Source: Macrostomum lignano
Taxonomy: Eukaryota
Assembly (NCBI GenBank): GCA_002269645.1
Contig: NIVC01001462.1
Span: 1-64,000 of the forward strand
DNA length: 64,000 nucleotides
Direction: 5' to 3'
Shown: in pieces, positions 1-64,000 of the stretch
How the letters are laid out: every line of letters begins with the position of its first letter
Position numbering within the stretch: the first letter of the stretch is position 1
The notes under the pieces: model-generated
The model's database searches: none
Seen by the model: the letters and a program-made list of their open reading frames with translations, nothing else
What the model was told of the DNA's origin: nothing
Translations under genes and position numbers: made by a program

Positions 1-1923
1 GCAGCAGAATCTAATCAATTATCGCAGCAGAGATTCCTGTGCAGGCAGCCTTGATGTAATGAATATTTAAAAAGAATAACAACATTGATTTGTACTACCG
101 ATGAAATCATTAATCTCTTGAGCGTGTCTCTATTATAAGTAGACCGACTGTGTTGAGTAATTGATCTTGTTTGTTAATGTTTTGCTTATCTCGTGTAAAT
201 GATTTAATTTACTATCAGGGAAAGTAATTTTGATAGTTTGTCTTGTGTTCTGTTAGATAAATTTATATTGTTAATGTCTAATGCTAGACAACAACTAGAT
301 GCTGCAGCTATATTGAGTAAATTTTCTTTTAGTTCTATATTGCACTTCATTGCCTACGTTTCCGTCCATTATTCTCTTCTATGTGCTGCAAAAAATATTC
401 TTTAAGTATTGTTATTTTAAAACTCATGTCTTACTTATTTAAAATTGGATAGAAAATGTGTTGTTTTCTACTACTCGTACAAAAGTTCCAGACTACTGTT
501 AGTACAAAATTAAAACATTTTTGTCATTTTTTGTTTTCACTTCAACAAATTTAACAACATTATTCGTTTAAGATTTCATGCAAGGCATTGCTTTGTTGTG
601 ATATAAATAACCCCACCCATGGATTCCTTTCGCTTCTATAGAAGCTTGTGAGGTACTAAGACTGAAGAAAATATACAATGAAAATTCACTTTGGCATCAT
701 GGTTTAGTTCCAATAGCACTGTTTTTTTATTGTTAGTGCTTCCTTTCGCATTGCTTGTTATTTAGTTTTTAATGTCAATGTATCTTACTATTTTTATGTA
801 GTTTAAGATCTCTGCACATGAAACCTAATGTAACATAAACCACGCAGCGGTTTCCGACGTTGTGAAGTTTTGAGTTTGTGAATCCCCCTCCCACAAAACA
901 GTCAGCTGCATTGAATCGAATACGGAGGATGAAGGGGGCACGTAGGCTAGCGATTACAAAAGGGCTTTTTGTATTTGTTAGAGTCGAGTCCTTCCCTAAC
1001 CTCAAAACCCAAAACCATCATTATTAAAAAAGATATATAGCAGTACTTTGCATTATAAGTTTAGAAAATAGGATACTCTGAAATTGCTATGAGCTCGTAT
1101 TTGTCATCTTCACTTGTATGCTGCGCTATTTTTTTATGAATCATCACTATTTTTCCATGCTACACTGTGGAAACTGTGGTTTAAGAATTGGTAGGTAGTC
1201 TTTTAGCAACATATACCCTTGCTACGATGTCTTCTAGCGGACATAATTTCAGTCCGTTTCAATTGTAACTTGATTCAAATGAAAGCTGCGGATCTCAGCT
1301 CCATGATGTGGTCAAGAAAAAGTTTATTCGAAGGAGCGCGTGTGAACAGGCCAGTGTTATGTACATAAAGGTTAAAGAAAAAAAAGTGAGGAAAAGACAA
1401 ACTGCTAGATTATTCAGCTAGATTGCGAGGAAGAATTAGCCTTTAAATATATTTTTAATTATTTGAGTAACTCCTCTAAAAGAAGAATTCACAGTACAGT
1501 GTATTTTATTATACAGCCCTAAAATTATCCTTGAAAGTTACTTTGAACAGTTTGCAAATTCTGGACATTCGAGATACAAATAATTTTTCTGTCGGTATAC
1601 CTCTAGGCTCTATCTTATTTTTAAACATAATTTTTTCGCAATTCATGTACATCGTTAAATTTTGTGTTCAAAAATGCCACTGAAAATCAGAAAAATAATA
1701 TTCGTTTCTAATAAAGCATTTGAAATTTAAGCGGGGTTGATTTTTTGCCCTAAAGACACTAAGTACTTTAGGTATTGACACATGGCTTAACTACCGTTGA
1801 GTACAAAGATGAAACACTTTCTTCTGTAGGAATTAGCAATTTTCGTATAGATTTTTTCCCAATGAGGATTTATAATCATACTTAACTGTTTGTTAATCTG
1901 CAACATCATTCATGCTGCCAGTC

Positions 1924-3094
1924 ATGGACCAGCAGCCTCAGCCCATTGAAGAAGTTGCTTGTCCGATGTGCTCTCGGCTGTTCTCAGCCGCCAGATTCGC
2001 TGAGTATTTGCGTCACTGCAACAGTCACAGCATCGGGCAAGAGTCTGAGACTGAAAGTGTGCATGAGCAGGTGGTGGATCCTGGTGAGCAGAGAGATGAG
2101 CGGCCAGTTAATGAGCAACTCGCTGAGCCAGAAGCAGATCGGGGTTCTCAGCAAGTTGGGCATTCGCTGAAGTGCCGGCACTGTGAAAGAGTTTGCCAAC
2201 AGCCTGGAGTTGAGACGGCACGTCAGACGTCATCAGCATCGCGTCATCGACATATCGTTGAGGTGCAATACTTGCGGCAAATGTTTTTCTAGCCGAAGTG
2301 AGTTGTTGATTCATCGCCAAGTCAAGAAGCCGTTCAAGTGCTGCGCTTGCGGCAAGTGCTTATGTAGCCGATATAGTCTCCTCAATCATCACCGAGTGCA
2401 CACAGGCGAAAAGCCTTATAAATGCGACGAGTGTGGAAAATGCTTTGCTGAGCGGAATACTTTATTGGCTCATCGTCGAGTCCACACAGGTGAAAAACCT
2501 TTTAAATGCGGCGAGTGCGAAAAATGCTTTGCTCAGAAGAGTCAATTATTGGCTCATCGCCGAGTCCACACAGGTGAAAAGCGTTATAAATGCGACGATT
2601 GCGGCAAATGTTTTTCTCAGCAGATTTCCTTAAGGACTCATCGCCGAGTCCACACAGGTGAAAAGCCTTTTAAATGCGACGAATGTGACAAATGCTTCGC
2701 TCAGCGGAATGTCCTTTTGGCTCATCGCCGTGGCCACACAGGAGAAAAACCTTATAAATGCGACGTCTGCGGAAAATGCTTTACTGAAAAAAGTAAATTA
2801 TTGGCTCATCACCGTGTCCACACAGGTGAAAAGCCTTTTAAATGCGCCGATTGCGGTAAATGTTTTTCTCATAAGAGTTCCTTAAGGACTCATCGCCATG
2901 TCCACACAGCTGAAAAGCCTTATAAATGCGACGAATGTGGCAGGTGTTTTTCTTTCCGAAGTAACCTTGTGGCTCATCGCCGAGTGCACACTGGCGGCAA
3001 GCAGTTCAAGTGTGACGATTGTGGCAAAAGTTTTCCTGGCCAAAACCGACTTTTGAAGCATCGCCGAGTGCACACCAGTAGCAAGCCAAGTTAG
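1924..3094 (+). pseudogene. C2H2 zinc-finger gene, copy 1; frameshifted near 2188
   Basis: ATG at 1924 matches the start of copy 2. Copy 1 reads TGTGAAAGAGTTTGCC where copy 2 reads TGTGAAAGAGAGTTTACC, a 2-bp loss in an AG run. This splits the N-terminus (ORF 1912-2292) from 9 tandem fingers with TGEKP linkers (ORF 2183-3094). Confidence 0.85.
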
Positions 3095-3606
3095 ATCGTC
3101 AGTAGTGGCAAACAGTAATAAATACGAGCAATAAAGGGTTTGTACAATCATGAAGACACAGGCGCAGTGGCTTAACATTTTCCGCATTGAAGGTCTCTCG
3201 TTTGAAGGATATTACTGACGTGTAAACACGCCTAATTGAAGGTTGGTATAAAAATGCTACTAAAATTGAATGCGTTTTTTGCGTTGGATGTATATTGTAC
3301 TCGATTTAATGTTAGTGATGGAGGCTTGTTGAATATCCGTTTTCCCTTTGTTGACTATAGTATCCATTCAAATCATGTTACGTATTTTCTATTTGGTAGT
3401 TAATGGATATTGTTAGTTTGTTTAACTTTATAAATTCATTAACGGCTTTTAAAACGTTTTGCAATGACACTGAACTGGCCACATGTATAAAACTGGAGTG
3501 GCCATAATAATTTTACCTAACTCCGCTCCAAGTCATTTTTTGTGTTTTTTAATACAATACGTTTGAATACATAAGCAGAAGAGAGGGGCAATAACATTCT
3601 GCCTTG

Positions 3607-4728
3607 ACTTAGCTTCAGGGGATCTGTGCGTCTGGAAACAGCGACGAGGCGTCACCGCCCATTTTGCTTACCCCTTGCGACCACGGGCAGCTAGTGGTGC
3701 GGTGTCGTGCAGGGAGCTCCGGTGGTGCCGGTGCTCGTAGCGCGGTCCCCCTCCGGAGAGTCCAGGAGGTGTTGATGGTCGCTCGCCCGGTAGCTTTTAG
3801 GTATCGGACAAGTTGACAGTGGTTCTGGGGCCTAAAAACTTTGGGGAGGTCCGTGTTTGGGCCGAGATAAGTGAGCCTGTCTCTGCGGTTGAGTCCAAGC
3901 AGGGCCCTGCGCAGGGCTGAGGAAGGGCAGGACACAGCCGCGTGGGATTGCTGGCAGTCGGGAGCGTTAGCCTACCTCTCCCTGTGCTTGAAGCCACCCA
4001 CTGGTTGATCTGAGTGGGGGCTACGGGCAGAGGACCAGTAAAAGAACCGGTCCAGCCAGCCTTGACCAGGCAATCGGCCAGCTCGTTGCCGGGATGACCC
4101 AAGTGCCCTGAGATCCACCTAAGGGACACCTTATTGGAGGCGCCTGAGCGGTTGAGCTGCCCGATGCAGTCGAGAATTGTACGTGTACGCGAGCAGGTGT
4201 TGGTGCGCTCAAGGGCTTGGATCGCTGAGGGTAATCTTCTTCCATCAGTCGCGCAGACTGTACAGCTCCATGGCGCAGGGGCTGATGGCGAGAAATTCGT
4301 TCTGGAAAATGGTGGAGCATTTCACCGGTCCCAACACGATGCAGTAGCCGTAGCCTGAGGCGGAGTTGATTTAGGACCCGTCAGAAAAGCAGTGGGTTTT
4401 ACGGGGTTTCCAGTTGTCCCTTGCTTCATGACGTGGTGGAATGCTAGTTTTGAATTTGAGCAAAGGACAGGGCATGGACGGGATCCTGTCCGAGGATCAA
4501 CAGGCCTCCCGCTGCTTCCGGGTCTCTCAGGCTGAGGTCGCCGTGCGACCGGAGGTTCCGCTTCCTGAAGGCGAACTGCTTCTGGGATGGGGTCACCCGC
4601 GTCAAGCAGACGCCAGGTGGTCTTCATTGCCTCCCCTCTGACACAGAGGTCAAGAGAGGAATGTCCGAGGAGTTCATGCCAGCCAAGTGCGTAGAGGGAG
4701 CCGCGCTCATGATAGCTCGACAAGCGCG
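3607..4728 (-). mobile_element. 5'-truncated, degenerate non-LTR retrotransposon 3' end with RNase H (I/R1-group-like)
   Basis: Minus-strand frames give SAIQALER...SLRWISGHLGHPGNELAD (RNase H motifs). Flanked by direct repeat GCCTTG at 3601-3606 and 4729-4734. The paralogous flanks near 8240 and 10130 lack the insert. Confidence 0.8.
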
Positions 4729-5978
4729 GCCTTGCACATGCTACTGAATCATGGAGTCAAATTCCTTTAGTCCAAGTTGCACGGTAAAACAATTTCAATA
4801 GTTTGATTCTGTCGTCTGCATATTCAGAAGTTCATTCAGCACCATCAGCGAATTTGTCCATGGCACTTCCTGAACAAATCTAGCATTGACTCGGCCCTCT
4901 TCTTAGTGTTGTGTGGGATTGTCTTTTCTACTAGTCGGTCCAGCTCCTCCTTAATACACACATGGCGCTGTAGTACCCCATCGCCAGAATGAACCATTGA
5001 TGTTATCAGCGTAAGCAGATCCGAATGGACTTCAAAATCTGCAGTATAATCAGCGGGAAAATTCCCTCGGGAAAATTAGTAATAGATTTTTATATGATAG
5101 ATTTACCAGTAGTTGGATTATAGATTATGGATTTTATTTTTAGTAATTTGGGTATATCCAAAAAGAAAGAGAAAGTTAAGTGTAGCGTAGTGTATTTTAA
5201 TATACAGCCACAAAAATAATCATTTTTAACTTCAAATCAATATACTAAAACTGACGCCTTGTTTGTGTGTATTAGGCTATAAATTCTGGGCACTCGAGAT
5301 AAAAGTGATGGAGATTTTGGTAGACCTCTAGGCACTTACCCTGGTATTCTTAAACAAACTTGACGCAATTCATGACGTTATTAAATTTTGTCAAGGGTGT
5401 AGTCGGTTGGTCTTGATTTTCGAATATTCATCGTTCAAGGTATTAGTAAAATGTAGATAAGAAACTGTCTGCATTAAATAAACTAGTTTTCACGTAAAAA
5501 ATTTCGTGCTTGTAAATGCCAGTAACAATTTTAAAAAATACATAAGATCCTAATAAAATATATGCAATGTAAACACAGTTGATTTTTTCTTTGCCTTTCA
5601 TTACAAAATACTTTAGGTATGGATGCATGGTGTAACTACGGTTGGGTACAAATATGAGGCACTTATTTCTGTCGGAATCAGCATTTTCTTAAAGATTTTG
5701 TTTCCTTCATTAGATTTCAACAAGTAAAATGATAGAAAATAAGATATATTTATTAGTTAATTTCAATAATCCCAGTTTTTTCTAAGTAAACAATTCTACC
5801 TAAGATATTTTCCTTCTGCAGTTTAATTTCATAAAGTAAATTTAATTTAAACAAACTACTTAAACATAGAATTGACTTTCGATCAGCAGCCTTTGCCCAT
5901 CGAATGTAAGCCTCAGCTCAAAATAAAAGCAGTAAGGAAACCGTTTGTTAATCTGCAACATCATTTCAGCTGCCAGTC

Positions 5979-7268
5979 ATGGACCAGCAGCCTCAGCCCA
6001 TTGAAGAAGTTGCTTGTCCGATGTGCTCTCGGCTGTTCTCAGCCGCCAGATTCGCTGAGTATTTGCGTCACTGCAACAGTCACAGCATCGGGCAAGAGTC
6101 TGAGACTGAAAGTGTGCATGAGCAGGTGGTGGATCCTGGTGAGCAGAGAGGTGAGCGGCCAGTTAATGAGCAACTCGCTGAGCCAGAAGCAGATCGGGGT
6201 TCTCAGCAAGTTGGGCATTCGCTGAAGTGCCGGCACTGTGAAAGAGAGTTTACCAACAGCCTGGAGTTGAGACGGCACGTCAGACGTCATCAGCATCGCG
6301 TCATCGACATATCATTGAGGTGCAATACTTGCGGCAAAGGTTTTTCTAGCCGAAGTGAGTTTTTTATTCATCGCCAAGTCAAGAAGCCGTTCAAATGCTG
6401 CGCTTGCGGCAAGTGCTTATGTAGCCGATATAGTCTCCTCAATCATCACCGAGTGCACACAGGTGAAAAACCTTTCAAATGCGACGATTGCGAAAAATGT
6501 TTTGCTGAGCGGGGTGCTTTAATGGCCCATCGCCGTGTGCACACAGGTGAAAAGCCTTATAAATGCAACGATTGCGGCAAATGCTTTGCTCGGCAGAGTA
6601 GCTTATGGACTCATCGCCCTGTCCACACAGGTGAAAAGCGTTATAAATGCGACGATTGCGGCAAATGTTTCTCTCAGCAGATTTCCTTAAGGACTCATCG
6701 TCGTGTCCACACAGGTGAAAAGCCTTTTAAATGCGACGAATGTGACAAATGCTTCGCTCAGCTGAATGTCCTTTTGGCTCATCGCCGTGGCCACACAGGA
6801 GAAAAACCTTATAAATGCGACGTCTGCGGAAAATGCTTTACTGAAAAAAGTGTATTATTGGCTCATCGCCCTGTCCACACAGGTGAAAAGCCTTATAAAT
6901 GCGCCGATTGCGGTAAATGTTTTTCTCATCAGAGTTCCTTAAGGACTCATCGCCGTGTCCACAGAGGTGAAAAGCCTTTTAAATGCGACGACTGCGGCAA
7001 ATGCTTTGCACAAAAGAGTCTATTAAAGGCTCATTTTCGTGTCCACATAGGTGAAAAGCCATTTAAATGCGACGACTGCGGCAAATGTTATGCTCACAAA
7101 AGTACCTTTTTGCGTCATCGTCGTGTCCACACAGGTGAAAAGCCTTTTAAATGCGATGACTGTGGCAGCTGTTTTTCTTGCCCAAGTAACCTTGTGGCTC
7201 ATCGCCGAGTGCACACTGGCGGCAAGCGGTTTAAGTGTGACGATTGTGGCAAAAGTTATTCTCGCTGA
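5979..7268 (+). CDS. C2H2 zinc-finger protein, copy 2 (10 tandem fingers plus one truncated), 429 aa
   Basis: Single ORF with repeated CxxC...HxxxH fingers and TGEKP linkers, and an N-terminal CPMC...HC (UBZ-like) motif. TGA at 7266-7268 replaces the CAA of the other copies in the last finger. Confidence 0.88.
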
Positions 7269-8740
7269 AACCGACTTTTGAAGCATCGCCGAGTGCACAC
7301 CAGTAGCGAGCCAAGTTAGGTCGTCAGTCGTGGCAAAAATTACTAGTCAAAAGAGTGTTTGGACAATTATGAAGTTGCGACGCAGTTGTTTAAAATTTCT
7401 GCTTTGAAAGTCTCGTTTGATGAATATCACCCAATTGTAAATACGCTTAATTAAAATTTGGTATGAAAACTGCTATTAAATTTAAGAGCAGCATTTTTGC
7501 GTTGAATGTGTGTTGTACTCAATTTTCATATTGGCGATGGAGGCTTGCAAAATATAATTTCACTCTTTTTTTGACTGTACAATCTAGTCAAGTCAAGATA
7601 GTATTTTCTATTTGGTAGTTTATTTATATTGGTTATGTTTTTATCTTTGAATTCACTTAATGACATTTAAATGTTTTGCAATTAGATTGGACCAGATAGT
7701 AGAATAACTAAATATGTCACTCGCAAAAAATGCGCTCATCTACTTTTCTTTCAGTAGCAAAATTAGCGTTTTTTGCCTTTACTTTTAGTCCTATCTAGTG
7801 TGTGTGTGTATTTCAAGGAGAGAGGGTTGGGGCCCACGCCGATAAACAAACTCCAGCCTAACTTTATAACCCACTTTTTTTGCTGCTCTCTCATTGGCTG
7901 AGCTAGATTACCCAGACTGAGTTTCGTCTGTCTTGCGTTCAATAGCATGTACGTTGATTCAAATAAAAAACCTCTGGGCCCAAAACCAAGGAAGGGAAAG
8001 GAATTTTAGCTTGCCAAATTAAATTTTACCGAAATTTCACGAACAGCTACTGAAAGAAAGTAGGCACTCTACTTTTTCATGACTTTAAATGCAAGTGACA
8101 TATCTAGTTATTCTACTATCTGTGGATTGGATTAGCCACTTCTGTAGTACTAGACTGGCGATATTTATTTGACCTCAATTCAACTCCAAATCATTTTTCG
8201 TGTTTTTTAATAGATTTACAAACAGTACGCTAGTAGCAGTAGAAGAAAGAGTGGTAATAACATTCTGCACATGTCACTAATCATGGAGTCAAGGTCGTTC
8301 AGTGTAGTTGCAGCGTACCTCTATTAATCCAGTAGCTTGATTCTGTCGTCTGCATATCCAGAAGTTCATTCAGCACCATCAGCGAATTAATGCGTCACTG
8401 GTGATCCACACGTTCTTATCCCACTTCCTGAACACATCCAGCATCCACTCGGCATTCTGTCTAGCGTTGTGTGGGATTGTCTTATCGACTAGTCGGTCCA
8501 GCTTTTCATTACACAACACATGGCCAGAAACGGCCATTGGTGTGTTGTCAGAATAAGCAGATCCGAATTATTTCAAAATTTGCTGTATATTCAGCCAGAT
8601 TGCGAGAAAGAATTAGCGTTTAAATATGTATTTAATTATTTGTTTAACTCCTCAAAAATAAGAATTCACAGTTCAGTGTATTTTATTATACAGCTTTAAA
8701 ATTATCCCTTGAAAGTTAATTTGAACAGTTTGCAAAGTCT

Positions 8741-9498
8741 GGATCAGTCTCGCTTAGTGGCTCATCGCCGAATTTACACGCGCGGCAATCCTTAAGTGCG
8801 ACGATTGCGAAGAATGCTTTTCAGTTCGGCGTCAGCTCTTGACTCCTCATCGCCGAGTCCACAAAGACAGCAAGCCGTTCAAGTGTGACGATTGTGGCAG
8901 AAGATTCTCTCACCTAAACAAAGTGTTGATTCATCGTCGGGTCCACACTGGCGAAAGGCCATTCAAATGCAACGACTGCGGCAAATGCTTTACCCGTAAG
9001 GAGAGCTTATTGACGCATTGCCGTATTCACTCGGGCATCAAGCCATTTAAGTGTGACGACTGCGGCAAATGTTTTTCTAGTTCGATTGAACTCTTGCTTC
9101 GTCGCCGTGTTCACACAGGTGAAAAGCCCTTTAAATGTAACGAATGCGGCAGACGCTTTGATCATCAGTGTGCCTTACGGATTCATCGCCGTGTTCACAC
9201 AGGTGACAAGCCGTTTAAGTGTCAGGTTTGCGGCAGGTGTTTTGCAATCCGAAGTAACCTCTTGAGACATGGTCGAGTGCACAATGGCGACAAGTCGTTC
9301 AAGTGCGACGATTGTGGCAGGTGTTTTTCTTGTCAAAGTAAACTTATGGCTCACCGCCGAGTGCACACTGGAGGCAAACCGTTCAAGTGTAACGATTGTG
9401 GCAAAAGTTTTCCTCGCCAAAACCGACTTTTGAAGCATCATCTAGTCCACGCCAGTAGCAGTTCAAGTCACGTCGGTCGTGGCAAACGGAATTGTTAG
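8741..9498 (+). pseudogene. C2H2 zinc-finger gene, copy 3; 5'-deleted
   Basis: Upstream flank 8597-8742 matches 1420-1563, then jumps directly into degenerate finger sequence. No cognate ATG or N-terminal region. About 7 fingers in ORF 8839-9498, one with H->R. Confidence 0.8.
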
Positions 9499-10995
9499 TC
9501 AAAAAAGTGTTTCGACAATCATAATGATGCGGGCGCAGTTGTTTAACATTTTCTGCTTTAAAAGTCCCGTTTAAAGTATACTCAGCATCATGGAAAAGTT
9601 GCCATCACAGAAGATTTCATCTGTGGTCGCCACTTTTGAGAGTGCAGGTAAAGTCTCTCAATCTTTGCGAGTGACGCAATTTAGCTACGCCACGGAAGAC
9701 TTGAATTGAGGAATGAAGTGGGGCGGAGCGGTGTGCGAGGGTTGGACGGATTAAAGCTGCCCCTATTAGTTTTCTCGCCGCCTATTTTATTTCAGAATAT
9801 TCCTAGAGAAATTGCTCACTGGCACATAGAGTGGCAACTTTTTAATGTTGCTGAGTATATATTAACCAATTTTAAATACGCTTATTTGAAATTTGCTTCA
9901 AAATTTAAGAAGCAAAATTATTTGCTTCTTATGGGGTTAGCGGTTTTTTGCGTGCGATATTTTTTGCCCGATTTACATGGCTCATATTGGTGATGGGGGT
10001 TTGCGGAATATCATTTTTCCTCCTGTGTTGACTATAAAATCCAGTCAAGTCAAGATGCGTATTTTCTAGTCGGTAGGTTATGTATATGGTTAGATTCAAA
10101 ACAGTAGCAGAACAAATAAAGCGTAATAACATTCTGCCAATGCCACTGAGTTATCGAGTCAAAGTCCTTCAGTGTTGTTGCAGTATGCCTCCAACTTTGA
10201 GTTAAAAAAATTGATTCTATCCTTTTCATATCCAAAAGTTCATTCAGCACCATCAGCGATGGTCCGTCACTGGTGACCCACAGTTTGTAAATTTGACTCT
10301 AAAATAATTCTTTGAAATTTCACAACAGTTTGTTTTTCCTAAACGTACTTTTGGTTACGTAATTAATTTGCATTGGTAAATTTTGTCAACGTTGTAGCTT
10401 GTAGTCAGTTTGTTTTAACATTGGAATATTTATGCAGTTGTTGTCAGCAACTCTTCTTTTTACTGAACTCTTTGTATTCATCTATCGTGCTTATTCAAAA
10501 TATTCAAACATTTATCTGCTGGTAATAAAGTCTTCGTTATTTGTTGTTAGCGGTGCATCTTAAGCAGAGTTGTTTTTTTGTTCTTGTCAGCCTTCCAGTG
10601 CTGAACTCACAAGGGCAGGGGAGACAGTACTCTGCTTGCAGTTAATACTGAGTAGAAAAACAGAACTTCCCACCCTCAGTGCATTGCCAAGCAATAATAA
10701 GATTGCACTGAATAGTCAAGTCGGTAGTAGCTTTGGCCACGAAGAAGAATACAATAGACGACCATAGAGTGCTCGTACACTCGTAGTTGTACAGTTGCTA
10801 TTTTCAGCCTGACTGTACATTCTTTAGCTAGTGCTGGGTAGGCAGACGGACAGACCGGCATAATTTAAGAATTGCTCACATATTTCGTCATTACATTCGG
10901 GCTGTTATTTAAACGCGTTAGTATAAAATTGTCTGAGCAAACAAGCTTTATCCTAAAAGGACACTAATATTAATTGCAGCTAGGCTTCAAACGCA

Positions 10996-22061
<11,066 letters not shown>

Positions 22062-22494
22062 TTGACAGCTTGCAATAAATTGAAATCAACTGCGTTTCTG
22101 GCGCCAATAATATTCGAAGACAGACAAGATATTAGCGTATTCAGACACCCTTCCTGTTTCTGTTTGCTGTGTCTAAACCTGCGGTACCTGGGGTTATCAG
22201 CTGATAATTCTGCAGTCAAGAATTAATATATCATTAATGACAACTGACCAAACGATATTTAACAAAACTTTCTGAATGGTAGAAGAAAAATCTATGCCAA
22301 TTCAATAACTACCTAGGAATAAAATATATTGGCACTAACCTTGAATTGTTAGGCACACTGCGATTGTTTTCTTCTGTTCTGTTTACCATGCTCAATTAAT
22401 AAAACACGGATACCTACACGGACTGATATTGTGGATTGAAAAAAATTTACTTCATTAGTTAATTTGCTAATCTTGAAAATAATATTCATAATCC

Positions 22495-23150
22495 TCCACC
22501 CCAATCTTCAACACCCACCATCCCAATTTCATCGCCCAGCACCCCAATCTTCAGCACCCACCACCCCAATTTCAACACCCACCACCCCAATTTCAACACC
22601 TACCACCCCAATTTCAACACCCACCACCACAGTTTTCAACACCAACCACCCCAATCTTCAGCACCAGCCACCCCAATTTCAACACCCACCACCCCAATTT
22701 CAACACCCACCACCACAGTTTTCAACACCAACCACCCCAATCTTCAGCACCAACCACCCCAATTTCAACACCCACCACCCCAATTTCAACACCCACCACC
22801 CCAATTTCAACACCAACCACCCCAATTCAACACCAACCACCCCAATTTCAACACCCACCACCACAGTTTTCAACACCAACCACCCCAATCTTCAGCACCA
22901 ACCACCCCAATTTCAACACCCACCACCCCAATTTCAACACCAACCACCCCAATTTCAACACCCACCACCACAATTTTCAACACCAACCACCCCAATCTTC
23001 AACACCCACCACCCCAATTTCATCGCCCAGCACCCCAAAATTCAACACCCACCACCCCAATTTCATCGCCCAGCACCCCAATCTTCAGCACCCACCACCC
23101 CAATTTCAACACCCACCACCCCAATGTCTAGCACCCACCACCACAATCTT
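22495..23150. repeat. 21-bp C/A-rich minisatellite (CCACCCCAATTTCAACACCCA)n between IARS1 and EMC4
   Basis: Seen directly. Confidence 0.92.
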
Positions 23151-23255
23151 TAACACCGCTTCACGCCTGACTTTCCTCGCCAACCCCAAGTGTCTCTGCC
23201 CATTCCCAATCCGGATTCAACACCGTGTGCACACAGCAGTCAAACAAAAATATGC

Positions 23256-24375
23256 ATGTCGTCAAGCCGAACCTCAACTGGCGCAGAGAGCGCCGTTTCC
23301 GTTCTCTCAGCCGGCCATCGGCGCTGGGCGATCCGCAGGCAGGGCTGCCAGTCCTCGTTAGTGGCGGGCGCGTCCTCGTCTTCCCAGCAGCTGTCGCAGC
23401 AGCAGCAGCAGCTTGAAAAGCCGCCTGGCTTTTCTGAGCGCGAGGTGAGTCTTGCAAAGGGTTATTTTAGGTAAACACACATAATGTTAGAAATGGCATA
23501 ATATTTGAGTCGGTTAGAGCGTCGGGACTCACGGCTGAAAAGGTCGGGGGTTCGATTCTTGACCCACTCGGAACTATATGTGTCCTTAAGCAAGACACTT
23601 AACTCTGCGTTGCTTCAGTTCACCTAGCTGTAAAACGGGTTGACAGCATTAGCTGGGGTAATTGAGGGTGCGTGGCGACCCCCCCCCCCAGTCCTTGGAC
23701 TGAACAGCCGTACGCAGCCTTCAAATGCGCCACACAGTAGCTGCGGCTGAGCTGTCGGTTGCACATCTGGCTCAATTGAAGCAGGTGTAATCAGTTATTA
23801 TTATTGTTACTGACGATTAGAAAGTCTGGGTCGCTGTACACTATGTGTGAGCTCGGGAGCTGATAGCCCTGCAATTAGCATTGATATTAATCAAGTTCTC
23901 TTGGTTAGCTGAGACAAATTCCCTCATTTCGTCTTCATCAATCTAATCCCTCAAAACCCTCAACTGCGCGCCGAAGGCTCCAGCCAAGCATCCAGAATCC
24001 ACCGACGGGGCCAGCCTCATCAACAAGCGCGGCTGGGAGGTGGCCCTCGGCCCGGTCCGCCAGTTGCCAATGAATATCTTTATAATGTGGATGGCCGGCA
24101 ACTCGCTGTCGATCTTCCCCATCATGATGGTTGTGATGATGTTTCTGTCGCCGGTTCGAGCTCTGTTCTCCATCAAATCGACGTTCGCAATGATTGAAGG
24201 CGAGCAGGCAGCGCTGCAGAAGCTGGCCTATCTGCTTGGCAATGTGGCCGCTCTGGCGCTGGCTCTGTACAAGTGCAACAGCATGGGCCTGCTGCCCACC
24301 TTCGAGTCCGACTGGCTCTCCTTTGTTGAGGTGCCGAAACGGCAGGAACTGTCTGGCGGAGGAATGCTGCTTTAA
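23256..24375 (+). CDS. EMC4: ER membrane protein complex subunit 4 (TMEM85), 2 exons
   Basis: Exon 1 23256-23444 (HRRWAI...KPPGF, GAG|GTGAGT) and exon 2 23977-24375 ([32 protein letters not shown]...[11 protein letters not shown]...DWLSF...SGGGMLL*) match the EMC4 family. The exon 2 acceptor is AAG, so that boundary is less certain. Confidence 0.92.
23507..23800 (+). mobile_element. tRNA-derived SINE with MIR-like CORE domain (5'-clipped), in the EMC4 intron
   Basis: B-box GGTTCGATTC, then GTGTCCTTAAGCAAGACACTTAACTCTG...CTTCAGTTCACCTAGCTGTAAAA. Second copy at 24875. Confidence 0.8.
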
Positions 24376-24874
24376 CTAATTGCTGATTGGCCAGTTTTTT
24401 TTATATACTTTCGATACATATCGGCTGGATGGATCGGTTTTTGTGCTCTGTGCATGCTTTAGCCTTCTCTGTAAGCAATATCGATTGCTTCTGGTGCCTA
24501 AATTTATCGATTATCGATTATCGTTGCTGTTGATCCTGACTGCTGAAAATAAAAATTAATTCATCAAAGGTGAACTATTTCCTGGTGCCCGGACTGAAAT
24601 TACAATTGTCCAATTGGAAGTCTTGTTTGAGTTGTTTATTTTCATTAAACTGCTTTTATAGGCACATGCCGGATACCAAAGTACTTGCATGTAATTTGTT
24701 CCATGCACCATGCGCCTCGGTGTTAGTGCAAAGTTCTGACACTTAATCCTCAAGGTTAAAATGGAAGCAGTAGCAGCCACGTGACTTTGGTTTTCTTCTT
24801 TCTAATCAATCCAGTCTCCTATATTTTGTTAATTCGATTCCCATAGCTGTTCTGATGATGATCAGTCTGATATA

Positions 24875-25165
24875 GGTGGTTGTAGCTTAGTGGTTAGGGC
24901 GTCGGACTCGTGACTGAAAGGTCGGGGGTTCGATTCTTGACCCACTCGGAACAATTTGTGTCCTTGAGCAAGACACTTAACTCTGCATTGCTTCAGTTCA
25001 CCCAGCTGTAAAATTGGTGCCAGAATTAGCTGGGGTAATTGAGGCTGTGTGTGTGGCGACCCCCATTCCTCTGGACTGAGCAGCCGTACGCAGCCTTCAG
25101 ATGCGCCGCGCAATTGCTGCGGCTGAGCTGTCGGTTGCACACCTGCCCATACTTCACATGTAATC
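24875..25165 (+). mobile_element. tRNA-derived SINE with MIR-like CORE domain (near full length)
   Basis: A-box TAGCTTAGTGG, B-box GGTTCGATTC, CORE-like GTGTCCTTGAGCAAGACACTTAAC...TGCTTCAGTTCACCCAGCTGTAAAATTGG. Collinear with the 23507 copy. Confidence 0.82.
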
Positions 25166-26160
25166 ATATTCAATCTACGTTGGGTAACTTAAATTTAGTA
25201 GGGACCTAAATAAGATAACTGGGAACTTAAAGTATTTTTAGGAGGGCGGGGACCCTGCGCTGATTTTTTAGAGTTGTTATTATCTGGTTTTTGGCAGCAA
25301 ATTGAAGAATGGATAATTCAAGTATTCAGTAAGTAGTGAATGAAAGTAGCATGTTGGGAAGTTTTGGAGATAAAATAACCTTGTTAATTTTGCGACTTCT
25401 TTATTGGGGATAATGCAGATAAAATGATTTGGATTATGGAGGAAGTGAAAAAAATTGTTCTGAAAGTGATTGTTTAGCGGCGGTAACGTAAAATCGCTCC
25501 CCGCGGTATCTACTGCCGATAGTCTACAACTCGTGCATGTACGATCGAAGGCTTCTTCTAAAAATCTTCGTCGAAAAATGCGCACGTCGTTATAAGATAA
25601 GCCTATGTCCGGCTTGCCAACAAATATTATGCCGTCGAAATTTACAAAGTCTAAAATTCTCATCGGCTGAAGTTTCGGCGCAGCTGATGCTAAAAATGGC
25701 ATGGCCATCTAAATATAAACATGATTCGTGTTCCCTCTTACGTGAGTAATAAAATTGTAACTGCTTTCCATCCCGTACATTCATGCTGGATGACCAGCAG
25801 GGGTGGGGGTAGCCTTTCTCTTCCCTTTTGGGCGAGAAAATTTCCTTCCCGCGGGCCAGCCCTACTGGCCCGCGTATCCACCCCATATATCCCTTCCTTG
25901 CCTACTCCACTGCAACTGTACAGTCCTTGGTACAATACTATAATTTGGTAAGTACAAGTTGATCGTAGGCAAAATAGAACTTTCTGGTGCCCTCATTCAT
26001 ACCCTCCTTTCACCTCAGAGCAATGGGAGCGCACAAGTCTCATTTTCGACAATGAGGCAGTACCTTCAGCTGTCATATAATATATTCGCTCGTAAAGGAG
26101 GCAAACGCTATGATTTTTTCCTCAGCCAACAAGGAACTAAAACTTGAACGCCAAGTATCC

Positions 26161-29100
26161 ATGACTAGCCTGAACTCGTTAGACCAGCTAGAGTGCCACT
26201 TCACCTGGAAGCCAGATGATAACTGCACAAAATCTAACATCGATGACGTGATCGAAAAGACGGAGAACAAGATAAAACGGGAGCCTCACAAAAAGGCCGC
26301 CTACCTGGCAACCCTGGCGTACCTGTGCACTCGCAAGCGAATCAAAAAGTTCGACTTGGCCAAGCAATATCTCACTGAAGCGCTGGAAATTGATGCACAA
26401 ATACAGCATGACAGTCAGGAAGACTTCACGGTATCAAGCGAGTTCGTAATCAGGGCCGACATGCTGCACCTCAAGCAGCTGAGCAAAGGAAAAAGTCGGC
26501 CACTAACACCGGACGAAATCGAGACAGAAATGCAGAGACTGGAAGAGCTCTGGACTGACCCGAGTAGCAAGGCTCGAGCGTTTGCAGCGAAGGGAGTCAC
26601 CTTCGGTTGCTTCGGTCCAATGAAATACGCCATTGGCGTCAGTGCCTTCGCCGAGGCGTCAAGTATCCTATTGGAGCACAGCAAGGGGTGCAACTTCTAC
26701 TGGCTCTATGGTGAAGCTTATTTAAGAGCTCGTTGCGACAGACAGACGGTGAATAAACCCGCTGACGAAGCTCAGTTGGACTTGTGGAGAAGAGCCGAAG
26801 GCATCGGTGAGAAGAAAGGTCTCACGACGGCCACATTCTACGCAAACTATGTTGAAGCCATTCTGCACAACGAGGATTCCAGTCTGTGCCAAAGCTTGGT
26901 TGAAAAGGCTGCCAATCTTCTATTGGAAATGGCTGAGGAAAAGAAAGAGCTGTCGAAAGTCGCGTACCTTATTTGCCTTAAAGTGTTTCGGTGTCTAAAA
27001 TCTAGTTCAAACAATTTAGAAGTCATCAGAAATCGACTGTTTGAAGACGCTAAAGAAGTGGCAAGCGTATTTGTTGATCCTGGATTCTTCCTTGAGCTTT
27101 CCAAAGAAGCTCTAAGCTCCGATAATAGAGATGAGGCGATTCGGTTGCTTAAAGAGGGCAAGGCAAAGGCAGGTGAGCCTGGTCACATCTGGATTGAGTT
27201 GAAACTCATAGAGCTTCAGCGAGAACAATGGAACAAAGACACAGTCGTAGACGCATACGACTCTCTGAGAGAAACTTTCTCAGTCTACAACAAAAATTTC
27301 GCCACAGTAGAGTTTCACAAGGCCATGTTCCTAATGAAGATTGGCGAAACAAAGGAGGCTGTAGAATCGTGCGTTGCTGCCTTTGACACTGAGGAAACAT
27401 TGGACCATATATGGCCCAACGAGAAGGAAACATTTCTTCGACAACTGAATGAGAGGCATGAAGGCTTTGAAGAGTACCTGGCTTGGTACGCCGACAACAT
27501 CGGGACATTCAAAGTTCAGCTGGATGTCTTAGGCCTCTACAGGACGGCTCTGAGGCGAGACGACAAAAACAATTTTGCTCTAGAGCATCTGGGTTGCTAT
27601 TTTATGAAGAATGGCGAATTTTCTGAGGCCTCTGCAAGTTTTCGGAAACTGTCCAGTGATCACAAAAACAAGCAGGCACTGGTGGCCGAGTCGCTACTCA
27701 GAGACCCCGGCTCCGATTTGATGAAGCTGATGGAGTGTCTTGAATGCGGCTGTTGCGATGCTGCTCCTCGAATTCTTGACATCATTGAGCGTAAAAAGTC
27801 CAATCAGCGAACTGCCGTAAGGGTGATGGCGGATGAGTCAAGTCCAACTCAAGCTAGAAGCGACCCGATGTTCTTCCGCCGAGAGTTGTACGAGCTGTGC
27901 GCTAAGATCGAACTGACTCTGGATGATCCCAGCAGCTTCTCTATTAAAACTGAATCGGATTCGGGCCATTTTGAGTCTGTAAAGTTCAGAATCGCCGAGT
28001 TCTTGGAGCTCAATCAGCTAACGAGCAAAGCGAGCTCGACTCGGTCAGCTGAAGGCGCCGGCGATCGCGGAAACCTCATGAGATCGAATCGATTCCGACT
28101 GACGAAGCTGCAGACGAAGGAGACTGGAAGGGAAGTTCAAGAAATGAACAACATGACCGTCTCGGTGCTGAAGGAGGCAAAGGAGGTCCTCGATCGATCT
28201 CTGGCAGTTCGGCTTAAGGGATCGAGTCGAGAGTTCTCATACCCTCACGCGTTTGGCCAGTTGAAGAAGCAGCTAGAAGGCAACTATAAAAAGCAGTTTA
28301 ACCAGCGGAGTTCCGAAGCAGAGCGGAAGGCATTCGAGCTTGATTCACTGATGAGGGTGCTCAAGGAAAACAGAGATGCTGCATCGCTTGAAAACGTGCG
28401 AAAATGTCTGCTAGAAGAACTGAAACACAAACGTATTGATCCGAACTTTCACCAATCGGGAGACACCAGAGACATCTACAACTTCATGGTGAGTCGTGAG
28501 CACAGAATCCTGTCAAGTGAGGACAGCTGGATTGTCCGCTGGATCTATCTGGTTAACAACGAGAAGCACTCGACTGAGATTCTGGTGGAAGAGCTCAATC
28601 AGCAGCTGAAGTCTGATTGGTCGGGAGGCGCAGAGTGCCAAAGGACGGCGTACGACGTGGCGCATCTGGCAGCGGAGTTCGCTGAGGAGACATGGGCCGT
28701 CTTTTCTGATGGAGTCCGAGCTGGTGAGGCTACTGGAGTCCGAGCTGGTGAGGCTACTGGAGCCCGAGCTGGTGAGGCTACTGGAGTCCGAGCTGGTGAG
28801 GCTACTGGAGTTCGAGCTGATGAGGCTGCTGGAGTCCGAGCTGATGAGGCTGCTGGAGCCCGAGCTGGTGAGGCTACTGGAGCCCGAGCTGGTGAGGCTA
28901 CTGGAGTCCGAGCTGATGAGGCTGCTGGAGTCCGAGCTGATGAGGCTGCTGGAGCCCGAGCTGGTGAGGCTACTGGAGTCCGAGCTGATGAGGCTACTGG
29001 AGCCCGAGCTGGTGAGGCTGCTGGAGCCCGAGCTGGTGAGGCTACTGGAGTCCGAGCTGGTGAGGCTACTGGAGTCCGAGCTGATGAGGCTGCTGGAGTC

Positions 29101-29448
29101 CGAGCTGATGAGGCTGCTGGAGTCCGAGCTGATGAGGCTGCTGGAGCCCGAGCTGGTGAGGCTACTGGAGTCCGAGCTGATGAGGCTACTGGAGTCCGAG
29201 CTGATGAGGCTGCTGGAGTCCGAGCTGATGAGGCTGCTGGAGTTGGAGTCCGAGCTGATGAGGCTGCTGGAGTCCGAGCTGATGAGGCTACTGGAGTCCG
29301 AGCTGGTGAGGCTACTGGAGCCCGAGCTGGTGAGGCTACTGGAGTCCGAGCTAATGAGGCTGCTGAAGTCCGAGCTGATGAGGCTGCTGGAGTCCGAGCT
29401 GATGAGGCTACTGGCCTGGTTCATACCAAAAATATAATCGTTAAGTAA
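26161..29448 (+). CDS. IFIT-like tetratricopeptide-repeat protein with C-terminal helical (possibly HEPN-like) domain and GVRA[G/D]EA[T/A] repeat tail, 1095 aa
   Basis: N-terminus SLDQLECHFTW matches the IFIT hallmark (IFIT5 LELECHFTW). YLATLAYL resembles LYNLLAYV, and AAKGVTFGCFGPMKYAIGVSAFAEA resembles CEKGWALLKFGGKYYQKAKAAFEKA. Probable 5'UTR intron 25948-26125. ATG 26161 taken as the start. Confidence 0.82.
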   Translation: MTSLNSLDQLECHFTWKPDDNCTKSNIDDVIEKTENKIKREPHKKAAYLATLAYLCTRKRIKKFDLAKQYLTEALEIDAQIQHDSQEDFTVSSEFVIRADMLHLKQLSKGKSRPLTPDEIETEMQRLEELWTDPSSKARAFAAKGVTFGCFGPMKYAIGVSAFAEASSILLEHSKGCNFYWLYGEAYLRARCDRQTVNKPADEAQLDLWRRAEGIGEKKGLTTATFYANYVEAILHNEDSSLCQSLVEKAANLLLEMAEEKKELSKVAYLICLKVFRCLKSSSNNLEVIRNRLFEDAKEVASVFVDPGFFLELSKEALSSDNRDEAIRLLKEGKAKAGEPGHIWIELKLIELQREQWNKDTVVDAYDSLRETFSVYNKNFATVEFHKAMFLMKIGETKEAVESCVAAFDTEETLDHIWPNEKETFLRQLNERHEGFEEYLAWYADNIGTFKVQLDVLGLYRTALRRDDKNNFALEHLGCYFMKNGEFSEASASFRKLSSDHKNKQALVAESLLRDPGSDLMKLMECLECGCCDAAPRILDIIERKKSNQRTAVRVMADESSPTQARSDPMFFRRELYELCAKIELTLDDPSSFSIKTESDSGHFESVKFRIAEFLELNQLTSKASSTRSAEGAGDRGNLMRSNRFRLTKLQTKETGREVQEMNNMTVSVLKEAKEVLDRSLAVRLKGSSREFSYPHAFGQLKKQLEGNYKKQFNQRSSEAERKAFELDSLMRVLKENRDAASLENVRKCLLEELKHKRIDPNFHQSGDTRDIYNFMVSREHRILSSEDSWIVRWIYLVNNEKHSTEILVEELNQQLKSDWSGGAECQRTAYDVAHLAAEFAEETWAVFSDGVRAGEATGVRAGEATGARAGEATGVRAGEATGVRADEAAGVRADEAAGARAGEATGARAGEATGVRADEAAGVRADEAAGARAGEATGVRADEATGARAGEAAGARAGEATGVRAGEATGVRADEAAGVRADEAAGVRADEAAGARAGEATGVRADEATGVRADEAAGVRADEAAGVGVRADEAAGVRADEATGVRAGEATGARAGEATGVRANEAAEVRADEAAGVRADEATGLVHTKNIIVK
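28709..29413. repeat. 24-bp tandem repeat (GGAGTCCGAGCTGGTGAGGCTACT)n inside the IFIT-like ORF
   Basis: About 29 units encoding an 8-aa repeat. Confidence 0.95.
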
Positions 29449-29784
29449 AATGAGACAAGCACCCACCCGGTAAGACTATTGATAATTGTTTTGATATGCT
29501 TTGTATTGAATTACTTCTTTTTTGTAGGTTTCTTGTGTCAAGGAATAGTTTAGAGATAATTTGCTGTGTACGCCAGTGTATATAATCTTCAAGCAAAATC
29601 GAACCTTTGTACCGTAAAAGTACATCAGACTCGCATTCTATGGGAATTTATTTGAGAACCTTACTGTCATTAGCGAGACACCCAATACAAAAAGGCAGAA
29701 TTCTAACCAATTAATGTGCGTCTATAATGTACATTAATGTACATTTTGCCGATAACTATATATCAGCTTTATTTGATCCTGCAG

Positions 29785-30072
29785 AATGACCCCTGGGTGC
29801 GGTGCAGCAAACGAAGAAGCAGTGCAGTACGCAAGCCTGCGTTGCCAGCTACTTTTAATTGGCCTGCGTTGATTTTCGGTCTGATATTATTTGTAATGTG
29901 TGTCATAAGGATTAAAGGATTAAACAGAAATTGGTCTAATTCTGCCAGCCGTCGTCCATACTATCATCATGATGATGATAGTTCAACTGATATTTCTTCT
30001 GCTAATAATGATGATGATGATGATGATGGTGGTGATGATGGCTCAATCACTGATAATACCGATTCTGACTAA
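29785..30072 (+). other. Putative terminal exon (transmembrane helix + poly-Asp), paralogous to the ends of the PARP-like exon at 34490
   Basis: Acceptor TATCAGCT...CTGCAG|AAT resembles TATCAGCT...ATGCAG|GAT at 34489. LIFGLILFVM aligns with LIVDLVLDIM. The ending ATACCGATTCTGACTAAG resembles ATACCAATTCTGACTAAG near 35250. Confidence 0.55.
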
Positions 30073-30679
30073 GATCAGGCAAACTTATGTTTTCTTAAAC
30101 AGATTTTTGTATATTTACATGCGCATGTAGTTTATAATTACTATATATCTAAGAATATTGAATATTGAAGTTGAAAATTCATTTTTGTTTATTATTATTT
30201 TTTAGAGATCAAATATGGCCCTGTTGTAAACTTTTTATAAAATAGGTTTTTCGATATTGCTGGTTCTTATTTGACAAATTCTCAATAGCTATATTATTTT
30301 CATTTGCCTGAACATGTGTATTTACATACAATAGGACAATATTCTTGATCAACAGAAAAGTTGACAATGTAAAGATTAAAAAAATTCCAATACTTTTGCT
30401 TAGTTTTGCAACCACAGGAAACTGTGTGGCTAGTTTTGTTTTAACTATGCTCTTGTTAATGGCGATTGAACTTACGTTGGTTTTCTATATACAGTAGTTT
30501 CGTCTCTTATATCTACATGGTGACATTTATACTTACCGCAACCATAATGCAACGATTAGCTTCTCCTTGCATGTTTTTGTAATTAAGTCGGCAGACTCCG
30601 ACCCGCGAAGCCTCCCTATCCGGCCCTTGGGTCCTTTGAAACTTCACCATTATAGCGATTCAGCCCGCTCAATATTTGT

Positions 30680-30912
30680 GTCTCTTCTCTCCTCTCCCAT
30701 CCCCTCTCCCTCCACTCCCCTCTCTCTTCACTTCATTCTCCCCTCTCTCATCCCTCTCTCCTCTCTCCTCTCTCCCCTCTATCTCTCCTCTCCTTCTCCC
30801 CCTCTCTCATCTTCCCCTCTCTCTTCTCTCCCTTCTCTCGTCTCCCCCCTCTTTTCTAATCTTGTCTTGTTTCTTATCTCTTCTATTCCCTCTCCTTTCC
30901 TCTCTCTCATCT
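30680..30912. repeat. CT-rich low-complexity tract
   Basis: Seen directly. Confidence 0.9.
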
Positions 30913-31354
30913 GGCCCGTAGCCCTGAGCTGGACTCATCACCCAACCCTTGAGGTAAAAAAGTTTGCCGACCCCTGGGCTATATCAAAATGAAGCTTATG
31001 TATATAACTATTTTATACAGTATACTCCTATATATTGTATCTGTTAAAAAAAGGCATGTAATCGTAAAATATATAAAGGAATTGAGGTAAGAAAATTTTA
31101 TAGCTTGTGGACAAGCGTTTGGCTCGCGGTTTAGGGCTACTTGTTCTATCATGGCTTATTAGTGGATTATAACTGGTCTGAGTTTTGGTAGATTGCTGCC
31201 ATCAGGTTCCCGATATTCCCTAATCCTTAGTATGTATTATTTAAAGAATTGAGTCAGGACACCAATGTAATAATTTAAGTTTAACACAATTTTAATAGAA
31301 AAAACGAAAAAGATCAGTTTTACAAAAGTTGTTCTTATATTAACTCAATTTTCT

Positions 31355-31738
31355 GTATCAGATTAAACATGCCTTTTTCGGGAGTTATTTTCATAAATCC
31401 CTCGGGCCTGATTATAAACCATAGACATAAAGACTTTACGGAATATTATTGATTATTACCAAATAAAATCCCGGAGAACGCAAATATTGTCACGGAAAGA
31501 CTTTATTTCTATGGATTATGTATCAGATTAAACATGCCTTTTGAGGGAGTTATTTGTATAAATCACGAGGGCCTGAGGCCCGAGGGATTTATGAAAATAA
31601 CTCCCGAAAAAGGCATGTGTAATCTCGTATAAACCATAGACATAAAGACTTTACGGGATATTTTTGAATATTACCAAATAAAATCCCGGAGAACGCAAAT
31701 ATTGTCACGGAAAGTCTTTATTTCTATGGATTATAAGT
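31355..31738. mobile_element. Composite of two short palindromic MITE-like elements, tandemly duplicated
   Basis: Direct repeat starting GTATCAGATTAAACATGCC at 31355 and 31520. Each unit carries an element with ends TATAAACCATAGACATAAAGACTTT ... AAAGTCTTTATTTCTATGGATTAT. A hairpin centred on GAGGGCCTGAGGCCCGAG spans about 31525-31625. Confidence 0.7.
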
Positions 31739-32044
31739 GCTTTGGGCACGACTCCCAGTTTTAGGGGCAAGTCTTATCCCGTTTCCTGAGTCTTATTTCA
31801 CCTTATTCCCCTTACCTTAATGTTGGGTGTGGCCATAGACGACTCAGTCGCACACACACCCAGCCATGAGCTAAAGAAGCAATGCTTCAAGCTTGGAAAT
31901 AAAAAAAGGAAAAGTTATGATAACATGAAATAAGACGCTCTGCTAAGAGTGCAACTTTTAAGTTGACCTTGTTGATCTTGACTCAGTGTCTTCCGCTAGA
32001 GAAGAAGTCATAACATTTAATTTCCTAAATTTTCTAAGGTTGAA

Positions 32045-33130
32045 ATGCGAGCGCGGCGAGCACTCAAGGCTATACTTTTCTCAAATGTCAGAGTCAAATT
32101 CATAAGAACTGATACCTCTTACCTCTTCGGAGGTGACTGTAAAAAGCAGTTTAACCAGCTGAGTCCCGAGGCAGAGCGGAAGGCATTCGAGCTTGAGTCA
32201 CTACTGATGAGGCTGCTCAAGGAAAACAAAGATGCTGCATCGCTTGAAAACGTGCGAAAATGCCTGCTAGCTGGAGCCCGAGCTGATGAGGCTACTGGAG
32301 CCCGAGCTGGTGAGGCTACTGAAGTCCGAGCTGGTGAGGCTACTGGAGTCCGAGCTGGTGAGGCTACTGAAGTCCGAGCTGGTGAGGCTGCTGGAGTCCG
32401 AGCTGGTGAGGCTACTGGAGTCCGAGCTGGTGAGGCTGCTGGAGTCCGAGCTGGTGAGGCTGCTGGAGTCCGAGCTGATGAGGCTACTGGAGTCCGAGCT
32501 TGTGAGGCTACTGAAGTCCGAGCTGGTGAGGCTGCTGGAGTCCGAGCTGATGAGGCTAATGGAGTCCGAGCTGGTGAGGCTACTGAAGTCCGAGCTGGTG
32601 AGGCTGCTGGAGTCCGAGCTGGTGAGGCTACTGAAGTCCGAGCTGGTGAGGCTGCTGGAGTCCGAGCTGATGAGGCTAATGGAGTCCGAGCTGGTGAGGC
32701 TACTGAAGTCCGAGCTGGTGCGGCTGCTGGAGTCCGAGCTGGTGAGGCTACTGGAGTCCGAGCTGGTGAGGCTACTGGAGTCCGAGCTGGTGAGGCTACT
32801 GAAGTCCGAGCTGGTGAGGCTGCTGGAGTCCGAGCTGGTGAGGCTGCTGGAGTCCGAGCTGGTGAGGCTGCTGGAGTCCGAGCTGGTGAGGCTGCTGGAG
32901 TCCGAGCTGGTGAGGCTGCTGGAGTCCGAGCTGGTGAGGCTGCTGGAGTCCGAGCTGGTGAGGCTACTGGAGTCCGAGCTGGTGAGGCTGCTGAAGTCCG
33001 AGCTGGTGACGGTGAGGCTGCTGAAGTCCGAGCTGGTGAGGCTGCTGGAGTCCGAGCTGGTGAGGCTACTGGAGTCCGAGCTGGTGAGGCTGCTGAGCCC
33101 GAGCTGGCTCACGGGGAGGGGAATATCTGA
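32045..33130 (+). pseudogene. Partial duplicate of the IFIT-like gene 3' region (short C-terminal segment joined directly to the 24-bp repeat)
   Basis: About 32128-32270 matches 28275-28415 (KKQFNQ...AERKAFEL...KENKDAASLENVRKCLL), then jumps into the repeat (32271-33095). About 300 bp present in copy 1 is missing. Confidence 0.75.
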
Positions 33131-33988
33131 GATTTAAAGTCTTACGGGGGATTGCTGAAATGTAATTAAAGGCTACATAAGTTCAGAAGCTACATGTAGT
33201 AAATTATACAAAAAAATCTGTATTCATTTTTTGTTGGCTCCCCAACGGAAGGAGCTGCATGATTGCTAGTATTAATACTGAATTATTTGTTTCTATAAGA
33301 GCAAACCATCGCTTATTAGATTTGTTGTCCACTATATAGCTCTCTTCCACTGCAAGACTATCAGTGACATTGCACTTTGCTTTTTTTCAAGCGTAACATT
33401 TGGATACAATTACCTGATTGAATTATGAGAAAGAAAAAATGTGCCTGCCTATTAAAAATGACAGCGAAGTTGTTCTTGCTTAACTTTGTTAACTTGTTCT
33501 GTCTCTGCATGATTTCTGCGCTCTGCGATTAAAAGTGTCAGAACTTCGCAGGCACATCAGATTTGATAATGTAGCTGTCGGCTTGTTAGTGCACGGGCAC
33601 TGGACATGCGTCGCCGACTGGGAGGGTTGCTTGTTACCGCGTGCATGCTGGGGTGGATGCACCGTTCTAACCCAAATATTTCGGTGTGCGACAATTGAGG
33701 TGGGCTCACGCTTTTGTTTAGTAGAGAAACTCATTCTCAACCACGCGCTCTTACAATACAATACAAGTATGTACGCTGAGTACACAGTTAAACATAGCAT
33801 TCTGTGTAATGTAGCTAGAGGTGAAATTAGGAGTGCAAGCTAAAAATAGAATCTGAGACTGACACAAGTTTAATAAAAACAGTTAAAGTGAAAAGAGAGT
33901 ATAATTTTATCAAATCAGATGAAAACCTAAACAAGCCTGTACTCACAGTCTAAGCTCGTATTCTACGACGTAACATACCTGCCTAGAA

Positions 33989-35221
33989 ATGGGCAACCAT
34001 GTCGCCATACCGGATCCTGCATATGATACATGTACCCTTCCGGTAAGATCCTAGCTGATTAGTTTCTATGTTTTGTGTACGCTCGTAGAATTTCTTCTGT
34101 TAGGTTTCGTGTCAAAGAATACTTCAAAGTGATTTGTTACTTCTGCTCTTTTCATTGTACAGAGTGTATAAGAGCTACATGCAATAGCCTGCGCAATTGA
34201 GACCTTAACAAGTGACAGTGGCACCTCCAAGAGACAGTGGCACCTCCAAGAGACAGTGGCACCCTCCAAGATACAGTGGCGCCCTTCAAGATACAGTGGC
34301 ACCCTCCAAGAGACAGCGGCACCCTCCAAGATACAGTGGCACCCTCCAAGATACAGTGGCACCCTCCAAGAGACAGTGGCACCCTCCAAGAGACAGTGGC
34401 ACCCTCCAAGATACAGTGGTACCCTCCAAGAGACAGTGGCGGCCTGCAACAAAAGACAATTATCAGCTAAACTGACCCTAATCATGCAGGATGCGCCCGG
34501 TGTCTCTCGGACCTTTCTTCCAAACGATGACGAAGACATGACGAATGAGTACTCAACAGTGCTAAAGAAAGTGGGAAAGCCAATTCGAGATAAAATCCAT
34601 TCGGTGGCGAGAATAGACAATAATGAGCTGGACCGCAGGCTCGCAGCCTCTAAAAATCGAGAGATGCCTGAGACTGACAGCCGGTCAACGCTGCTGAGCT
34701 TCTACACAACAAAACAAAACGCTGAAGCAATCATACAGAACGGCTTCACGGTCGATCAGTATAGCAAGGGCCCGTTCGGTCACGGGATCTACTTTGTATC
34801 CAATGACTACAAGATTAACGAAATAAAGGCCTGCAACAATGGACTCCGCTGCCAGCTGGTGTGTGAGGTGGCTCTGGGCAAGCCGAAGGTCTGCGACATC
34901 CCCAACCGGTCGCTCGACTCTGCCAAGTTGAAAGCCATGGGCTGCGACTCTGTGCTGTCTGGACAAAATAAGAAAAAGCAAAGCGCCAACGCCATCGACA
35001 GAGACGATGAGTACACGTACGTTGTGTACCGTGCTGAGCAGGTGTCGCCCAGGTATTTGGTGACGTTCAGGTCAAGTAGATCCACAGGCGTGATGCTCGA
35101 CAAAGCAGTGCAGTGCGAAGGAGTAGCGACAAGTCTTCCAGGCCTGATTACATTGATTGTGGATCTGGTATTGGACATAATGAGGTCATTCCGTAAGCGT
35201 AAAAAGACTAAACGCAGTTGA
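33989..35221 (+). CDS. PARP-type ADP-ribosyltransferase-like protein, degenerate catalytic site, hydrophobic/basic tail; 2 exons
   Basis: Exon 1 33989-34042 (MGNHVAIPDPAYDTCTLP, CCG|GTAAGA) and exon 2 34490-35221 (CAG|GAT), both phase 0. GPFGHGIYF, LVCEVALGK and YVVYRAEQVSPRYLVTF are PARP catalytic-fold motifs. The HG motif is replaced by FY. Confidence 0.75.
34215..34442. repeat. 20-bp minisatellite (ACCCTCCAAGATACAGTGGC)n in the PARP-like intron
   Basis: About 11 copies. Confidence 0.92.
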
Positions 35222-35458
35222 TGATGATCGTCTCTACAAATTACTGGCGATACCAATTCTGACTAAGAAGGCAACTCTGTCACTAACAGATTTTCGTATG
35301 TAGTTCCCATATCCTTCGTTATGACAGCCAACCTGTGCCGATCGAAATAAAAGGTATTTCGTTACTAATGTAGTAAACAAACACCCTTTTTTACAGAAAT
35401 CTATTAAGGCAGTTTTAAACTCTATATAAACCCGTAAGTTTTCTGTCGATATTCCTGC

Positions 35459-35918
35459 TTCGAACCATACAGATAACTAGAATAGCTAGATGGGCCACTC
35501 AGGCATATATACTTAGTAAAACAGCTTTCTACTTTCAGTTCAGTAGCAAAGAAGAATACATAAGCTATTTTATAAGAATAAAGGCAGCTGAAATGACTTT
35601 GATAAGTTTAGAAGCCCAAGCTCGCAGGCGTAAACAGCTTGCTAATTGGTTCAGCAATAATGTACATTGGCCAGTCCACTGAATGCGCATGGCAGCTTTA
35701 GGCTGGAATTCCGAGAAAGGCAATAAAAATTGGAAGGGGGTGGTGTTGAAAAGCTCGCTTGAAGGGTTTAAGCTGAGAGGGGTAAGAGGCAATAAATGAG
35801 CCTTGGCTTTAAGAATACATTAAAATTCTTCTGTTTTTACTTACTACTGAGCTGAAAGTAGCTTTCACGCAAATGTGCTGAGTGGCCCATCCAGTTATTC
35901 TAGTATCTGTGGTTCGAA
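35459..35918. mobile_element. ~460-bp non-autonomous DNA element with ~100-bp imperfect terminal inverted repeats
   Basis: TTCGAACCATACAGATAACTAGAATAGCTAGATGGGCCACTCAG is the inverse of CTGAGTGGCCCATCCAGTTATTCTAGTATCTGTGGTTCGAA. No TSD resolved. Confidence 0.65.
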
Positions 35919-36600
35919 CTGGGAAATTTCCTTATGACCTACACTTGGTATATCAGTTTCATTTTCCTTAATTTACGAGCGTATTGCACTCTGTTTTATT
36001 TTCTATTATGCAGCAAATGAGTGTAATTTCGATTCTTATATTTAGCGACATGCGACAAGAAACATATATTATTCTTGTTTACTGTAAATGAGCGGCTATC
36101 AAAATGAAGCTGAGTGTAGTGGTCAGCTTACATGTAAAGTGTAATAATAATTTTAAATATGTCTCTATTAAAATAGGCGTATGAAATACAATGCGATGGT
36201 AATATGAATCAATATTAAAATTAATTGAAATTAGCTATAATATATACGAGGTAATTATAATTATTACTTAGAAATTTTAGTCTTAACTCACAGGGATTCG
36301 TTCAAGTGATATTACCCAAGAGGGCCAACTCCTAAGGCCCTAAGGCTGTACACTCTATGTATGAGTTATGTTGTGCCTGCGACAGTATTGGCCGCTTGAA
36401 CATGTTACATGTATGTGCTTCAGGAGTAAGCTGTCCATATTTTCCTTGAGTTGTCTGAAAGAGAAATGAAGCCGAAGACTATGCGCGCAGTAGTTTCTTT
36501 GATACCATAAAGCGTCTTTTGAGTTTGAGCACTTTCACACCACTGTTAGCTACCAACTTTGGTGTAAACAAAATTTGAGCACCAGCCGGGTGAGATGACA

Positions 36601-37357
<757 letters not shown>

Positions 37358-37803
37358 ACTAGTTGTGACGCGTCTGTCCACTAGTCGCGTACGCGAACTT
37401 CATCAAATGTGAGATAGATCTTTCGTTAAATCCATATACATGTAGGCCAACGCCTGCAGTCAAAGTCTCAAATTTTAGCTAGGCTATCACGATCCACAAT
37501 GAGTTTTAGCAGCGACATCATGTATAAAATAGGGACAATTAACTCTAGAATCGACGCTTGTAGAAAAATGATCTATAAAACTTTGACGGAAGTTTGACCT
37601 GAAAAATGGAATGCCGCAAAATTACCAAATTTAATTTTTTCTCCGAGAATCTTTTAAAGTCGACACTGCAAGGGTAGAAGAGTAGCTTCTCAATTCCCAA
37701 TCGGACGCAAGCATTTCATTGGCTGCGGCTGCAGTCCAAAAATGCATTACTGCATGGGTTCAGCTTTCAATTTTCTCTCTAGCTAATCCATTGACTAAGC
37801 TCT

Positions 37804-38514
37804 ATGTACGCGATTACGTTACCGAATCGGCTGTTTCAGTTGGCACTGGTGGCGGGACTGGCGGCCCTCGCCACTGGCGCCTGTGTCGCTCCGTTCATTG
37901 ACAGGCTGGGCAGCTGCGTCTACCTTGGAAACAGCACCTTTAAGTGGTGCGACGCAGCCAGACTGTGCCTGGACATCGGCGGAGAGCTGCTGATGGACCT
38001 GACTGCCATCCGAGCTGTCAATCACTGGATTGATCACTACTATATCGGAGTGACGGATCTCCTGGTTGAGGCGGGCACGTCTCGCAGCAGCTGGAGATTC
38101 GCCAACGGCTCGCTGTTTCCGACTTTGAATGACAGCGACTGGAAAAGTGGGTTGCCGAACAGTTACTCGGTAGACGATGATTTTTTAGCCATCAGCTTTG
38201 ATGGCTTGCGAGACCAAGGCGCCTATCTGGAGAGACAGTTTGTCTGCCAGCCGATCGCGACGCCGAACAGCAAGTACCTGGAGCGAGCGGAGTTCCTGAG
38301 GCTGGGCAACATCAGTCCTGTCTACTGCTACACTGACGCCTCGGTGAGCTCGGAGTTTCGCTGCCTGTGGCTCTGCGTGCAGCGCTGGGAGTGCCGGGCC
38401 GTCCTGTTCAACCGGGCCAGCGGCGCCTGCCGCATGCTGGACTTCGCTGACTCGAGCGTCGGCGACGCCATCGAGACCGACCCGAACTGGGCCAAGTTCG
38501 TCAAGGTGTACTGA
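37804..38514 (+). CDS. Secreted C-type lectin domain + PAN/apple domain protein, 236 aa, intronless
   Basis: Hydrophobic signal peptide. CTLD motifs: CVY...W.DA...C...GGEL, YYIG (WIG), W..G.PN, FVCQ. PAN-like CLWLCVQRWECRAVLFN...CRM. Confidence 0.85.
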   Translation: MYAITLPNRLFQLALVAGLAALATGACVAPFIDRLGSCVYLGNSTFKWCDAARLCLDIGGELLMDLTAIRAVNHWIDHYYIGVTDLLVEAGTSRSSWRFANGSLFPTLNDSDWKSGLPNSYSVDDDFLAISFDGLRDQGAYLERQFVCQPIATPNSKYLERAEFLRLGNISPVYCYTDASVSSEFRCLWLCVQRWECRAVLFNRASGACRMLDFADSSVGDAIETDPNWAKFVKVY

Positions 38515-39273
38515 TGGCGTAAATAGTGCAGAAAACGAGTCAGAAGACTGAAAATTTGCAGAGATAGCCATCGTTGTTGTAATCATACAGCAGAAGTTTA
38601 AAATTCCCAGAGATATTCTGTCGTGTCAGTCCATATGGCACCTGTAAGACTCTTTTCTGCTGAAAGATTCTGTACTTTTTTCATTACTCAGCCTTAGCCT
38701 TTCTTGTTTTCTTGAAGTTTTCGCGTCCCTAAAGCACCGGCGATGCGACGCTGAATTGTACCACCTTTTGTTCAATGAATAATTAAAAACTAGACTCAAT
38801 TCTTCTCCTCGCAGCATCGCTCTGCATCGCTGCTTTGTTGCCTAGGAAAAATTGCACTGGCGGTTTGCTAATTGGATTGGCTATGGGAAAGCAGCAGGCA
38901 GGTGAAAACCTCTCCAACCATTGTGTTGGCAAAGCTTCCAAGTTTCCTCTCTTTCTAATTAGAAGGCTTTGGAATGTTCCGCTACTCATGAAATCCATTG
39001 AAGGCGCCTAGAATTGCTAGATGAAGATTCAAAGTGGCAATACAGGGTGCTACAGAATGCTAGGTTCTATCCTAATCCTAACCACTGAGCCATGCAGGAT
39101 CTTTCTTGGAACTTTGAGGAAGTGTTTCAATAGTTTCCTCAGTTTGAAATTTACTAAACATCCGGTGCATGCAGACATATTCTTTGATTTGGCATAAATT
39201 TCACAAATCAATGCCTAACATTAAACCCCGAAGCATTTCCCCCAGAGCCCAACAAAGTGACTGACGGGACAAT

Positions 39274-39274
<1 letters not shown>

Positions 39275-39354
<80 letters not shown>
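39275..39354. repeat. (CA)n microsatellite
   Basis: Seen directly. Confidence 0.97.
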
Positions 39355-39356
<2 letters not shown>

Positions 39357-39699
39357 TCCAAGACCTGATCTCATTTACTGAAGATCACAGGAATTGGCAG
39401 GCTCGGCCTCACAACCGCATGGCCCCATATAGAGACAAAACACTCGACAAAAAGTTCTGACGGTTGATGCAGATCTTTCCACAAGACAGACCGCGATGTG
39501 ATCTTTAAGCCAATACTGTAAGTGGGTTTTCAAGTATTAGAGGTAGTTATTCAACTTCAAGTATACTACTGACGGTTGTGAGTAGTTTAATTTGCGCTTT
39601 CGCTAATAAAACGGTAAATTCTTACTTACTAAGTAGTGACGTCACTGCATGGTGTTACTAGGGGAGTTAAAAGTCCAGTTAAGGCTGTTTGACTAGACC

Positions 39700-39935
39700 C
39701 ACGGTGTCTAACAATAGCTTTTTTGCCGGTGGGTCCATCAATTAGCCAGATTCCTTGTCCTTTACCTCGGCCCTGTTTTAGCTGCAGCGACAATTGATCC
39801 ATGAGCTCCTGGTTACCTTTCTCATCTCCCTTCAGTCGAACTCTGTCGCGAACCTTTGCAGAGATTTCCTATAGTCTTTCCTGGCGAGACGTCCCTTTTT
39901 GCTGGACTTCTTTCATCCCCAGCTACCAGGCTAGA
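39700..39935 (-). mobile_element. Possible degenerate LINE ORF2 fragment
   Basis: Minus strand gives ARKDYRKSL...RKVTRSSWINCRCS with stops. This resembles the Y..R.AKR.SW..F linker of I/R1-type LINEs; weak. Confidence 0.3.
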
Positions 39936-41828
39936 AAAATAGTTTTCTAATATATAATTAAATTGATCCTACTTAGGAATTTTGTCTCACGATTTCACTA
40001 TACGATCACAGGGACTAGCGGAAAACTTATACGCTGAAATAAGTTGAGAAAATGTTATAAAAACATTAGACCCAAATATATTTCGAATCCAGAATATCTG
40101 ACGTGAATACCTTTAAAAACAAGTTATAAAATATACATGTATATTCAGAATTGGATTTACAAGAAAAATAGCAAATCGCGACAATTTTAAATTTCTGAAT
40201 AATACCGATAGAAAAGTTGAACATTTCTATAAATACAGCAATAAACTACTGTATATGAAGAGTTTTTTGTCAATCTCTGAATAACTTGAGTAGGTTAGAG
40301 TGCTTCGTGAAACTCTCTGAGCACGTGAAAAAATAAAGTACATGCAGAATTATGTGATGCGATTCACCTTCATGGTCCTCCATGGATTTGTAGCGTAAAG
40401 TATCAATCTTAGAAAGTACATGTACGCTAGATTTATTTTTAGAATTAGAATCTTCGAGAAATTACTTTTGTAGTGCAAAGTTAAAGTTTATTCCAGAAAT
40501 TTCCTTTAGTTTAATTAAATGTTAGTTTTACTTCTAAATATTAAGTATAAAATTTATTGTTGTCATATTTATTAATGCATTTGTACAGCAGTGCTACGTA
40601 ATAGCATTTAGAATATTTAATTTTGTTGTAACTAACGAAACTTCTAGAAATTTCCTGTTATACTCAGTTCAGTACTATAAATAAACGTAACCTAAGTACT
40701 TCAACTCTTTAAGTGATTCTTTTCATTCAGCAAACACAGAACCACCGCCTTTGCTCTTTATCTGCATCAACCTTCTTTACAGATTAATGAATTAATTTTA
40801 GACTTTTTCTGCAATAAAAAAGAAAAATTATCATCTTCAGAGACTGAAACTCTACTCCAGATCACCAGCTGATTTTGAGATTGCTCAGACTCTGGATGAG
40901 ACTTAAGTAAGTGCTTAATTTATCCAATTGAGTTCAGTAAAATAGCAGAGAAGAATAGAGACCAGATTAGAACCTGCTGATTTCAACGAATAGTCTATGG
41001 TATACCGCTCCCTGACGCTTCGCTTTCTGGGAAGTGAGACTCAAAGTTCACTTCTTTAAAAGTTCATAGTTAAGGTTATGCAATCGTTTAAAGTGAACTT
41101 TTTAGTGTCACATCCTGGGTAGCAGAGCGACAATATAGATCGAGGCTCTCTTGTTCGGCTTGTGAAGTCGGCTTACTGACTGCTAAAGTTGTGACCAAAT
41201 TCTTTACACAAATAAGCAAAGTTTAGTTCAGAAGACACTGTAGCTAGCAAGCTATACTTTGCATGACCGATCTAGTATTTCTAGACAGTGCATGCATATA
41301 TAATGGTTAAGCATCAAATCTTAAAAATTTAAATTGCCAACATGCAATGCATCGTGGTCTATCTCCGAACCTGTGGTATAACACTCGTCGGAGCCAAGGG
41401 ATCATGAATGAGTAACTTAAAAATGGAAAATGGAACCTTGAATAAATTTTTTTAAATTCATAAAGTTCAATTTTAGCATGAATAAATAAGTACTGTAGCA
41501 GGTTGTTTTGTCCGTTCAGCAATGGCAATAAAAGTGGAAGGGAGCCAAGTTAAAAACAGATAAACACAAAATCGATCGACGCTTGTAGAATTCGGTAAGT
41601 TCAGTAAAAAAACAAAATTGGAGCTGCGGAATACATAAAGTTTACGAAATCGCACTAGGAAGAGTCAAAGTGCACCCAAATAATAGATACATGTATCCAG
41701 CTCCTACAAAATTCTTAAAAAGGAAAGGAAACATATTTTTGATTGGTCCCTTCTTTGAGACGGCAAGGTAACTACAATATTTCATTCTTTTGAAGAATTA
41801 AAAAATTAAAGCGTCCAAAAAAGAAAAA

Positions 41829-44483
41829 TCACAGAATCGAGCACTCTGACCCAAACTTGATTAGATATCTCGGGGTGGCTTGCTCCGCTCTGTACACGAT
41901 GTACTCGTCATTCAACACTCCTCCTTTTTTCTTCGAATTTCTTCTGGCAAACACGGAATCGTATCCAGCTGTTCTAACCTGCTCTAAGGTAAGACTGGTC
42001 TTTGGAGCATCGCACACCATTGTTTTACCCAGCAAGACATCGCAGAGCAGCAGCGATTTAATACCTGTTCCCCTGCAATACTGAGCGCTCTTGGTGCTAT
42101 CGGTTGCGAAGTATATGCCAGCACCGAACATTCCGCTATTGCCAACCTTGAATCCATTCTGAATGATCATTTCAGCATTTTTTCTTGTAGTTCCGTGGAA
42201 AAGCAACTCCGGCACACAGTCCTTCTTGTGCATTTCGTTGTATACATTGAAAAGTTTCTTATCCAAGACTGGATTTTTTATTTTCTCAATGGAACGAATT
42301 TCCAACTTAATATTGTGCTCCTTTAATGCGTATCGCAGAACTCGGTCGCTTATCTTATAGTACTCGACCGCAGTGTCTTCATTGTCAGCAGTGACTGGTG
42401 TACGTCTGATTCTGTCACCATCCTGACAAAGTTTGTTTGCCTGCACCTGGCTGGCCAGAGGCCAACAGCTGGAACAGAACTGGTCACTTATTCGACGCAA
42501 AGATGATTCGCGGTCGAGCCGTTCGGTGTGCCCGCAGCGAAACGTTCTTAACTCGTCGTTCTAAAAATGAATTGTTGGCAACTGCAAATCCTTTCAAATT
42601 GAGCATGCGCTCGTATCTTTTATTAACAAATCCCTTTGGAAAATGTTTACAGATCACCTTACCCACAGGTGCACAGCCATGTCCTGAAGACTGTTAAACT
42701 CTTCAATCAAGATGCCTAACTGGTCCTTGACATCCGTGCGTAAAACTGAATTTCCTCGATTTTCCTCTATCAGTTTGTAACCCAGTGTGCGGACATTTTC
42801 CACTGTCCACGATCTGCTATCGATCTCTTTGCGTAGCTTTTGAAGGATCCTTTGTCTACGAACCTCCTTATGCTCTGGTGAAGGCTGAGAATCGTCTATC
42901 TGACAGTGTCTTGTCATGTTGTAATGAAGGGCAGATATCCAGCATCGACAGTCGCGAAATTTCTGCCAATACTGCTGCAGAAGTGATTGATCAGGGGTGC
43001 ATAGCTTTGCGGGACCAATTGACGCTGCTTCGGCCAATTGATTGTAACCAGCGCCCTGCAGACAGTTTCGTGAATGCTTGAATGCAAAAACTCTGTCCAG
43101 TTAAAATAATAGCAATAAAAATATATCAGCTGGTCAGCCCCATAAGAGAAGACAGCGAGAGACAAGCGGTCAGAATTCCAACGATAGAGATTAGATAATC
43201 CTGAGATTAAGCTAACCCGCCACCAACAATCCATGAGAACTAGCTAAACAAACCAGCTCTTTCGAAATCGGATTTCCGACTTGAAATGGCACTGGACTTA
43301 CCTGCCAACAAGTGTTTTTGATATTCAATCTCGAATTCGTAGCCAATAAAAGGGACACTGCTGAGACTGGATCGCATTGACATGCAGGAAGCGAGAACTT
43401 TTGTAGGGGAGGGCGCTTTTATGCTGACAAGCCTCTATACACAGCTGAGTGTACATACTATTACATTCTACTGAATTCAAGGAAGTTCAGGAACTATTCG
43501 GAAACCCAGGTAGTCCAAAAGTGTTGAGAGGCTCCGGAAGACCTGGTATGATATTGCCTCTGCTTAGGTCTGCGGGCACCCTCCATACGAGGGCCCACCT
43601 TGCTTCCTAAGATCCCAGCTTTTGTCAGCAGACGTATTTTCGAAGCGTCCGAAAGTGTACCGAAATCATGGGGCCACCCATCCTGCTCGTCAATAGAACC
43701 CACTTTCGCACTGGCAGAAGCTCCCTGCGGCCAAATTCTGGGGTTGAGAATACCAAACTAGAGACCTGTCTTATTATACAGCTAGCATACAGCCTTTCCC
43801 GGTCCGCTGTTACCTATTCTCGTAGTGAGCTACCTCAAGACAAATTTTCCAGCGGTCAGAGACAGACTTCGGAAAGTATGCAGACCGGATCACCATTGCG
43901 GGTAAGTGCTCAACCGTGATATTCGCTAGTAGGATATGAAGACAAACAAGTCATGGTAATGCATTTATGCTATATTAACAAAATTAAAACTACTCACCAT
44001 TTTTTGTTGAACAACCTCGTTCAAGTCGGACATTTTTTGGCCGATGTCACGAATTTGCTTTCTGATTTCCGCGCACAAATCTTTGTTCCCGAAATTTTCT
44101 TCCGCGAGCTTACCTCCCATTGACTGAACTTTAATTACTAGACTTTGCCTTTTTTTAAGCTCGTGCATAAGTTTCATTTGTTGCTCCTGCGTCTCCAGGG
44201 GAATCGACTGGTCCAAAACACCGGACAGGGTCCGCTCAATCCAGCATTGGCTATCATGTAGAAAGTCAAAAAACGAATGCTGGTCCGGTTCCGACTGAAG
44301 CTCTTCAACTAATTTGGCCAGCTTGAAAACTGATTCCAACATATTGTTCCTTCTCCGCCGTGGTTGGCTAGGTCCTTCGCTAAATCGTCTGCGACGCAAC
44401 GATCCACCTCTGTCTCGTTGGAAGTTCGAATGCGGGCTGCTCAATTGCAGCCCTCTGGTGCTATGGAACTCGCACGGTCTACG
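41829..44483 (-). CDS. PARP-type ADP-ribosyltransferase with intact H-Y-E triad and two N-terminal spectrin-like repeats; 3+ exons
   Basis: Exons 44483-43998 (TTTGTAG|CGT ... ATG|GTGAGT), 43055-42663 (CTGCAG|GGC ... TGG|GTAAGG) and 42560-41829 (TTTTTAG|AAC), all phase 0. LFHGT, FGAGIYFA and DEYIVY motifs present. The start is uncertain: ATG 44342 or an upstream exon. Confidence 0.75.
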
Positions 44484-44803
44484 CTACAAAGTTAAATAGA
44501 TTGCTAATAGTTTTCTCATTTATGCTTTTTATCGTTAGTTAGTTAGTACGCTCGTAGATACATTTTACGAGTAGTATACTAGCTACAATAGTCGCCTTTT
44601 AAAAAAGTTCAAAAGTGATTTAGCAGTGCGAAAAAACTTCTGACTTCAGCCACTATTCAGGATTTGAGCATGAAACTAGTTAATTAGAACGAGACAAAGC
44701 GCAGGGGCTGGTGAGTGGGGATGATGATTAAAACTATTAATCAATAACTGCTGATTTTGCTTGATACAATCAAATAAGTTTAATTATAACACGCAAGTTA
44801 TAC

Positions 44804-45127
44804 TTAAAAATCTTCAGGCTTGCAAGTTGAACAGACAATTTGAAATCTAGTTTTTGCTCGGCATTCTGAACAGAATCTTGTCCAAAGCTTCTCTGCATGA
44901 CCAGGGGAAGATTCTTCACATATCGAGCACCGCTTCCACCAAGAACCCAGTGGATGTGGGCACTGACTTGAGTTTGAAGCTGCAGAAGGACATTCCAAGC
45001 AAAAGTAGGTGAACGGATCATTTTCACCGCATTCTTCGCAAAATTTTCTAAAAATATTGTCGTCAACGAAATGACACCTCCAACATTTTTTTCGAGCAGT
45101 AGCCACAGTGTGAATGCAGTTAGCCAT
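44804..45127 (-). CDS. Small Cys-rich zinc-ribbon-like protein (internally duplicated CxH-CxxC-CxxC-CxxC), 107 aa
   Basis: ATG 45127. CIH/CWRC/CEEC/CLEC is followed by CPH/CSIC/CSEC/CSTC. Confidence 0.65.
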   Translation of the reverse strand: MANCIHTVATARKKCWRCHFVDDNIFRKFCEECGENDPFTYFCLECPSAASNSSQCPHPLGSWWKRCSICEESSPGHAEKLWTRFCSECRAKTRFQIVCSTCKPEDF

Positions 45128-46739
45128 GGCATGAAATTTTAAATGTTTCAAACAATCTTCTTAATTCAGTTTTGGAGCTTTTTTAAATCTGCAAGCAGTA
45201 TAGCTATAAAAACGTTTTAAACTGTTTGGTTTTTAAAAGTCCAACATCTTTCTAGTAGACCATTGCATAACACTGGATAGAGTTAATAGTTATAATCAAT
45301 TTATTAATTCAATATCACAATGCTTATCTAATCTGTAAATATCTATATATCTATATGTATTTATATATGTGAATATCAATAAATAGGTACAAAATTATAT
45401 ATGTAGTTATAAATGTATACATATAGTTATATACACCTCTCTTATCAGTGTTTCATAAAAACATACATGGTTATAGGTAATCAAGGTTTAATATACAGCT
45501 TATCAGTAAGTAACATGTGAAAAATTGATTCATAATAGAAGCTTTTTCCTAATCTTCTAAAAATAAAGTTGTGATAATAATAATTAACAATTATAGGGGT
45601 TTAACCACTACTTAATGTGCTACAGAGTAAAAGAAAATGATGTCAAACTGCTGAATACAAAGTTTCACATGGGAAATTGAAGAGAAACTGTTTTACATCG
45701 CGATTCGCGAAATATCTATCAAGACCGTGCCACCTGTACTGTACGATCAAACAGGTAAATGAGCCACTGATAGGTTGGATAATATCTCGTTAAATATGAA
45801 ACTAGATTTGCTATCAAAAATAGCTTTTAGTTCCTTGTACATGTAGATGTCGAAACAGGACCAAGCTGTGACCAGCTTGAGCGTCATGAACAACGAGGTA
45901 CCAAGTATTATTTTTAAAATTGCATATTTTAAAACACTAAAACAAATGTTTCTGTCTGACACGCAGTGTAAATAACCGAATACCCTTTACAGTTTTTTTT
46001 TGTCCTATCGTGAATTAAATGCAATAAAATATTTTGGAAACCGATTTCAGTTTGTCAGTCTGTTTTTACGGACAAACTGAAGCTCAGACATATGTAGAAG
46101 GCCGTAACGCTTCACCCACAATGATCGTGCAAATTTCTTGGCCGGCTTTCGCTACAAACGCATTAGCGTGATGAACAGCTTATAATATTTACAGCAGCTA
46201 AATTCACAGCTTTTCACTTTCTGGACTTCCCATTCCAAACGAATTGATACATGTGTAAGTGTCCGATAGCGTTTTTCTCACAAGTAATTTTTTTTTAAAT
46301 TTTGAGAATTTTTACAACATTTGACTGAATTTTTTTAGTTAAGATTGCTGAAATTGAATGGATCCTTTCCGAATTCGATAGACGGTTGAACTAGCTAAGT
46401 ACGAACGTATAGAATTATGAAGAAGCATTTTTGTCAGCTTGCAAAAATATATTGTACTAGTAGAATCCCGAGTTCGTTAAAATTTAACAGAAAATTTTAG
46501 CTAGTGGAGAGCAGCAATAACGCTTAAAATACGGCTAAACTTACTAAACATGTTCCGCAAAGATGCCCTCAGAAATGCTGAATGTCGACACACGCCAGGC
46601 TGAATTTAGTCTGCCATGCATGCAGAAGCAGCGATTGCATGTTGAAGCAAGTTAGGGGGCTGCTGCAAAGCAGGCGGAGATGATGCGGCTACAGCGGCTC
46701 TGCCCTGCGCGGCTACCTTGCTCAGAAGGCTTCCCCGGC

Positions 46740-47380
46740 AGACGAAAGCCAGTTTGGGTGTTGTCCATGGGGAGGTTCGGTGCTGCCGACTTCCTGTGGA
46801 TGAACGACAGTGCGCTGAAGCTTACATGTATTTGCTTGCTCCTGGCGGCTTGCTCCTGAAGCCTCGCTCCTAGAGGAAGGAAGGCGGTGAACTTCTACGG
46901 TCGTCCAACTTATGGGGACGGCCACCGCTACTTCGGCACTTCGGAGTTTTTGGCCTCGACGATGACCTCCTCGCCTTCCTGTCAACAATTAACTGTTATT
47001 AAGGCGCCCAGCGCCAGATCAATAGGCTGGTCTTGTGGTCAACACACTTAATACCGAGGTTCTCACCGTGTCGGCTGATTTCCCAGAGTACCTGTACGGT
47101 ATACATGTATGCCTCAGCGCAGAAGACCATGCGCTCGCCCGCTGCCAGCGGTTCACCTACCTTGGCGGTCTGGTGCTCCACATAGAGGAGGACATCTGGC
47201 GGCGCATAGGACTCGCCTGGGCGGCCTACTGATCTACCCACCGTCCTTCTCAGTCCCAACCTCTACAGGACGTCCCGCTATTCACCTTGCAGGGTATATT
47301 TAAATGGGGCCAAGCGGGATTCAGTCTATGTGTGGGCAGCCTGCTTTGAGATACCGGGACGCCCGATTCAACGTTCTCGC
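46740..47380 (+). mobile_element. Degenerate RTE-clade LINE fragment
   Basis: DDDLLAFLST...GAQRQINRLV, RCQRFTYLGGLV...RRIGLAWAA and QDVPLFTLQG align with the RTE ORF at 62630-63490. The left boundary is approximate. Confidence 0.75.
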
Positions 47381-47384
47381 CAAC

Positions 47385-49600
47385 GTCATGTCCTGGATTG
47401 CCTTCACTTTGGCTGGGTCCGGCTTGAGCTGATCTCCTTCCAATAAGTAGCCTAGAAACTTGATCGAAGTCTTGCGGAATTCACTTTTTGCCGTGTTGAT
47501 CTTCAATCCTTGCTGGTTTAGTCGATGCAATACTTCCGTCTCACGAACTGCCAATTGTTCTACGCCTTTGCCGCATATCAATATGTCGTCTACGTAGGCA
47601 ATGACGCCAGGAATTCCTTGTAGGACTTGGCTAATGTACCGCTGGAAGATCGCAGGTGCTGTTTTCACTCCGAACGGAAGCTTGTTGAAAGCGAACATCC
47701 CAAATGGTGTTGAAATTACTGTCAGCTCTTTGGAAGCTTCATCTAGTGGGATCTGGTGATAAGCTTTCTCTAGGTCCAGACGAGTGTATATCCGGCTGCC
47801 AGCAGCAGTTGCAATCACTTCGTCAGGTGCAGGCATCGGATATGAATCGTTGATAAGATGAGAATTGATTGTCACCTTGTAGTCGACGCAAAGTCTGAGC
47901 TTTCCAGAAGGTTTCTTGACCACGACAATTGGTGAGGCCCATTCACTGAACTTGACGGGCTTGATGGTGTCTTCTTCAAGCAACCGATCGATTTCATCCT
48001 TGACTCCCTGTCTGAGTGCGAAGGGTAGCGGCCTGGGTTTGCAATGAATTGGAGTGGTTCCTTCCTTGATCTTAAGAGTTACTGGTGGAAATTCGCATGA
48101 CTGGGTTGCCGATGTGCAGCTGTTGTCTACAGCGTTTAGCGTGAAATTGAGCTTGTCTTGGCCAACCAGAACAAAGTTCCTCTGCGATTCCACAATGAAG
48201 AATGTGATTGGAATGAACTCGTCATTGTACTCCAACTCAGTGTCGTGTGTTCCAAAGACCTTCATCTGCGTATCAGCGTATGTTGTCAGAACAGTGTCTG
48301 TAGGTGTCAGCTTTGGACAACCCAATCGTTTCCAGATCGTTTTTGACATTACCGAAACTCCTGCCCCAGTATCGATTTGTGCGTTCACGCTAAGCATCGA
48401 CCCGCTCGTGTGTCTGAGCCTAACAGGCACGGTGTAGCTATCAACGGGATGTCGAATGTGAAAACAATCCTCCTGTTCAGCTTCGCTTGCATCTACAAAG
48501 CTTGTGGTCCTTGGCCACACTGCAGCTCGCCTAAATTGACCAGATGCTGACGGGCTTTTGAACGATTTTCGGCCTTTGCCAAAACCAGTTGATTTCGTTT
48601 TGCAAACTGTTGCGAAGTGGTTTTGCATGCCACATTTGTTGCACGTTTTTCCTTTCGCAGGACACCCTCCATTGGAGCCATGCATTGTGCCACATCTGCC
48701 ACACTTGGAGCTTGTAGAGTGGGAGCCTCTGGCCACCGATGCTGAAATTTTCATTACTTCAGAAGACTGCGGCTGACTGGTGCAACCCTTTAGTATTTGC
48801 GTTTGTGATAGGTTCTGGTGCGCCTCAGCGATGTTGATAGCTGTCTCAAACGTGAGAGTGCTGAAGTCCTGTTCCAATAACTTGCTGATGGCCACCTTGT
48901 CATTCAAACCGAATACGAGCTGATCTCTCAGTCTCTCATCTCTGGATAGGCCAAACTGACGCTTGTCTGCCTGCATGCAGAGTTGCTGTGCATACTCACG
49001 AATGCTCATTGATGCCGTGCGAGTGATATGCTGGAAATTGAATCTCTCAGCCATGACGAACGTCTTTGGTTCCAGGATGCTGGCCAGTAGTTTGGTCAGT
49101 TCATCGAAGCTCTTTTCTCCCGGCTTCTTGGGAGCGGCTCGATCTGCCAATGCGTCGTACAGCTTGGTGCTGAGCTTCATCAGCAGCAGCTTGTTTTTCG
49201 TGTCGTCCTGCCAGCCGTTGAGTTCGCTGCACAGTGTGAATCGGTCCAACCACCTCTGGAAGTTCGAACTTTCATCGAGTTTTTCGATGTCAACTTGCTG
49301 TCCTCTCGATACTTGTGCGCTTGGGTTCTGCGCTGTCGCTGTTGCCGACTTTGTCGCTTGGACTGATTTCGACGAGATAGCAAGCGGTGGTGCTTTGTCG
49401 CTCGAAACCGTTCTACCAACTCCTTTAGTTGGCGATGCTGGCGTACTTCCAGGCAATTTCGTAGCCTATGCTTGCCGACGCCACTGTTGTGCTTTTGGCT
49501 TTAGCCTTTAGCAATTAGCGGTCTGTTGACCTCTGACGCGTCTATCATTTATTTCATAACTCAATAGCATGGTTCAATTCATCAACGCAGTCGCGTAACA
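47385..49600 (-). mobile_element. Ty3/Gypsy (Mag-like) LTR retrotransposon, 3'-truncated: 5' LTR, PBS, gag-protease-RT
   Basis: 116-bp LTR 49600-49485 (TGTT...AACA) and PBS TGGCGTCGGC from 49483. Single ORF with two Cys/His knuckles (CGRC...H...CPAKGKTCNKC...HF..VC), protease IDTGA and RT YVDDILI. No RNase H, integrase or 3' LTR; no ATG at the ORF start. Confidence 0.9.
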
Positions 49601-50171
49601 AAAATGTCTATGGCTAAGCCATCAACCCACAACAATCAGTTCATCAATTTTTACGAGCTACTCAAGATGCCAAGTGCTGATCGCCAATCAACTCTGTAGC
49701 ACATGCCACAATACTGCAATTCTTTTCAGTTGCTCTGTGACAACCAATGAAAACGTCCTTTTAACACAGACATTATTATAGTTGTTGCTCTTCAGGCTGC
49801 CATAAATGCCATAAAGCGAAAGAGATGGAAAGCAGTCGGAGAGTACCCAGCTATGCAGGCAGTTTGTCTATTGCAGTGGTTTCTTTCGGTAGCGCAATGT
49901 TCTTTGAATTTGTTTTGATTCATTTACCTGGCTCATAAATTGAGTCTTATTCAGCTTTTAGAGCCCGTGACAATAGTGAATCTAACCCTGACAATTTCCT
50001 CTTTATCGTTGGCGTCTCAAGGCTAGGTAGCATTGAGCAGTCGAGGCGCTGTAAGAGAAAAGGTTACCATAAAGAATGCCTAAAGCATTCAGACCTTCTT
50101 CGACCACGTTTTCGGGGCTCTGTTTATTGGAGGTTAGGAAACACGAGCTTCCAGCCTCAGTCATGCGGGTC

Positions 50172-50178
50172 TATAAAT
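50172..50178 (+). promoter_or_regulatory. TATA box upstream of the peptide precursor gene
   Basis: TATAAAT about 100 bp upstream of ATG 50278. Confidence 0.5.
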
Positions 50179-50277
50179 TCAAGCCCCCTTGAGCTCCCAA
50201 CAGCTCAAGACCCAAGTCGAGAATCGGCTCTGCAAATCGAATCTCTCTGAGCTCAAAATTCAACAACAGCAGCAGTC

Positions 50278-50535
50278 ATGAAGTGGCAGTTCGCCCTCGG
50301 TCTCCTCCTCTGCGTGGCGCTGGCGGTCTACGCCAACCCGGCTGAGCGCGAAGACAACGACGACCTGGACGAGGGGCCCAACGACGACCTGGCCGACATG
50401 GACCAACCGGAGCTGGATGATTCCAACGAAGACGCCCATCCGGAATTGAAGTGGTTTAGCAGGTGGTTCCGGATTACGTATCGCAGGCGTGGGGGCGAGC
50501 GCCGCTACCTTCGTTCCTACTTCCGCTTGGGCTGA
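50278..50535 (+). CDS. Secreted peptide precursor: signal peptide + acidic propiece + cationic aromatic C-terminal peptide ending in Gly (arminin-like AMP candidate), 85 aa
   Basis: MKWQFALGLLLCVALAVYA signal, D/E-rich middle, then LKWFSRWFRITYRRRGGERRYLRSYFRLG. GC-rich codon-like composition against AT-rich flanks. Confidence 0.8.
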   Translation: MKWQFALGLLLCVALAVYANPAEREDNDDLDEGPNDDLADMDQPELDDSNEDAHPELKWFSRWFRITYRRRGGERRYLRSYFRLG

Positions 50536-50869
50536 ACAAATCCGAGCGTCTTCTGACTGATCGCATTGGAAATTGATAGCTAAATCAGCTGAACACTGCT
50601 TTACTTGTAAAAATTGCAGACCAAAGTGACTGCTCAACATCGCGGACATTCACAAATATACTACTAGGCTTATTCTTATATTATATTATTATAAACCAAA
50701 TCTTCGATTTTAATTGTTGGAATAGATTCACTTAATTGTTGATGATTTTACGTTTTCAAGGATTTGTAATGGAAATTCATCGAAAAGCCAGCTGGGATAC
50801 CGAATGCCAGAATAACAAGCAGCGATCGAGAAGTTGAATCGGTTATACATGTGAGATAGATTCTGTAGT

Positions 50870-51035
50870 AGGTGAGATACGCTCGTATATTCGGTAATAG
50901 GTGAGATAGATTCGGCAAGGGTGAGAAAGATTCGTTAATTGGTGAGATAGATTCGGTAATGGGTGAGATAGATTCGGTAATGGGTGAGATAGACTCGGTA
51001 ATGGGTGGGATAGATTAGATAATGGGTGAGATTAC
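50870..51035. repeat. 21-bp minisatellite (GGTGAGATAGATTCGGTAATG)n
   Basis: Degenerate tandem copies. Confidence 0.85.
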
Positions 51036-51379
51036 TAGCATATACTGTCTTACATAACAAACTTGAAGCCACGAAGAACATTAATACACGATTGATGGTC
51101 GCAAGCCCTTGGCAGTGAGAATTTTGAGCAAGTAAATTTGAAATAAAGTAAGAACACCTTATGCAGAGTACGGTTGGGTGGGCCGAAAATGACCCCCATT
51201 TAAACCATTTCTTGGGTTTTTTCGAGTATTCTGTCTAGACGGCTTTTATTCTACCCTCTCTTTTAGAGCTTTTCTCATCTGCTTAGACTTAGAATGAAAT
51301 AAATGAAAAAGTAATTGTAGCTCAGGCTAGTGGCATATGCCGTCTTAAGGACCAAACAGGACTGACATAGAAAACTAAT

Positions 51380-52096
51380 ATGAGTATGTCAGAGTGACCA
51401 TATGAATCAGAAAATTGGCATGTCAAATAGTGACCCAGTGTGTCAGAAAATGATTTTGCATGTCAAAGTGACCCAGTGTGTCAGTCAGGAGGCACGTTAG
51501 AGAGTGACACAATGAGTCAGAGAGTGATTTGGCATGTCAAAAAGTGATACAGTGTGTCATAAAATGATTTGGAACGTCAAAGAGTGACCCAGTGTGCCAG
51601 GGAGTGATTTTTCACGTCAAAGAGGGACCCTGTGTGTCAGGGAGTGATTTAGCACGTCAGAGAGTGACCCTGTGTGTCAGGGAGTGATTTTGCACGTCAG
51701 AGAGTGACCCAGTGTGCCAGGGAGTGATTTTGCACGTCAGAGAGTGACACAATGAGTCAGGGAGTAATTTTGCATGTCAGAGAGTGACACAATGAGTCAG
51801 AAAGTGATTTGGCACGTCAGAAAGTGATCTGGTGTGTCAGGGAGTGATTTTGCATGTTAGAGAGTGACACAATGAGTCAGAAAGTGATTTGGCACGTCAG
51901 AGAGTGATCTGGTGTGTCAGGGAGTGATTTTGCATGTTAGAGAGTGACACAATGAGTCAGAAAGTGATTTGGCAAGTCAGAGAGTGACCCGGTGTTTCAA
52001 GGAGTGATTTAGCACGTCAGAGAGTGACAGAATGAGTCAGAGAGTGATTTGGCACGTCAGAGAGTGACCCGGTGTGTCAGGGAGTGATTTGGCATA
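51380..52096. repeat. 40-bp minisatellite (GGAGTGATTTTGCACGTCAGAGAGTGACCCTGTGTGTCAG-like)
   Basis: GGAGTGATTT recurs at 51601, 51641, 51681 and 51721. Confidence 0.9.
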
Positions 52097-54400
52097 AAAT
52101 TATTATGTAAAGAGCAGAGATTTGTCAAGCTTCAGTTACATAAAATGGGTTTCTATGAGACGTCGTTTAAAGGGATGACAAAAAACAAAAGTATAATATT
52201 TATCCTGCACGTGATCAACCCATATCTCAGCAAAAATATATAGTAGCATTGAACACTAACACAAGAGTAGTAGAAGCAAGCTACACTTAATTTTCTTAGA
52301 AATGAAATGAAGCCGAAAATGAATGCACACTGGTACATTTGTCGTATCGCTAGTACATTTAGGGGCCTCTCTCCGAAAACGGACCGTTGAGTTTGCACCG
52401 AGCATCATTCGGCCCTGCGGTCTAACGTGCTGAAGCAGAAGACCGCTCGTGAGCGTCTCTACCAGCTGTAGGGCAGCATCTGTCGCGTCATCACACAGGT
52501 GCATACCCATCAACCCCACTTCGAGGGGCTGAACGCTATCCTAAATTCGCCTCCGCTTCATAAGTTTATTAGGGCCAATGCTATGATATCGGTGATAAAA
52601 CGTTAAATGACACACTTTCTGGCTTTTATGCCAATGAAAACTCTAATCCCGCATATGGATTTCGTCCTTCGCGACCTTACCAACATCCACATCGACCCGT
52701 ACATTGTGAATAGTCGCCTCCCCGCTCTCAACATCAGGAGGGACTTCCAGACCGCACCTCAGACAGCAGCACCTCACTGGATGTCGGTGCGTCACTGACG
52801 GCTCATTGTTTAACGGCCGCGCTGGAGCGGGTATCGCCATCTTCCACCATCGAGGGTAAGATGCTCTTCCAGGAAAGTCTGCACCTCAGTGAGAACATCC
52901 CGGTTTTCCCAGCCGAAACATGAGTCATTGAGCAGTGTGCCCAGCACCTACTCTAGCTAGGCGAACATCAAGAAATTCAATATTTATTTGTTACACTGAT
53001 AGCCAAATTTCCACTGCTACAGTATCTCAATACCACCGCAGTGTGCAGTCTCTCTCAGTCCTTAACAGGATTATAATCATATGGACAACCAGTCACAGCA
53101 ATATCCAGCTGCGTAACGTGCTGTGGATTCATCTCTCCTAAGGAGAGTAGCAACCCAGACAGAAACCACCGTATGATGAGGCTACCCATACGTAGGACGC
53201 AAATCTCCCACAATGCCACATCAGGTGGCTGCACCAGCAACACCAGCTGCATCGGAACAGTTGCACCGACTACAGGCAGGTGTGCATGGTCCTAAAATGG
53301 TTATGGATTCTTCCAGACATATCTCGTTGTAAACCGGTTGCCCTTCCACTTTTTCTTTTTTCTTTTTTTCTTTTCTTCTTTTTTCATTTTTCATTTTTGT
53401 CTTATTACCGAGAGTAGTACACTGAGCATGAGATCACGATAAAAATACAATTCGAAAGTAAAAAAGTAGCAATGCAATTTAAAAATAAACCTCTAACCAT
53501 TAAGTTGAGTACGTCAGGTAGCATTGTCGAGAGTAAATGTGCAGAAATACAAAATTGTGCTTTATTTAGAATCCGAAACTTTCATACTTGGGTTAAATAA
53601 ATGCCTGACGGTCTTTAGTCGAATGGTTGTGACAAAGTTGTGAAATAGTTGTGGAATAGTTGTCTATTAGCTGTGATGTCCTTGTTTTGAATTAAAAATG
53701 ATCCCGGCTCTAATGTCAGAGCTAAAGGTTAAAAAACTACAACGGACGGCCATCGAAAAAGTAGCTATCTACTTTTAAAAGTAGAAAACATTAAATATAG
53801 AAATATAAATCATAGAAAATTTTGTTTAAAAATTGCTAATGAAAAGTGTAATATACGAGCTACGAGCTTATATACCCAATTCACTTAACTTCTCCTAATA
53901 CTCTGTCGCAAATATCCTTCCAATCGCGATTCTAACATTTCTTCAAACTGGAACTACTAATAACTAACAGTGGTCTAAAAGTAGTCTTGCTTGTCTGCCC
54001 TATAGAATTTTTTTTATTATTTATGTTATTTATATAACAAACATGCCTGCATTAAAAAGCTAATAAAAATTTGCGCATTTCTTAATACCGACATGAGTGC
54101 AGGTATAAGTTTTTTAATGGTGGGATTCCAGTACCCATATATTTGAAGCAAACGTTTGGAGCAAATGAATTATTTTTTCAGAGTGGCTAAACACTATATA
54201 AAGAGCAATAAATATCCGTTTTTCACGAAAATTAAAAATCTTCACAAAATGATGAGGTCTGATGACACAAAACAAACAAACCAAAGAACTATACCAATGA
54301 TAGTCTTCCGAGCAAACATCTAGTTAGTACATGTAATAATATATTAGGAAACATTTTTTGTAAAAATTGGGGAAAGCTTTCGCTCCGTACCGTCAGTCCC

Positions 54401-55402
54401 TCACTGTCCGATGCCCCTCCAAAAAGCCGGGATCGTCACGAGACAGACGATCACCAGAAAGGGTTGAATGATCCAACCGATACTCAATAGCCAATCCAGT
54501 AAGAAAATAAATATAAGTCCTATAGCTGCTGCACAAGCCAGGACAAAGATGAAGATAAGCCAACAAAGTTCTGATTTAAAAATATCTAGAATCCTCTCTC
54601 GAACGTTTTCCAGCTTCAGAGCGACAAAAACTGCAAATGGCACGGACAGCACCGCCATAAGCAAAAACCTCACAGCCGCGTAGAAATGGTCACTCAGTCG
54701 GCCAAAATCATTATTCGTCACTTCAAACGTCACCAGGTACCTTGGAGTGGCCTGCTCGTGTCGGTAAACAACGCATGTGCCGAAGCCGGCAAGGCTGTTG
54801 TTTGCTAGCACCGAGTCGCAGCCCTCGTCTTGAATCTTCGAGAGGTTGAGCCCCGGATCGGGCTGGTCGCAGAGTTTCTCTTTGCCCAGGAGCACTTCGC
54901 CCACCAGAAGTGTCTGGACGCCACTCTGAGTGCTGTAGCTGGGTCGCTTGCTGTTGTTCTCAGTTGAGAAGTAAATTCCCCAACCGTAGGGACCTTCAGT
55001 TGCGGTGAAACCTTCATTGAAGACTTTCTCTCTGTTATTCAGGCTGGCATCGTGAATGAGCAACCGTGGCTCCGAGTCGACAAGCAGGAGTTCGCGAGCC
55101 GCGTGAAATCGGGCATCGAGCACTGGCTGCTCGATTCGCTCGATGCTTTTGATCAAAATGGATTTCAGTGGATTTAGAGGCCTCGCGTACAAGTACAGAG
55201 TGACCAGTTCGCTGACGGTTGCGTACTCTGTGGCGGTCTCCGGCTCGTCTTTTAATAGCGGCTTTCGATTGACGGCACTAAAATAAGGCTTTGAAGTCCG
55301 TGCTGTACATGTCGAACTTGTTGAACATGTTGAACGTGTTGTATCCGTTGTTTTCACCGACTTCGCCGTCAGAGATTTCCGCCATTTTTTGAGCTGTTTC
55401 AT
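54401..55402 (-). CDS. PARP-type ADP-ribosyltransferase-like protein, degenerate (catalytic Glu absent), C-terminal multi-pass membrane anchor
   Basis: LLIHDA, GPYGWGIYF, LLVGEVLLGK and CVVYRHEQATPRYLVTF motifs, followed by about 3 hydrophobic helices. ATG 55402 is in frame; the true start is uncertain. Confidence 0.78.
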   Translation of the reverse strand: MKQLKKWRKSLTAKSVKTTDTTRSTCSTSSTCTARTSKPYFSAVNRKPLLKDEPETATEYATVSELVTLYLYARPLNPLKSILIKSIERIEQPVLDARFHAARELLLVDSEPRLLIHDASLNNREKVFNEGFTATEGPYGWGIYFSTENNSKRPSYSTQSGVQTLLVGEVLLGKEKLCDQPDPGLNLSKIQDEGCDSVLANNSLAGFGTCVVYRHEQATPRYLVTFEVTNNDFGRLSDHFYAAVRFLLMAVLSVPFAVFVALKLENVRERILDIFKSELCWLIFIFVLACAAAIGLIFIFLLDWLLSIGWIIQPFLVIVCLVTIPAFWRGIGQ

Positions 55403-55992
55403 TCTTGTAGGCTTAAAAAGTTTTCTGAAATTTGTGTCTTTCAAAGGCTTGCTGGTCTTTTTAGTGCATTAATGCGCTTTCTGAGGTGTAGCTCAGGTGT
55501 TGAGGTTGCTCGTTTCTTTGCGATGCGACTACTCATATTTTATAGAGTGATAGAGAGTACTCAGCTACAGTATCTGTCTTGCCGTTGCACAAATTTACTT
55601 TGCTGACCATTGGGCTGTGTGTCCAAACAGCTAAATGTACAATATGAAAAATGGGCAGAAAATAAGAGCTGCGCTCGTGTGAAGTTAACTATATTTAGCA
55701 ACATAGAAAATTTGTGAAGGTATCACGGTATCAAAATATAGGGTCCACACGAATTTTCCAACGCTAATTGTCTTACTAGCTATGGTTAATCCAAAAAGTC
55801 TTAAAAATCCAGCAACCTTAGTCAAGAAGTGCAGTTTCAAGCACCGACCTACGGCGCTGTTCATTTGTTTCTTCGCATAGAAGCTGATCCAGATTATGCC
55901 AAGTTTCAGATTTAGTGGGCAAGTTGTTTCCTGGTTTTGCTGGTTGACGCTATAGTTGCTAATTAACTACTAACTAGCTGGAATCCTTTTTG

Positions 55993-56185
55993 GGGTCCCG
56001 TAGCCCAGCGGTCTAGCGCGGCGCTCTGATGTACCAGCGGCCCAGGCTCGATTCCAAGTGCAGTCGCATTAATTCGGGGCTAAATTGGAATCTCGGCTTG
56101 GCTCTGCTCGTGCAATTAACGGCCTTGAGGGCCTACCCCTTAAGGCACAGTGAAGTGCACATGCTTGCCGATAAATAAAGTTAGG
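55993..56185 (+). mobile_element. tRNA-headed SINE-like sequence (second family)
   Basis: A-box-like TAGCCCAGCGG and B-box-like GGCTCGATTCC, but no complete cloverleaf. Single copy in the window; the 3' end is approximate. Confidence 0.5.
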
Positions 56186-56324
56186 GCCGCTGTACACTCC
56201 TGTGTGAGTGTGTGCCTGTGCGTATGACTGCGTACGTATCTGCGCGCTTGTGCGCCTGCTCAGGGGAGTCGGCGGAATGGGCGTAATGCCTCTCGCCGGT
56301 TATGTGACAATGTCGCTTAAAGTG

Positions 56325-56525
56325 GTGCACACAGGGTGCACACACCAGGGTGCACATACCAGGGTGCACACACCAGGGTGCACACACCAGGGTGCACACA
56401 CAGGGTGCACACACCAGGGTGCACACACCAGGGTGCACACACCAGGGTGCACACACCAGGGTGCACACACCAGGGTGCACACACCAGGGTGCACACACCA
56501 GGGTGCACACACCAGGGTGCACACA
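56325..56525. repeat. 14-bp minisatellite (CCAGGGTGCACACA)n
   Basis: Seen directly. Confidence 0.93.
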
Positions 56526-58007
56526 ACCTCCTGCTCAAATCCCCAAAATGTTTCATGAACTAAGAAAACAAAAGTCTGTGGCGACCAGAGACAGACTCCA
56601 ATTCAGCATTTGTTGCGCGTATTGCTACATTTGATGGCCCACGGGAGCTGAAATCAAATAAACTTATTTGTACTGCTTTTCCTTACTCGCGAGTCGCTTT
56701 AAACCATTTTTTCGGTAACAATCGAAAAAACGAAACGTTCCAGCGTTCAAATGATTCAAGATTAAAACTAGTTTTAAAAGGTTCTCAAGACCTATTTTTT
56801 AAATAAAAATGTTTTATAATAAACATTATTATTATTATTGGTGCTGATTTTTTATAGTATTTGAGACGACCTAATGAACGAAATAAAACAAAAAAACTAG
56901 AAAATAATTTTTTGACATTAATGCAGTTATAAAACCGCTATAGCATTACTTATTACGTTAAACTTCGAAAACACCTCCCTTTTTTCAAGTAAAAAATGGT
57001 TAAAACTTGTCTTAAAAAAGCTATCACTATTCACAAGAAATAAAAGTCCCATCCCAGTGGTCCTTTAGAAAACAATGTTAACACCCTAGAAACAGTTGTC
57101 TCGGGGCAGACGGTTGCATTTTCGTCGCTTGCATTAGCTTTATCCAGCGGCAATGATAAACTGTGCACAGCTCCGTTATTTTGCTCCCAGATTGGCCGAA
57201 ACTGACCAATTGCCTCAATGGCTAATCCTCTCTCCTTTGTCGGCGTCGTAGGATTCCCGCGGGTTTTCTTGTAAGTAAGAAAACTGCATTCGATTTATGA
57301 CCGTCATCTCAGTGGTGGAAGCCAATTCAGCACTGATGTAGGGCCCAAAGACGCGATCGATGCCAAGCTCTACTCTTCATCATTGCAGTTCTACGACGAC
57401 GTTTAGTGCGACGGGCACTTTGCTAAATCGGCCTGTGCGAGTGTTGACGCGGCTCCGCAGAAGTTAAAGATTTCCGAAAAAGAAGCCGCCGACAAAGTCT
57501 CGCGCTGGAGGAGCAATTAATAGTGGGGCATAAAATTTGTCTGGACGCGTTGCCAAATCAGATGCAGACTGGGAGACTGGGAGGCAGAGAGCAATCTTGT
57601 TCTAGACCATTTTGGCAAGTTTTCACTTCGGCCGTCTCGGACCCGCTGGAAGAAATGAAAGAGAAGAAAAGAAAAAAAATTAAGCGTCATAAAAACCGGC
57701 GGGTGACCAGTCGACGCGAGGGCGGGAAAGCGGGTTCGCAGGCCAAATTTGGGCCGGCCGAAAGTCGTAAAACGCTGTTGCTAACAAGGGGCGGGCGGGG
57801 GTACTAAGATCCGGAGAAAGGAGTGGAGTGGAAGATTTTGTGTGAGCGAAGCCGGGCGGTGCAATGAGGATCCTCTCTCAATCTTCGAGTATAAATTGCG
57901 GCCCCACAGCAGTGCAGGATCTTTCGCCTCAACTGAAATTTGCTCGTCAGTCAACTTGTTTTCTTTCAACAACCGTCTCATACGATTAGCAAAGAGGTCT
58001 TTTGAGC

Positions 58008-61000
58008 ATGCCGCAGAGGATGTTGCAGTGGTTCCTAGTCACTCTGTTAGCAGCCTCGGCCACTGGCGAACAGTCAATGTCGCAGGAGCAACAGCTGATG
58101 CGGATGTGCCAGGACTCAGCCGTTAAGAACGCCTGCCGCGGTCTCAACCTGCGCCGCTTTCAAGGTCAGAGCTGCCACGACCAGCTGCTAAGCATCGTGT
58201 GCAACGTGCGCAGCCTCCGCTGCATCGTGCCTGCCAGCCTGGCGCCAACAACTATGGAGGACCCGATCTGCAGTCAGAGCTGTCAGCGAGTCTTCCGCAG
58301 CTGCAGAATCAGCGAACTGACGTTCATCGCCTACGTGCCAGTCAATGAGAAGCTGTGCAACGAGCTGCCCACCCAGCTCTGCGCCGACTGGAGCCGCCCG
58401 GTTGGCCAGCGGGACGATCGGGCCATCGATGCGGCGGAACCGAAAGTTGATCAGGAGACGGCTGAAATTGGCAACGACACTGGTGAGCCCAAGGACGACT
58501 AAAGTAAAGTAACTAAAGTAATCCTTGGGTGAGCCCCGCTCGTCCTCGCATGTTTCCATGCGATTTTTTTGCCGTTTTCAGTCTGCTTTGTAGTGTGTCC
58601 TACAATGTCACTGTCCTGTTCTGTCTTCGAATTGCATGATTTAGTGTCTGTCTCATGGACATCATCAGGTCCGTAGCCATTATGGCTGTCGGTGCCTCCA
58701 TTTCTCGACAGCGACTCTCCACTCCATTCCTGGTGTCGCCATAGAAACATTCGGTCGAGAAAATCCGCGCTGGAAAAATCCCATTCCTCGAAACATTCCA
58801 GCTCATTTCTAAGAAAACCGAGTGTCCATGCTGTCTGTCTGTCTGTTCGTCTGTCTTTAACTAGCAGTCAAGTTCATCCCTTCGTCTTGTCGATTACCAT
58901 AAGTTCAAGCGCCCCCGAAAGTGAAATAAATCATTGGTCAGCGTCAGACACAACAAAAAATTGAGCCATAAAAGTCCAACAGGTCAGGCGGGGGCACAAG
59001 TTACAAATAATTGGCAATCGGTTTTGCCATATTGCAATATCTCCTTTGCATATCCTACTGGTAGCATGTATCCTGCGGCGGTACTAAAAAACCAAGCCAT
59101 AAAAGATTCGCCCCCATCGGCCAATAAATGTCCATCAGATATTGGTCCTTTCCAATTTGGCAGGGCTTGCCAGGTTTTATAAGAAGTTTGCGGTCGTAAA
59201 AGTTTAGTCAGACTTTACAAAATTGGAAAGCCGATGAAACGTCGTGCACCTCAGCAGACAATTAAAAGAGGTAGAAACCCAGCCAGACGGTCAACAAGGG
59301 GCAAATCGTCTGCGCAGATAAAAAAGGGCAAGCAAGCCCCCTGACTTCTAGGAAAGTTTCAGGTCACGTGCTTTCTTCCTATATACGAGTAGTTGGCCTA
59401 TTTTATTGCACCTTGCGGGCGGCCGTGAACTTCGCTAATTAGCTGAACTTACATGTAAAGCCGCAACTTAAAAACGTATCTTTGCAATTGAACTATTTTT
59501 ATAGAAATCTGTCAGGCGAAAAGCTCAATCCAGTGCGACAAGGTGCAGTACATTGCCGACATTGCTAAGCGACCGAGGCGAGGTGCAGGAGCCCGGTCTA
59601 GGACTGTCAGGCGTCGACATCCGTTCAAGAAAAGCGACTTTCGCGATGGAAACTTCACGTATGGTGAGTGTACTCAATGGTGAGGCGTCCGACCCTTGAG
59701 TCTCTTTCGACCCTTGAGTCTTCGTTGCATTGCCGTGGTTATTAAAATTCAGAAGATGGATTCTTCCTTTACAATTTTTGCGAATTTGTACATGGTATTA
59801 GCTGCAAGGGCTCCGGGCATCCGGGTGCAGAGGGGATTAAGCTAACGTCTGGCGACCACAGGCAGCTTTTTCTGCAGTGTCGCACAGAGAGATCCAGTGA
59901 TGCCGCGGTGTCCACAGCGCAGCCCCCTCGGAGAGTCCAGGAGGTGGACGGTCGCTCGACCAATAGCCCTAAGGTAGCGGACAAGCTGGCAGAGACTCTT
60001 GGGCCTGAAAGCGTGGAAGATTGGGCCGAGATAGGTGAGCCTGTCCTGAGTAAAGGCGAGGAAGTAAAGGCTACTCGTTGGCATTCTCAACACCGAAAAG
60101 GCAGAAAGGGCATTCCTTACTGTGGGTTTTTCTTTGGAAGTAGAGATGCTAAGAAAAGGTTCTATGCTCGTATGCCCTGAGAAGGTCCTGGTTTAGATGT
60201 CCCAGCTGTTAAGACCTACGCAGGGCCACGCGAAGAGCGGGAGAGAGTCGGAACGGCAGCACGGGATATCCAGCAGTCGTAAAAACCTACGAGCGTAATA
60301 TTCTCAGGAGTTCCTTGCAGCAACGTCTTCGTCGAAAGCGTCCTACAACCAGCGCTGCGCCAATACTGTACACAAGCACACACTCATTTCACACACGCTC
60401 ACACAGGGTGTGCAGCCACCCTGACTTTCTAATCTTCAGGTATGTACACTCTCTGTGCACTGCGGGTTGGCCTTCATCAGTTTCAAGGACAACCCCCGAC
60501 CAATTTTCCGTGAATAAGCCCCAATAAAGATGATTGCCATCAGTTAGTTTAAAAATGTTCCGTCTTCTGAATTGCAGCTGCCGAGGTGAAGCTCGCCAGG
60601 GCTGGATGGCAGATGGCCGCACCCATTCGCCGACCTCGCAGCTTGGGCTGGCCGTACGCCGGCGGCTACGAGAAGCTTCTCCATCTGGAGATTAAAAAAG
60701 TTCTGTACACTGGCAGCCAGGCCATCGGTCACATCCTGGATCCCGGCTCCGTGCAAATAGTCGTCTTGAAGTCGGGCTGCGCCTGTGCGCCATTGAAACT
60801 GAATCAGCAGCTGATCTTTGTGGGCTACAATTCCTATCTGGAGAACGTGTGGAATCAGGTCGTCCTGCTGCCCTCCAACAGTCACTACAAGTGCAAGATC
60901 AAGCGGGTAAGTGCTTAAGACAATGATTTATGATTTACTATGATAATAACAATGATTTATGACTGTGATTATGATAATAACAATGATTTATGACTGTGAT

Positions 61001-61914
61001 TATGATAATAACAATGATTTATGACTGTGACTATGATAATAACAATGATTTATGACTGTGATTATGATAATAACAATGATTTATGACTGTGACTATGATA
61101 ATAACAATGATTTATGACTGTGACTATGATAATAACAATGATTTATGACTGTGACTATGATAATAACAATGATTTATGACTGTGACTATGATAATAACAA
61201 TGATTTATGACTGTGACTATGATAATAACAATGATTTATGACTGTGACTATGATAATAACAATGATTTATGACTGTGACTATGATAATAACAATGATTTA
61301 TGACTGTGACTATGATAATAACAATGATTTATGACTGTGACTATGATAATAACAATGATTTATGACTGTGACTATGATAATAACAATGATTTATGACTGT
61401 GACTATGATAATAACAATGATTTATGACTGTGACTATGATAATAACAATGATTTATGACTGTGACTATGATAATAACAATGATTTATGACTGTGACTATG
61501 ATAATAACAATGATTTATGACTGTGACTATGATAATAACAATGATTTATGACTGTGACTATGATAATAACAATGATTTATGACTGTGACTATGATAATAA
61601 CAATGATTTATGACTGTGACTATGATAATAACAATGATTTATGACTGTGACTATGATAATAACAATGATTTATGACTGTGACTATGATAATAACAATAAC
61701 AATCCACGCGCAGTGCTGGAGGCCCCGAGGCAGGCGCAACAGGCGCAGGCGAATCGGGTGGCTGACAGACGCAGACAGAAGACAAGCTTGCCAGTGCCCC
61801 TGCGGCCGGGGGGAGCGCCTGACCTGCTCTGACATCCAACGGGCCAACAGGAGAGCTCAGCGACGTCAGCAGGGCGGCAACTTTTGGCGACGCAGAGACC
61901 GCACAGCCGTCTGA
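58008..61914 (+). CDS. SFRP: Secreted frizzled-related protein-like (Frizzled CRD + NTR domain), 4 exons, ~387 aa
   Basis: Exons 58008-58482 (CTG|GTGAGC), 59505-59663 (ATAG|AA ... ATG|GTGAGT), 60578-60906 (GCAG|CT ... CGG|GTAAGT) and 61714-61914. Phases match and the exons sum to 1164 nt. Signal peptide, 10-Cys CRD (C..L..IVC.....C, ICSQSCQRVFRSC, CNELP...C) and NTR motif CACAPLKLNQQLIFVG. Confidence 0.78.
59790..60055 (-). mobile_element. 3' fragment of the same LINE family as 3607-4728, in SFRP intron 2
   Basis: CCCCTCGGAGAGTCCAGGAGGTG...TTGGGCCGAGATAGGTGAGCCTGTC matches about 3745-3880. Confidence 0.75.
60920..61700. repeat. 31-bp minisatellite (ATGATTTATGACTGTGACTATGATAATAACA)n, SFRP intron 3
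   Basis: About 25 nearly identical copies. Confidence 0.96.
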
Positions 61915-62629
61915 AGAGGCGTTTGTGTCCAATTATTTTTTTCTGTTAACATTAATCCTCTGTGACACGATCGCACAGCGTTTGCGTTGAAAAAGCTTGG
62001 TTGCATGATGAACGCAGAAAATTAAAACAAAAAATTTAATTGCTCTCCTGTTTTGAGTGCATTGTACATTATCGATATAATTTTCTATTTTCAACGGATT
62101 AAAGCCGTCGCTTAAGTATCGCTTGCGATTGTGACTGAATTTCCTTATTTAAAATAGCAATGAAGATTCACCGGAGCTACTTATAGTAAGTAAGTTGTAG
62201 TTTTGGCCAGTATTTCACACTTACTTCACACCAATGCAAGGTTAATTAGGGCGGACAGAACATAGGAAAGCAGCCAAGTGATTAAAAATTTGCGCATAGG
62301 GTACTCGTAGATGTACATTGGGGAGCAGTCGTGGAGTAATATTAGTTAAAAACAATTTGGCCAATCATTGTTACTAGCGGAATTTATTGATATAGATAAT
62401 ATTAACTGCAGGGGCTGTGAGCACCCTGACGCTATACGCCTTTGGAGACATCGTCTCAAAACCCTTCGAGGCGGTGAAATGTGAGATCGTTTTGCCCATT
62501 CTACTGACTCCTGGGCACAAACAGGCTGTCATTTTAGCGCCGCAGGCACTCATGTTGGTGCTGCATGCAGACGCTGTTTTGTTGCAACAACAACAACAAA
62601 ATACGCTGTCATGATGGTAAAAGTCAGCG

Positions 62630-63500
62630 TCACAGGGCGCGCTTCATGGCTTGGGCGCGAACAAAGGCCGCGCCACCGGCAGTGTCCGGGGCGCCGGCGT
62701 CAGCCAGCAGACAGTCGACGTAACGCCGAGTTCGCGCTTGACCTCGCCGGTAGGGTGCCTGCAGCGTGAGCAGCAGCACCTCCTGCACCGGCTGTGGGCA
62801 GTACGACTCGGCGCGGATGAGATGGCCTGCGAGCTGGAGTCGCCGACGGCGCAGTAGATCACTTGGACGTGGCAGGCCAGCGCGGCGATAGAGTGCCGCG
62901 TTGGTGACTCGCTCGACGCCGATGTTGAAGGCGGCGCGCAGCAGACCAGCGTGCGCCGCATCGACTTGCTGTTCGAGTGAGTCCGTCAGCGTCCAGGTCT
63001 CGGCGTTGTACAGCAGGACGGTCTCGATTACCGCCTGGAACAGCGCCGCCCTCTGGCGGTCCGGTAGGGCCTCGGACTGCAGGACTGCCCTCACAGAACG
63101 AAAGGCAGCCCAGGCAAGCCCGCGGCGGCGTCGCAGGTCCTCGCGAGCGTCTGGAACCAGACCGCCGAGGTAGACGAACTGCTGACATCGCGGGAGTTCG
63201 GTCGCCTGCCCGTCAGCGCCTCGGCAAAATATTGCAGCCTCGATGTCGTCCGGCACGCAGAGCACAACGGTCTTCTGCGTGTTGACCACCTGGCCGACAC
63301 TCGCCGCAACGGCAACCAGCCTGTCCAGCTGCCGTTGGGCGCCCTCGACGGTCGAGGACAGCAGGGCGAGGTCGTCGGCGTAGTCAAGCACGCTGAGCCG
63401 CTTCTCCGGTTGACGTCGACCCACGCGTCGCTGCAGCAGAAAACCGTCGTCGTCGGTAGGAAGAGCAGTCCGCAGCACCCAGTCAAGCACCAGGACGAAC
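62630..63500 (-). mobile_element. 5'-truncated RTE-clade LINE (RT C-terminal part), open reading frame intact
   Basis: LDYADDLALL, FVYLGG, RRRGLAWAAF and VLLYNAETWTLT are RTE-type RT motifs. Confidence 0.88.
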
Positions 63501-64000
63501 TTTGTTGCCCTGAAGCATAATTATTTATTTCCATAACGGGTAAACAAGGTATAGGGAAACAAAGCATTGGCATGTCCCCCATAGGTTTTACTGGTGGACA
63601 TGTCCCCCTGTCCCCCCCCCCGGTGGCGACGCCTGAGTCTGGCCATAGACAAATTCAATTCGAGAAACCTTCGGTCTATAAAAAAACCTAAATAATAGTG
63701 TAAAACGGTGTCTTTGATAGTCTACATCAGCTACTACTATAAAGTCTACTAAAAAGGGGAATAATTTTACCATCCAGCCAATGGATATATGATCAGCGGT
63801 GGTTCGGGCTACCGGCGCTCGGCTACCGGCGCTCGCCAGACAATCGTTGTCACGCACTGCGACCGCTGATTATTTGCATTGTTTTTCTGTTTGACGATCC
63901 TACAGACAATGCATTGTTTGTAGCAATGGATTGTTCTGCATTAAAAATGTGAATAATGATCGTCAAATTGCTAAGCAATGCAAATTGTCTAATAGTCAAC

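Follow-up and report, generated by a model that had tools for sequence, protein, structure and literature searches.

A Macrostomum lignano homolog of the IFIT superfamily with a new architecture

IFITs are held to have arisen with the jawed vertebrates alongside interferon (PMC3688568), and lower animals are held to lack them (PMC11462223). The locus described here, located in a 64,000-nucleotide stretch of contig NIVC01001462.1 from the flatworm Macrostomum lignano (referred to below as the window), was proposed in a sequence-only reading to encode an IFIT-like antiviral TPR protein. It raises the question of whether such a gene shares ancestry with IFITs or only resembles them, and what its product may do. 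In the literature searched, no report of an invertebrate, protostome or flatworm IFIT relative was found. We conclude that the gene encodes a homolog within the IFIT superfamily whose architecture is new, and for it we infer a plausible role in RNA surveillance. To the complete reading, in which the gene is a long-form member of an invertebrate family sharing ancestry with IFITs, with the RNA-surveillance mechanism included, we assign a probability of about 0.6.

The gene, its protein and its relatives

The features of the locus are collected in Table 1. The start codon is matched, in the alignment, by the N-termini of the paralogs P0001, P0002 and P0079, while the extension that would begin at an alternative in-frame ATG (position 26110, 17 codons upstream) has no match in the homologs. 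The sequence-only reading had described a short upstream exon followed by nearly all of the coding sequence in one exon, as in vertebrate IFITs. The whole CDS is one ORF; of an upstream exon, only the acceptor-like sequence ttttttcctcag is present, at a distance of 36 nt before the start codon, and because it precedes the ATG, any upstream exon would be non-coding. A vertebrate-like two-exon gene, in which the first exon is coding and very short, cannot be shown with the CDS in one ORF and paralog P0001 consisting of a single exon; P0002 has one small intron. The region originally delimited (26161–27800) takes in only the TPR half; the ORF extends to 29448 and adds a conserved domain and a repeat tail, so that the protein is not an IFIT-type, TPR-only product.

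Table 1. Features of the IFIT-like locus (window coordinates)
Feature	Position	Strand	Basis and remarks
Polypyrimidine tract and AG, ttttttcctcag, putative cis- or trans-splice acceptor	26113..26124	+	Read directly from the sequence
IFIT-like long-form CDS (M. lignano)	26161..29448	+	ORF list; intact single ORF, 1095 aa and stop
IFIT-like TPR/helical-repeat region, aa 1–557, ~29 predicted helices	26161..27831	+	AF2, Foldseek, HMMER, hhalign
CHFTW pentapeptide, IFIT loop-L1 signature, aa 12–16, within LDQLECHFTWKP	26194..26208	+	Translation, paralog and IFIT alignments
Conserved C-terminal domain, predicted all-helical, ~275 aa, aa 574–849	27880..28707	+	Conservation, AF2
Terminal module, ~83 aa, aa 767–849	28459..28707	+	Family alignment; behaves as a separable module
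In-frame 24-nt tandem repeat, 29 copies, GVRA[GD]EA[AT] low-complexity tail	28710..29414	+	Tandem Repeats Finder, 91% matches
Truncated partial duplicate, 2.6 kb downstream of the gene	32045..33130	+	ORF translation, tblastn against the window

The assignment to an invertebrate genome agrees with the 81% identity between the protein and M. lignano PAA75149.1 (Mlig006963g3), and with a retroelement of the window that shares 98.7% identity with a contig from M. lignano. The same architecture (an IFIT-like region and the C-terminal domain, with or without a repeat tail) is found in this paralog as well as in Mlig031348g1 (64% identity) and Mlig030191g2 (56%). Long forms of identical layout occur in the ENA assembly ERZ25074608 at 26–33% identity. 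All of these paralogs and long forms are annotated only as hypothetical proteins, and their tail repeats vary in sequence and length. There are at least 10 diverged M. lignano paralogs, tandem clusters of the family are present in another eukaryote assembly, and the family as a whole is spread over flatworm, ostracod, centipede, hemichordates and further eukaryotes. The truncated duplicate within the window contains about 46 aa (nt 32132–32269) that are 83% identical to aa 707–751 of the gene, followed by the same repeat, and carries neither the TPR region nor the terminal module.

The PARP-like neighbors, which had been taken to suggest an older antiviral module, are real, with PARP catalytic domains in three neighboring ORFs of the window. 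The linkage is absent at three other loci (paralogous and ostracod), and a conserved "IFIT+PARP module" is therefore not supported; it was rejected after this three-locus comparison.

Both the M. lignano paralogs and the ENA long forms conserve the C-terminal domain, whose AF2 model has a pLDDT of approximately 70–95. The domain has no match in Pfam (above threshold), among PDB sequences or in PADLOC. A below-cut-off hit to DUF1722 (E=6.5e-4) was treated as spurious; it appeared in the window protein only, one of five family members scanned, together with a "faint" precomputed match in the close paralog P0001. The last part of the domain, the terminal module, has the signature REHxI..W...W....N..KH...YDVAHxAAEFAE, in which W, W, E and E are invariant across the family alignment and R, E, N, H and H are near-invariant. 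This module has no PDB, Pfam or PADLOC match either, and the HEPN-type Rx4-6H motif, sought in it by eye, is absent. In the gene models of one species, M. lignano, the module also occurs in other proteins, accompanied by an RRM (P0017; Pfam E=5.5e-9), by C3H1 (CCCH) zinc fingers (P0061/P0087, according to their UniProt names) or by RGG repeats (P0041). The repeat tail that follows it is a variable, acidic and Ala-rich stretch of 246 aa; comparable variable tails are found in P0001, P0002 and P0041.

Homology to vertebrate IFITs

The start region of the protein reads LDQLECHFTW, and the LECHFTW signature on which the sequence-only reading relied is thus present at the N-terminus. Translating the window in all six frames yields CHFTW a single time, and its chance expectation for the initial 30 residues of a protein is 1.5e-6. 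The pentapeptide is invariant across the M. lignano paralogs, aligns to C18-W22 of IFIT5, and falls in the loop that joins the first and second N-terminal helices, its place in the IFIT superfamily. With a stingray IFIT, the match is longer than the pentapeptide (LDQLxCHFTWxP). The motif is described as invariant in IFITs and is regarded as serving structural packing (PMC11462223), which is why its conservation is evidence of fold and not of function.

Identity to vertebrate IFITs is only about 15%, and a single-sequence phmmer search of the PDB returned no IFIT, only weak generic TPR matches. The single-sequence Pfam search likewise returned weak generic TPR matches, all to single repeats and all below their cut-offs (TPR_8, 22.2 bits against 25.7; TPR_1, 19.8 against 27.8; TPR_2, 20.0 against 27). 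Taken alone, these results would point to "generic TPR". The repeats are degenerate, as they are in IFITs, and do not reach Pfam thresholds for canonical 34-residue TPR motifs.

Profiles gave a clearer picture. A flatworm-only profile (three paralogs), run as an exhaustive search against 1.84 billion proteins, reached a stingray IFIT5-like protein at E=4.8e-7, a Saccoglossus "IFIT1-like" protein at E=1.1e-5 and a Strigamia protein at E=1.8e-10. An invertebrate-only N-terminal profile compared with the PDB matched human IFIT5 in a single stretch (4–285 against 10–278; E=1.1e-24), followed by collinear matches to human IFIT1 (~1e-19), IFIT2 (4e-15) and IFIT3 (9.5e-9), whereas in other natural TPR proteins of the PDB it matched one repeat only. 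Against 5.8 billion proteins, the matches listed for this profile include a shark IFIT1B-like protein (4.6e-19) and a Pogona IFIT5-like protein (6.6e-18). IFIT5 still ranked first (E=6.7e-7) with a control profile built from the long subfamily only, and hhalign of the long forms against three vertebrate IFITs gave a probability of 96.8% (E=2.3e-10, 272 columns). Intermediate invertebrate sequences form a continuum.

The fold was predicted with AF2 from a 49-sequence MSA containing no vertebrate IFITs, which replaced an earlier 3-sequence MSA that had given a pLDDT of 55. The model has a pLDDT of 90.4, mostly above 90 in the TPR region, and a pTM of 0.78. In Foldseek against the PDB, the top match was IFIT5 with ppp-RNA (4hor_A; E=6.4e-7, TM(target) 0.60, 550 columns). 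All IFIT1/IFIT5 entries had TM(target) values of 0.53–0.62, as opposed to at most 0.36 for Ctr9, Ski3, OGT and IFT-A; against a viral library, only generic giant-virus TPR/Sel1 proteins were matched. The helical-repeat region is thus predicted to have an IFIT-type fold.

Sequence profiles, profile–profile comparison and the predicted fold together give good support to homology with vertebrate IFITs, not mere resemblance. The IFIT-collinear helices reported after the motif were borne out by HMMER and hhalign against IFIT5 and IFIT1, as was the presence of an IFIT relative in an invertebrate, the host being a protostome. That a generic TPR protein came to bear CHFTW by chance or convergence is highly improbable: TPR proteins easily cross-match, the single-sequence PDB search found no IFIT and a three-sequence N-terminal profile, too shallow for the purpose, reached IFIT1 only at E=0.56, but the low expectation of the motif at that position, collinear single-stretch matches of ~280 residues, the long-form-only control, hhalign, the continuum of intermediates and a TM-score far above that of other TPR proteins effectively refute it.

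In an NJ tree of 262 columns, a rough clustering with neither support values nor an outgroup, the window protein groups with the M. lignano and ENA long forms, and the vertebrate IFITs fall together with short forms from hemichordates and arthropods. On this rough clustering, the protein would belong to a sister clade of "long forms" and would not be nested inside vertebrate IFITs.

Pocket residues and possible function

The triphosphate pocket of IFIT5 is formed by K150, R186 and R253 with T37/Q41, Y250, Y254 and R260, and K150 and R253 contact the triphosphate most strongly, their mutation having large effects (PMC9677429). In the flatworm protein, the equivalent of R186 is kept (R191), as are those of Y156 and K144. 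K150 is replaced by C150, R253 by L270 (HMMER) or E312 (hhalign), and Q41 by K37, position 37 being basic as in other IFITs (IFIT1-type). Y254 is replaced by I or L, and the alignments at hand show no conservation of H287, Q288 and R294 either. The HMMER and hhalign registers disagree beyond approximately residue 250, which makes part of the pocket unmappable and the assignments of Y250 and R260 register-dependent. The TPR region carries a net charge of −15, compared with +7 for an IFIT5-like comparator. Of the IFIT-like basic pocket to be looked for, R186 is retained, and the IFIT1/IFIT5-type triphosphate pocket appears, at the level of aligned residues, only partly conserved.

These residues bear directly on the idea of an orthodox IFIT1/IFIT5-type sensor, which would use the same pocket to recognize 5'-ppp or cap-0 RNA and sequester viral RNA. 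The best structural match is indeed IFIT5 in its ppp-RNA complex, and CHFTW, R186, Y156, K144 and a basic residue 37 are kept; nevertheless, the substitutions listed above, the negative charge, an additional 275-aa domain and tail absent from every IFIT, and clustering outside the vertebrate/hemichordate/arthropod short-form group render this explanation improbable. Such partial loss of ppp-binding residues calls for caution in transferring vertebrate function by name.

An alternative of greater weight, although still an unlikely one, is that the protein has the ancestry and fold of IFITs but serves as a scaffold, with neither an RNA-related nor an immune role; the TPR region would then be a protein–protein platform and the C-terminal domain would serve assembly in a housekeeping or reproductive process of the flatworm. 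IFIT3 works largely as a TPR protein–protein interaction platform, and TPR folds are generic interaction modules. The scaffold is also favored by the acidic TPR region, the structural nature of CHFTW, the lack of conserved linkage to immune-type genes and the non-conservation of the ppp-RNA contacts K150 and R253; K150 is not universal among vertebrate IFITs, being N in a shark and S in a stingray protein. Conservation of R186, Y156 and K144 speaks against it, as do the repeated association of the terminal module with bona fide RNA-binding domains and the strong paralog expansion with tandem duplication, which is more typical of surveillance than of housekeeping families.

Residues 1–557 form an IFIT-type helical-repeat region, a predicted clamp, starting with the CHFTW loop, and aa 574–849 form a second conserved helical domain. 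In the surveillance reading that we prefer, the IFIT-like region may bind a ligand in the cytosol, most probably single-stranded RNA or the ends of RNA molecules; because the 5'-ppp pocket of IFIT5 is retained only in part, its specificity would be other than that of this pocket. The terminal module would be the output part, acting as an effector or recruiting partners, and M. lignano seems to join it to varied RNA-binding front ends (IFIT-like TPR, RRM, CCCH zinc fingers, RGG). Because it is repeatedly paired with RNA-binding modules, this conserved, unannotated domain can be put forward as a concrete candidate effector, of a new kind, for RNA surveillance in invertebrates. In the flatworm, the family appears to have expanded and to be undergoing tandem duplication, the pattern to be expected if it is a rapidly evolving family of surveillance or immune genes.

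A broader and more tentative proposal, which we regard as possible but doubtful, is that IFIT-type RNA-end sensors are ancestral to bilaterians, not an invention of jawed vertebrates, and that flatworms and certain other invertebrates have derived from them a modular surveillance family with a terminal effector on interchangeable RNA-binding front ends (IFIT-like TPR, RRM, CCCH zinc fingers, RGG), serving interferon-independent antiviral defense or RNA quality control. If true, it would imply a new output mechanism via a previously undescribed terminal effector domain (REHxI..W...W..N..KH..AHxAAEFAE).

Comparison with known systems

ZAP/ZC3HAV1-type proteins resemble the flatworm protein by analogy only, in that a module binding nucleic acid is linked with a distinct C-terminal domain. 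In M. lignano, CCCH zinc fingers also accompany the terminal module, and PARP-like genes lie nearby in the window; however, no sequence or fold relationship is shown, and the terminal module is neither a PARP nor a WWE domain.

The invertebrate short forms, namely Saccoglossus kowalevskii XP_006812281.1 ("IFIT1-like"), Glandiceps talaboti XP_077977251.1, Strigamia maritima T1JLK3 and Darwinula stevensoni CAG0903353.1, share the N-terminal module with its C/S-H-F-x-W loop, and the flatworm profile matches them with E-values of 1e-5 to 1e-10. In contrast, they are ~400–560 aa in length, TPR-only or tandem TPR, without the C-terminal domain, and in rough clustering they are nearer to vertebrate IFITs.

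Vertebrate IFIT1/2/3/5 have a TPR-only architecture of ~450–500 aa, whereas the flatworm protein has 1095 aa, with a net acidic repeat region that is ~75 residues longer, and an added C-terminal domain and repeat tail, an architecture that exposes a conserved, unannotated domain. It also differs in the unconserved K150 and R253 equivalents, the low identity, the separate clade and a host without interferon. What the two share is the N-terminal L..L.CHFTW loop, helical repeats collinear over the full IFIT length, the best fold match and the equivalents of K144, Y156 and R186. This locus and its family show that the fold and the signature loop of IFITs long predate the vertebrates, which separates the origin of the sensor scaffold from that of interferon.

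Sequence and fold relationship to vertebrate IFITs

Six-frame translation of the entire window contains a single CHFTW pentapeptide, at residues 12-16 (nt 26194-26208) of the protein encoded by the IFIT-like gene (here, the window protein). From the window's own residue frequencies, 6e-3 chance occurrences are expected anywhere, and 1.5e-6 if the motif must fall among the first 30 residues of a particular protein. A fish IFIT paper describes the motif (residues 19-23, in loop L1) as invariant in all IFITs and as packing against helix alpha7 (PMC11462223). The IFIT signature that the sequence-only reading placed at the N-terminus is indeed present, and likeness to a stingray IFIT extends past the pentapeptide (LDQLECHFTWKP in the window, LDQLQCHFTWGP in the stingray).

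Single-sequence searches of the window protein against PDB and Pfam returned no IFIT, only sub-threshold TPR matches. Such simple searches argue against kinship with IFITs, whereas deeper tests argue for it and agree with one another. A profile of three flatworm proteins alone, scored exhaustively against 1.84 billion representative proteins, gave 70 matches, including a centipede protein (E=1.8e-10), a stingray 'IFIT5-like' protein (E=4.8e-7, profile positions 5-179) and an acorn-worm protein named by NCBI 'antiviral innate immune response effector IFIT1-like' (E=1.1e-5); LECHF[TNK]W was found in many of them. The invertebrate-only profile A5, an alignment of 21 N-terminal modules, matched human IFIT5 in PDB in one stretch (E=1.1e-24, profile 4-285 against chain 10-278), followed by IFIT1 (about 1e-19), IFIT2 (4e-15) and IFIT3 (9.5e-9), while other natural TPR proteins matched through one repeat only (positions 138-173). 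IFIT5 again ranked first (E=6.7e-7) with the control profile A6, made of 12 flatworm-type long forms (IFIT-like region plus C-terminal domain) after all short, TPR-only IFIT-like sequences had been taken out. In a collection of 5.8 billion proteins, A5 found elephant-shark IFIT1B-like (4.6e-19), Pogona IFIT5-like (6.6e-18) and ostracod proteins. Aligned by hhalign, seven long-form repeat regions and three vertebrate IFITs matched with a probability of 96.8% (E=2.3e-10, 272 columns), the alignment starting at the CHFTW loop and reaching the IFIT pivot. Homology of the window protein to vertebrate IFITs is strongly supported, and the IFIT-collinear helices proposed to follow the signature are borne out by the single-stretch A5 match and the hhalign alignment.

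The predicted fold was compared as well. AlphaFold reached a pLDDT of 55 with three sequences; a second model, from 49 family members with no vertebrate IFIT in the input, had a mean pLDDT of 90.4 and a pTM of 0.78. Its best Foldseek match in PDB, in a comparison that the sequence-only reading had proposed, was 4hor_A, IFIT5 with 5'-ppp oligo-C (E=6.4e-7, 550 columns, TM(target) 0.60). Since every IFIT5 and IFIT1 entry gave a TM of 0.53-0.62, against at most 0.36 for other long TPR proteins (Ctr9, Ski3, OGT, IFT-A, NatA), the modelled repeat region resembles a whole IFIT and not its N-terminus alone. BBS4 reached 0.50, but with an rmsd of 15 Å.

The gene and its neighbours

The interval first noted, 26161-27800, lies inside a real, single long ORF, but the gene is twice as long. 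Its start is taken as 26161, the second in-frame ATG (1095 aa), because the N-termini of the three closest homologs coincide exactly with it. The gene is one among many paralogs in M. lignano, a free-living flatworm; its product is 81% identical to PAA75149.1, 64% to Mlig031348g1 and 56% to Mlig030191g2. The invertebrate origin of the DNA is upheld by the 81% paralog identity and by the close match of the window's retroelement to another M. lignano contig.

Features of the window and of the window protein
Feature	Position	Strand	Details
C2H2 zinc-finger array	2183-9498	+	three ORFs; linker and finger repeats near-identical; KRAB-less, poly-ZnF type
Low-complexity tandem arrays	11544-13016, 19608-22061, 22464-23153, 36615-37343		very long; spurious 200-760 aa ORFs in several frames
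Isoleucyl-tRNA synthetase-like exons	12963-14294, 16048-16737	+	by eye
CT/GT-rich long tandem arrays	between the preceding ORFs	both	read as SVCLSVCL... ORFs
Extreme GC skew	20-22 kb		-0.84
ER membrane protein complex subunit 4 exon	24040-24375	+	directly upstream of window gene; Pfam EMC4, E=1.5e-38
Window-gene ORF	26110-29448	+	
IFIT-like region	aa 1-557		AlphaFold model and alignments
Linker	between the two domains		short, low-confidence; AlphaFold model
Second domain	aa 574-849		all-helical; AlphaFold model and alignments
24-nt repeat	after second domain		29 copies; codes GVRA[GD]EA[AT]
Truncated partial duplicate of window gene	32045-33130	+	2.6 kb downstream; about 46 aa of C-terminal domain (83% identity) and same 24-nt repeat
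PARP catalytic domain	34256-35221	+	PF00644, E=3e-10
ORF between PARP genes	37804-38514	+	probable signal-peptide-like N-terminus (by eye); weak PAN-domain match, E=1.1e-4, just above Pfam cut-off
PARP catalytic domain	41829-42500	-	PF00644, E=5e-27
Retroelement	47321-49456	-	gag-like, aspartyl-protease and reverse-transcriptase domains; 98.7% identity over 2.26 kb to copy on NIVC01000347.1
PARP catalytic domain	54401-55444	-	PF00644, E=2e-9
Separate reverse-transcriptase fragment	62630-63490	-	

The truncated copy probably represents a fragment of a pseudogene, or else an ORF of chimeric origin, and the ORF between the PARP genes possibly encodes a secreted or lectin-like protein. The three PARP ORFs are small and diverged (mutual identity 35-38%); among solved structures they come closest to the tankyrase catalytic domain and match the ZAP PARP-like domain less well. 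The second keeps NDEYIVY, aligned to AEYVIY of tankyrase-2 and presumably containing the catalytic Glu of the H-Y-E triad; in the third, the C-terminus is extended by a hydrophobic stretch. The IFIT-like gene had been described as embedded among PARP-like genes, which was taken to suggest an older antiviral module. The PARP genes do lie nearby in this window, but the association is not conserved, since no PARP-like sequence was found within 10 kb of the paralogs P0001 and P0002 or of the ostracod homolog, and gene calling gave none in the 10 kb flanking the family clusters of ENA assembly ERZ25074608 on each side.

The second domain and its terminal module

The sequence-only reading left out the second domain and the repeat tail. 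Among paralogs, this domain is as conserved as the IFIT-like region. Its last ~83 residues form a terminal module with the sharply conserved signature REHxI..W...W....N..KH...YDVAHxAAEFAE, in which W, W, E and E are invariant and R, E, N, H and H near-invariant in the alignment; searches of PDB sequences, Pfam and PADLOC gave no match to the module. It is separable, and M. lignano has it in four settings: following the IFIT-like region (window gene, close paralogs, P0028), following two-part proteins whose N-terminal part is an RRM (P0017, Pfam RRM_1 E=5.5e-9), beside Cys/His repeats that are C3H1-type zinc fingers by UniProt name (P0061/P0087), and with RGG-type repeats (P0041). Two ERZ25074608 contigs (ctg185430, ctg182062) carry tandem clusters of long-form genes and isolated terminal modules, with retroelements interspersed; prokaryote-style gene calling has probably broken these genes up at introns.

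The partners RRM, C3H1 zinc fingers and RGG are all RNA-binding modules, and this is the main, indirect reason for thinking that the IFIT-like region may serve as an RNA-binding front end and the terminal module as an output shared across differing front ends. Predicted gene models in M. lignano suggest that the module may be an effector domain that moves among RNA-binding proteins.

Comparison with vertebrate IFITs

In a rough neighbour-joining clustering (262 profile columns, no outgroup, no support values), vertebrate IFITs grouped with hemichordate and arthropod short forms, and the window protein with M. lignano and ENA long forms. We therefore file the protein as an IFIT-superfamily homolog whose architecture is new, rather than as an ortholog of IFITs. 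IFITs have been described as absent from invertebrates, having arisen with jawed vertebrates (PMC3688568), and as unreported from lower animals (PMC11462223); our literature search for relatives in protostomes or flatworms found no paper. The NCBI pipeline already names hemichordate proteins 'IFIT1-like', so invertebrate relatives are latent in databases. The long form, with its additional domain, seems not to have been described before.

In IFIT5, mutations with a high effect on ppp-RNA binding are at T37, Q41, K150, R186, Y250, R253, Y254, R260, Q288 and F337, the effect being low for E33 and neutral for Y156 (PMC9677429, Table 5); the three largest electrostatic contributions come from K150, R253 and R186 (PMC9677429). 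The window protein, a human IFIT5 fragment and three vertebrate IFITs were aligned to A5. Kept are CHFTW, K144 (window K144), Y156 (Y156), R186 (R191, invariant in the flatworm trio and conserved family-wide) and the acidic character of E33 (D29). T37 corresponds to K33, basic like the Arg of other IFITs, Q41 is changed to K37, and K150 is not conserved (C150). Further on, A5 pairs R253 with L270 and Y254 with I271 (not conserved), and K257 with K274 and R260 with R277 (kept), whereas hhalign puts IFIT helices 250-300 one hairpin later (Y250→F309, R253→E312, K257→K315, R260→L318, H287/Q288/R294→W344/I345/E351). This discrepancy leaves the register uncertain past residue 250 or so, yet both alignments agree that R253 is unconserved and K150 is Cys. 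K150 is not universal in IFITs, being N or S in cartilaginous fish. The net charge of the repeat region is -15, against +7 in Pogona IFIT5-like. Taken together, these residues and the charge indicate that the IFIT5 triphosphate-binding constellation is not conserved. Thus, the fold and part of the predicted channel, with the R186, K144 and Y156 equivalents, are retained, but the losses at K150 and R253 and the negative charge speak against canonical 5'-ppp sensing. By inference, the window protein may bind RNA and may have some role in defence.

Gene structure offers a further comparison. The window-gene CDS lies entirely in one ORF; the P0001 model is single-exon, and the gene span of P0002 is some 190 nt longer than the CDS of P0002. 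Just upstream of the window-gene CDS, ttttttcctcag (26113-26124) resembles a cis- or trans-splice acceptor. In vertebrate IFIT genes the first codons come from exon 1, whereas an exon upstream of the window-gene CDS would, if this candidate acceptor is used, be non-coding.

What the first reader, a model, noticed from the sequence alone, without database searches (positions are those of the whole stretch)
29446..30072. IFIT-like ORF stops 21 nt before a strong in-phase donor leading to a TM exon homologous to the PARP exon
After TAA (29446-48) the frame continues NETSTHP to CCG|GTAAGA (29470, phase 0). The phase-0 acceptor at 29785 opens NDPW...WPALIFGLILFVMCVIRIK...poly-D. The PARP-like gene downstream has the same donor (CCG|GTAAGA, 34043), a similar acceptor (TATCAGCT...GCAG), an aligned LIVDLVLDIM helix and the same final TTCTGACTAAG. 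Inference: the two units derive from one ancestral gene, TPR(IFIT)-repeat-[PARP]-membrane tail. Unit 1 lost the PARP core; unit 2 lost most TPRs.
Basis: partly seen in the sequence, partly recalled or inferred. Interest (0 to 1): 0.8.

Follow-up and report, generated by a model that had tools for sequence, protein, structure and literature searches.

The report
Deletion-fused remnant of a neighbouring gene
In this flatworm (Macrostomum lignano) locus a 1.37 kb deletion removed the start of a small neighbouring gene and pushed its splice donor up against the stop codon of an IFIT-like gene, so the layout is a relic of duplication and decay, not a hidden IFIT-PARP fusion gene.

Summary
TAA sits at 29446-48, seven open codons follow, CCG|GTAAGA has its GT at 29470, the acceptor is at 29785, and a 95-codon exon with a hydrophobic helix and an acidic tail follows. 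This exon and its intron are homologous to the downstream PARP gene.

The interpretation of one ancestral TPR-repeat-PARP-membrane gene is not supported. The window is M. lignano contig NIVC01001462.1. The PARP gene (33989-34042 + 34490-35221, 261 aa) is an annotated, RNA-based, stand-alone two-exon gene with its own start, MGN.

A third copy of the locus (L004) keeps 1,370 nt between the IFIT-like stop and the donor. That segment holds the IFIT-like 3'UTR, an intergenic region homologous to the one upstream of the PARP gene, and an 18-codon first exon (MGNKASKKMTACTASTHP). The window and L003 lost this segment by deletion, which happened to be in frame (1 in 3 by chance).

The TAA is the native stop, present in four copies and paralogues. 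None of 44 family representatives carries a PARP domain. Unit 1 did lose its PARP core.

The "IFIT-like" label holds (IFIT5, E=4e-8; top Foldseek hit). This is ordinary duplication and degeneration, of low interest.

The parts
26110..29448 (+). IFIT-like single-exon ORF (1112 aa), ending in its native stop TAA at 29446-48. It is not annotated in the GenBank record.
   Evidence: ORF list. 62%, 53% and 81% identical to the M. lignano proteins Mlig031348g1, Mlig030191g2 and Mlig006963g3. Family profile hits IFIT5 at E=4e-8, including the LECHFTW motif. Foldseek top hits are IFIT5. TAA is conserved in L003, L004 and L001.
28710..29414 (+). 24-nt tandem array, 29 copies, coding GVRA(G/D)EA(T/A) at the C-terminus of the ORF.
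   Evidence: Tandem Repeats Finder.
29456..29459 (.). Junction of a 1,370-nt deletion relative to copy L004, with CAA microhomology. The deletion removed the ORF's 3'UTR and its ATTAAA/AATAAA signals, the intergenic DNA, and the first 40-43 nt of exon 1 of the neighbouring gene.
   Evidence: L004 4314-4712 aligns to window 33598-33997 (E=1e-23).
29459..29469 (+). Last 11 nt (..S T H P) of exon 1 of the neighbouring 'tail' gene. In L004 the full exon 1 reads MGNKASKKMTACTASTHP.
29470..29784 (+). Intron (GTAAGA...TGCAG). Its 5' part is homologous to the PARP-gene intron.
   Evidence: z=15.
29785..30072 (+). Exon 2 of the PARP-less duplicate. It has a hydrophobic helix at about 29866-29922 (ALIFGLILFVMCVIRIKGL), an acidic tail, and TAA at 30070-72. 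In this copy it has no start codon or promoter of its own.
   Evidence: No protein match anywhere.
32131..33130 (+). Unit 2 fragment of the IFIT-like ORF: aa ~724-768 at 92% identity, then a 24-nt array at 32266-33107. It sits inside an unannotated 361-aa ORF (32045-33130).
33598..33988 (+). Region upstream of the PARP gene. It is the counterpart of the segment deleted in unit 1 of the window.
   Evidence: (67% identity over 430 nt with L004 4314-4712).
33989..34042 (+). PARP gene exon 1 (MGNHVAIPDPAYDTCTLP), with donor CCG|GTAAGA.
   Evidence: Annotated protein P0005 = BOX15_Mlig006965g1 matches the spliced model exactly.
34043..34489 (+). PARP gene intron, containing a 20-nt tandem array at 34209-34440.
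34490..35221 (+). PARP gene exon 2: PARP catalytic-type domain, then the hydrophobic helix VATSLPGLITLIVDLVLDI, a basic end, and TGA at 35219-21.
   Evidence: Pfam PF00644 E=1.4e-10. Closest solved structure is tankyrase-2, E=3e-6, with the catalytic His absent. Kyte-Doolittle mean 1.88.
35219..35266 (+). In-frame relic of the ancestral acidic C-terminus behind the stop: TGA TGA TGA ... ITGDTNSD TAA, matching unit 1's ...ITDNTDSD TAA.
41829..44342 (-). Neighbouring annotated PARP gene (489 aa). It has canonical H-Y-E motifs and no hydrophobic tail.
54401..55402 (-). Third PARP-domain ORF, followed by several hydrophobic segments.

Best explanation
The locus is a tandem duplication of a two-gene segment, followed by decay.

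The ancestral segment held (a) the 3' part of a single-exon IFIT-like gene that ends in a 24-nt repeat array and a TAA, and (b) about 1.3 kb downstream, a separate two-exon gene. Exon 1 of that gene has 18 codons starting MGN. Exon 2 has a PARP domain, a hydrophobic helix and an acidic tail.

Copy 2 (33989-35221) is still an expressed, annotated PARP-like gene. Copy 1 lost its PARP core by an internal deletion. In the lineage of the window and L003, a further 1,370-nt deletion with CAA microhomology removed the IFIT-like gene's 3'UTR and poly(A) signals, the intergenic region or promoter, and the ATG-bearing part of exon 1. That deletion placed the orphan donor 21 nt behind the IFIT-like TAA, in frame by chance.

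Shown: the homologies, the deletion and its direction, the conserved stop, and the separate start exon.

Inferred: in this copy the membrane exon is not translated. If the IFIT-like ORF is transcribed, the RNA most likely runs on, splices 29469 to 29785 as a 3'UTR intron, and ends downstream of 30072.
For: - Window = NIVC01001462.1. L005 is identical to window 23989-45221.
- The PARP gene is annotated as a 261-aa two-exon protein identical to the model 33989-34042 + 34490-35221. The annotation is RNA-seq based (PMC5730564).
- L004 carries AAGTAAAATGAGACAA, then 1,370 nt, then ...ctgcctagaaATGGGAAAC...GCAAGCACCCACCCG|GTAAGA.
- That extra DNA aligns to the region upstream of the window's PARP gene (E=1e-23).
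- Its first ~40 nt match the post-stop sequence of the old paralogue L001. The long form is therefore ancestral.
- The window and L003 share the identical junction.
- PARP paralogues at 35-38% identity align from residue 1 of exon 2. The PARP exon therefore predates the unit duplication, and unit 1 lost it.
- Differences in the tail exon between copies are 4 of 4 nonsynonymous.
- The tail peptide matches no protein in 5.8 billion.
- 0 of 44 family representatives have a PARP domain.
- There is no AATAAA or ATTAAA between the TAA and the tail exon. The first lies at 30375.
Against: - No RNA data could be examined here, so use of the 29469/29785 junction and expression of the ORF in this copy are untested.
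- The ORF is intact over 1112 codons in two copies, which leaves room for function. pN/pS between the window and L003 is about 1 on only 33 differences, which is not decisive.
- Unit 1 and unit 2 are 92% identical in the ORF fragment and arrays but only about 67-70% identical in intron and intergenic DNA. This points to gene conversion or a more complex history than a single duplication.
Confidence: 0.85

Rival explanations
1. One gene encodes or once encoded TPR(IFIT)-repeat-[PARP]-membrane tail. The TAA is then a recent nonsense mutation, or it is bypassed by read-through or splicing, so that the membrane exon is the gene's true last exon.
For: The frame is open and in phase from the TAA to the donor, and the acceptor is phase 0. 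The two units are homologous.
Against: - The TAA is present in the window, L003, L004 and the 62% paralogue L001.
- L004 shows a separate ATG exon and 1.34 kb of spacer.
- The PARP gene has its own start and is annotated from RNA as 261 aa.
- No PARP domain in 44 family representatives.
- Three other paralogues (L001, L002, L006) end at their own stop with no PARP or tail homology within 10 kb; two distant relatives (L007, L008) are single-ORF genes with no PARP nearby.
- TAA followed by A is, from general knowledge, a poor read-through context.
- Donors inside the repeat (G|GTGAGG) are phase 1 and would give GAA TGA at the acceptor (read from the sequence).
Confidence: 0.03
2. The tail exon is an independent small gene in this copy. 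It would use the in-frame ATG at 29737 inside the 'intron' (ORF 29737-30072, 111 aa) and encode a small membrane protein.
For: An ATG-initiated 111-aa ORF exists. The exon reading frame is intact in all three copies.
Against: - The 48 nt upstream of 29785 form an AT-rich polypyrimidine/acceptor context that is homologous in position to the PARP-gene intron.
- In L004 the same exon is preceded by a proper MGN exon 1.
- No annotated gene and no protein match.
- All four between-copy differences are nonsynonymous.
Confidence: 0.05
3. Operon-type linkage. The IFIT-like gene and the MGN/PARP gene are co-transcribed as one transcriptional unit and separated by spliced-leader trans-splicing at the conserved ctgcctAG|AAATGGG, 3 nt upstream of both MGN start codons. 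There would then be one primary transcript but two proteins.
For: About 15% of M. lignano genes are assigned to operons and 30-39% are trans-spliced (PMC8629364; PMC5730564). An AG preceded by a pyrimidine-rich stretch is conserved before both ATGs. Both genes are on the same strand, 0.86-1.34 kb apart.
Against: - The site is TAG, not the enriched [T/C]TNCAG motif.
- The spacing is at or above the 1 kb operon threshold.
- The adjacency is not seen at five other family loci.
- It does not explain the window's unit 1, where this site is deleted.
Confidence: 0.12
4. Assembly artefact. The 21-nt spacing would come from a collapsed or mis-joined assembly of a repeat-rich polyploid genome.
For: The assembly is highly redundant and repeat-rich (PMC5730564).
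Against: Two independently assembled contigs (the window and L003) have the identical junction and are 99.5% identical over 4.4 kb around it. The junction lies in unique sequence outside the tandem array.
Confidence: 0.03

Closest known systems
Vertebrate IFIT proteins (human IFIT5, IFIT1)
   Same: N-terminal L-x-x-L-E-C-H-F-T-W motif. Colinear TPR matches over about 350 residues: profile vs IFIT5 E=4e-8 and vs IFIT1 E=8e-4. IFIT5 is the top Foldseek hit among all PDB TPR proteins (E=9e-8, TM 0.47-0.51 normalised on IFIT5). The family is multicopy, clustered and fast-diverging.
   Different: About 14% identity. An extra ~300-residue non-IFIT C-terminal half plus a tandem-repeat tail. The organism has no known interferon system. 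RNA-binding pocket residues were not verified. The structural model has only moderate confidence (pLDDT 68).
PARP catalytic-domain proteins: tankyrase-type sequence, PARP16-type tail-anchored layout, and PARP13/PARP9-type degenerate triads (the last two comparisons rest on general knowledge)
   Same: Pfam PARP above the gathering score. Best solved relatives are tankyrase-1 and -2. A C-terminal hydrophobic helix followed by a short basic end resembles a tail anchor.
   Different: There is no His at the NAD-binding position (LLSFYTT where the neighbouring paralogue has LLFHGTT). The Glu aligns to Thr. It is therefore probably not an active ADP-ribosyltransferase. It has no ankyrin/SAM or other accessory domains. 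Its first exon starts MGN, a possible myristoylation motif.
Duplication-degeneration with deletion-generated gene juxtaposition (tandem duplicates decaying into pseudogene fragments or chimeric transcripts)
   Same: Tandem duplicates with complementary losses. A microhomology-flanked deletion joins the end of one gene to the donor of the next. The different homeologous copies carry different lesions: L004 lost aa ~29-845 of the IFIT-like ORF, while the window and L003 lost the tail gene's 5' end.
   Different: Here the upstream stop codon is retained, so no fusion protein is predicted. Whether a chimeric mRNA exists is unknown.

Membership tests
PARP catalytic domain (PF00644), for the unit-2 gene | Significant match to the family profile above the curated cut-off | tested here: met
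   41.4 bits against a cut-off of 26.7, E=1.4e-10, covering profile positions 6-198 of 199. Tankyrase-2 E=3e-6.
Catalytically active PARP / mono-ART | H-Y-E or H-Y-hydrophobic triad, with His in the ...FHG(S/T) motif | tested here: not met
   The motif reads LLSFYTT, with no His in the region. Tyr in GHGIYF is present. The Glu position aligns to Thr in the HMMER alignment, although a 2-residue indel makes this position ambiguous.
IFIT family, for the ORF 26110-29448 | N-terminal CHFTW motif and colinear similarity to IFIT TPR subdomains | tested here: met
   Family profile vs IFIT5 E=4e-8 with three colinear stretches, and vs IFIT1 E=8e-4. Foldseek ranks 1-3 are IFIT5.
IFIT family, for the ORF 26110-29448 | Orthology by phylogeny, virus or interferon inducibility, and 5'-PPP or cap0 RNA binding | not tested
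   No tree against other TPR families, no expression data and no binding data were available. A 2013 survey found no invertebrate IFITs (PMC3688568).
   Conserved TAA. Separate ATG exons. 0 of 44 family representatives have PF00644. No PARP within 10 kb of five other family loci.
Tail-anchored membrane protein, for the unit-2 PARP product | Single hydrophobic segment within about 30 residues of the C-terminus and no signal peptide | tested here: inconclusive
   The best 19-residue window is residues 230-248 of 261, Kyte-Doolittle mean 1.88, but it contains two Asp. No dedicated TM predictor or localisation data were used.

The most novel reading that the evidence does not exclude
The deletion may have made a nascent chimeric gene in two of the three homeologous copies. 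The IFIT-like ORF lost its own 3'UTR and poly(A) signals. It would now borrow the neighbour's intron and last exon as its 3' end. It is then a single substitution (TAA to a sense codon), or rare read-through, away from an IFIT-like protein with a C-terminal membrane anchor and acidic tail.
Probability: 0.05. Interest if true: 0.5.

Novelty: new member of a known kind. Interest (0 to 1): 0.2.

Why it matters
For the finding as given, it matters little. It is a clear example of tandem duplication followed by complementary decay in a polyploid genome. It also shows that an in-phase donor behind a stop codon need not indicate a hidden exon.

It is useful for annotation. The 1112-aa IFIT-like ORF is missing from the GenBank annotation of this contig and of L003. 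The 29785-30072 exon should be marked as a gene remnant.

The side result may matter more. A Macrostomum-centred family carries the IFIT N-terminal signature and has IFIT5 as its best structural match, and this member sits in a cluster of PARP-domain genes. If confirmed by phylogeny and by induction experiments, it would bear on whether IFIT-type proteins predate vertebrates.

Tried and rejected
- blastn of unit 1 against unit 2 at word size 7 missed the intron homology. It was recovered by Smith-Waterman alignment with shuffles.
- The protein-level match of the two helices is not significant alone.
- The search with the reconstructed tail-gene peptide in the 5.8-billion-protein set found nothing. 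No annotated paralogue or transcript-derived protein was therefore available to test the junction.
- The exact look-up of the 1112-aa product found no gene call anywhere.
- Single-sequence PDB search with the ORF gave only designed TPRs. The family profile was needed to see IFIT5.
- Alternative donors that could skip the TAA were checked by eye. Repeat-internal G|GTGAGG is phase 1 and gives GAA TGA. AA|GTAAAA at 29445 is phase 2 and gives a 28-codon out-of-frame end. Neither yields the membrane frame.
- Two literature searches for invertebrate IFIT-like genes returned nothing beyond the 2013 vertebrate-only survey.
- Downstream regions of paralogues L001, L002 and L006 and of distant relatives L007 and L008 showed no tail or PARP homology.
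Full report
**What the window is**

The window is a eukaryotic sequence from the flatworm Macrostomum lignano. Locus L005, fetched through the annotated PARP protein, is base-for-base identical to window 23989-45221. It lies at positions 23989-45221 of GenBank contig NIVC01001462.1, so window coordinates equal contig coordinates.

The GenBank annotation of this stretch lists three genes:
- an EMC4 gene ending at 24375;
- a 261-aa PARP gene at 33989-35221;
- a 489-aa PARP gene on the minus strand at 41829-44342.

That annotation was built purely from RNA-seq assemblies and TransDecoder (PMC5730564). Neither the 1112-aa ORF nor the 29785-30072 exon is annotated.

**Check of the observation**

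- TAA is at 29446-48.
- AAT GAG ACA AGC ACC CAC CCG follows, then GTAAGA with GT at 29470.
- The acceptor tgcag|AAT is at 29785.
- A 95-codon open frame runs to TAA at 30070-72.

Downstream:
- CCG|GTAAGA has its GT at 34043.
- The acceptor cag|GAT is at 34490.
- The shared TTCTGACTAAG is at 30063 and 35257.

The downstream exon is a PARP domain (PF00644, 41.4 bits against a cut-off of 26.7).

Homology between the two units is well above chance for most of the region.

| Segment | Unit 1 | Unit 2 | Result |
|---|---|---|---|
| Donor plus 5' intron | 29450-29563 | 34023-34136 | z=15, 0/500 shuffles |
| 3' end including the start of the 3'UTR | 30030-30112 | 35219-35299 | z=14, 0/500 |
| Block just upstream of the helix | 29817-29835 | 35103-35120 | 18/19 identical, 4/1000 |
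| ORF fragment | 28283-28414 | 32136-32270 | 92% identity |
| 24-nt arrays | 28710-29414 | 32266-33107 | ~91% identity |

The acceptor region and the 10-residue helix match are not significant on their own. Both are colinear with the significant blocks. The units are duplicates.

**The decisive evidence: two further copies of the locus**

M. lignano DV1 has a highly redundant assembly (PMC5730564). The PARP protein cluster has three members, g1, g2 and g3, on three contigs.

L003 (g3) is 99.5% identical to the window over 26433-30852. It has the same TAA, 21 nt and donor layout.

L004 (g2) differs. After AAGTAAAATGAGACAA it carries 1,370 additional nucleotides before GCACCCACCCG|GTAAGA.

The last 54 nt of that stretch read ATG GGA AAC AAG GCT TCC AAA AAG ATG ACT GCA TGT ACC GCA AGC ACC CAC CCG, which translates to MGNKASKKMTACTASTHP. 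This is an 18-codon, phase-0 first exon. It is the same length as the first exon of the PARP gene (MGNHVAIPDPAYDTCTLP) and is preceded by the same ctgcctagaaATGGG context.

Further upstream, L004 4314-4712 aligns to window 33598-33997, the region upstream of the PARP gene (67% identity over 430 nt, E=1e-23).

At its 5' end, the extra DNA continues the post-stop sequence that the old paralogue L001 also has...GAGACA..TCGTT.TTA.AATACAGAGA. The window and L003 diverge immediately after GAGACAAG.

The long form is therefore ancestral. The window and L003 carry a derived 1,370-nt deletion with CAA microhomology at 29456-29458. It removed:
- the IFIT-like gene's 3'UTR, including ATTAAA and AATAAA;
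- the intergenic or promoter DNA;
- all but the last 11-14 nt of exon 1 of a separate downstream gene.

The reading frames happen to coincide, which is a 1-in-3 outcome.

**The TAA is the native stop**

The TAA is present in the window, L003, L004 and the 62%-identical paralogue L001.

The other family members examined are single-exon genes or single ORFs that end at their own stop:
- L001, annotated as 921 aa;
- L006 (Mlig006963g3), 81% identical, 877 aa;
- L007 and L008, from environmental assemblies.

None of them has PARP or tail homology within 10 kb downstream.

An exhaustive HMMER search of 1.84 billion representatives with the ORF found only 44 clusters. A Pfam scan of all 44 found no PARP domain, one caspase domain and one RRM.

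**The PARP gene is independent**

The annotated protein P0005 is exactly 33989-34042 spliced to 34490-35221.

**Direction of change in unit 1**

The tail exon matches the PARP exon at its start position and from about 35103 to the end. It lacks the ~600 nt of PARP domain in between.

PARP paralogues in the same window are only 35-38% identical yet align from residue 1 of exon 2 (42422-41838 and 55276-54725, minus strand). One of them is also followed by hydrophobic segments.

Several signs of decay are visible.
- The block AAGCAGTGCAGT is read in different frames in the two units (read from the sequence).
- All between-copy differences in the tail exon are nonsynonymous: N to K in L003, and G to D, D to N and G to D in L004.
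- Neither the intact L004 tail gene nor the window exon is annotated, and neither matches any protein.

In unit 2 the ancestral acidic C-terminus is cut off by TGA TGA TGA. The in-frame relic ...ITGDTNSD TAA is still visible behind it.

**What the parts are**

*The ORF.* The ORF is genuinely IFIT-like.
- A profile of 11 family members hits human IFIT5 at E=4e-8, with three colinear stretches that include LddlECHFkW against LLELECHFTW. It hits IFIT1 at E=8e-4.
- An AlphaFold model of residues 1-620 (pLDDT 68, three-sequence alignment) has IFIT5 as Foldseek ranks 1-3, at E=9e-8.
- pN/pS between the window and L003 copies is about 1.0, from 7 synonymous and 26 nonsynonymous differences.
- In L004 the ORF has lost residues ~29-845, yet the remnant is annotated as a 228-aa protein. 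The promoter is therefore active at least there.

*The PARP-like product.*
- It lacks the NAD-binding His: LLSFYTT where the neighbouring paralogue has LLFHGTT.
- Its catalytic Glu aligns to Thr. It is probably a pseudo-enzyme.
- pN/pS among the three copies is 0.4-0.7 on few changes.

**Mechanism, with status**

Shown:
- the duplication of a two-gene segment;
- the loss of the PARP core in copy 1;
- the 1.37-kb deletion in the window and L003 lineage;
- the conserved stop.

Inferred:
- The membrane exon is untranslated in this copy.
- If the ORF is transcribed, the RNA lacks its own poly(A) signals. No AATAAA or ATTAAA lies before 30375.
- Such an RNA would probably splice 29469 to 29785 as a 3'UTR intron.

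A fusion protein would need read-through of TAA-A, which is unlikely.

An operon-type co-transcription of the IFIT-like gene and the MGN genes, with trans-splicing at ctgcctAG|AAATGGG, is possible for unit 2 and L004. It is untested, and the site does not fit the enriched motif.

**Verdict**

The two units are duplicates, unit 1 did lose its PARP core, and the ORF is IFIT-like. The proposed ancestral single gene is not supported. This is ordinary duplication and degeneration, and the striking stop-to-donor geometry was produced by a deletion. Interest is low for the finding itself. The IFIT-like family in a flatworm is the more noteworthy by-product.

Noticed in passing
window 26110-27900 (also L001, L002, L006, L007, L008): A small family of 44 clusters at 50% identity, from M. 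lignano plus unnamed ENA assemblies. Its members are single-exon proteins with the IFIT N-terminal LECHFTW signature and have IFIT5 as their best sequence-profile and structural match. The only survey found in the held literature reports IFITs as restricted to jawed vertebrates (PMC3688568).
   Followed up: partly
window 26110-29448 and L003 1651-5019: An intact 1112-aa (window) or ~1120-aa (L003) IFIT-like ORF is absent from the GenBank annotation of both contigs. The internally deleted remnant in L004 (2582-3268, 228 aa) is annotated.
   Followed up: partly
window 34490-35221: The annotated PARP-like protein lacks the catalytic His, and its Glu aligns to Thr, so it is likely a pseudo-enzyme. 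It starts MGN, a possible N-myristoylation motif, and ends in a hydrophobic helix with two Asp.
   Followed up: partly
window 41829-44342 (-), 54401-55402 (-): Two more PARP-domain genes make this a PARP cluster. One has canonical H-Y-E motifs and no membrane segment. The other appears to be a single-exon ORF with several C-terminal hydrophobic segments.
   Followed up: partly
window 31340-31774: A composite MITE-like element with nested inverted repeats (70-nt arms, 86% complementary) and direct repeats. It is 96-98% identical to copies in another contig (L002 6016-6230).
   Followed up: partly
window 19600-22100, 22460-23150, 30680-30900, 34209-34440, 36615-37345: Large tandem or low-complexity arrays. 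One is ~2.3 kb and open in several frames ([13 protein letters not shown]...). There is also a proline-rich array, a CT-rich tract, a 20-nt array inside the PARP intron, and a 0.7-kb CTGT-type array.
   Followed up: no
window 2183-3094, 5979-7268, 12963-16737, 47321-49456, 62630-63490: Other content of the window: two C2H2 zinc-finger ORFs, exons of a class I aminoacyl-tRNA synthetase, and LTR-retrotransposon protease and reverse-transcriptase ORFs.
   Followed up: partly
window 28283-29414 vs 32131-33107 compared with 29470-29563 vs 34043-34136: The duplicated ORF fragment and arrays are ~91-92% identical between units. The duplicated intron and intergenic DNA are only ~67-70% identical. This suggests gene conversion of the coding and array part, or a two-step history.
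   Followed up: no

Follow-up and report, generated by a model that had tools for sequence, protein, structure and literature searches.

The window analyzed here, i.e., the whole 64-kb stretch of Macrostomum lignano DNA from contig NIVC01001462.1, contains an open reading frame (ORF) at positions 50278..50535 of the forward strand, and direct translation gave an 85-aa protein, MKWQFALGLLLCVALAVYANPAEREDNDDLDEGPNDDLADMDQPELDDSNEDAHPELKWFSRWFRITYRRRGGERRYLRSYFRLG, exactly as recorded in the first-pass annotation. The locus is a real, intronless M. lignano gene for a secreted peptide precursor. The ORF goes beyond chance, because the genome carries three conserved copies of it, a paralogue in L001 shares its TATA box, 5'UTR, signal peptide and propiece, and the related proteins form at least 28 clusters. 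The three copies are syntenic and near-identical, and all of them encode the identical protein; there are 0 nucleotide differences over 50197-50537, the flanks differ by ~1-4%, and divergence resumes from 50538. The protein is present in NCBI/UniRef, and the GenBank gene models of this assembly derive from RNA-seq and transcriptome data (PMC5730564). An antisense ORF (50260-50649) was dismissed, since a synonymous-only change in the signal-peptide codons favors the plus frame. The gene is a singleton in the 64-kb window, where no second family member was found by tblastn, and an Rfam search of 48000-53000 returned no RNA family; a scan for bacterial-type promoters and terminators is irrelevant to this eukaryotic locus. 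A gag-pol retroelement ORF is located 0.8 kb upstream of the gene.

A TATA box (TATAAAT, 50172..50178, +) was read directly 106 nt upstream of the ATG. The string GCGGGTCTATAAAT at this box is common to the window gene and the L001 paralogue, the DNA similarity between the two regions begins at 50165, and alignment to the L001 upstream region places a common CAGCAGCAG tract at the end of the 5'UTR. The 5'UTR inferred from the TATA position occupies 50200..50277 (+), with an approximate start ~30 nt past the box, and a probable 3'UTR occupies 50536..50700 (+), with an uncertain 3' end; there is no canonical AATAAA 3' of the gene, and the variants AATATA and TATAAA start 120 and 155 nt past the stop codon, respectively. 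Across the family, an E-box-containing motif, GAAA[AC]ACGTG, is perfect in 14 of the 19 genes, 22-23 nt upstream of the TATA box, and its strict matches number 11 in 249 kb, versus ~1 expected. A box of the TATAAAT/CATAAAT type was found 65-124 nt upstream of the ATG in 17 of the 19 family genes examined. The family genes have a common promoter module (E-box element, 22 nt, TATA), which we read as probable co-regulation. The window gene has a degenerate copy of the motif, GGAAACACGAG (50137..50147, +), with one mismatch that alters the E-box-like element (CACGAG) and with a non-standard spacing of 34 nt upstream of the TATA box, the same in the three genome copies.

The protein begins with a signal peptide, MKWQFALGLLLCVALAVYA (50278..50334, +), for which the -3/-1 rule predicts cleavage between A19 and N20. 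Compared to that of the L001 paralogue, it has a dN of 0 and a dS of 0.16. The AlphaFold model of the protein is of low confidence overall (mean pLDDT 60.6) but shows residues 3-19 as helical at a pLDDT of ~80. The acidic propiece N20-K58 (50335..50451, +) has a net charge of -15 (~-16 for the segment N20-E56); its last residue, K58, is the junction Lys, which forms an invariant column in the family alignments A4 and A6 and aligns with the second K of KK or KKK in other members. The propiece had initially been described as ending in X-Ala/X-Pro dipeptides; it does not consist of a series of such dipeptides, as only 4 of the 19 in-phase dipeptides fit. The composition given for the last 29 aa was accurate: 9 Arg, 1 Lys, 1 Glu, 8 aromatic residues (2 Trp, 3 Phe and 3 Tyr), no Cys and a Gly end. 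The mature start proposed at L57 had to be shifted, because the family alignment sets the conserved processing Lys at K58, so that the likely start is W59, leaving 26 aa and a Gly donor. The predicted mature peptide W59-L84, WFSRWFRITYRRRGGERRYLRSYFRL (50452..50529, +), with a boundary inferred from the family junction, contains 9 Arg and no Lys (net +8), and its calculated monoisotopic mass in the amidated form is 3581.94. It is followed by Gly85, the putative amide donor, and the TGA stop codon (50530..50535, +). The AlphaFold helix over residues 56-71 is of low confidence (pLDDT ~55-61), and the helical hydrophobic moment of the window peptide, 0.49 compared to 0.27 +/- 0.14 in shuffles, is only marginally raised and falls short of significance (p 0.06-0.08).

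Profile searches for paralogues, a step that the first-pass annotation had named, revealed a large family of at least 28 protein clusters (28 at E<=1). The named clusters come from M. lignano without exception, and one cluster derives from a run assembly. Among 1.84 billion representative proteins, relatives were found only in M. lignano; the profile search also listed an ENA protein of 4433 aa and unknown source, which looks like a low-complexity match. The window gene belongs to a large, apparently undescribed, species-restricted M. lignano gene family. The architecture originally noted, a signal peptide and an acidic propiece followed by a cationic, aromatic, Gly-ending peptide, is real and recurs across this family: a near-invariant signal peptide (MKWQ[LF]ALGLLLC) precedes an acidic propiece, a conserved Lys junction (K, KK or KKK) and a hypervariable cationic peptide. 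The genes are intronless and often form tandem or inverted arrays, with 5 genes in 20 kb of L013 and 3-4 in 14 kb of L001; gene pairs are found in L006, L007 and L014. The L001 cluster includes one broken family member. Neither the window protein nor any of the seven relatives searched has a Pfam domain; P0016 matches PF22991 through its duplicated acidic helix, a borderline hit attributed to chance. Sequence and profile searches of the PDB returned no relative, the hits being one to SEL1L that looks like a signal-peptide match and others due to chance. The gene identifiers Mlig025063, 024774, 026085, 023933, 020420, 008283 and 022283 and the peptide strings do not occur in the searchable literature, and the supplements of PMC7336406, PMC5816591 and PMC12732829 and of a single-nucleus atlas preprint contain no expression data for the family. 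The one supplement match, Mlig024774.g6, stands beside a PRP19 homologue and is uninformative with respect to the family.

Conservation declines along the precursor: the signal peptide, with a mean pairwise identity of 0.61 across the family, is the best conserved segment, and the values drop to 0.35 in the propiece and 0.20 in the mature part. In close paralogues, both pS and pN are ~6 times higher in the mature than in the prepro codons. The pN/pS ratio is 0.47-0.59 for the mature part and 0.60-0.64 for the prepro part (only 8-10 codons); since it is ~0.5-0.6 in both regions, the ratio does not establish positive selection in the mature part. The conservation gradient could alternatively arise through gene conversion of the 5' cassette. 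The mature peptides are 6-78 aa long, and their chemotypes agree with several known classes of antimicrobial peptides (AMPs). For example, there are W/R-rich peptides (WFVRWRRRRWRFRFFR), candidate amphipathic helices (WRRRRRFRWRKAIRVAGKVAKAVL and KWRIKSACKIFRRLLHLARKCYAKK), a Pro/Arg-repeat type (FLRVRLPRVRMPRVRLPRVRL...) and an alternating (VR)n type with beta-strand periodicity (p ~0.04); further types are (RRYY)n in the 78-aa member, (HV)n beta-strand peptides and a Tyr/His/Arg-rich 47-aa member.

The family also has a processing signature. G or GK ends 21 of the 26 distinct family peptides, the chance of at least 6 of 10 independent subfamilies ending in Gly being 2e-5, and the residue after the junction is aromatic or hydrophobic in 24 of the 26. 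The interiors of the mature peptides contain 169 Arg and 13 Lys, with 22 of the 26 peptides free of Lys, compared to 8 Arg and 15 Lys in the propieces (Fisher p = 5e-10). This segregation implies that the Arg runs are probably not cleavage sites, and the almost Arg-only interiors suggest cleavage directed by Lys; under such cleavage, the product of the window gene would be WFSRWFRITYRRRGGERRYLRSYFRL-amide.

Several known systems have a similar organization. Frog preprodermaseptin precursors and cone-snail conotoxin superfamilies join a conserved cassette of signal peptide and acidic propiece to a hypervariable mature domain, in large gene families. The M. lignano family shares with them the conserved prepro part, the mature domain variable in sequence and length, the raised synonymous and nonsynonymous substitution in the mature-coding part, the basic site before the mature peptide and the frequent Gly or Gly-Lys signals. 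The systems are not homologous, however: frog precursors use KR, whereas the M. lignano family uses K, KK or KKK; conotoxins are Cys-rich, whereas the family is almost Cys-free; and the M. lignano genes are intronless, with a fixed E-box-TATA promoter module. In melittin and other aculeate venom precursors, the propiece consists of X-Pro/X-Ala dipeptides, which a dipeptidyl peptidase removes one after another. The window gene resembles them in the order of signal peptide, acidic propiece and cationic amphipathic C-terminal peptide, with predicted amidation and marginal amphipathicity in its own case; processing of the melittin type was rejected on the dipeptide count given above.

The label "arminin-like" of the first-pass annotation was retained as an analogy of architecture only, as there is neither sequence homology nor an X-Pro/X-Ala propiece. 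The C-terminal peptide of arminin 1a is KPWRFRRAIRRVRWRKVAPYIPFVVKTVGKK-NH2 (PMC6217004), and BLASTP of arminin 1a-C against P0001, P0021 and P0009 returned either nothing or chance matches of 4-6 residues. Arminins are restricted to the genus Hydra, and Hydra AMP families are characterized by a charge that is split between two parts of the precursor, by numerous paralogues lying in clusters and by a narrow taxonomic range (PMC10945409). Arminins and the M. lignano family are alike in having a signal peptide, an anionic part and a cationic C-terminal peptide (with predicted amidation in M. lignano), a peptide containing Arg and Trp (in the window member) and clustered, taxon-restricted paralogues. 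Unlike arminins, the M. lignano family belongs to another phylum, varies far more in the length of its mature peptides and possesses the conserved Lys junction and Arg-only interiors.

A conserved prepro part with a hypervariable cationic end is typical of host-defense families, and this strengthens the idea of an AMP precursor. In our analysis, and by analogy with the frog, Hydra, aculeate and cone-snail systems, a secreted host-defense effector would be the best-fitting role for the window gene and its family, a plausible assignment that falls just short of probable. Under this model, the prepropeptide encoded by the small, intronless, TATA-driven gene would enter the secretory pathway, where a Lys-directed endoprotease would cut past the junction Lys K58 and the terminal Gly would be turned into a C-terminal amide, giving the 26-residue WFSRWFRITYRRRGGERRYLRSYFRL-NH2 with a net charge of ~+9. 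The anionic propiece may neutralize or chaperone the cationic part before cleavage. In the family, the conserved cassette of promoter, signal and propiece is coupled to a cationic, putatively amphipathic "warhead" that diverges fast and would act as a membrane-active antimicrobial or antipredator peptide, in which Arg would bind anionic membranes and Trp, Phe and Tyr would insert. The gene, the family, its architecture and the pattern of conservation are observed here; transcription, the processing sites, amidation, activity and the tissue of expression are predictions. It should be noted that some observations speak against host defense: many family peptides have 6-10 residues, a length usual for neuropeptides and low for a classical AMP; the 78-aa (RRYY)n member resembles a protein that forms materials or condensates more than it resembles an AMP; the window peptide is only marginally amphipathic; the propiece and mature charges are unbalanced across family members; and the promoter element of the window gene is degenerate and mis-spaced.

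A neuropeptide or peptide-hormone precursor, cut at basic sites in neurons or secretory cells and amidated, would yield a short signaling peptide with a receptor as its target, YLRSYFRL-NH2 from the window gene after RRR and RR cleavage; we regard this as rather unlikely. The family displays a prohormone signature, KK or KKK followed by a 6-10-residue peptide, G or GK and a stop codon, with neuropeptide-like examples such as FVRVHVRF-G, IFRVRVRI-G, GFHVHFH-G and FHLHLP-GK, and the layout of a classical precursor is found in the window gene as well, from the K58 junction to Gly85 and the stop. YLRSYFRL(G) resembles FVRVRVRL(G) of other members, having R3, R7, L8 and the -RL-amide ending in common with it. 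Flatworm npp precursors also combine a signal peptide, a basic site, a short peptide and a Gly amidation signal, and their -R[IL]-amide endings can be compared to -FRL-G in the window gene and to -VRL-G and -VRI-G in many relatives. Flatworm I/L-amide neuropeptides exist, which counts in favor of this alternative. The same applies to flatworm neuropeptides with -VRI-amide endings, of which GFVRIamide is named (PMC13026224), and to the fact that some Hydra neuropeptides also act as AMPs (PMC10945409). Conversely, conservation throughout a phylum is the norm for neuropeptide families, whereas homology of the M. lignano family to any protein outside this species was not detected among the 1.84 billion representatives. 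In addition, a neuropeptide precursor fits poorly with at least 28 hypervariable clusters arranged in tandem arrays with near-identical signal peptides and promoters, as well as with a single peptide per precursor. Nor is a bioactive motif conserved among the hypervariable mature parts, where the one recurring element is the -R[LI]-G ending of some members. Cleavage at Arg pairs would shred the Arg-rich ends of 17-78 residues, whereas Lys-specific cleavage, indicated by the Arg and Lys counts of the mature regions, would leave the window 26-mer intact.

It is improbable that the product is a structural or material-forming secretory peptide, which would condense via cation-pi contacts, beta-sheet fibrils or complexes with polyanions and form part of mucus, of rhabdite-like granules or of adhesive or eggshell material, with the acidic propiece keeping the peptide soluble before secretion. 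The (RRYY)n member would suit this role, as would the 47-aa member rich in Tyr, His and Arg and the combination of opposite charges in a single precursor. Strictly alternating hydrophobic/basic peptides are classic self-assemblers, and beta periodicity was measured in the alternating family peptides. However, the majority of members have a very short, presumably amidated peptide of 6-11 aa, the window peptide lacks repeats and contains just 3 Tyr, hypervariability is unusual in a structural component, and the searches showed no similarity to known M. lignano adhesive or gland proteins.

We consider it decidedly improbable that the product is a reproductive (seminal-fluid or prostate) peptide or an antipredator toxin aimed at mates or other animals, and not at microbes. 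A fast-diverging, species-restricted, tandemly expanded secreted family is equally conotoxin-like or seminal-fluid-like, and a Macrostomum reproduction-gene study reports rapid evolution of reproduction-related genes in this genus (PMC7336406). Nevertheless, none of the six family identifiers searched is found in the supplements of that study, and the peptides have no Cys framework typical of toxins. A decaying or silent copy of a family gene, suggested by the damaged promoter element, the absence of a canonical poly(A) signal, the neighboring retroelement and the precedent of the broken member in L001, is scarcely credible, given the intact ORF, which retains the signal peptide, the junction Lys and the terminal Gly, the three copies that do not differ over the 5'UTR and coding sequence while their flanks vary, and an annotation that rests on transcript evidence.

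Returning to host defense, we tentatively suggest, as possible rather than probable, that the M. lignano superfamily of at least 28 clusters works in the manner of dermaseptins and conotoxins, with a single conserved cassette, made up of the E-box-TATA promoter, the MKWQLALGLLLC signal, the acidic propiece and a Lys-specific site, carrying hypervariable, Arg-only, amidated warheads. It would be the first gene-encoded AMP/host-defense arsenal to be described from Platyhelminthes, including ultra-short (VR)n and (HV)n beta-strand amides and a Lys-specific convertase that spares poly-Arg. According to the searchable literature, immune effectors of free-living flatworms are poorly defined, and no classical gene-encoded cationic AMP family was found there for these animals. 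M. lignano is amenable to transgenesis and has a single-nucleus atlas. If the role is truly host defense, the family would fill the effector gap in a genetically tractable model, would provide another independent example of the evolution of a "conserved cassette plus hypermutable warhead", and would offer antimicrobial testing a library made by nature, with W/R-rich peptides and very short amidated peptides of the Arg/His-hydrophobic kind. From the rule of Arg inside and Lys at the junction, an unusual processing protease specific for Lys is to be expected. If the products are neuropeptides instead, the family would represent an unusually explosive, species-restricted neuropeptide radiation.

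The paralogue search proposed by the first-pass annotation, which had described the gene at 50278-50535 (+) as an arminin-like antimicrobial precursor candidate, led to a large family of 28 clusters. A word-indexed search with the window protein returned one diverged relative, P0002, and a profile search against 1.84 billion representative proteins gave five matches at E <= 0.001, i.e., the window protein, three more relatives from M. lignano and a match that looks like low complexity; the 28 clusters were reached after two profile iterations (clustering at 90% identity, E <= 1). All named family matches are entered as 'hypothetical protein BOX15_Mlig...' of M. lignano. One additional member was found in a 929-bp genomic contig (L005:1-929, Logan assembly of run SRR31628392), which belongs to a different strain or species of Macrostomum or is an M. 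lignano copy left unassembled; this Pro/Arg-repeat member is accompanied by a CATAAAT box and a GAAAAACGTG element of its own. Pfam and PDB searches for relatives of the family returned nothing meaningful. Three parts recur in every member: a signal peptide that hardly varies (M[KR]WQ[LFI]ALGLLLC...A), an acidic propiece 28-48 aa long and a junction Lys that forms an invariant column in the family alignments A4 and A6. Members of the window subfamily have one K at the junction (PELK, PEEK, PAEK, AQQK, VEQK), and the others KK or KKK.

The window ORF is present as annotated, and is translated into an 85-aa protein (MKWQFALGLLLCVALAVYA-NPAEREDNDDLDEGPNDDLADMDQPELDDSNEDAHPELK-WFSRWFRITYRRRGGERRYLRSYFRL-G). 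The composition reported for the last 29 residues is right (9 R, 1 K, 1 E, 8 aromatic residues, no Cys, a terminal Gly), as is the strongly acidic propiece (net charge of about -16 for N20-E56), whereas the proposed X-A/X-P dipeptides fail, Ala or Pro being second in only 4 of 19 in-phase dipeptides; a melittin-type precursor was rejected on this propiece chemistry. The gene is intronless, with a TATA box (TATAAAT, 50172-50178, +) 106 nt upstream of the ATG; no canonical AATAAA was found downstream, and no Rfam families within 48000-53000. Three contigs of the M. lignano assembly GCA_002269645.1 encode this protein without a single change; the window itself corresponds to NIVC01001462.1, positions 1-64000. 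The three copies of the locus are 98.3-98.8% identical across more than 13 kb, and in each of them the gene is flanked by genes with PARP catalytic (ADP-ribosyltransferase) domains (41829-44342 and 54401-55444, both on the minus strand); therefore, they are duplicated or allelic copies. The block 50197-50537, comprising the inferred 5'UTR and the CDS, has zero differences among the copies, compared to 5 differences in 520 bp upstream and about 13 in 330 bp downstream. Since RNA-seq and assembled transcriptomes underlie the gene models deposited in GenBank for this assembly (PMC5730564), and NCBI/UniRef include the 85-aa protein, we infer that the window gene is transcribed.

Past the junction, family sequences have cationic and hydrophobic character in common, and nothing else. 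In addition to the window peptide (WFSRWFRITYRRRGGERRYLRSYFRLG), there are an Arg/Tyr/His-rich type (LFFRRRRRRHYFVYHSRRRYY...HHVHIVAYHG), a poly-Arg type of 17 letters, an (RRYY)n type with a 78-aa tail ending in G, a W/R-rich type (WFVRWRRRRWRFRFFRG), an amphipathic-helix type (WRRRRRFRWRKAIRVAGKVAKAVL; KWRIKSACKIFRRLLHLARKCYAKKG), a Pro/Arg repeat type (FLRVRLPRVRMPRVRLPRVRLPRLRVRFRWSKK), a longer Arg-rich type with a GK end (WLLRRIRIRWRRVLRVASRVYRIYRYLPIGK; FRIRIRWGRVARNVLRLLGK), and a very short alternating type (FVRVRVRLG, IFRVRVRIG, FVRVHVRFG, FIHIHFG, GFHVHFHG, FHLHLPGK). P0002, annotated as 96 aa, has nine residues (one YYRRR-type repeat unit) fewer than the uninterrupted 105-aa genomic ORF L001:10001-10318, which is the same as P0008 from another contig; thus, the Arg/Tyr repeat number varies between copies or transcripts.

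The ends of these peptides follow common rules. The C-terminus is G or GK in 21 of 26 distinct peptides and KK in one, and the chance of at least 6 of 10 independent subfamilies ending in Gly is 2e-5; judged from sequence, such ends are the classical signature of peptidylglycine amidation. The first mature residue is aromatic or aliphatic in 24 of the 26. Arg outnumbers Lys by 169 to 13 in mature interiors, where Lys is confined to four members, so that 22 of 26 peptides lack it; in the propieces there are 8 Arg and 15 Lys (Fisher p = 5e-10 for the segregation). In these sequences Lys is kept for the junction and for sites of C-terminal trimming, which points to a Lys-directed processing protease that would leave Arg runs uncut. 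The window product would be a secreted prepropeptide with signal cleavage between A19 and N20 (-3/-1 rule), its cationic end being masked by the anionic propiece until a cut after K58, whereupon Gly85 would serve as the amide donor. Under a Lys-directed protease, the predicted product is the intact W59-L84 amide (mass 3581.94), not fragments cut at RRR or RR.

The helical hydrophobic moment of the predicted 26-mer W59-L84 is 0.49, compared to 0.27 +/- 0.14 for shuffled sequences (p 0.08), and that of E74-L84 is 0.78 (p 0.06). AlphaFold, run on the window protein with a nine-sequence family alignment, gave a mean pLDDT of 60.6, with helices at residues 3-19 (signal) and 56-71 (ELKWFSRWFRITYRRR) and coil for the remainder. 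A model in which an N-terminal amphipathic helix leads into a GG hinge is thus plausible but weakly supported. The (VR)n members have beta periodicity (p about 0.04).

Conservation decreases along the precursor: across the family, signal peptides have a mean pairwise identity of 0.61, propieces of 0.35 and mature parts of 0.20. A comparison of the window gene with its closest paralogue gave dN 0 and dS 0.16 in signal codons and dN 0.30 and dS 0.64 in the propiece, the mature parts being unalignable; the two genes are similar in DNA from the TATA box (50165) as far as the propiece (50416) and no further. We also compared mature and prepro codons of close paralogues from two arrays. Both pS and pN were about 6 times higher in mature codons (pS 0.52 and pN 0.31, versus 0.087 and 0.055, in array one; 0.26 and 0.12, versus 0.036 and 0.022, in array two), with pN/pS of about 0.5-0.6 in either region, which gives no evidence of positive selection. 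This contrast is a "conserved cassette, hypermutable end" pattern; gene conversion confined to the 5' part could be an alternative source.

Family genes are arranged in tandem or inverted arrays. Contig NIVC01000619.1 has five members within 20 kb in both orientations (L013:1-20261; FVRVHVRF, FVRLRVRI, IFRVRVRI and two FIHIHF peptides) and, 125 kb away, two GFHVHFH genes (L014:6958-10234). Three to four members lie within 14 kb at L001:719-13922, including the (RRYY)n member of 148 aa, the window gene's closest paralogue and a broken member whose start, 'MKWQFALEV', is at 12108 and whose remainder is at 13731-13922; two members are in tandem at L006:7191-10195 and two inverted at L007:9964-14554. 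The window gene is a singleton between its two PARP-domain neighbours. A 711-aa ORF with gag-like, aspartyl-protease and reverse-transcriptase parts, located 0.8 kb upstream (47321-49456, -), is an LTR-retroelement fragment, and the other two genome copies have about 3.3 kb of extra sequence at window 47366/47385. On the 3' side are a 21-bp tandem repeat (6.9 copies, 50889-51032), with indels in and around it among the three copies (alignment ends at about 51135), and a 40/80-bp tandem repeat (about 17 and 8.6 copies, 51415-52095). Elsewhere in the window, the (+) ORFs 2183-3094, 5979-7268, 12963-14294 and 26110-29448 are unremarkable neighbouring genes or exons: two have multiple C2H2 zinc fingers, one is a fragment of a class-I aminoacyl-tRNA synthetase, and one, of 1112 aa, matches TPR weakly. 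The region 19600-22100 has extreme strand asymmetry (GC skew -0.84, AT skew +0.37) and long overlapping ORFs on both strands with no Pfam matches, and is probably a low-complexity or satellite-like repeat.

Family genes also have a promoter module in common. In 14 of 19 genes, a (T/C)ATAAAT box is preceded at 22-23 nt by a perfect GAAA[AC]ACGTG, and there are 11 strict matches in 249 kb, compared to about one expected; examples are at L006:9891, L008:5889 and, several times, in L013. This fixed module with its CACGTG E-box suggests a common bHLH-type regulator. The window-gene version (GGAAACACGAG, 50137-50147), 34 nt upstream of the TATA box, has one mismatch, and its CACGTG palindrome is broken. 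One strict match inside the retroelement ORF (48651, -) is probably due to chance.

The combination of a conserved cassette with hypervariable ends, arrayed paralogues, restriction to one lineage and AMP-like chemotypes ranks first, if tentatively, the reading that the window peptide is a membrane-active host-defence peptide. By analogy, this is the trait combination of host-defence peptide families, and several independent AMP classes recur among the chemotypes (W/R-rich, amphipathic helix, Pro/Arg repeats, alternating beta-strand). The same behaviour is known from frog preprodermaseptins, aculeate venom peptides and conotoxins. Hydra AMP families have been described in the same terms (PMC10945409).

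A neuropeptide precursor, the alternative raised at first as YLRSYFRL-amide, is less likely and comes second: the short members are laid out like a textbook prohormone (KK/KKK-peptide-G/GK), the window C-terminus YLRSYFRL(G) is similar to FVRVRVRL(G), and flatworm neuropeptides include -VRI and -RL amides, as well as I/L-amides. The hypervariability and high paralogue number of the family, the single peptide per precursor, the rule of Arg inside and Lys at the junction, and the failure to find relatives in other flatworms argue against it; the family matches flatworm npp neuropeptide genes in processing signature, but not in conservation. A material or condensate-forming peptide, which would fit mainly the (RRYY)n and Tyr/His-rich members, is improbable, and a reproductive or toxin effector slightly more so. 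That the window gene is a silent or decaying copy is very unlikely: its degenerate promoter element and the lack of an AATAAA suggest this, whereas its intact ORF and the invariant CDS of the three copies speak against it.

The AMP-precursor-like architecture of the first-pass annotation is borne out, and is strengthened by the family. Its likeness to arminins stands as analogy only: Hydra arminins have the same architecture and charge layout, whereas BLASTP found no homology of arminin to family proteins and arminins are restricted to Hydra (PMC10945409), so that membership of the window gene among the arminins is ruled out. Preprodermaseptin- and conotoxin-type superfamilies share the evolutionary mode and are not homologous; unlike them, the flatworm family has Lys junctions, nearly Cys-free products, intronless genes and a fixed promoter module. 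Family gene IDs and peptide sequences were not found in the searchable literature, and no such family is described in papers mentioning both M. lignano and antimicrobial peptides; it appears undescribed within the literature searched. As far as sequences tell, the system is of a known kind, and this family is a new case of it without homology to the others. Recent texts call the effector mechanisms of planarian immunity poorly defined. The main value of this analysis lies in the family-level finding and in a testable rule of Lys-specific processing, rather than in the window gene alone.
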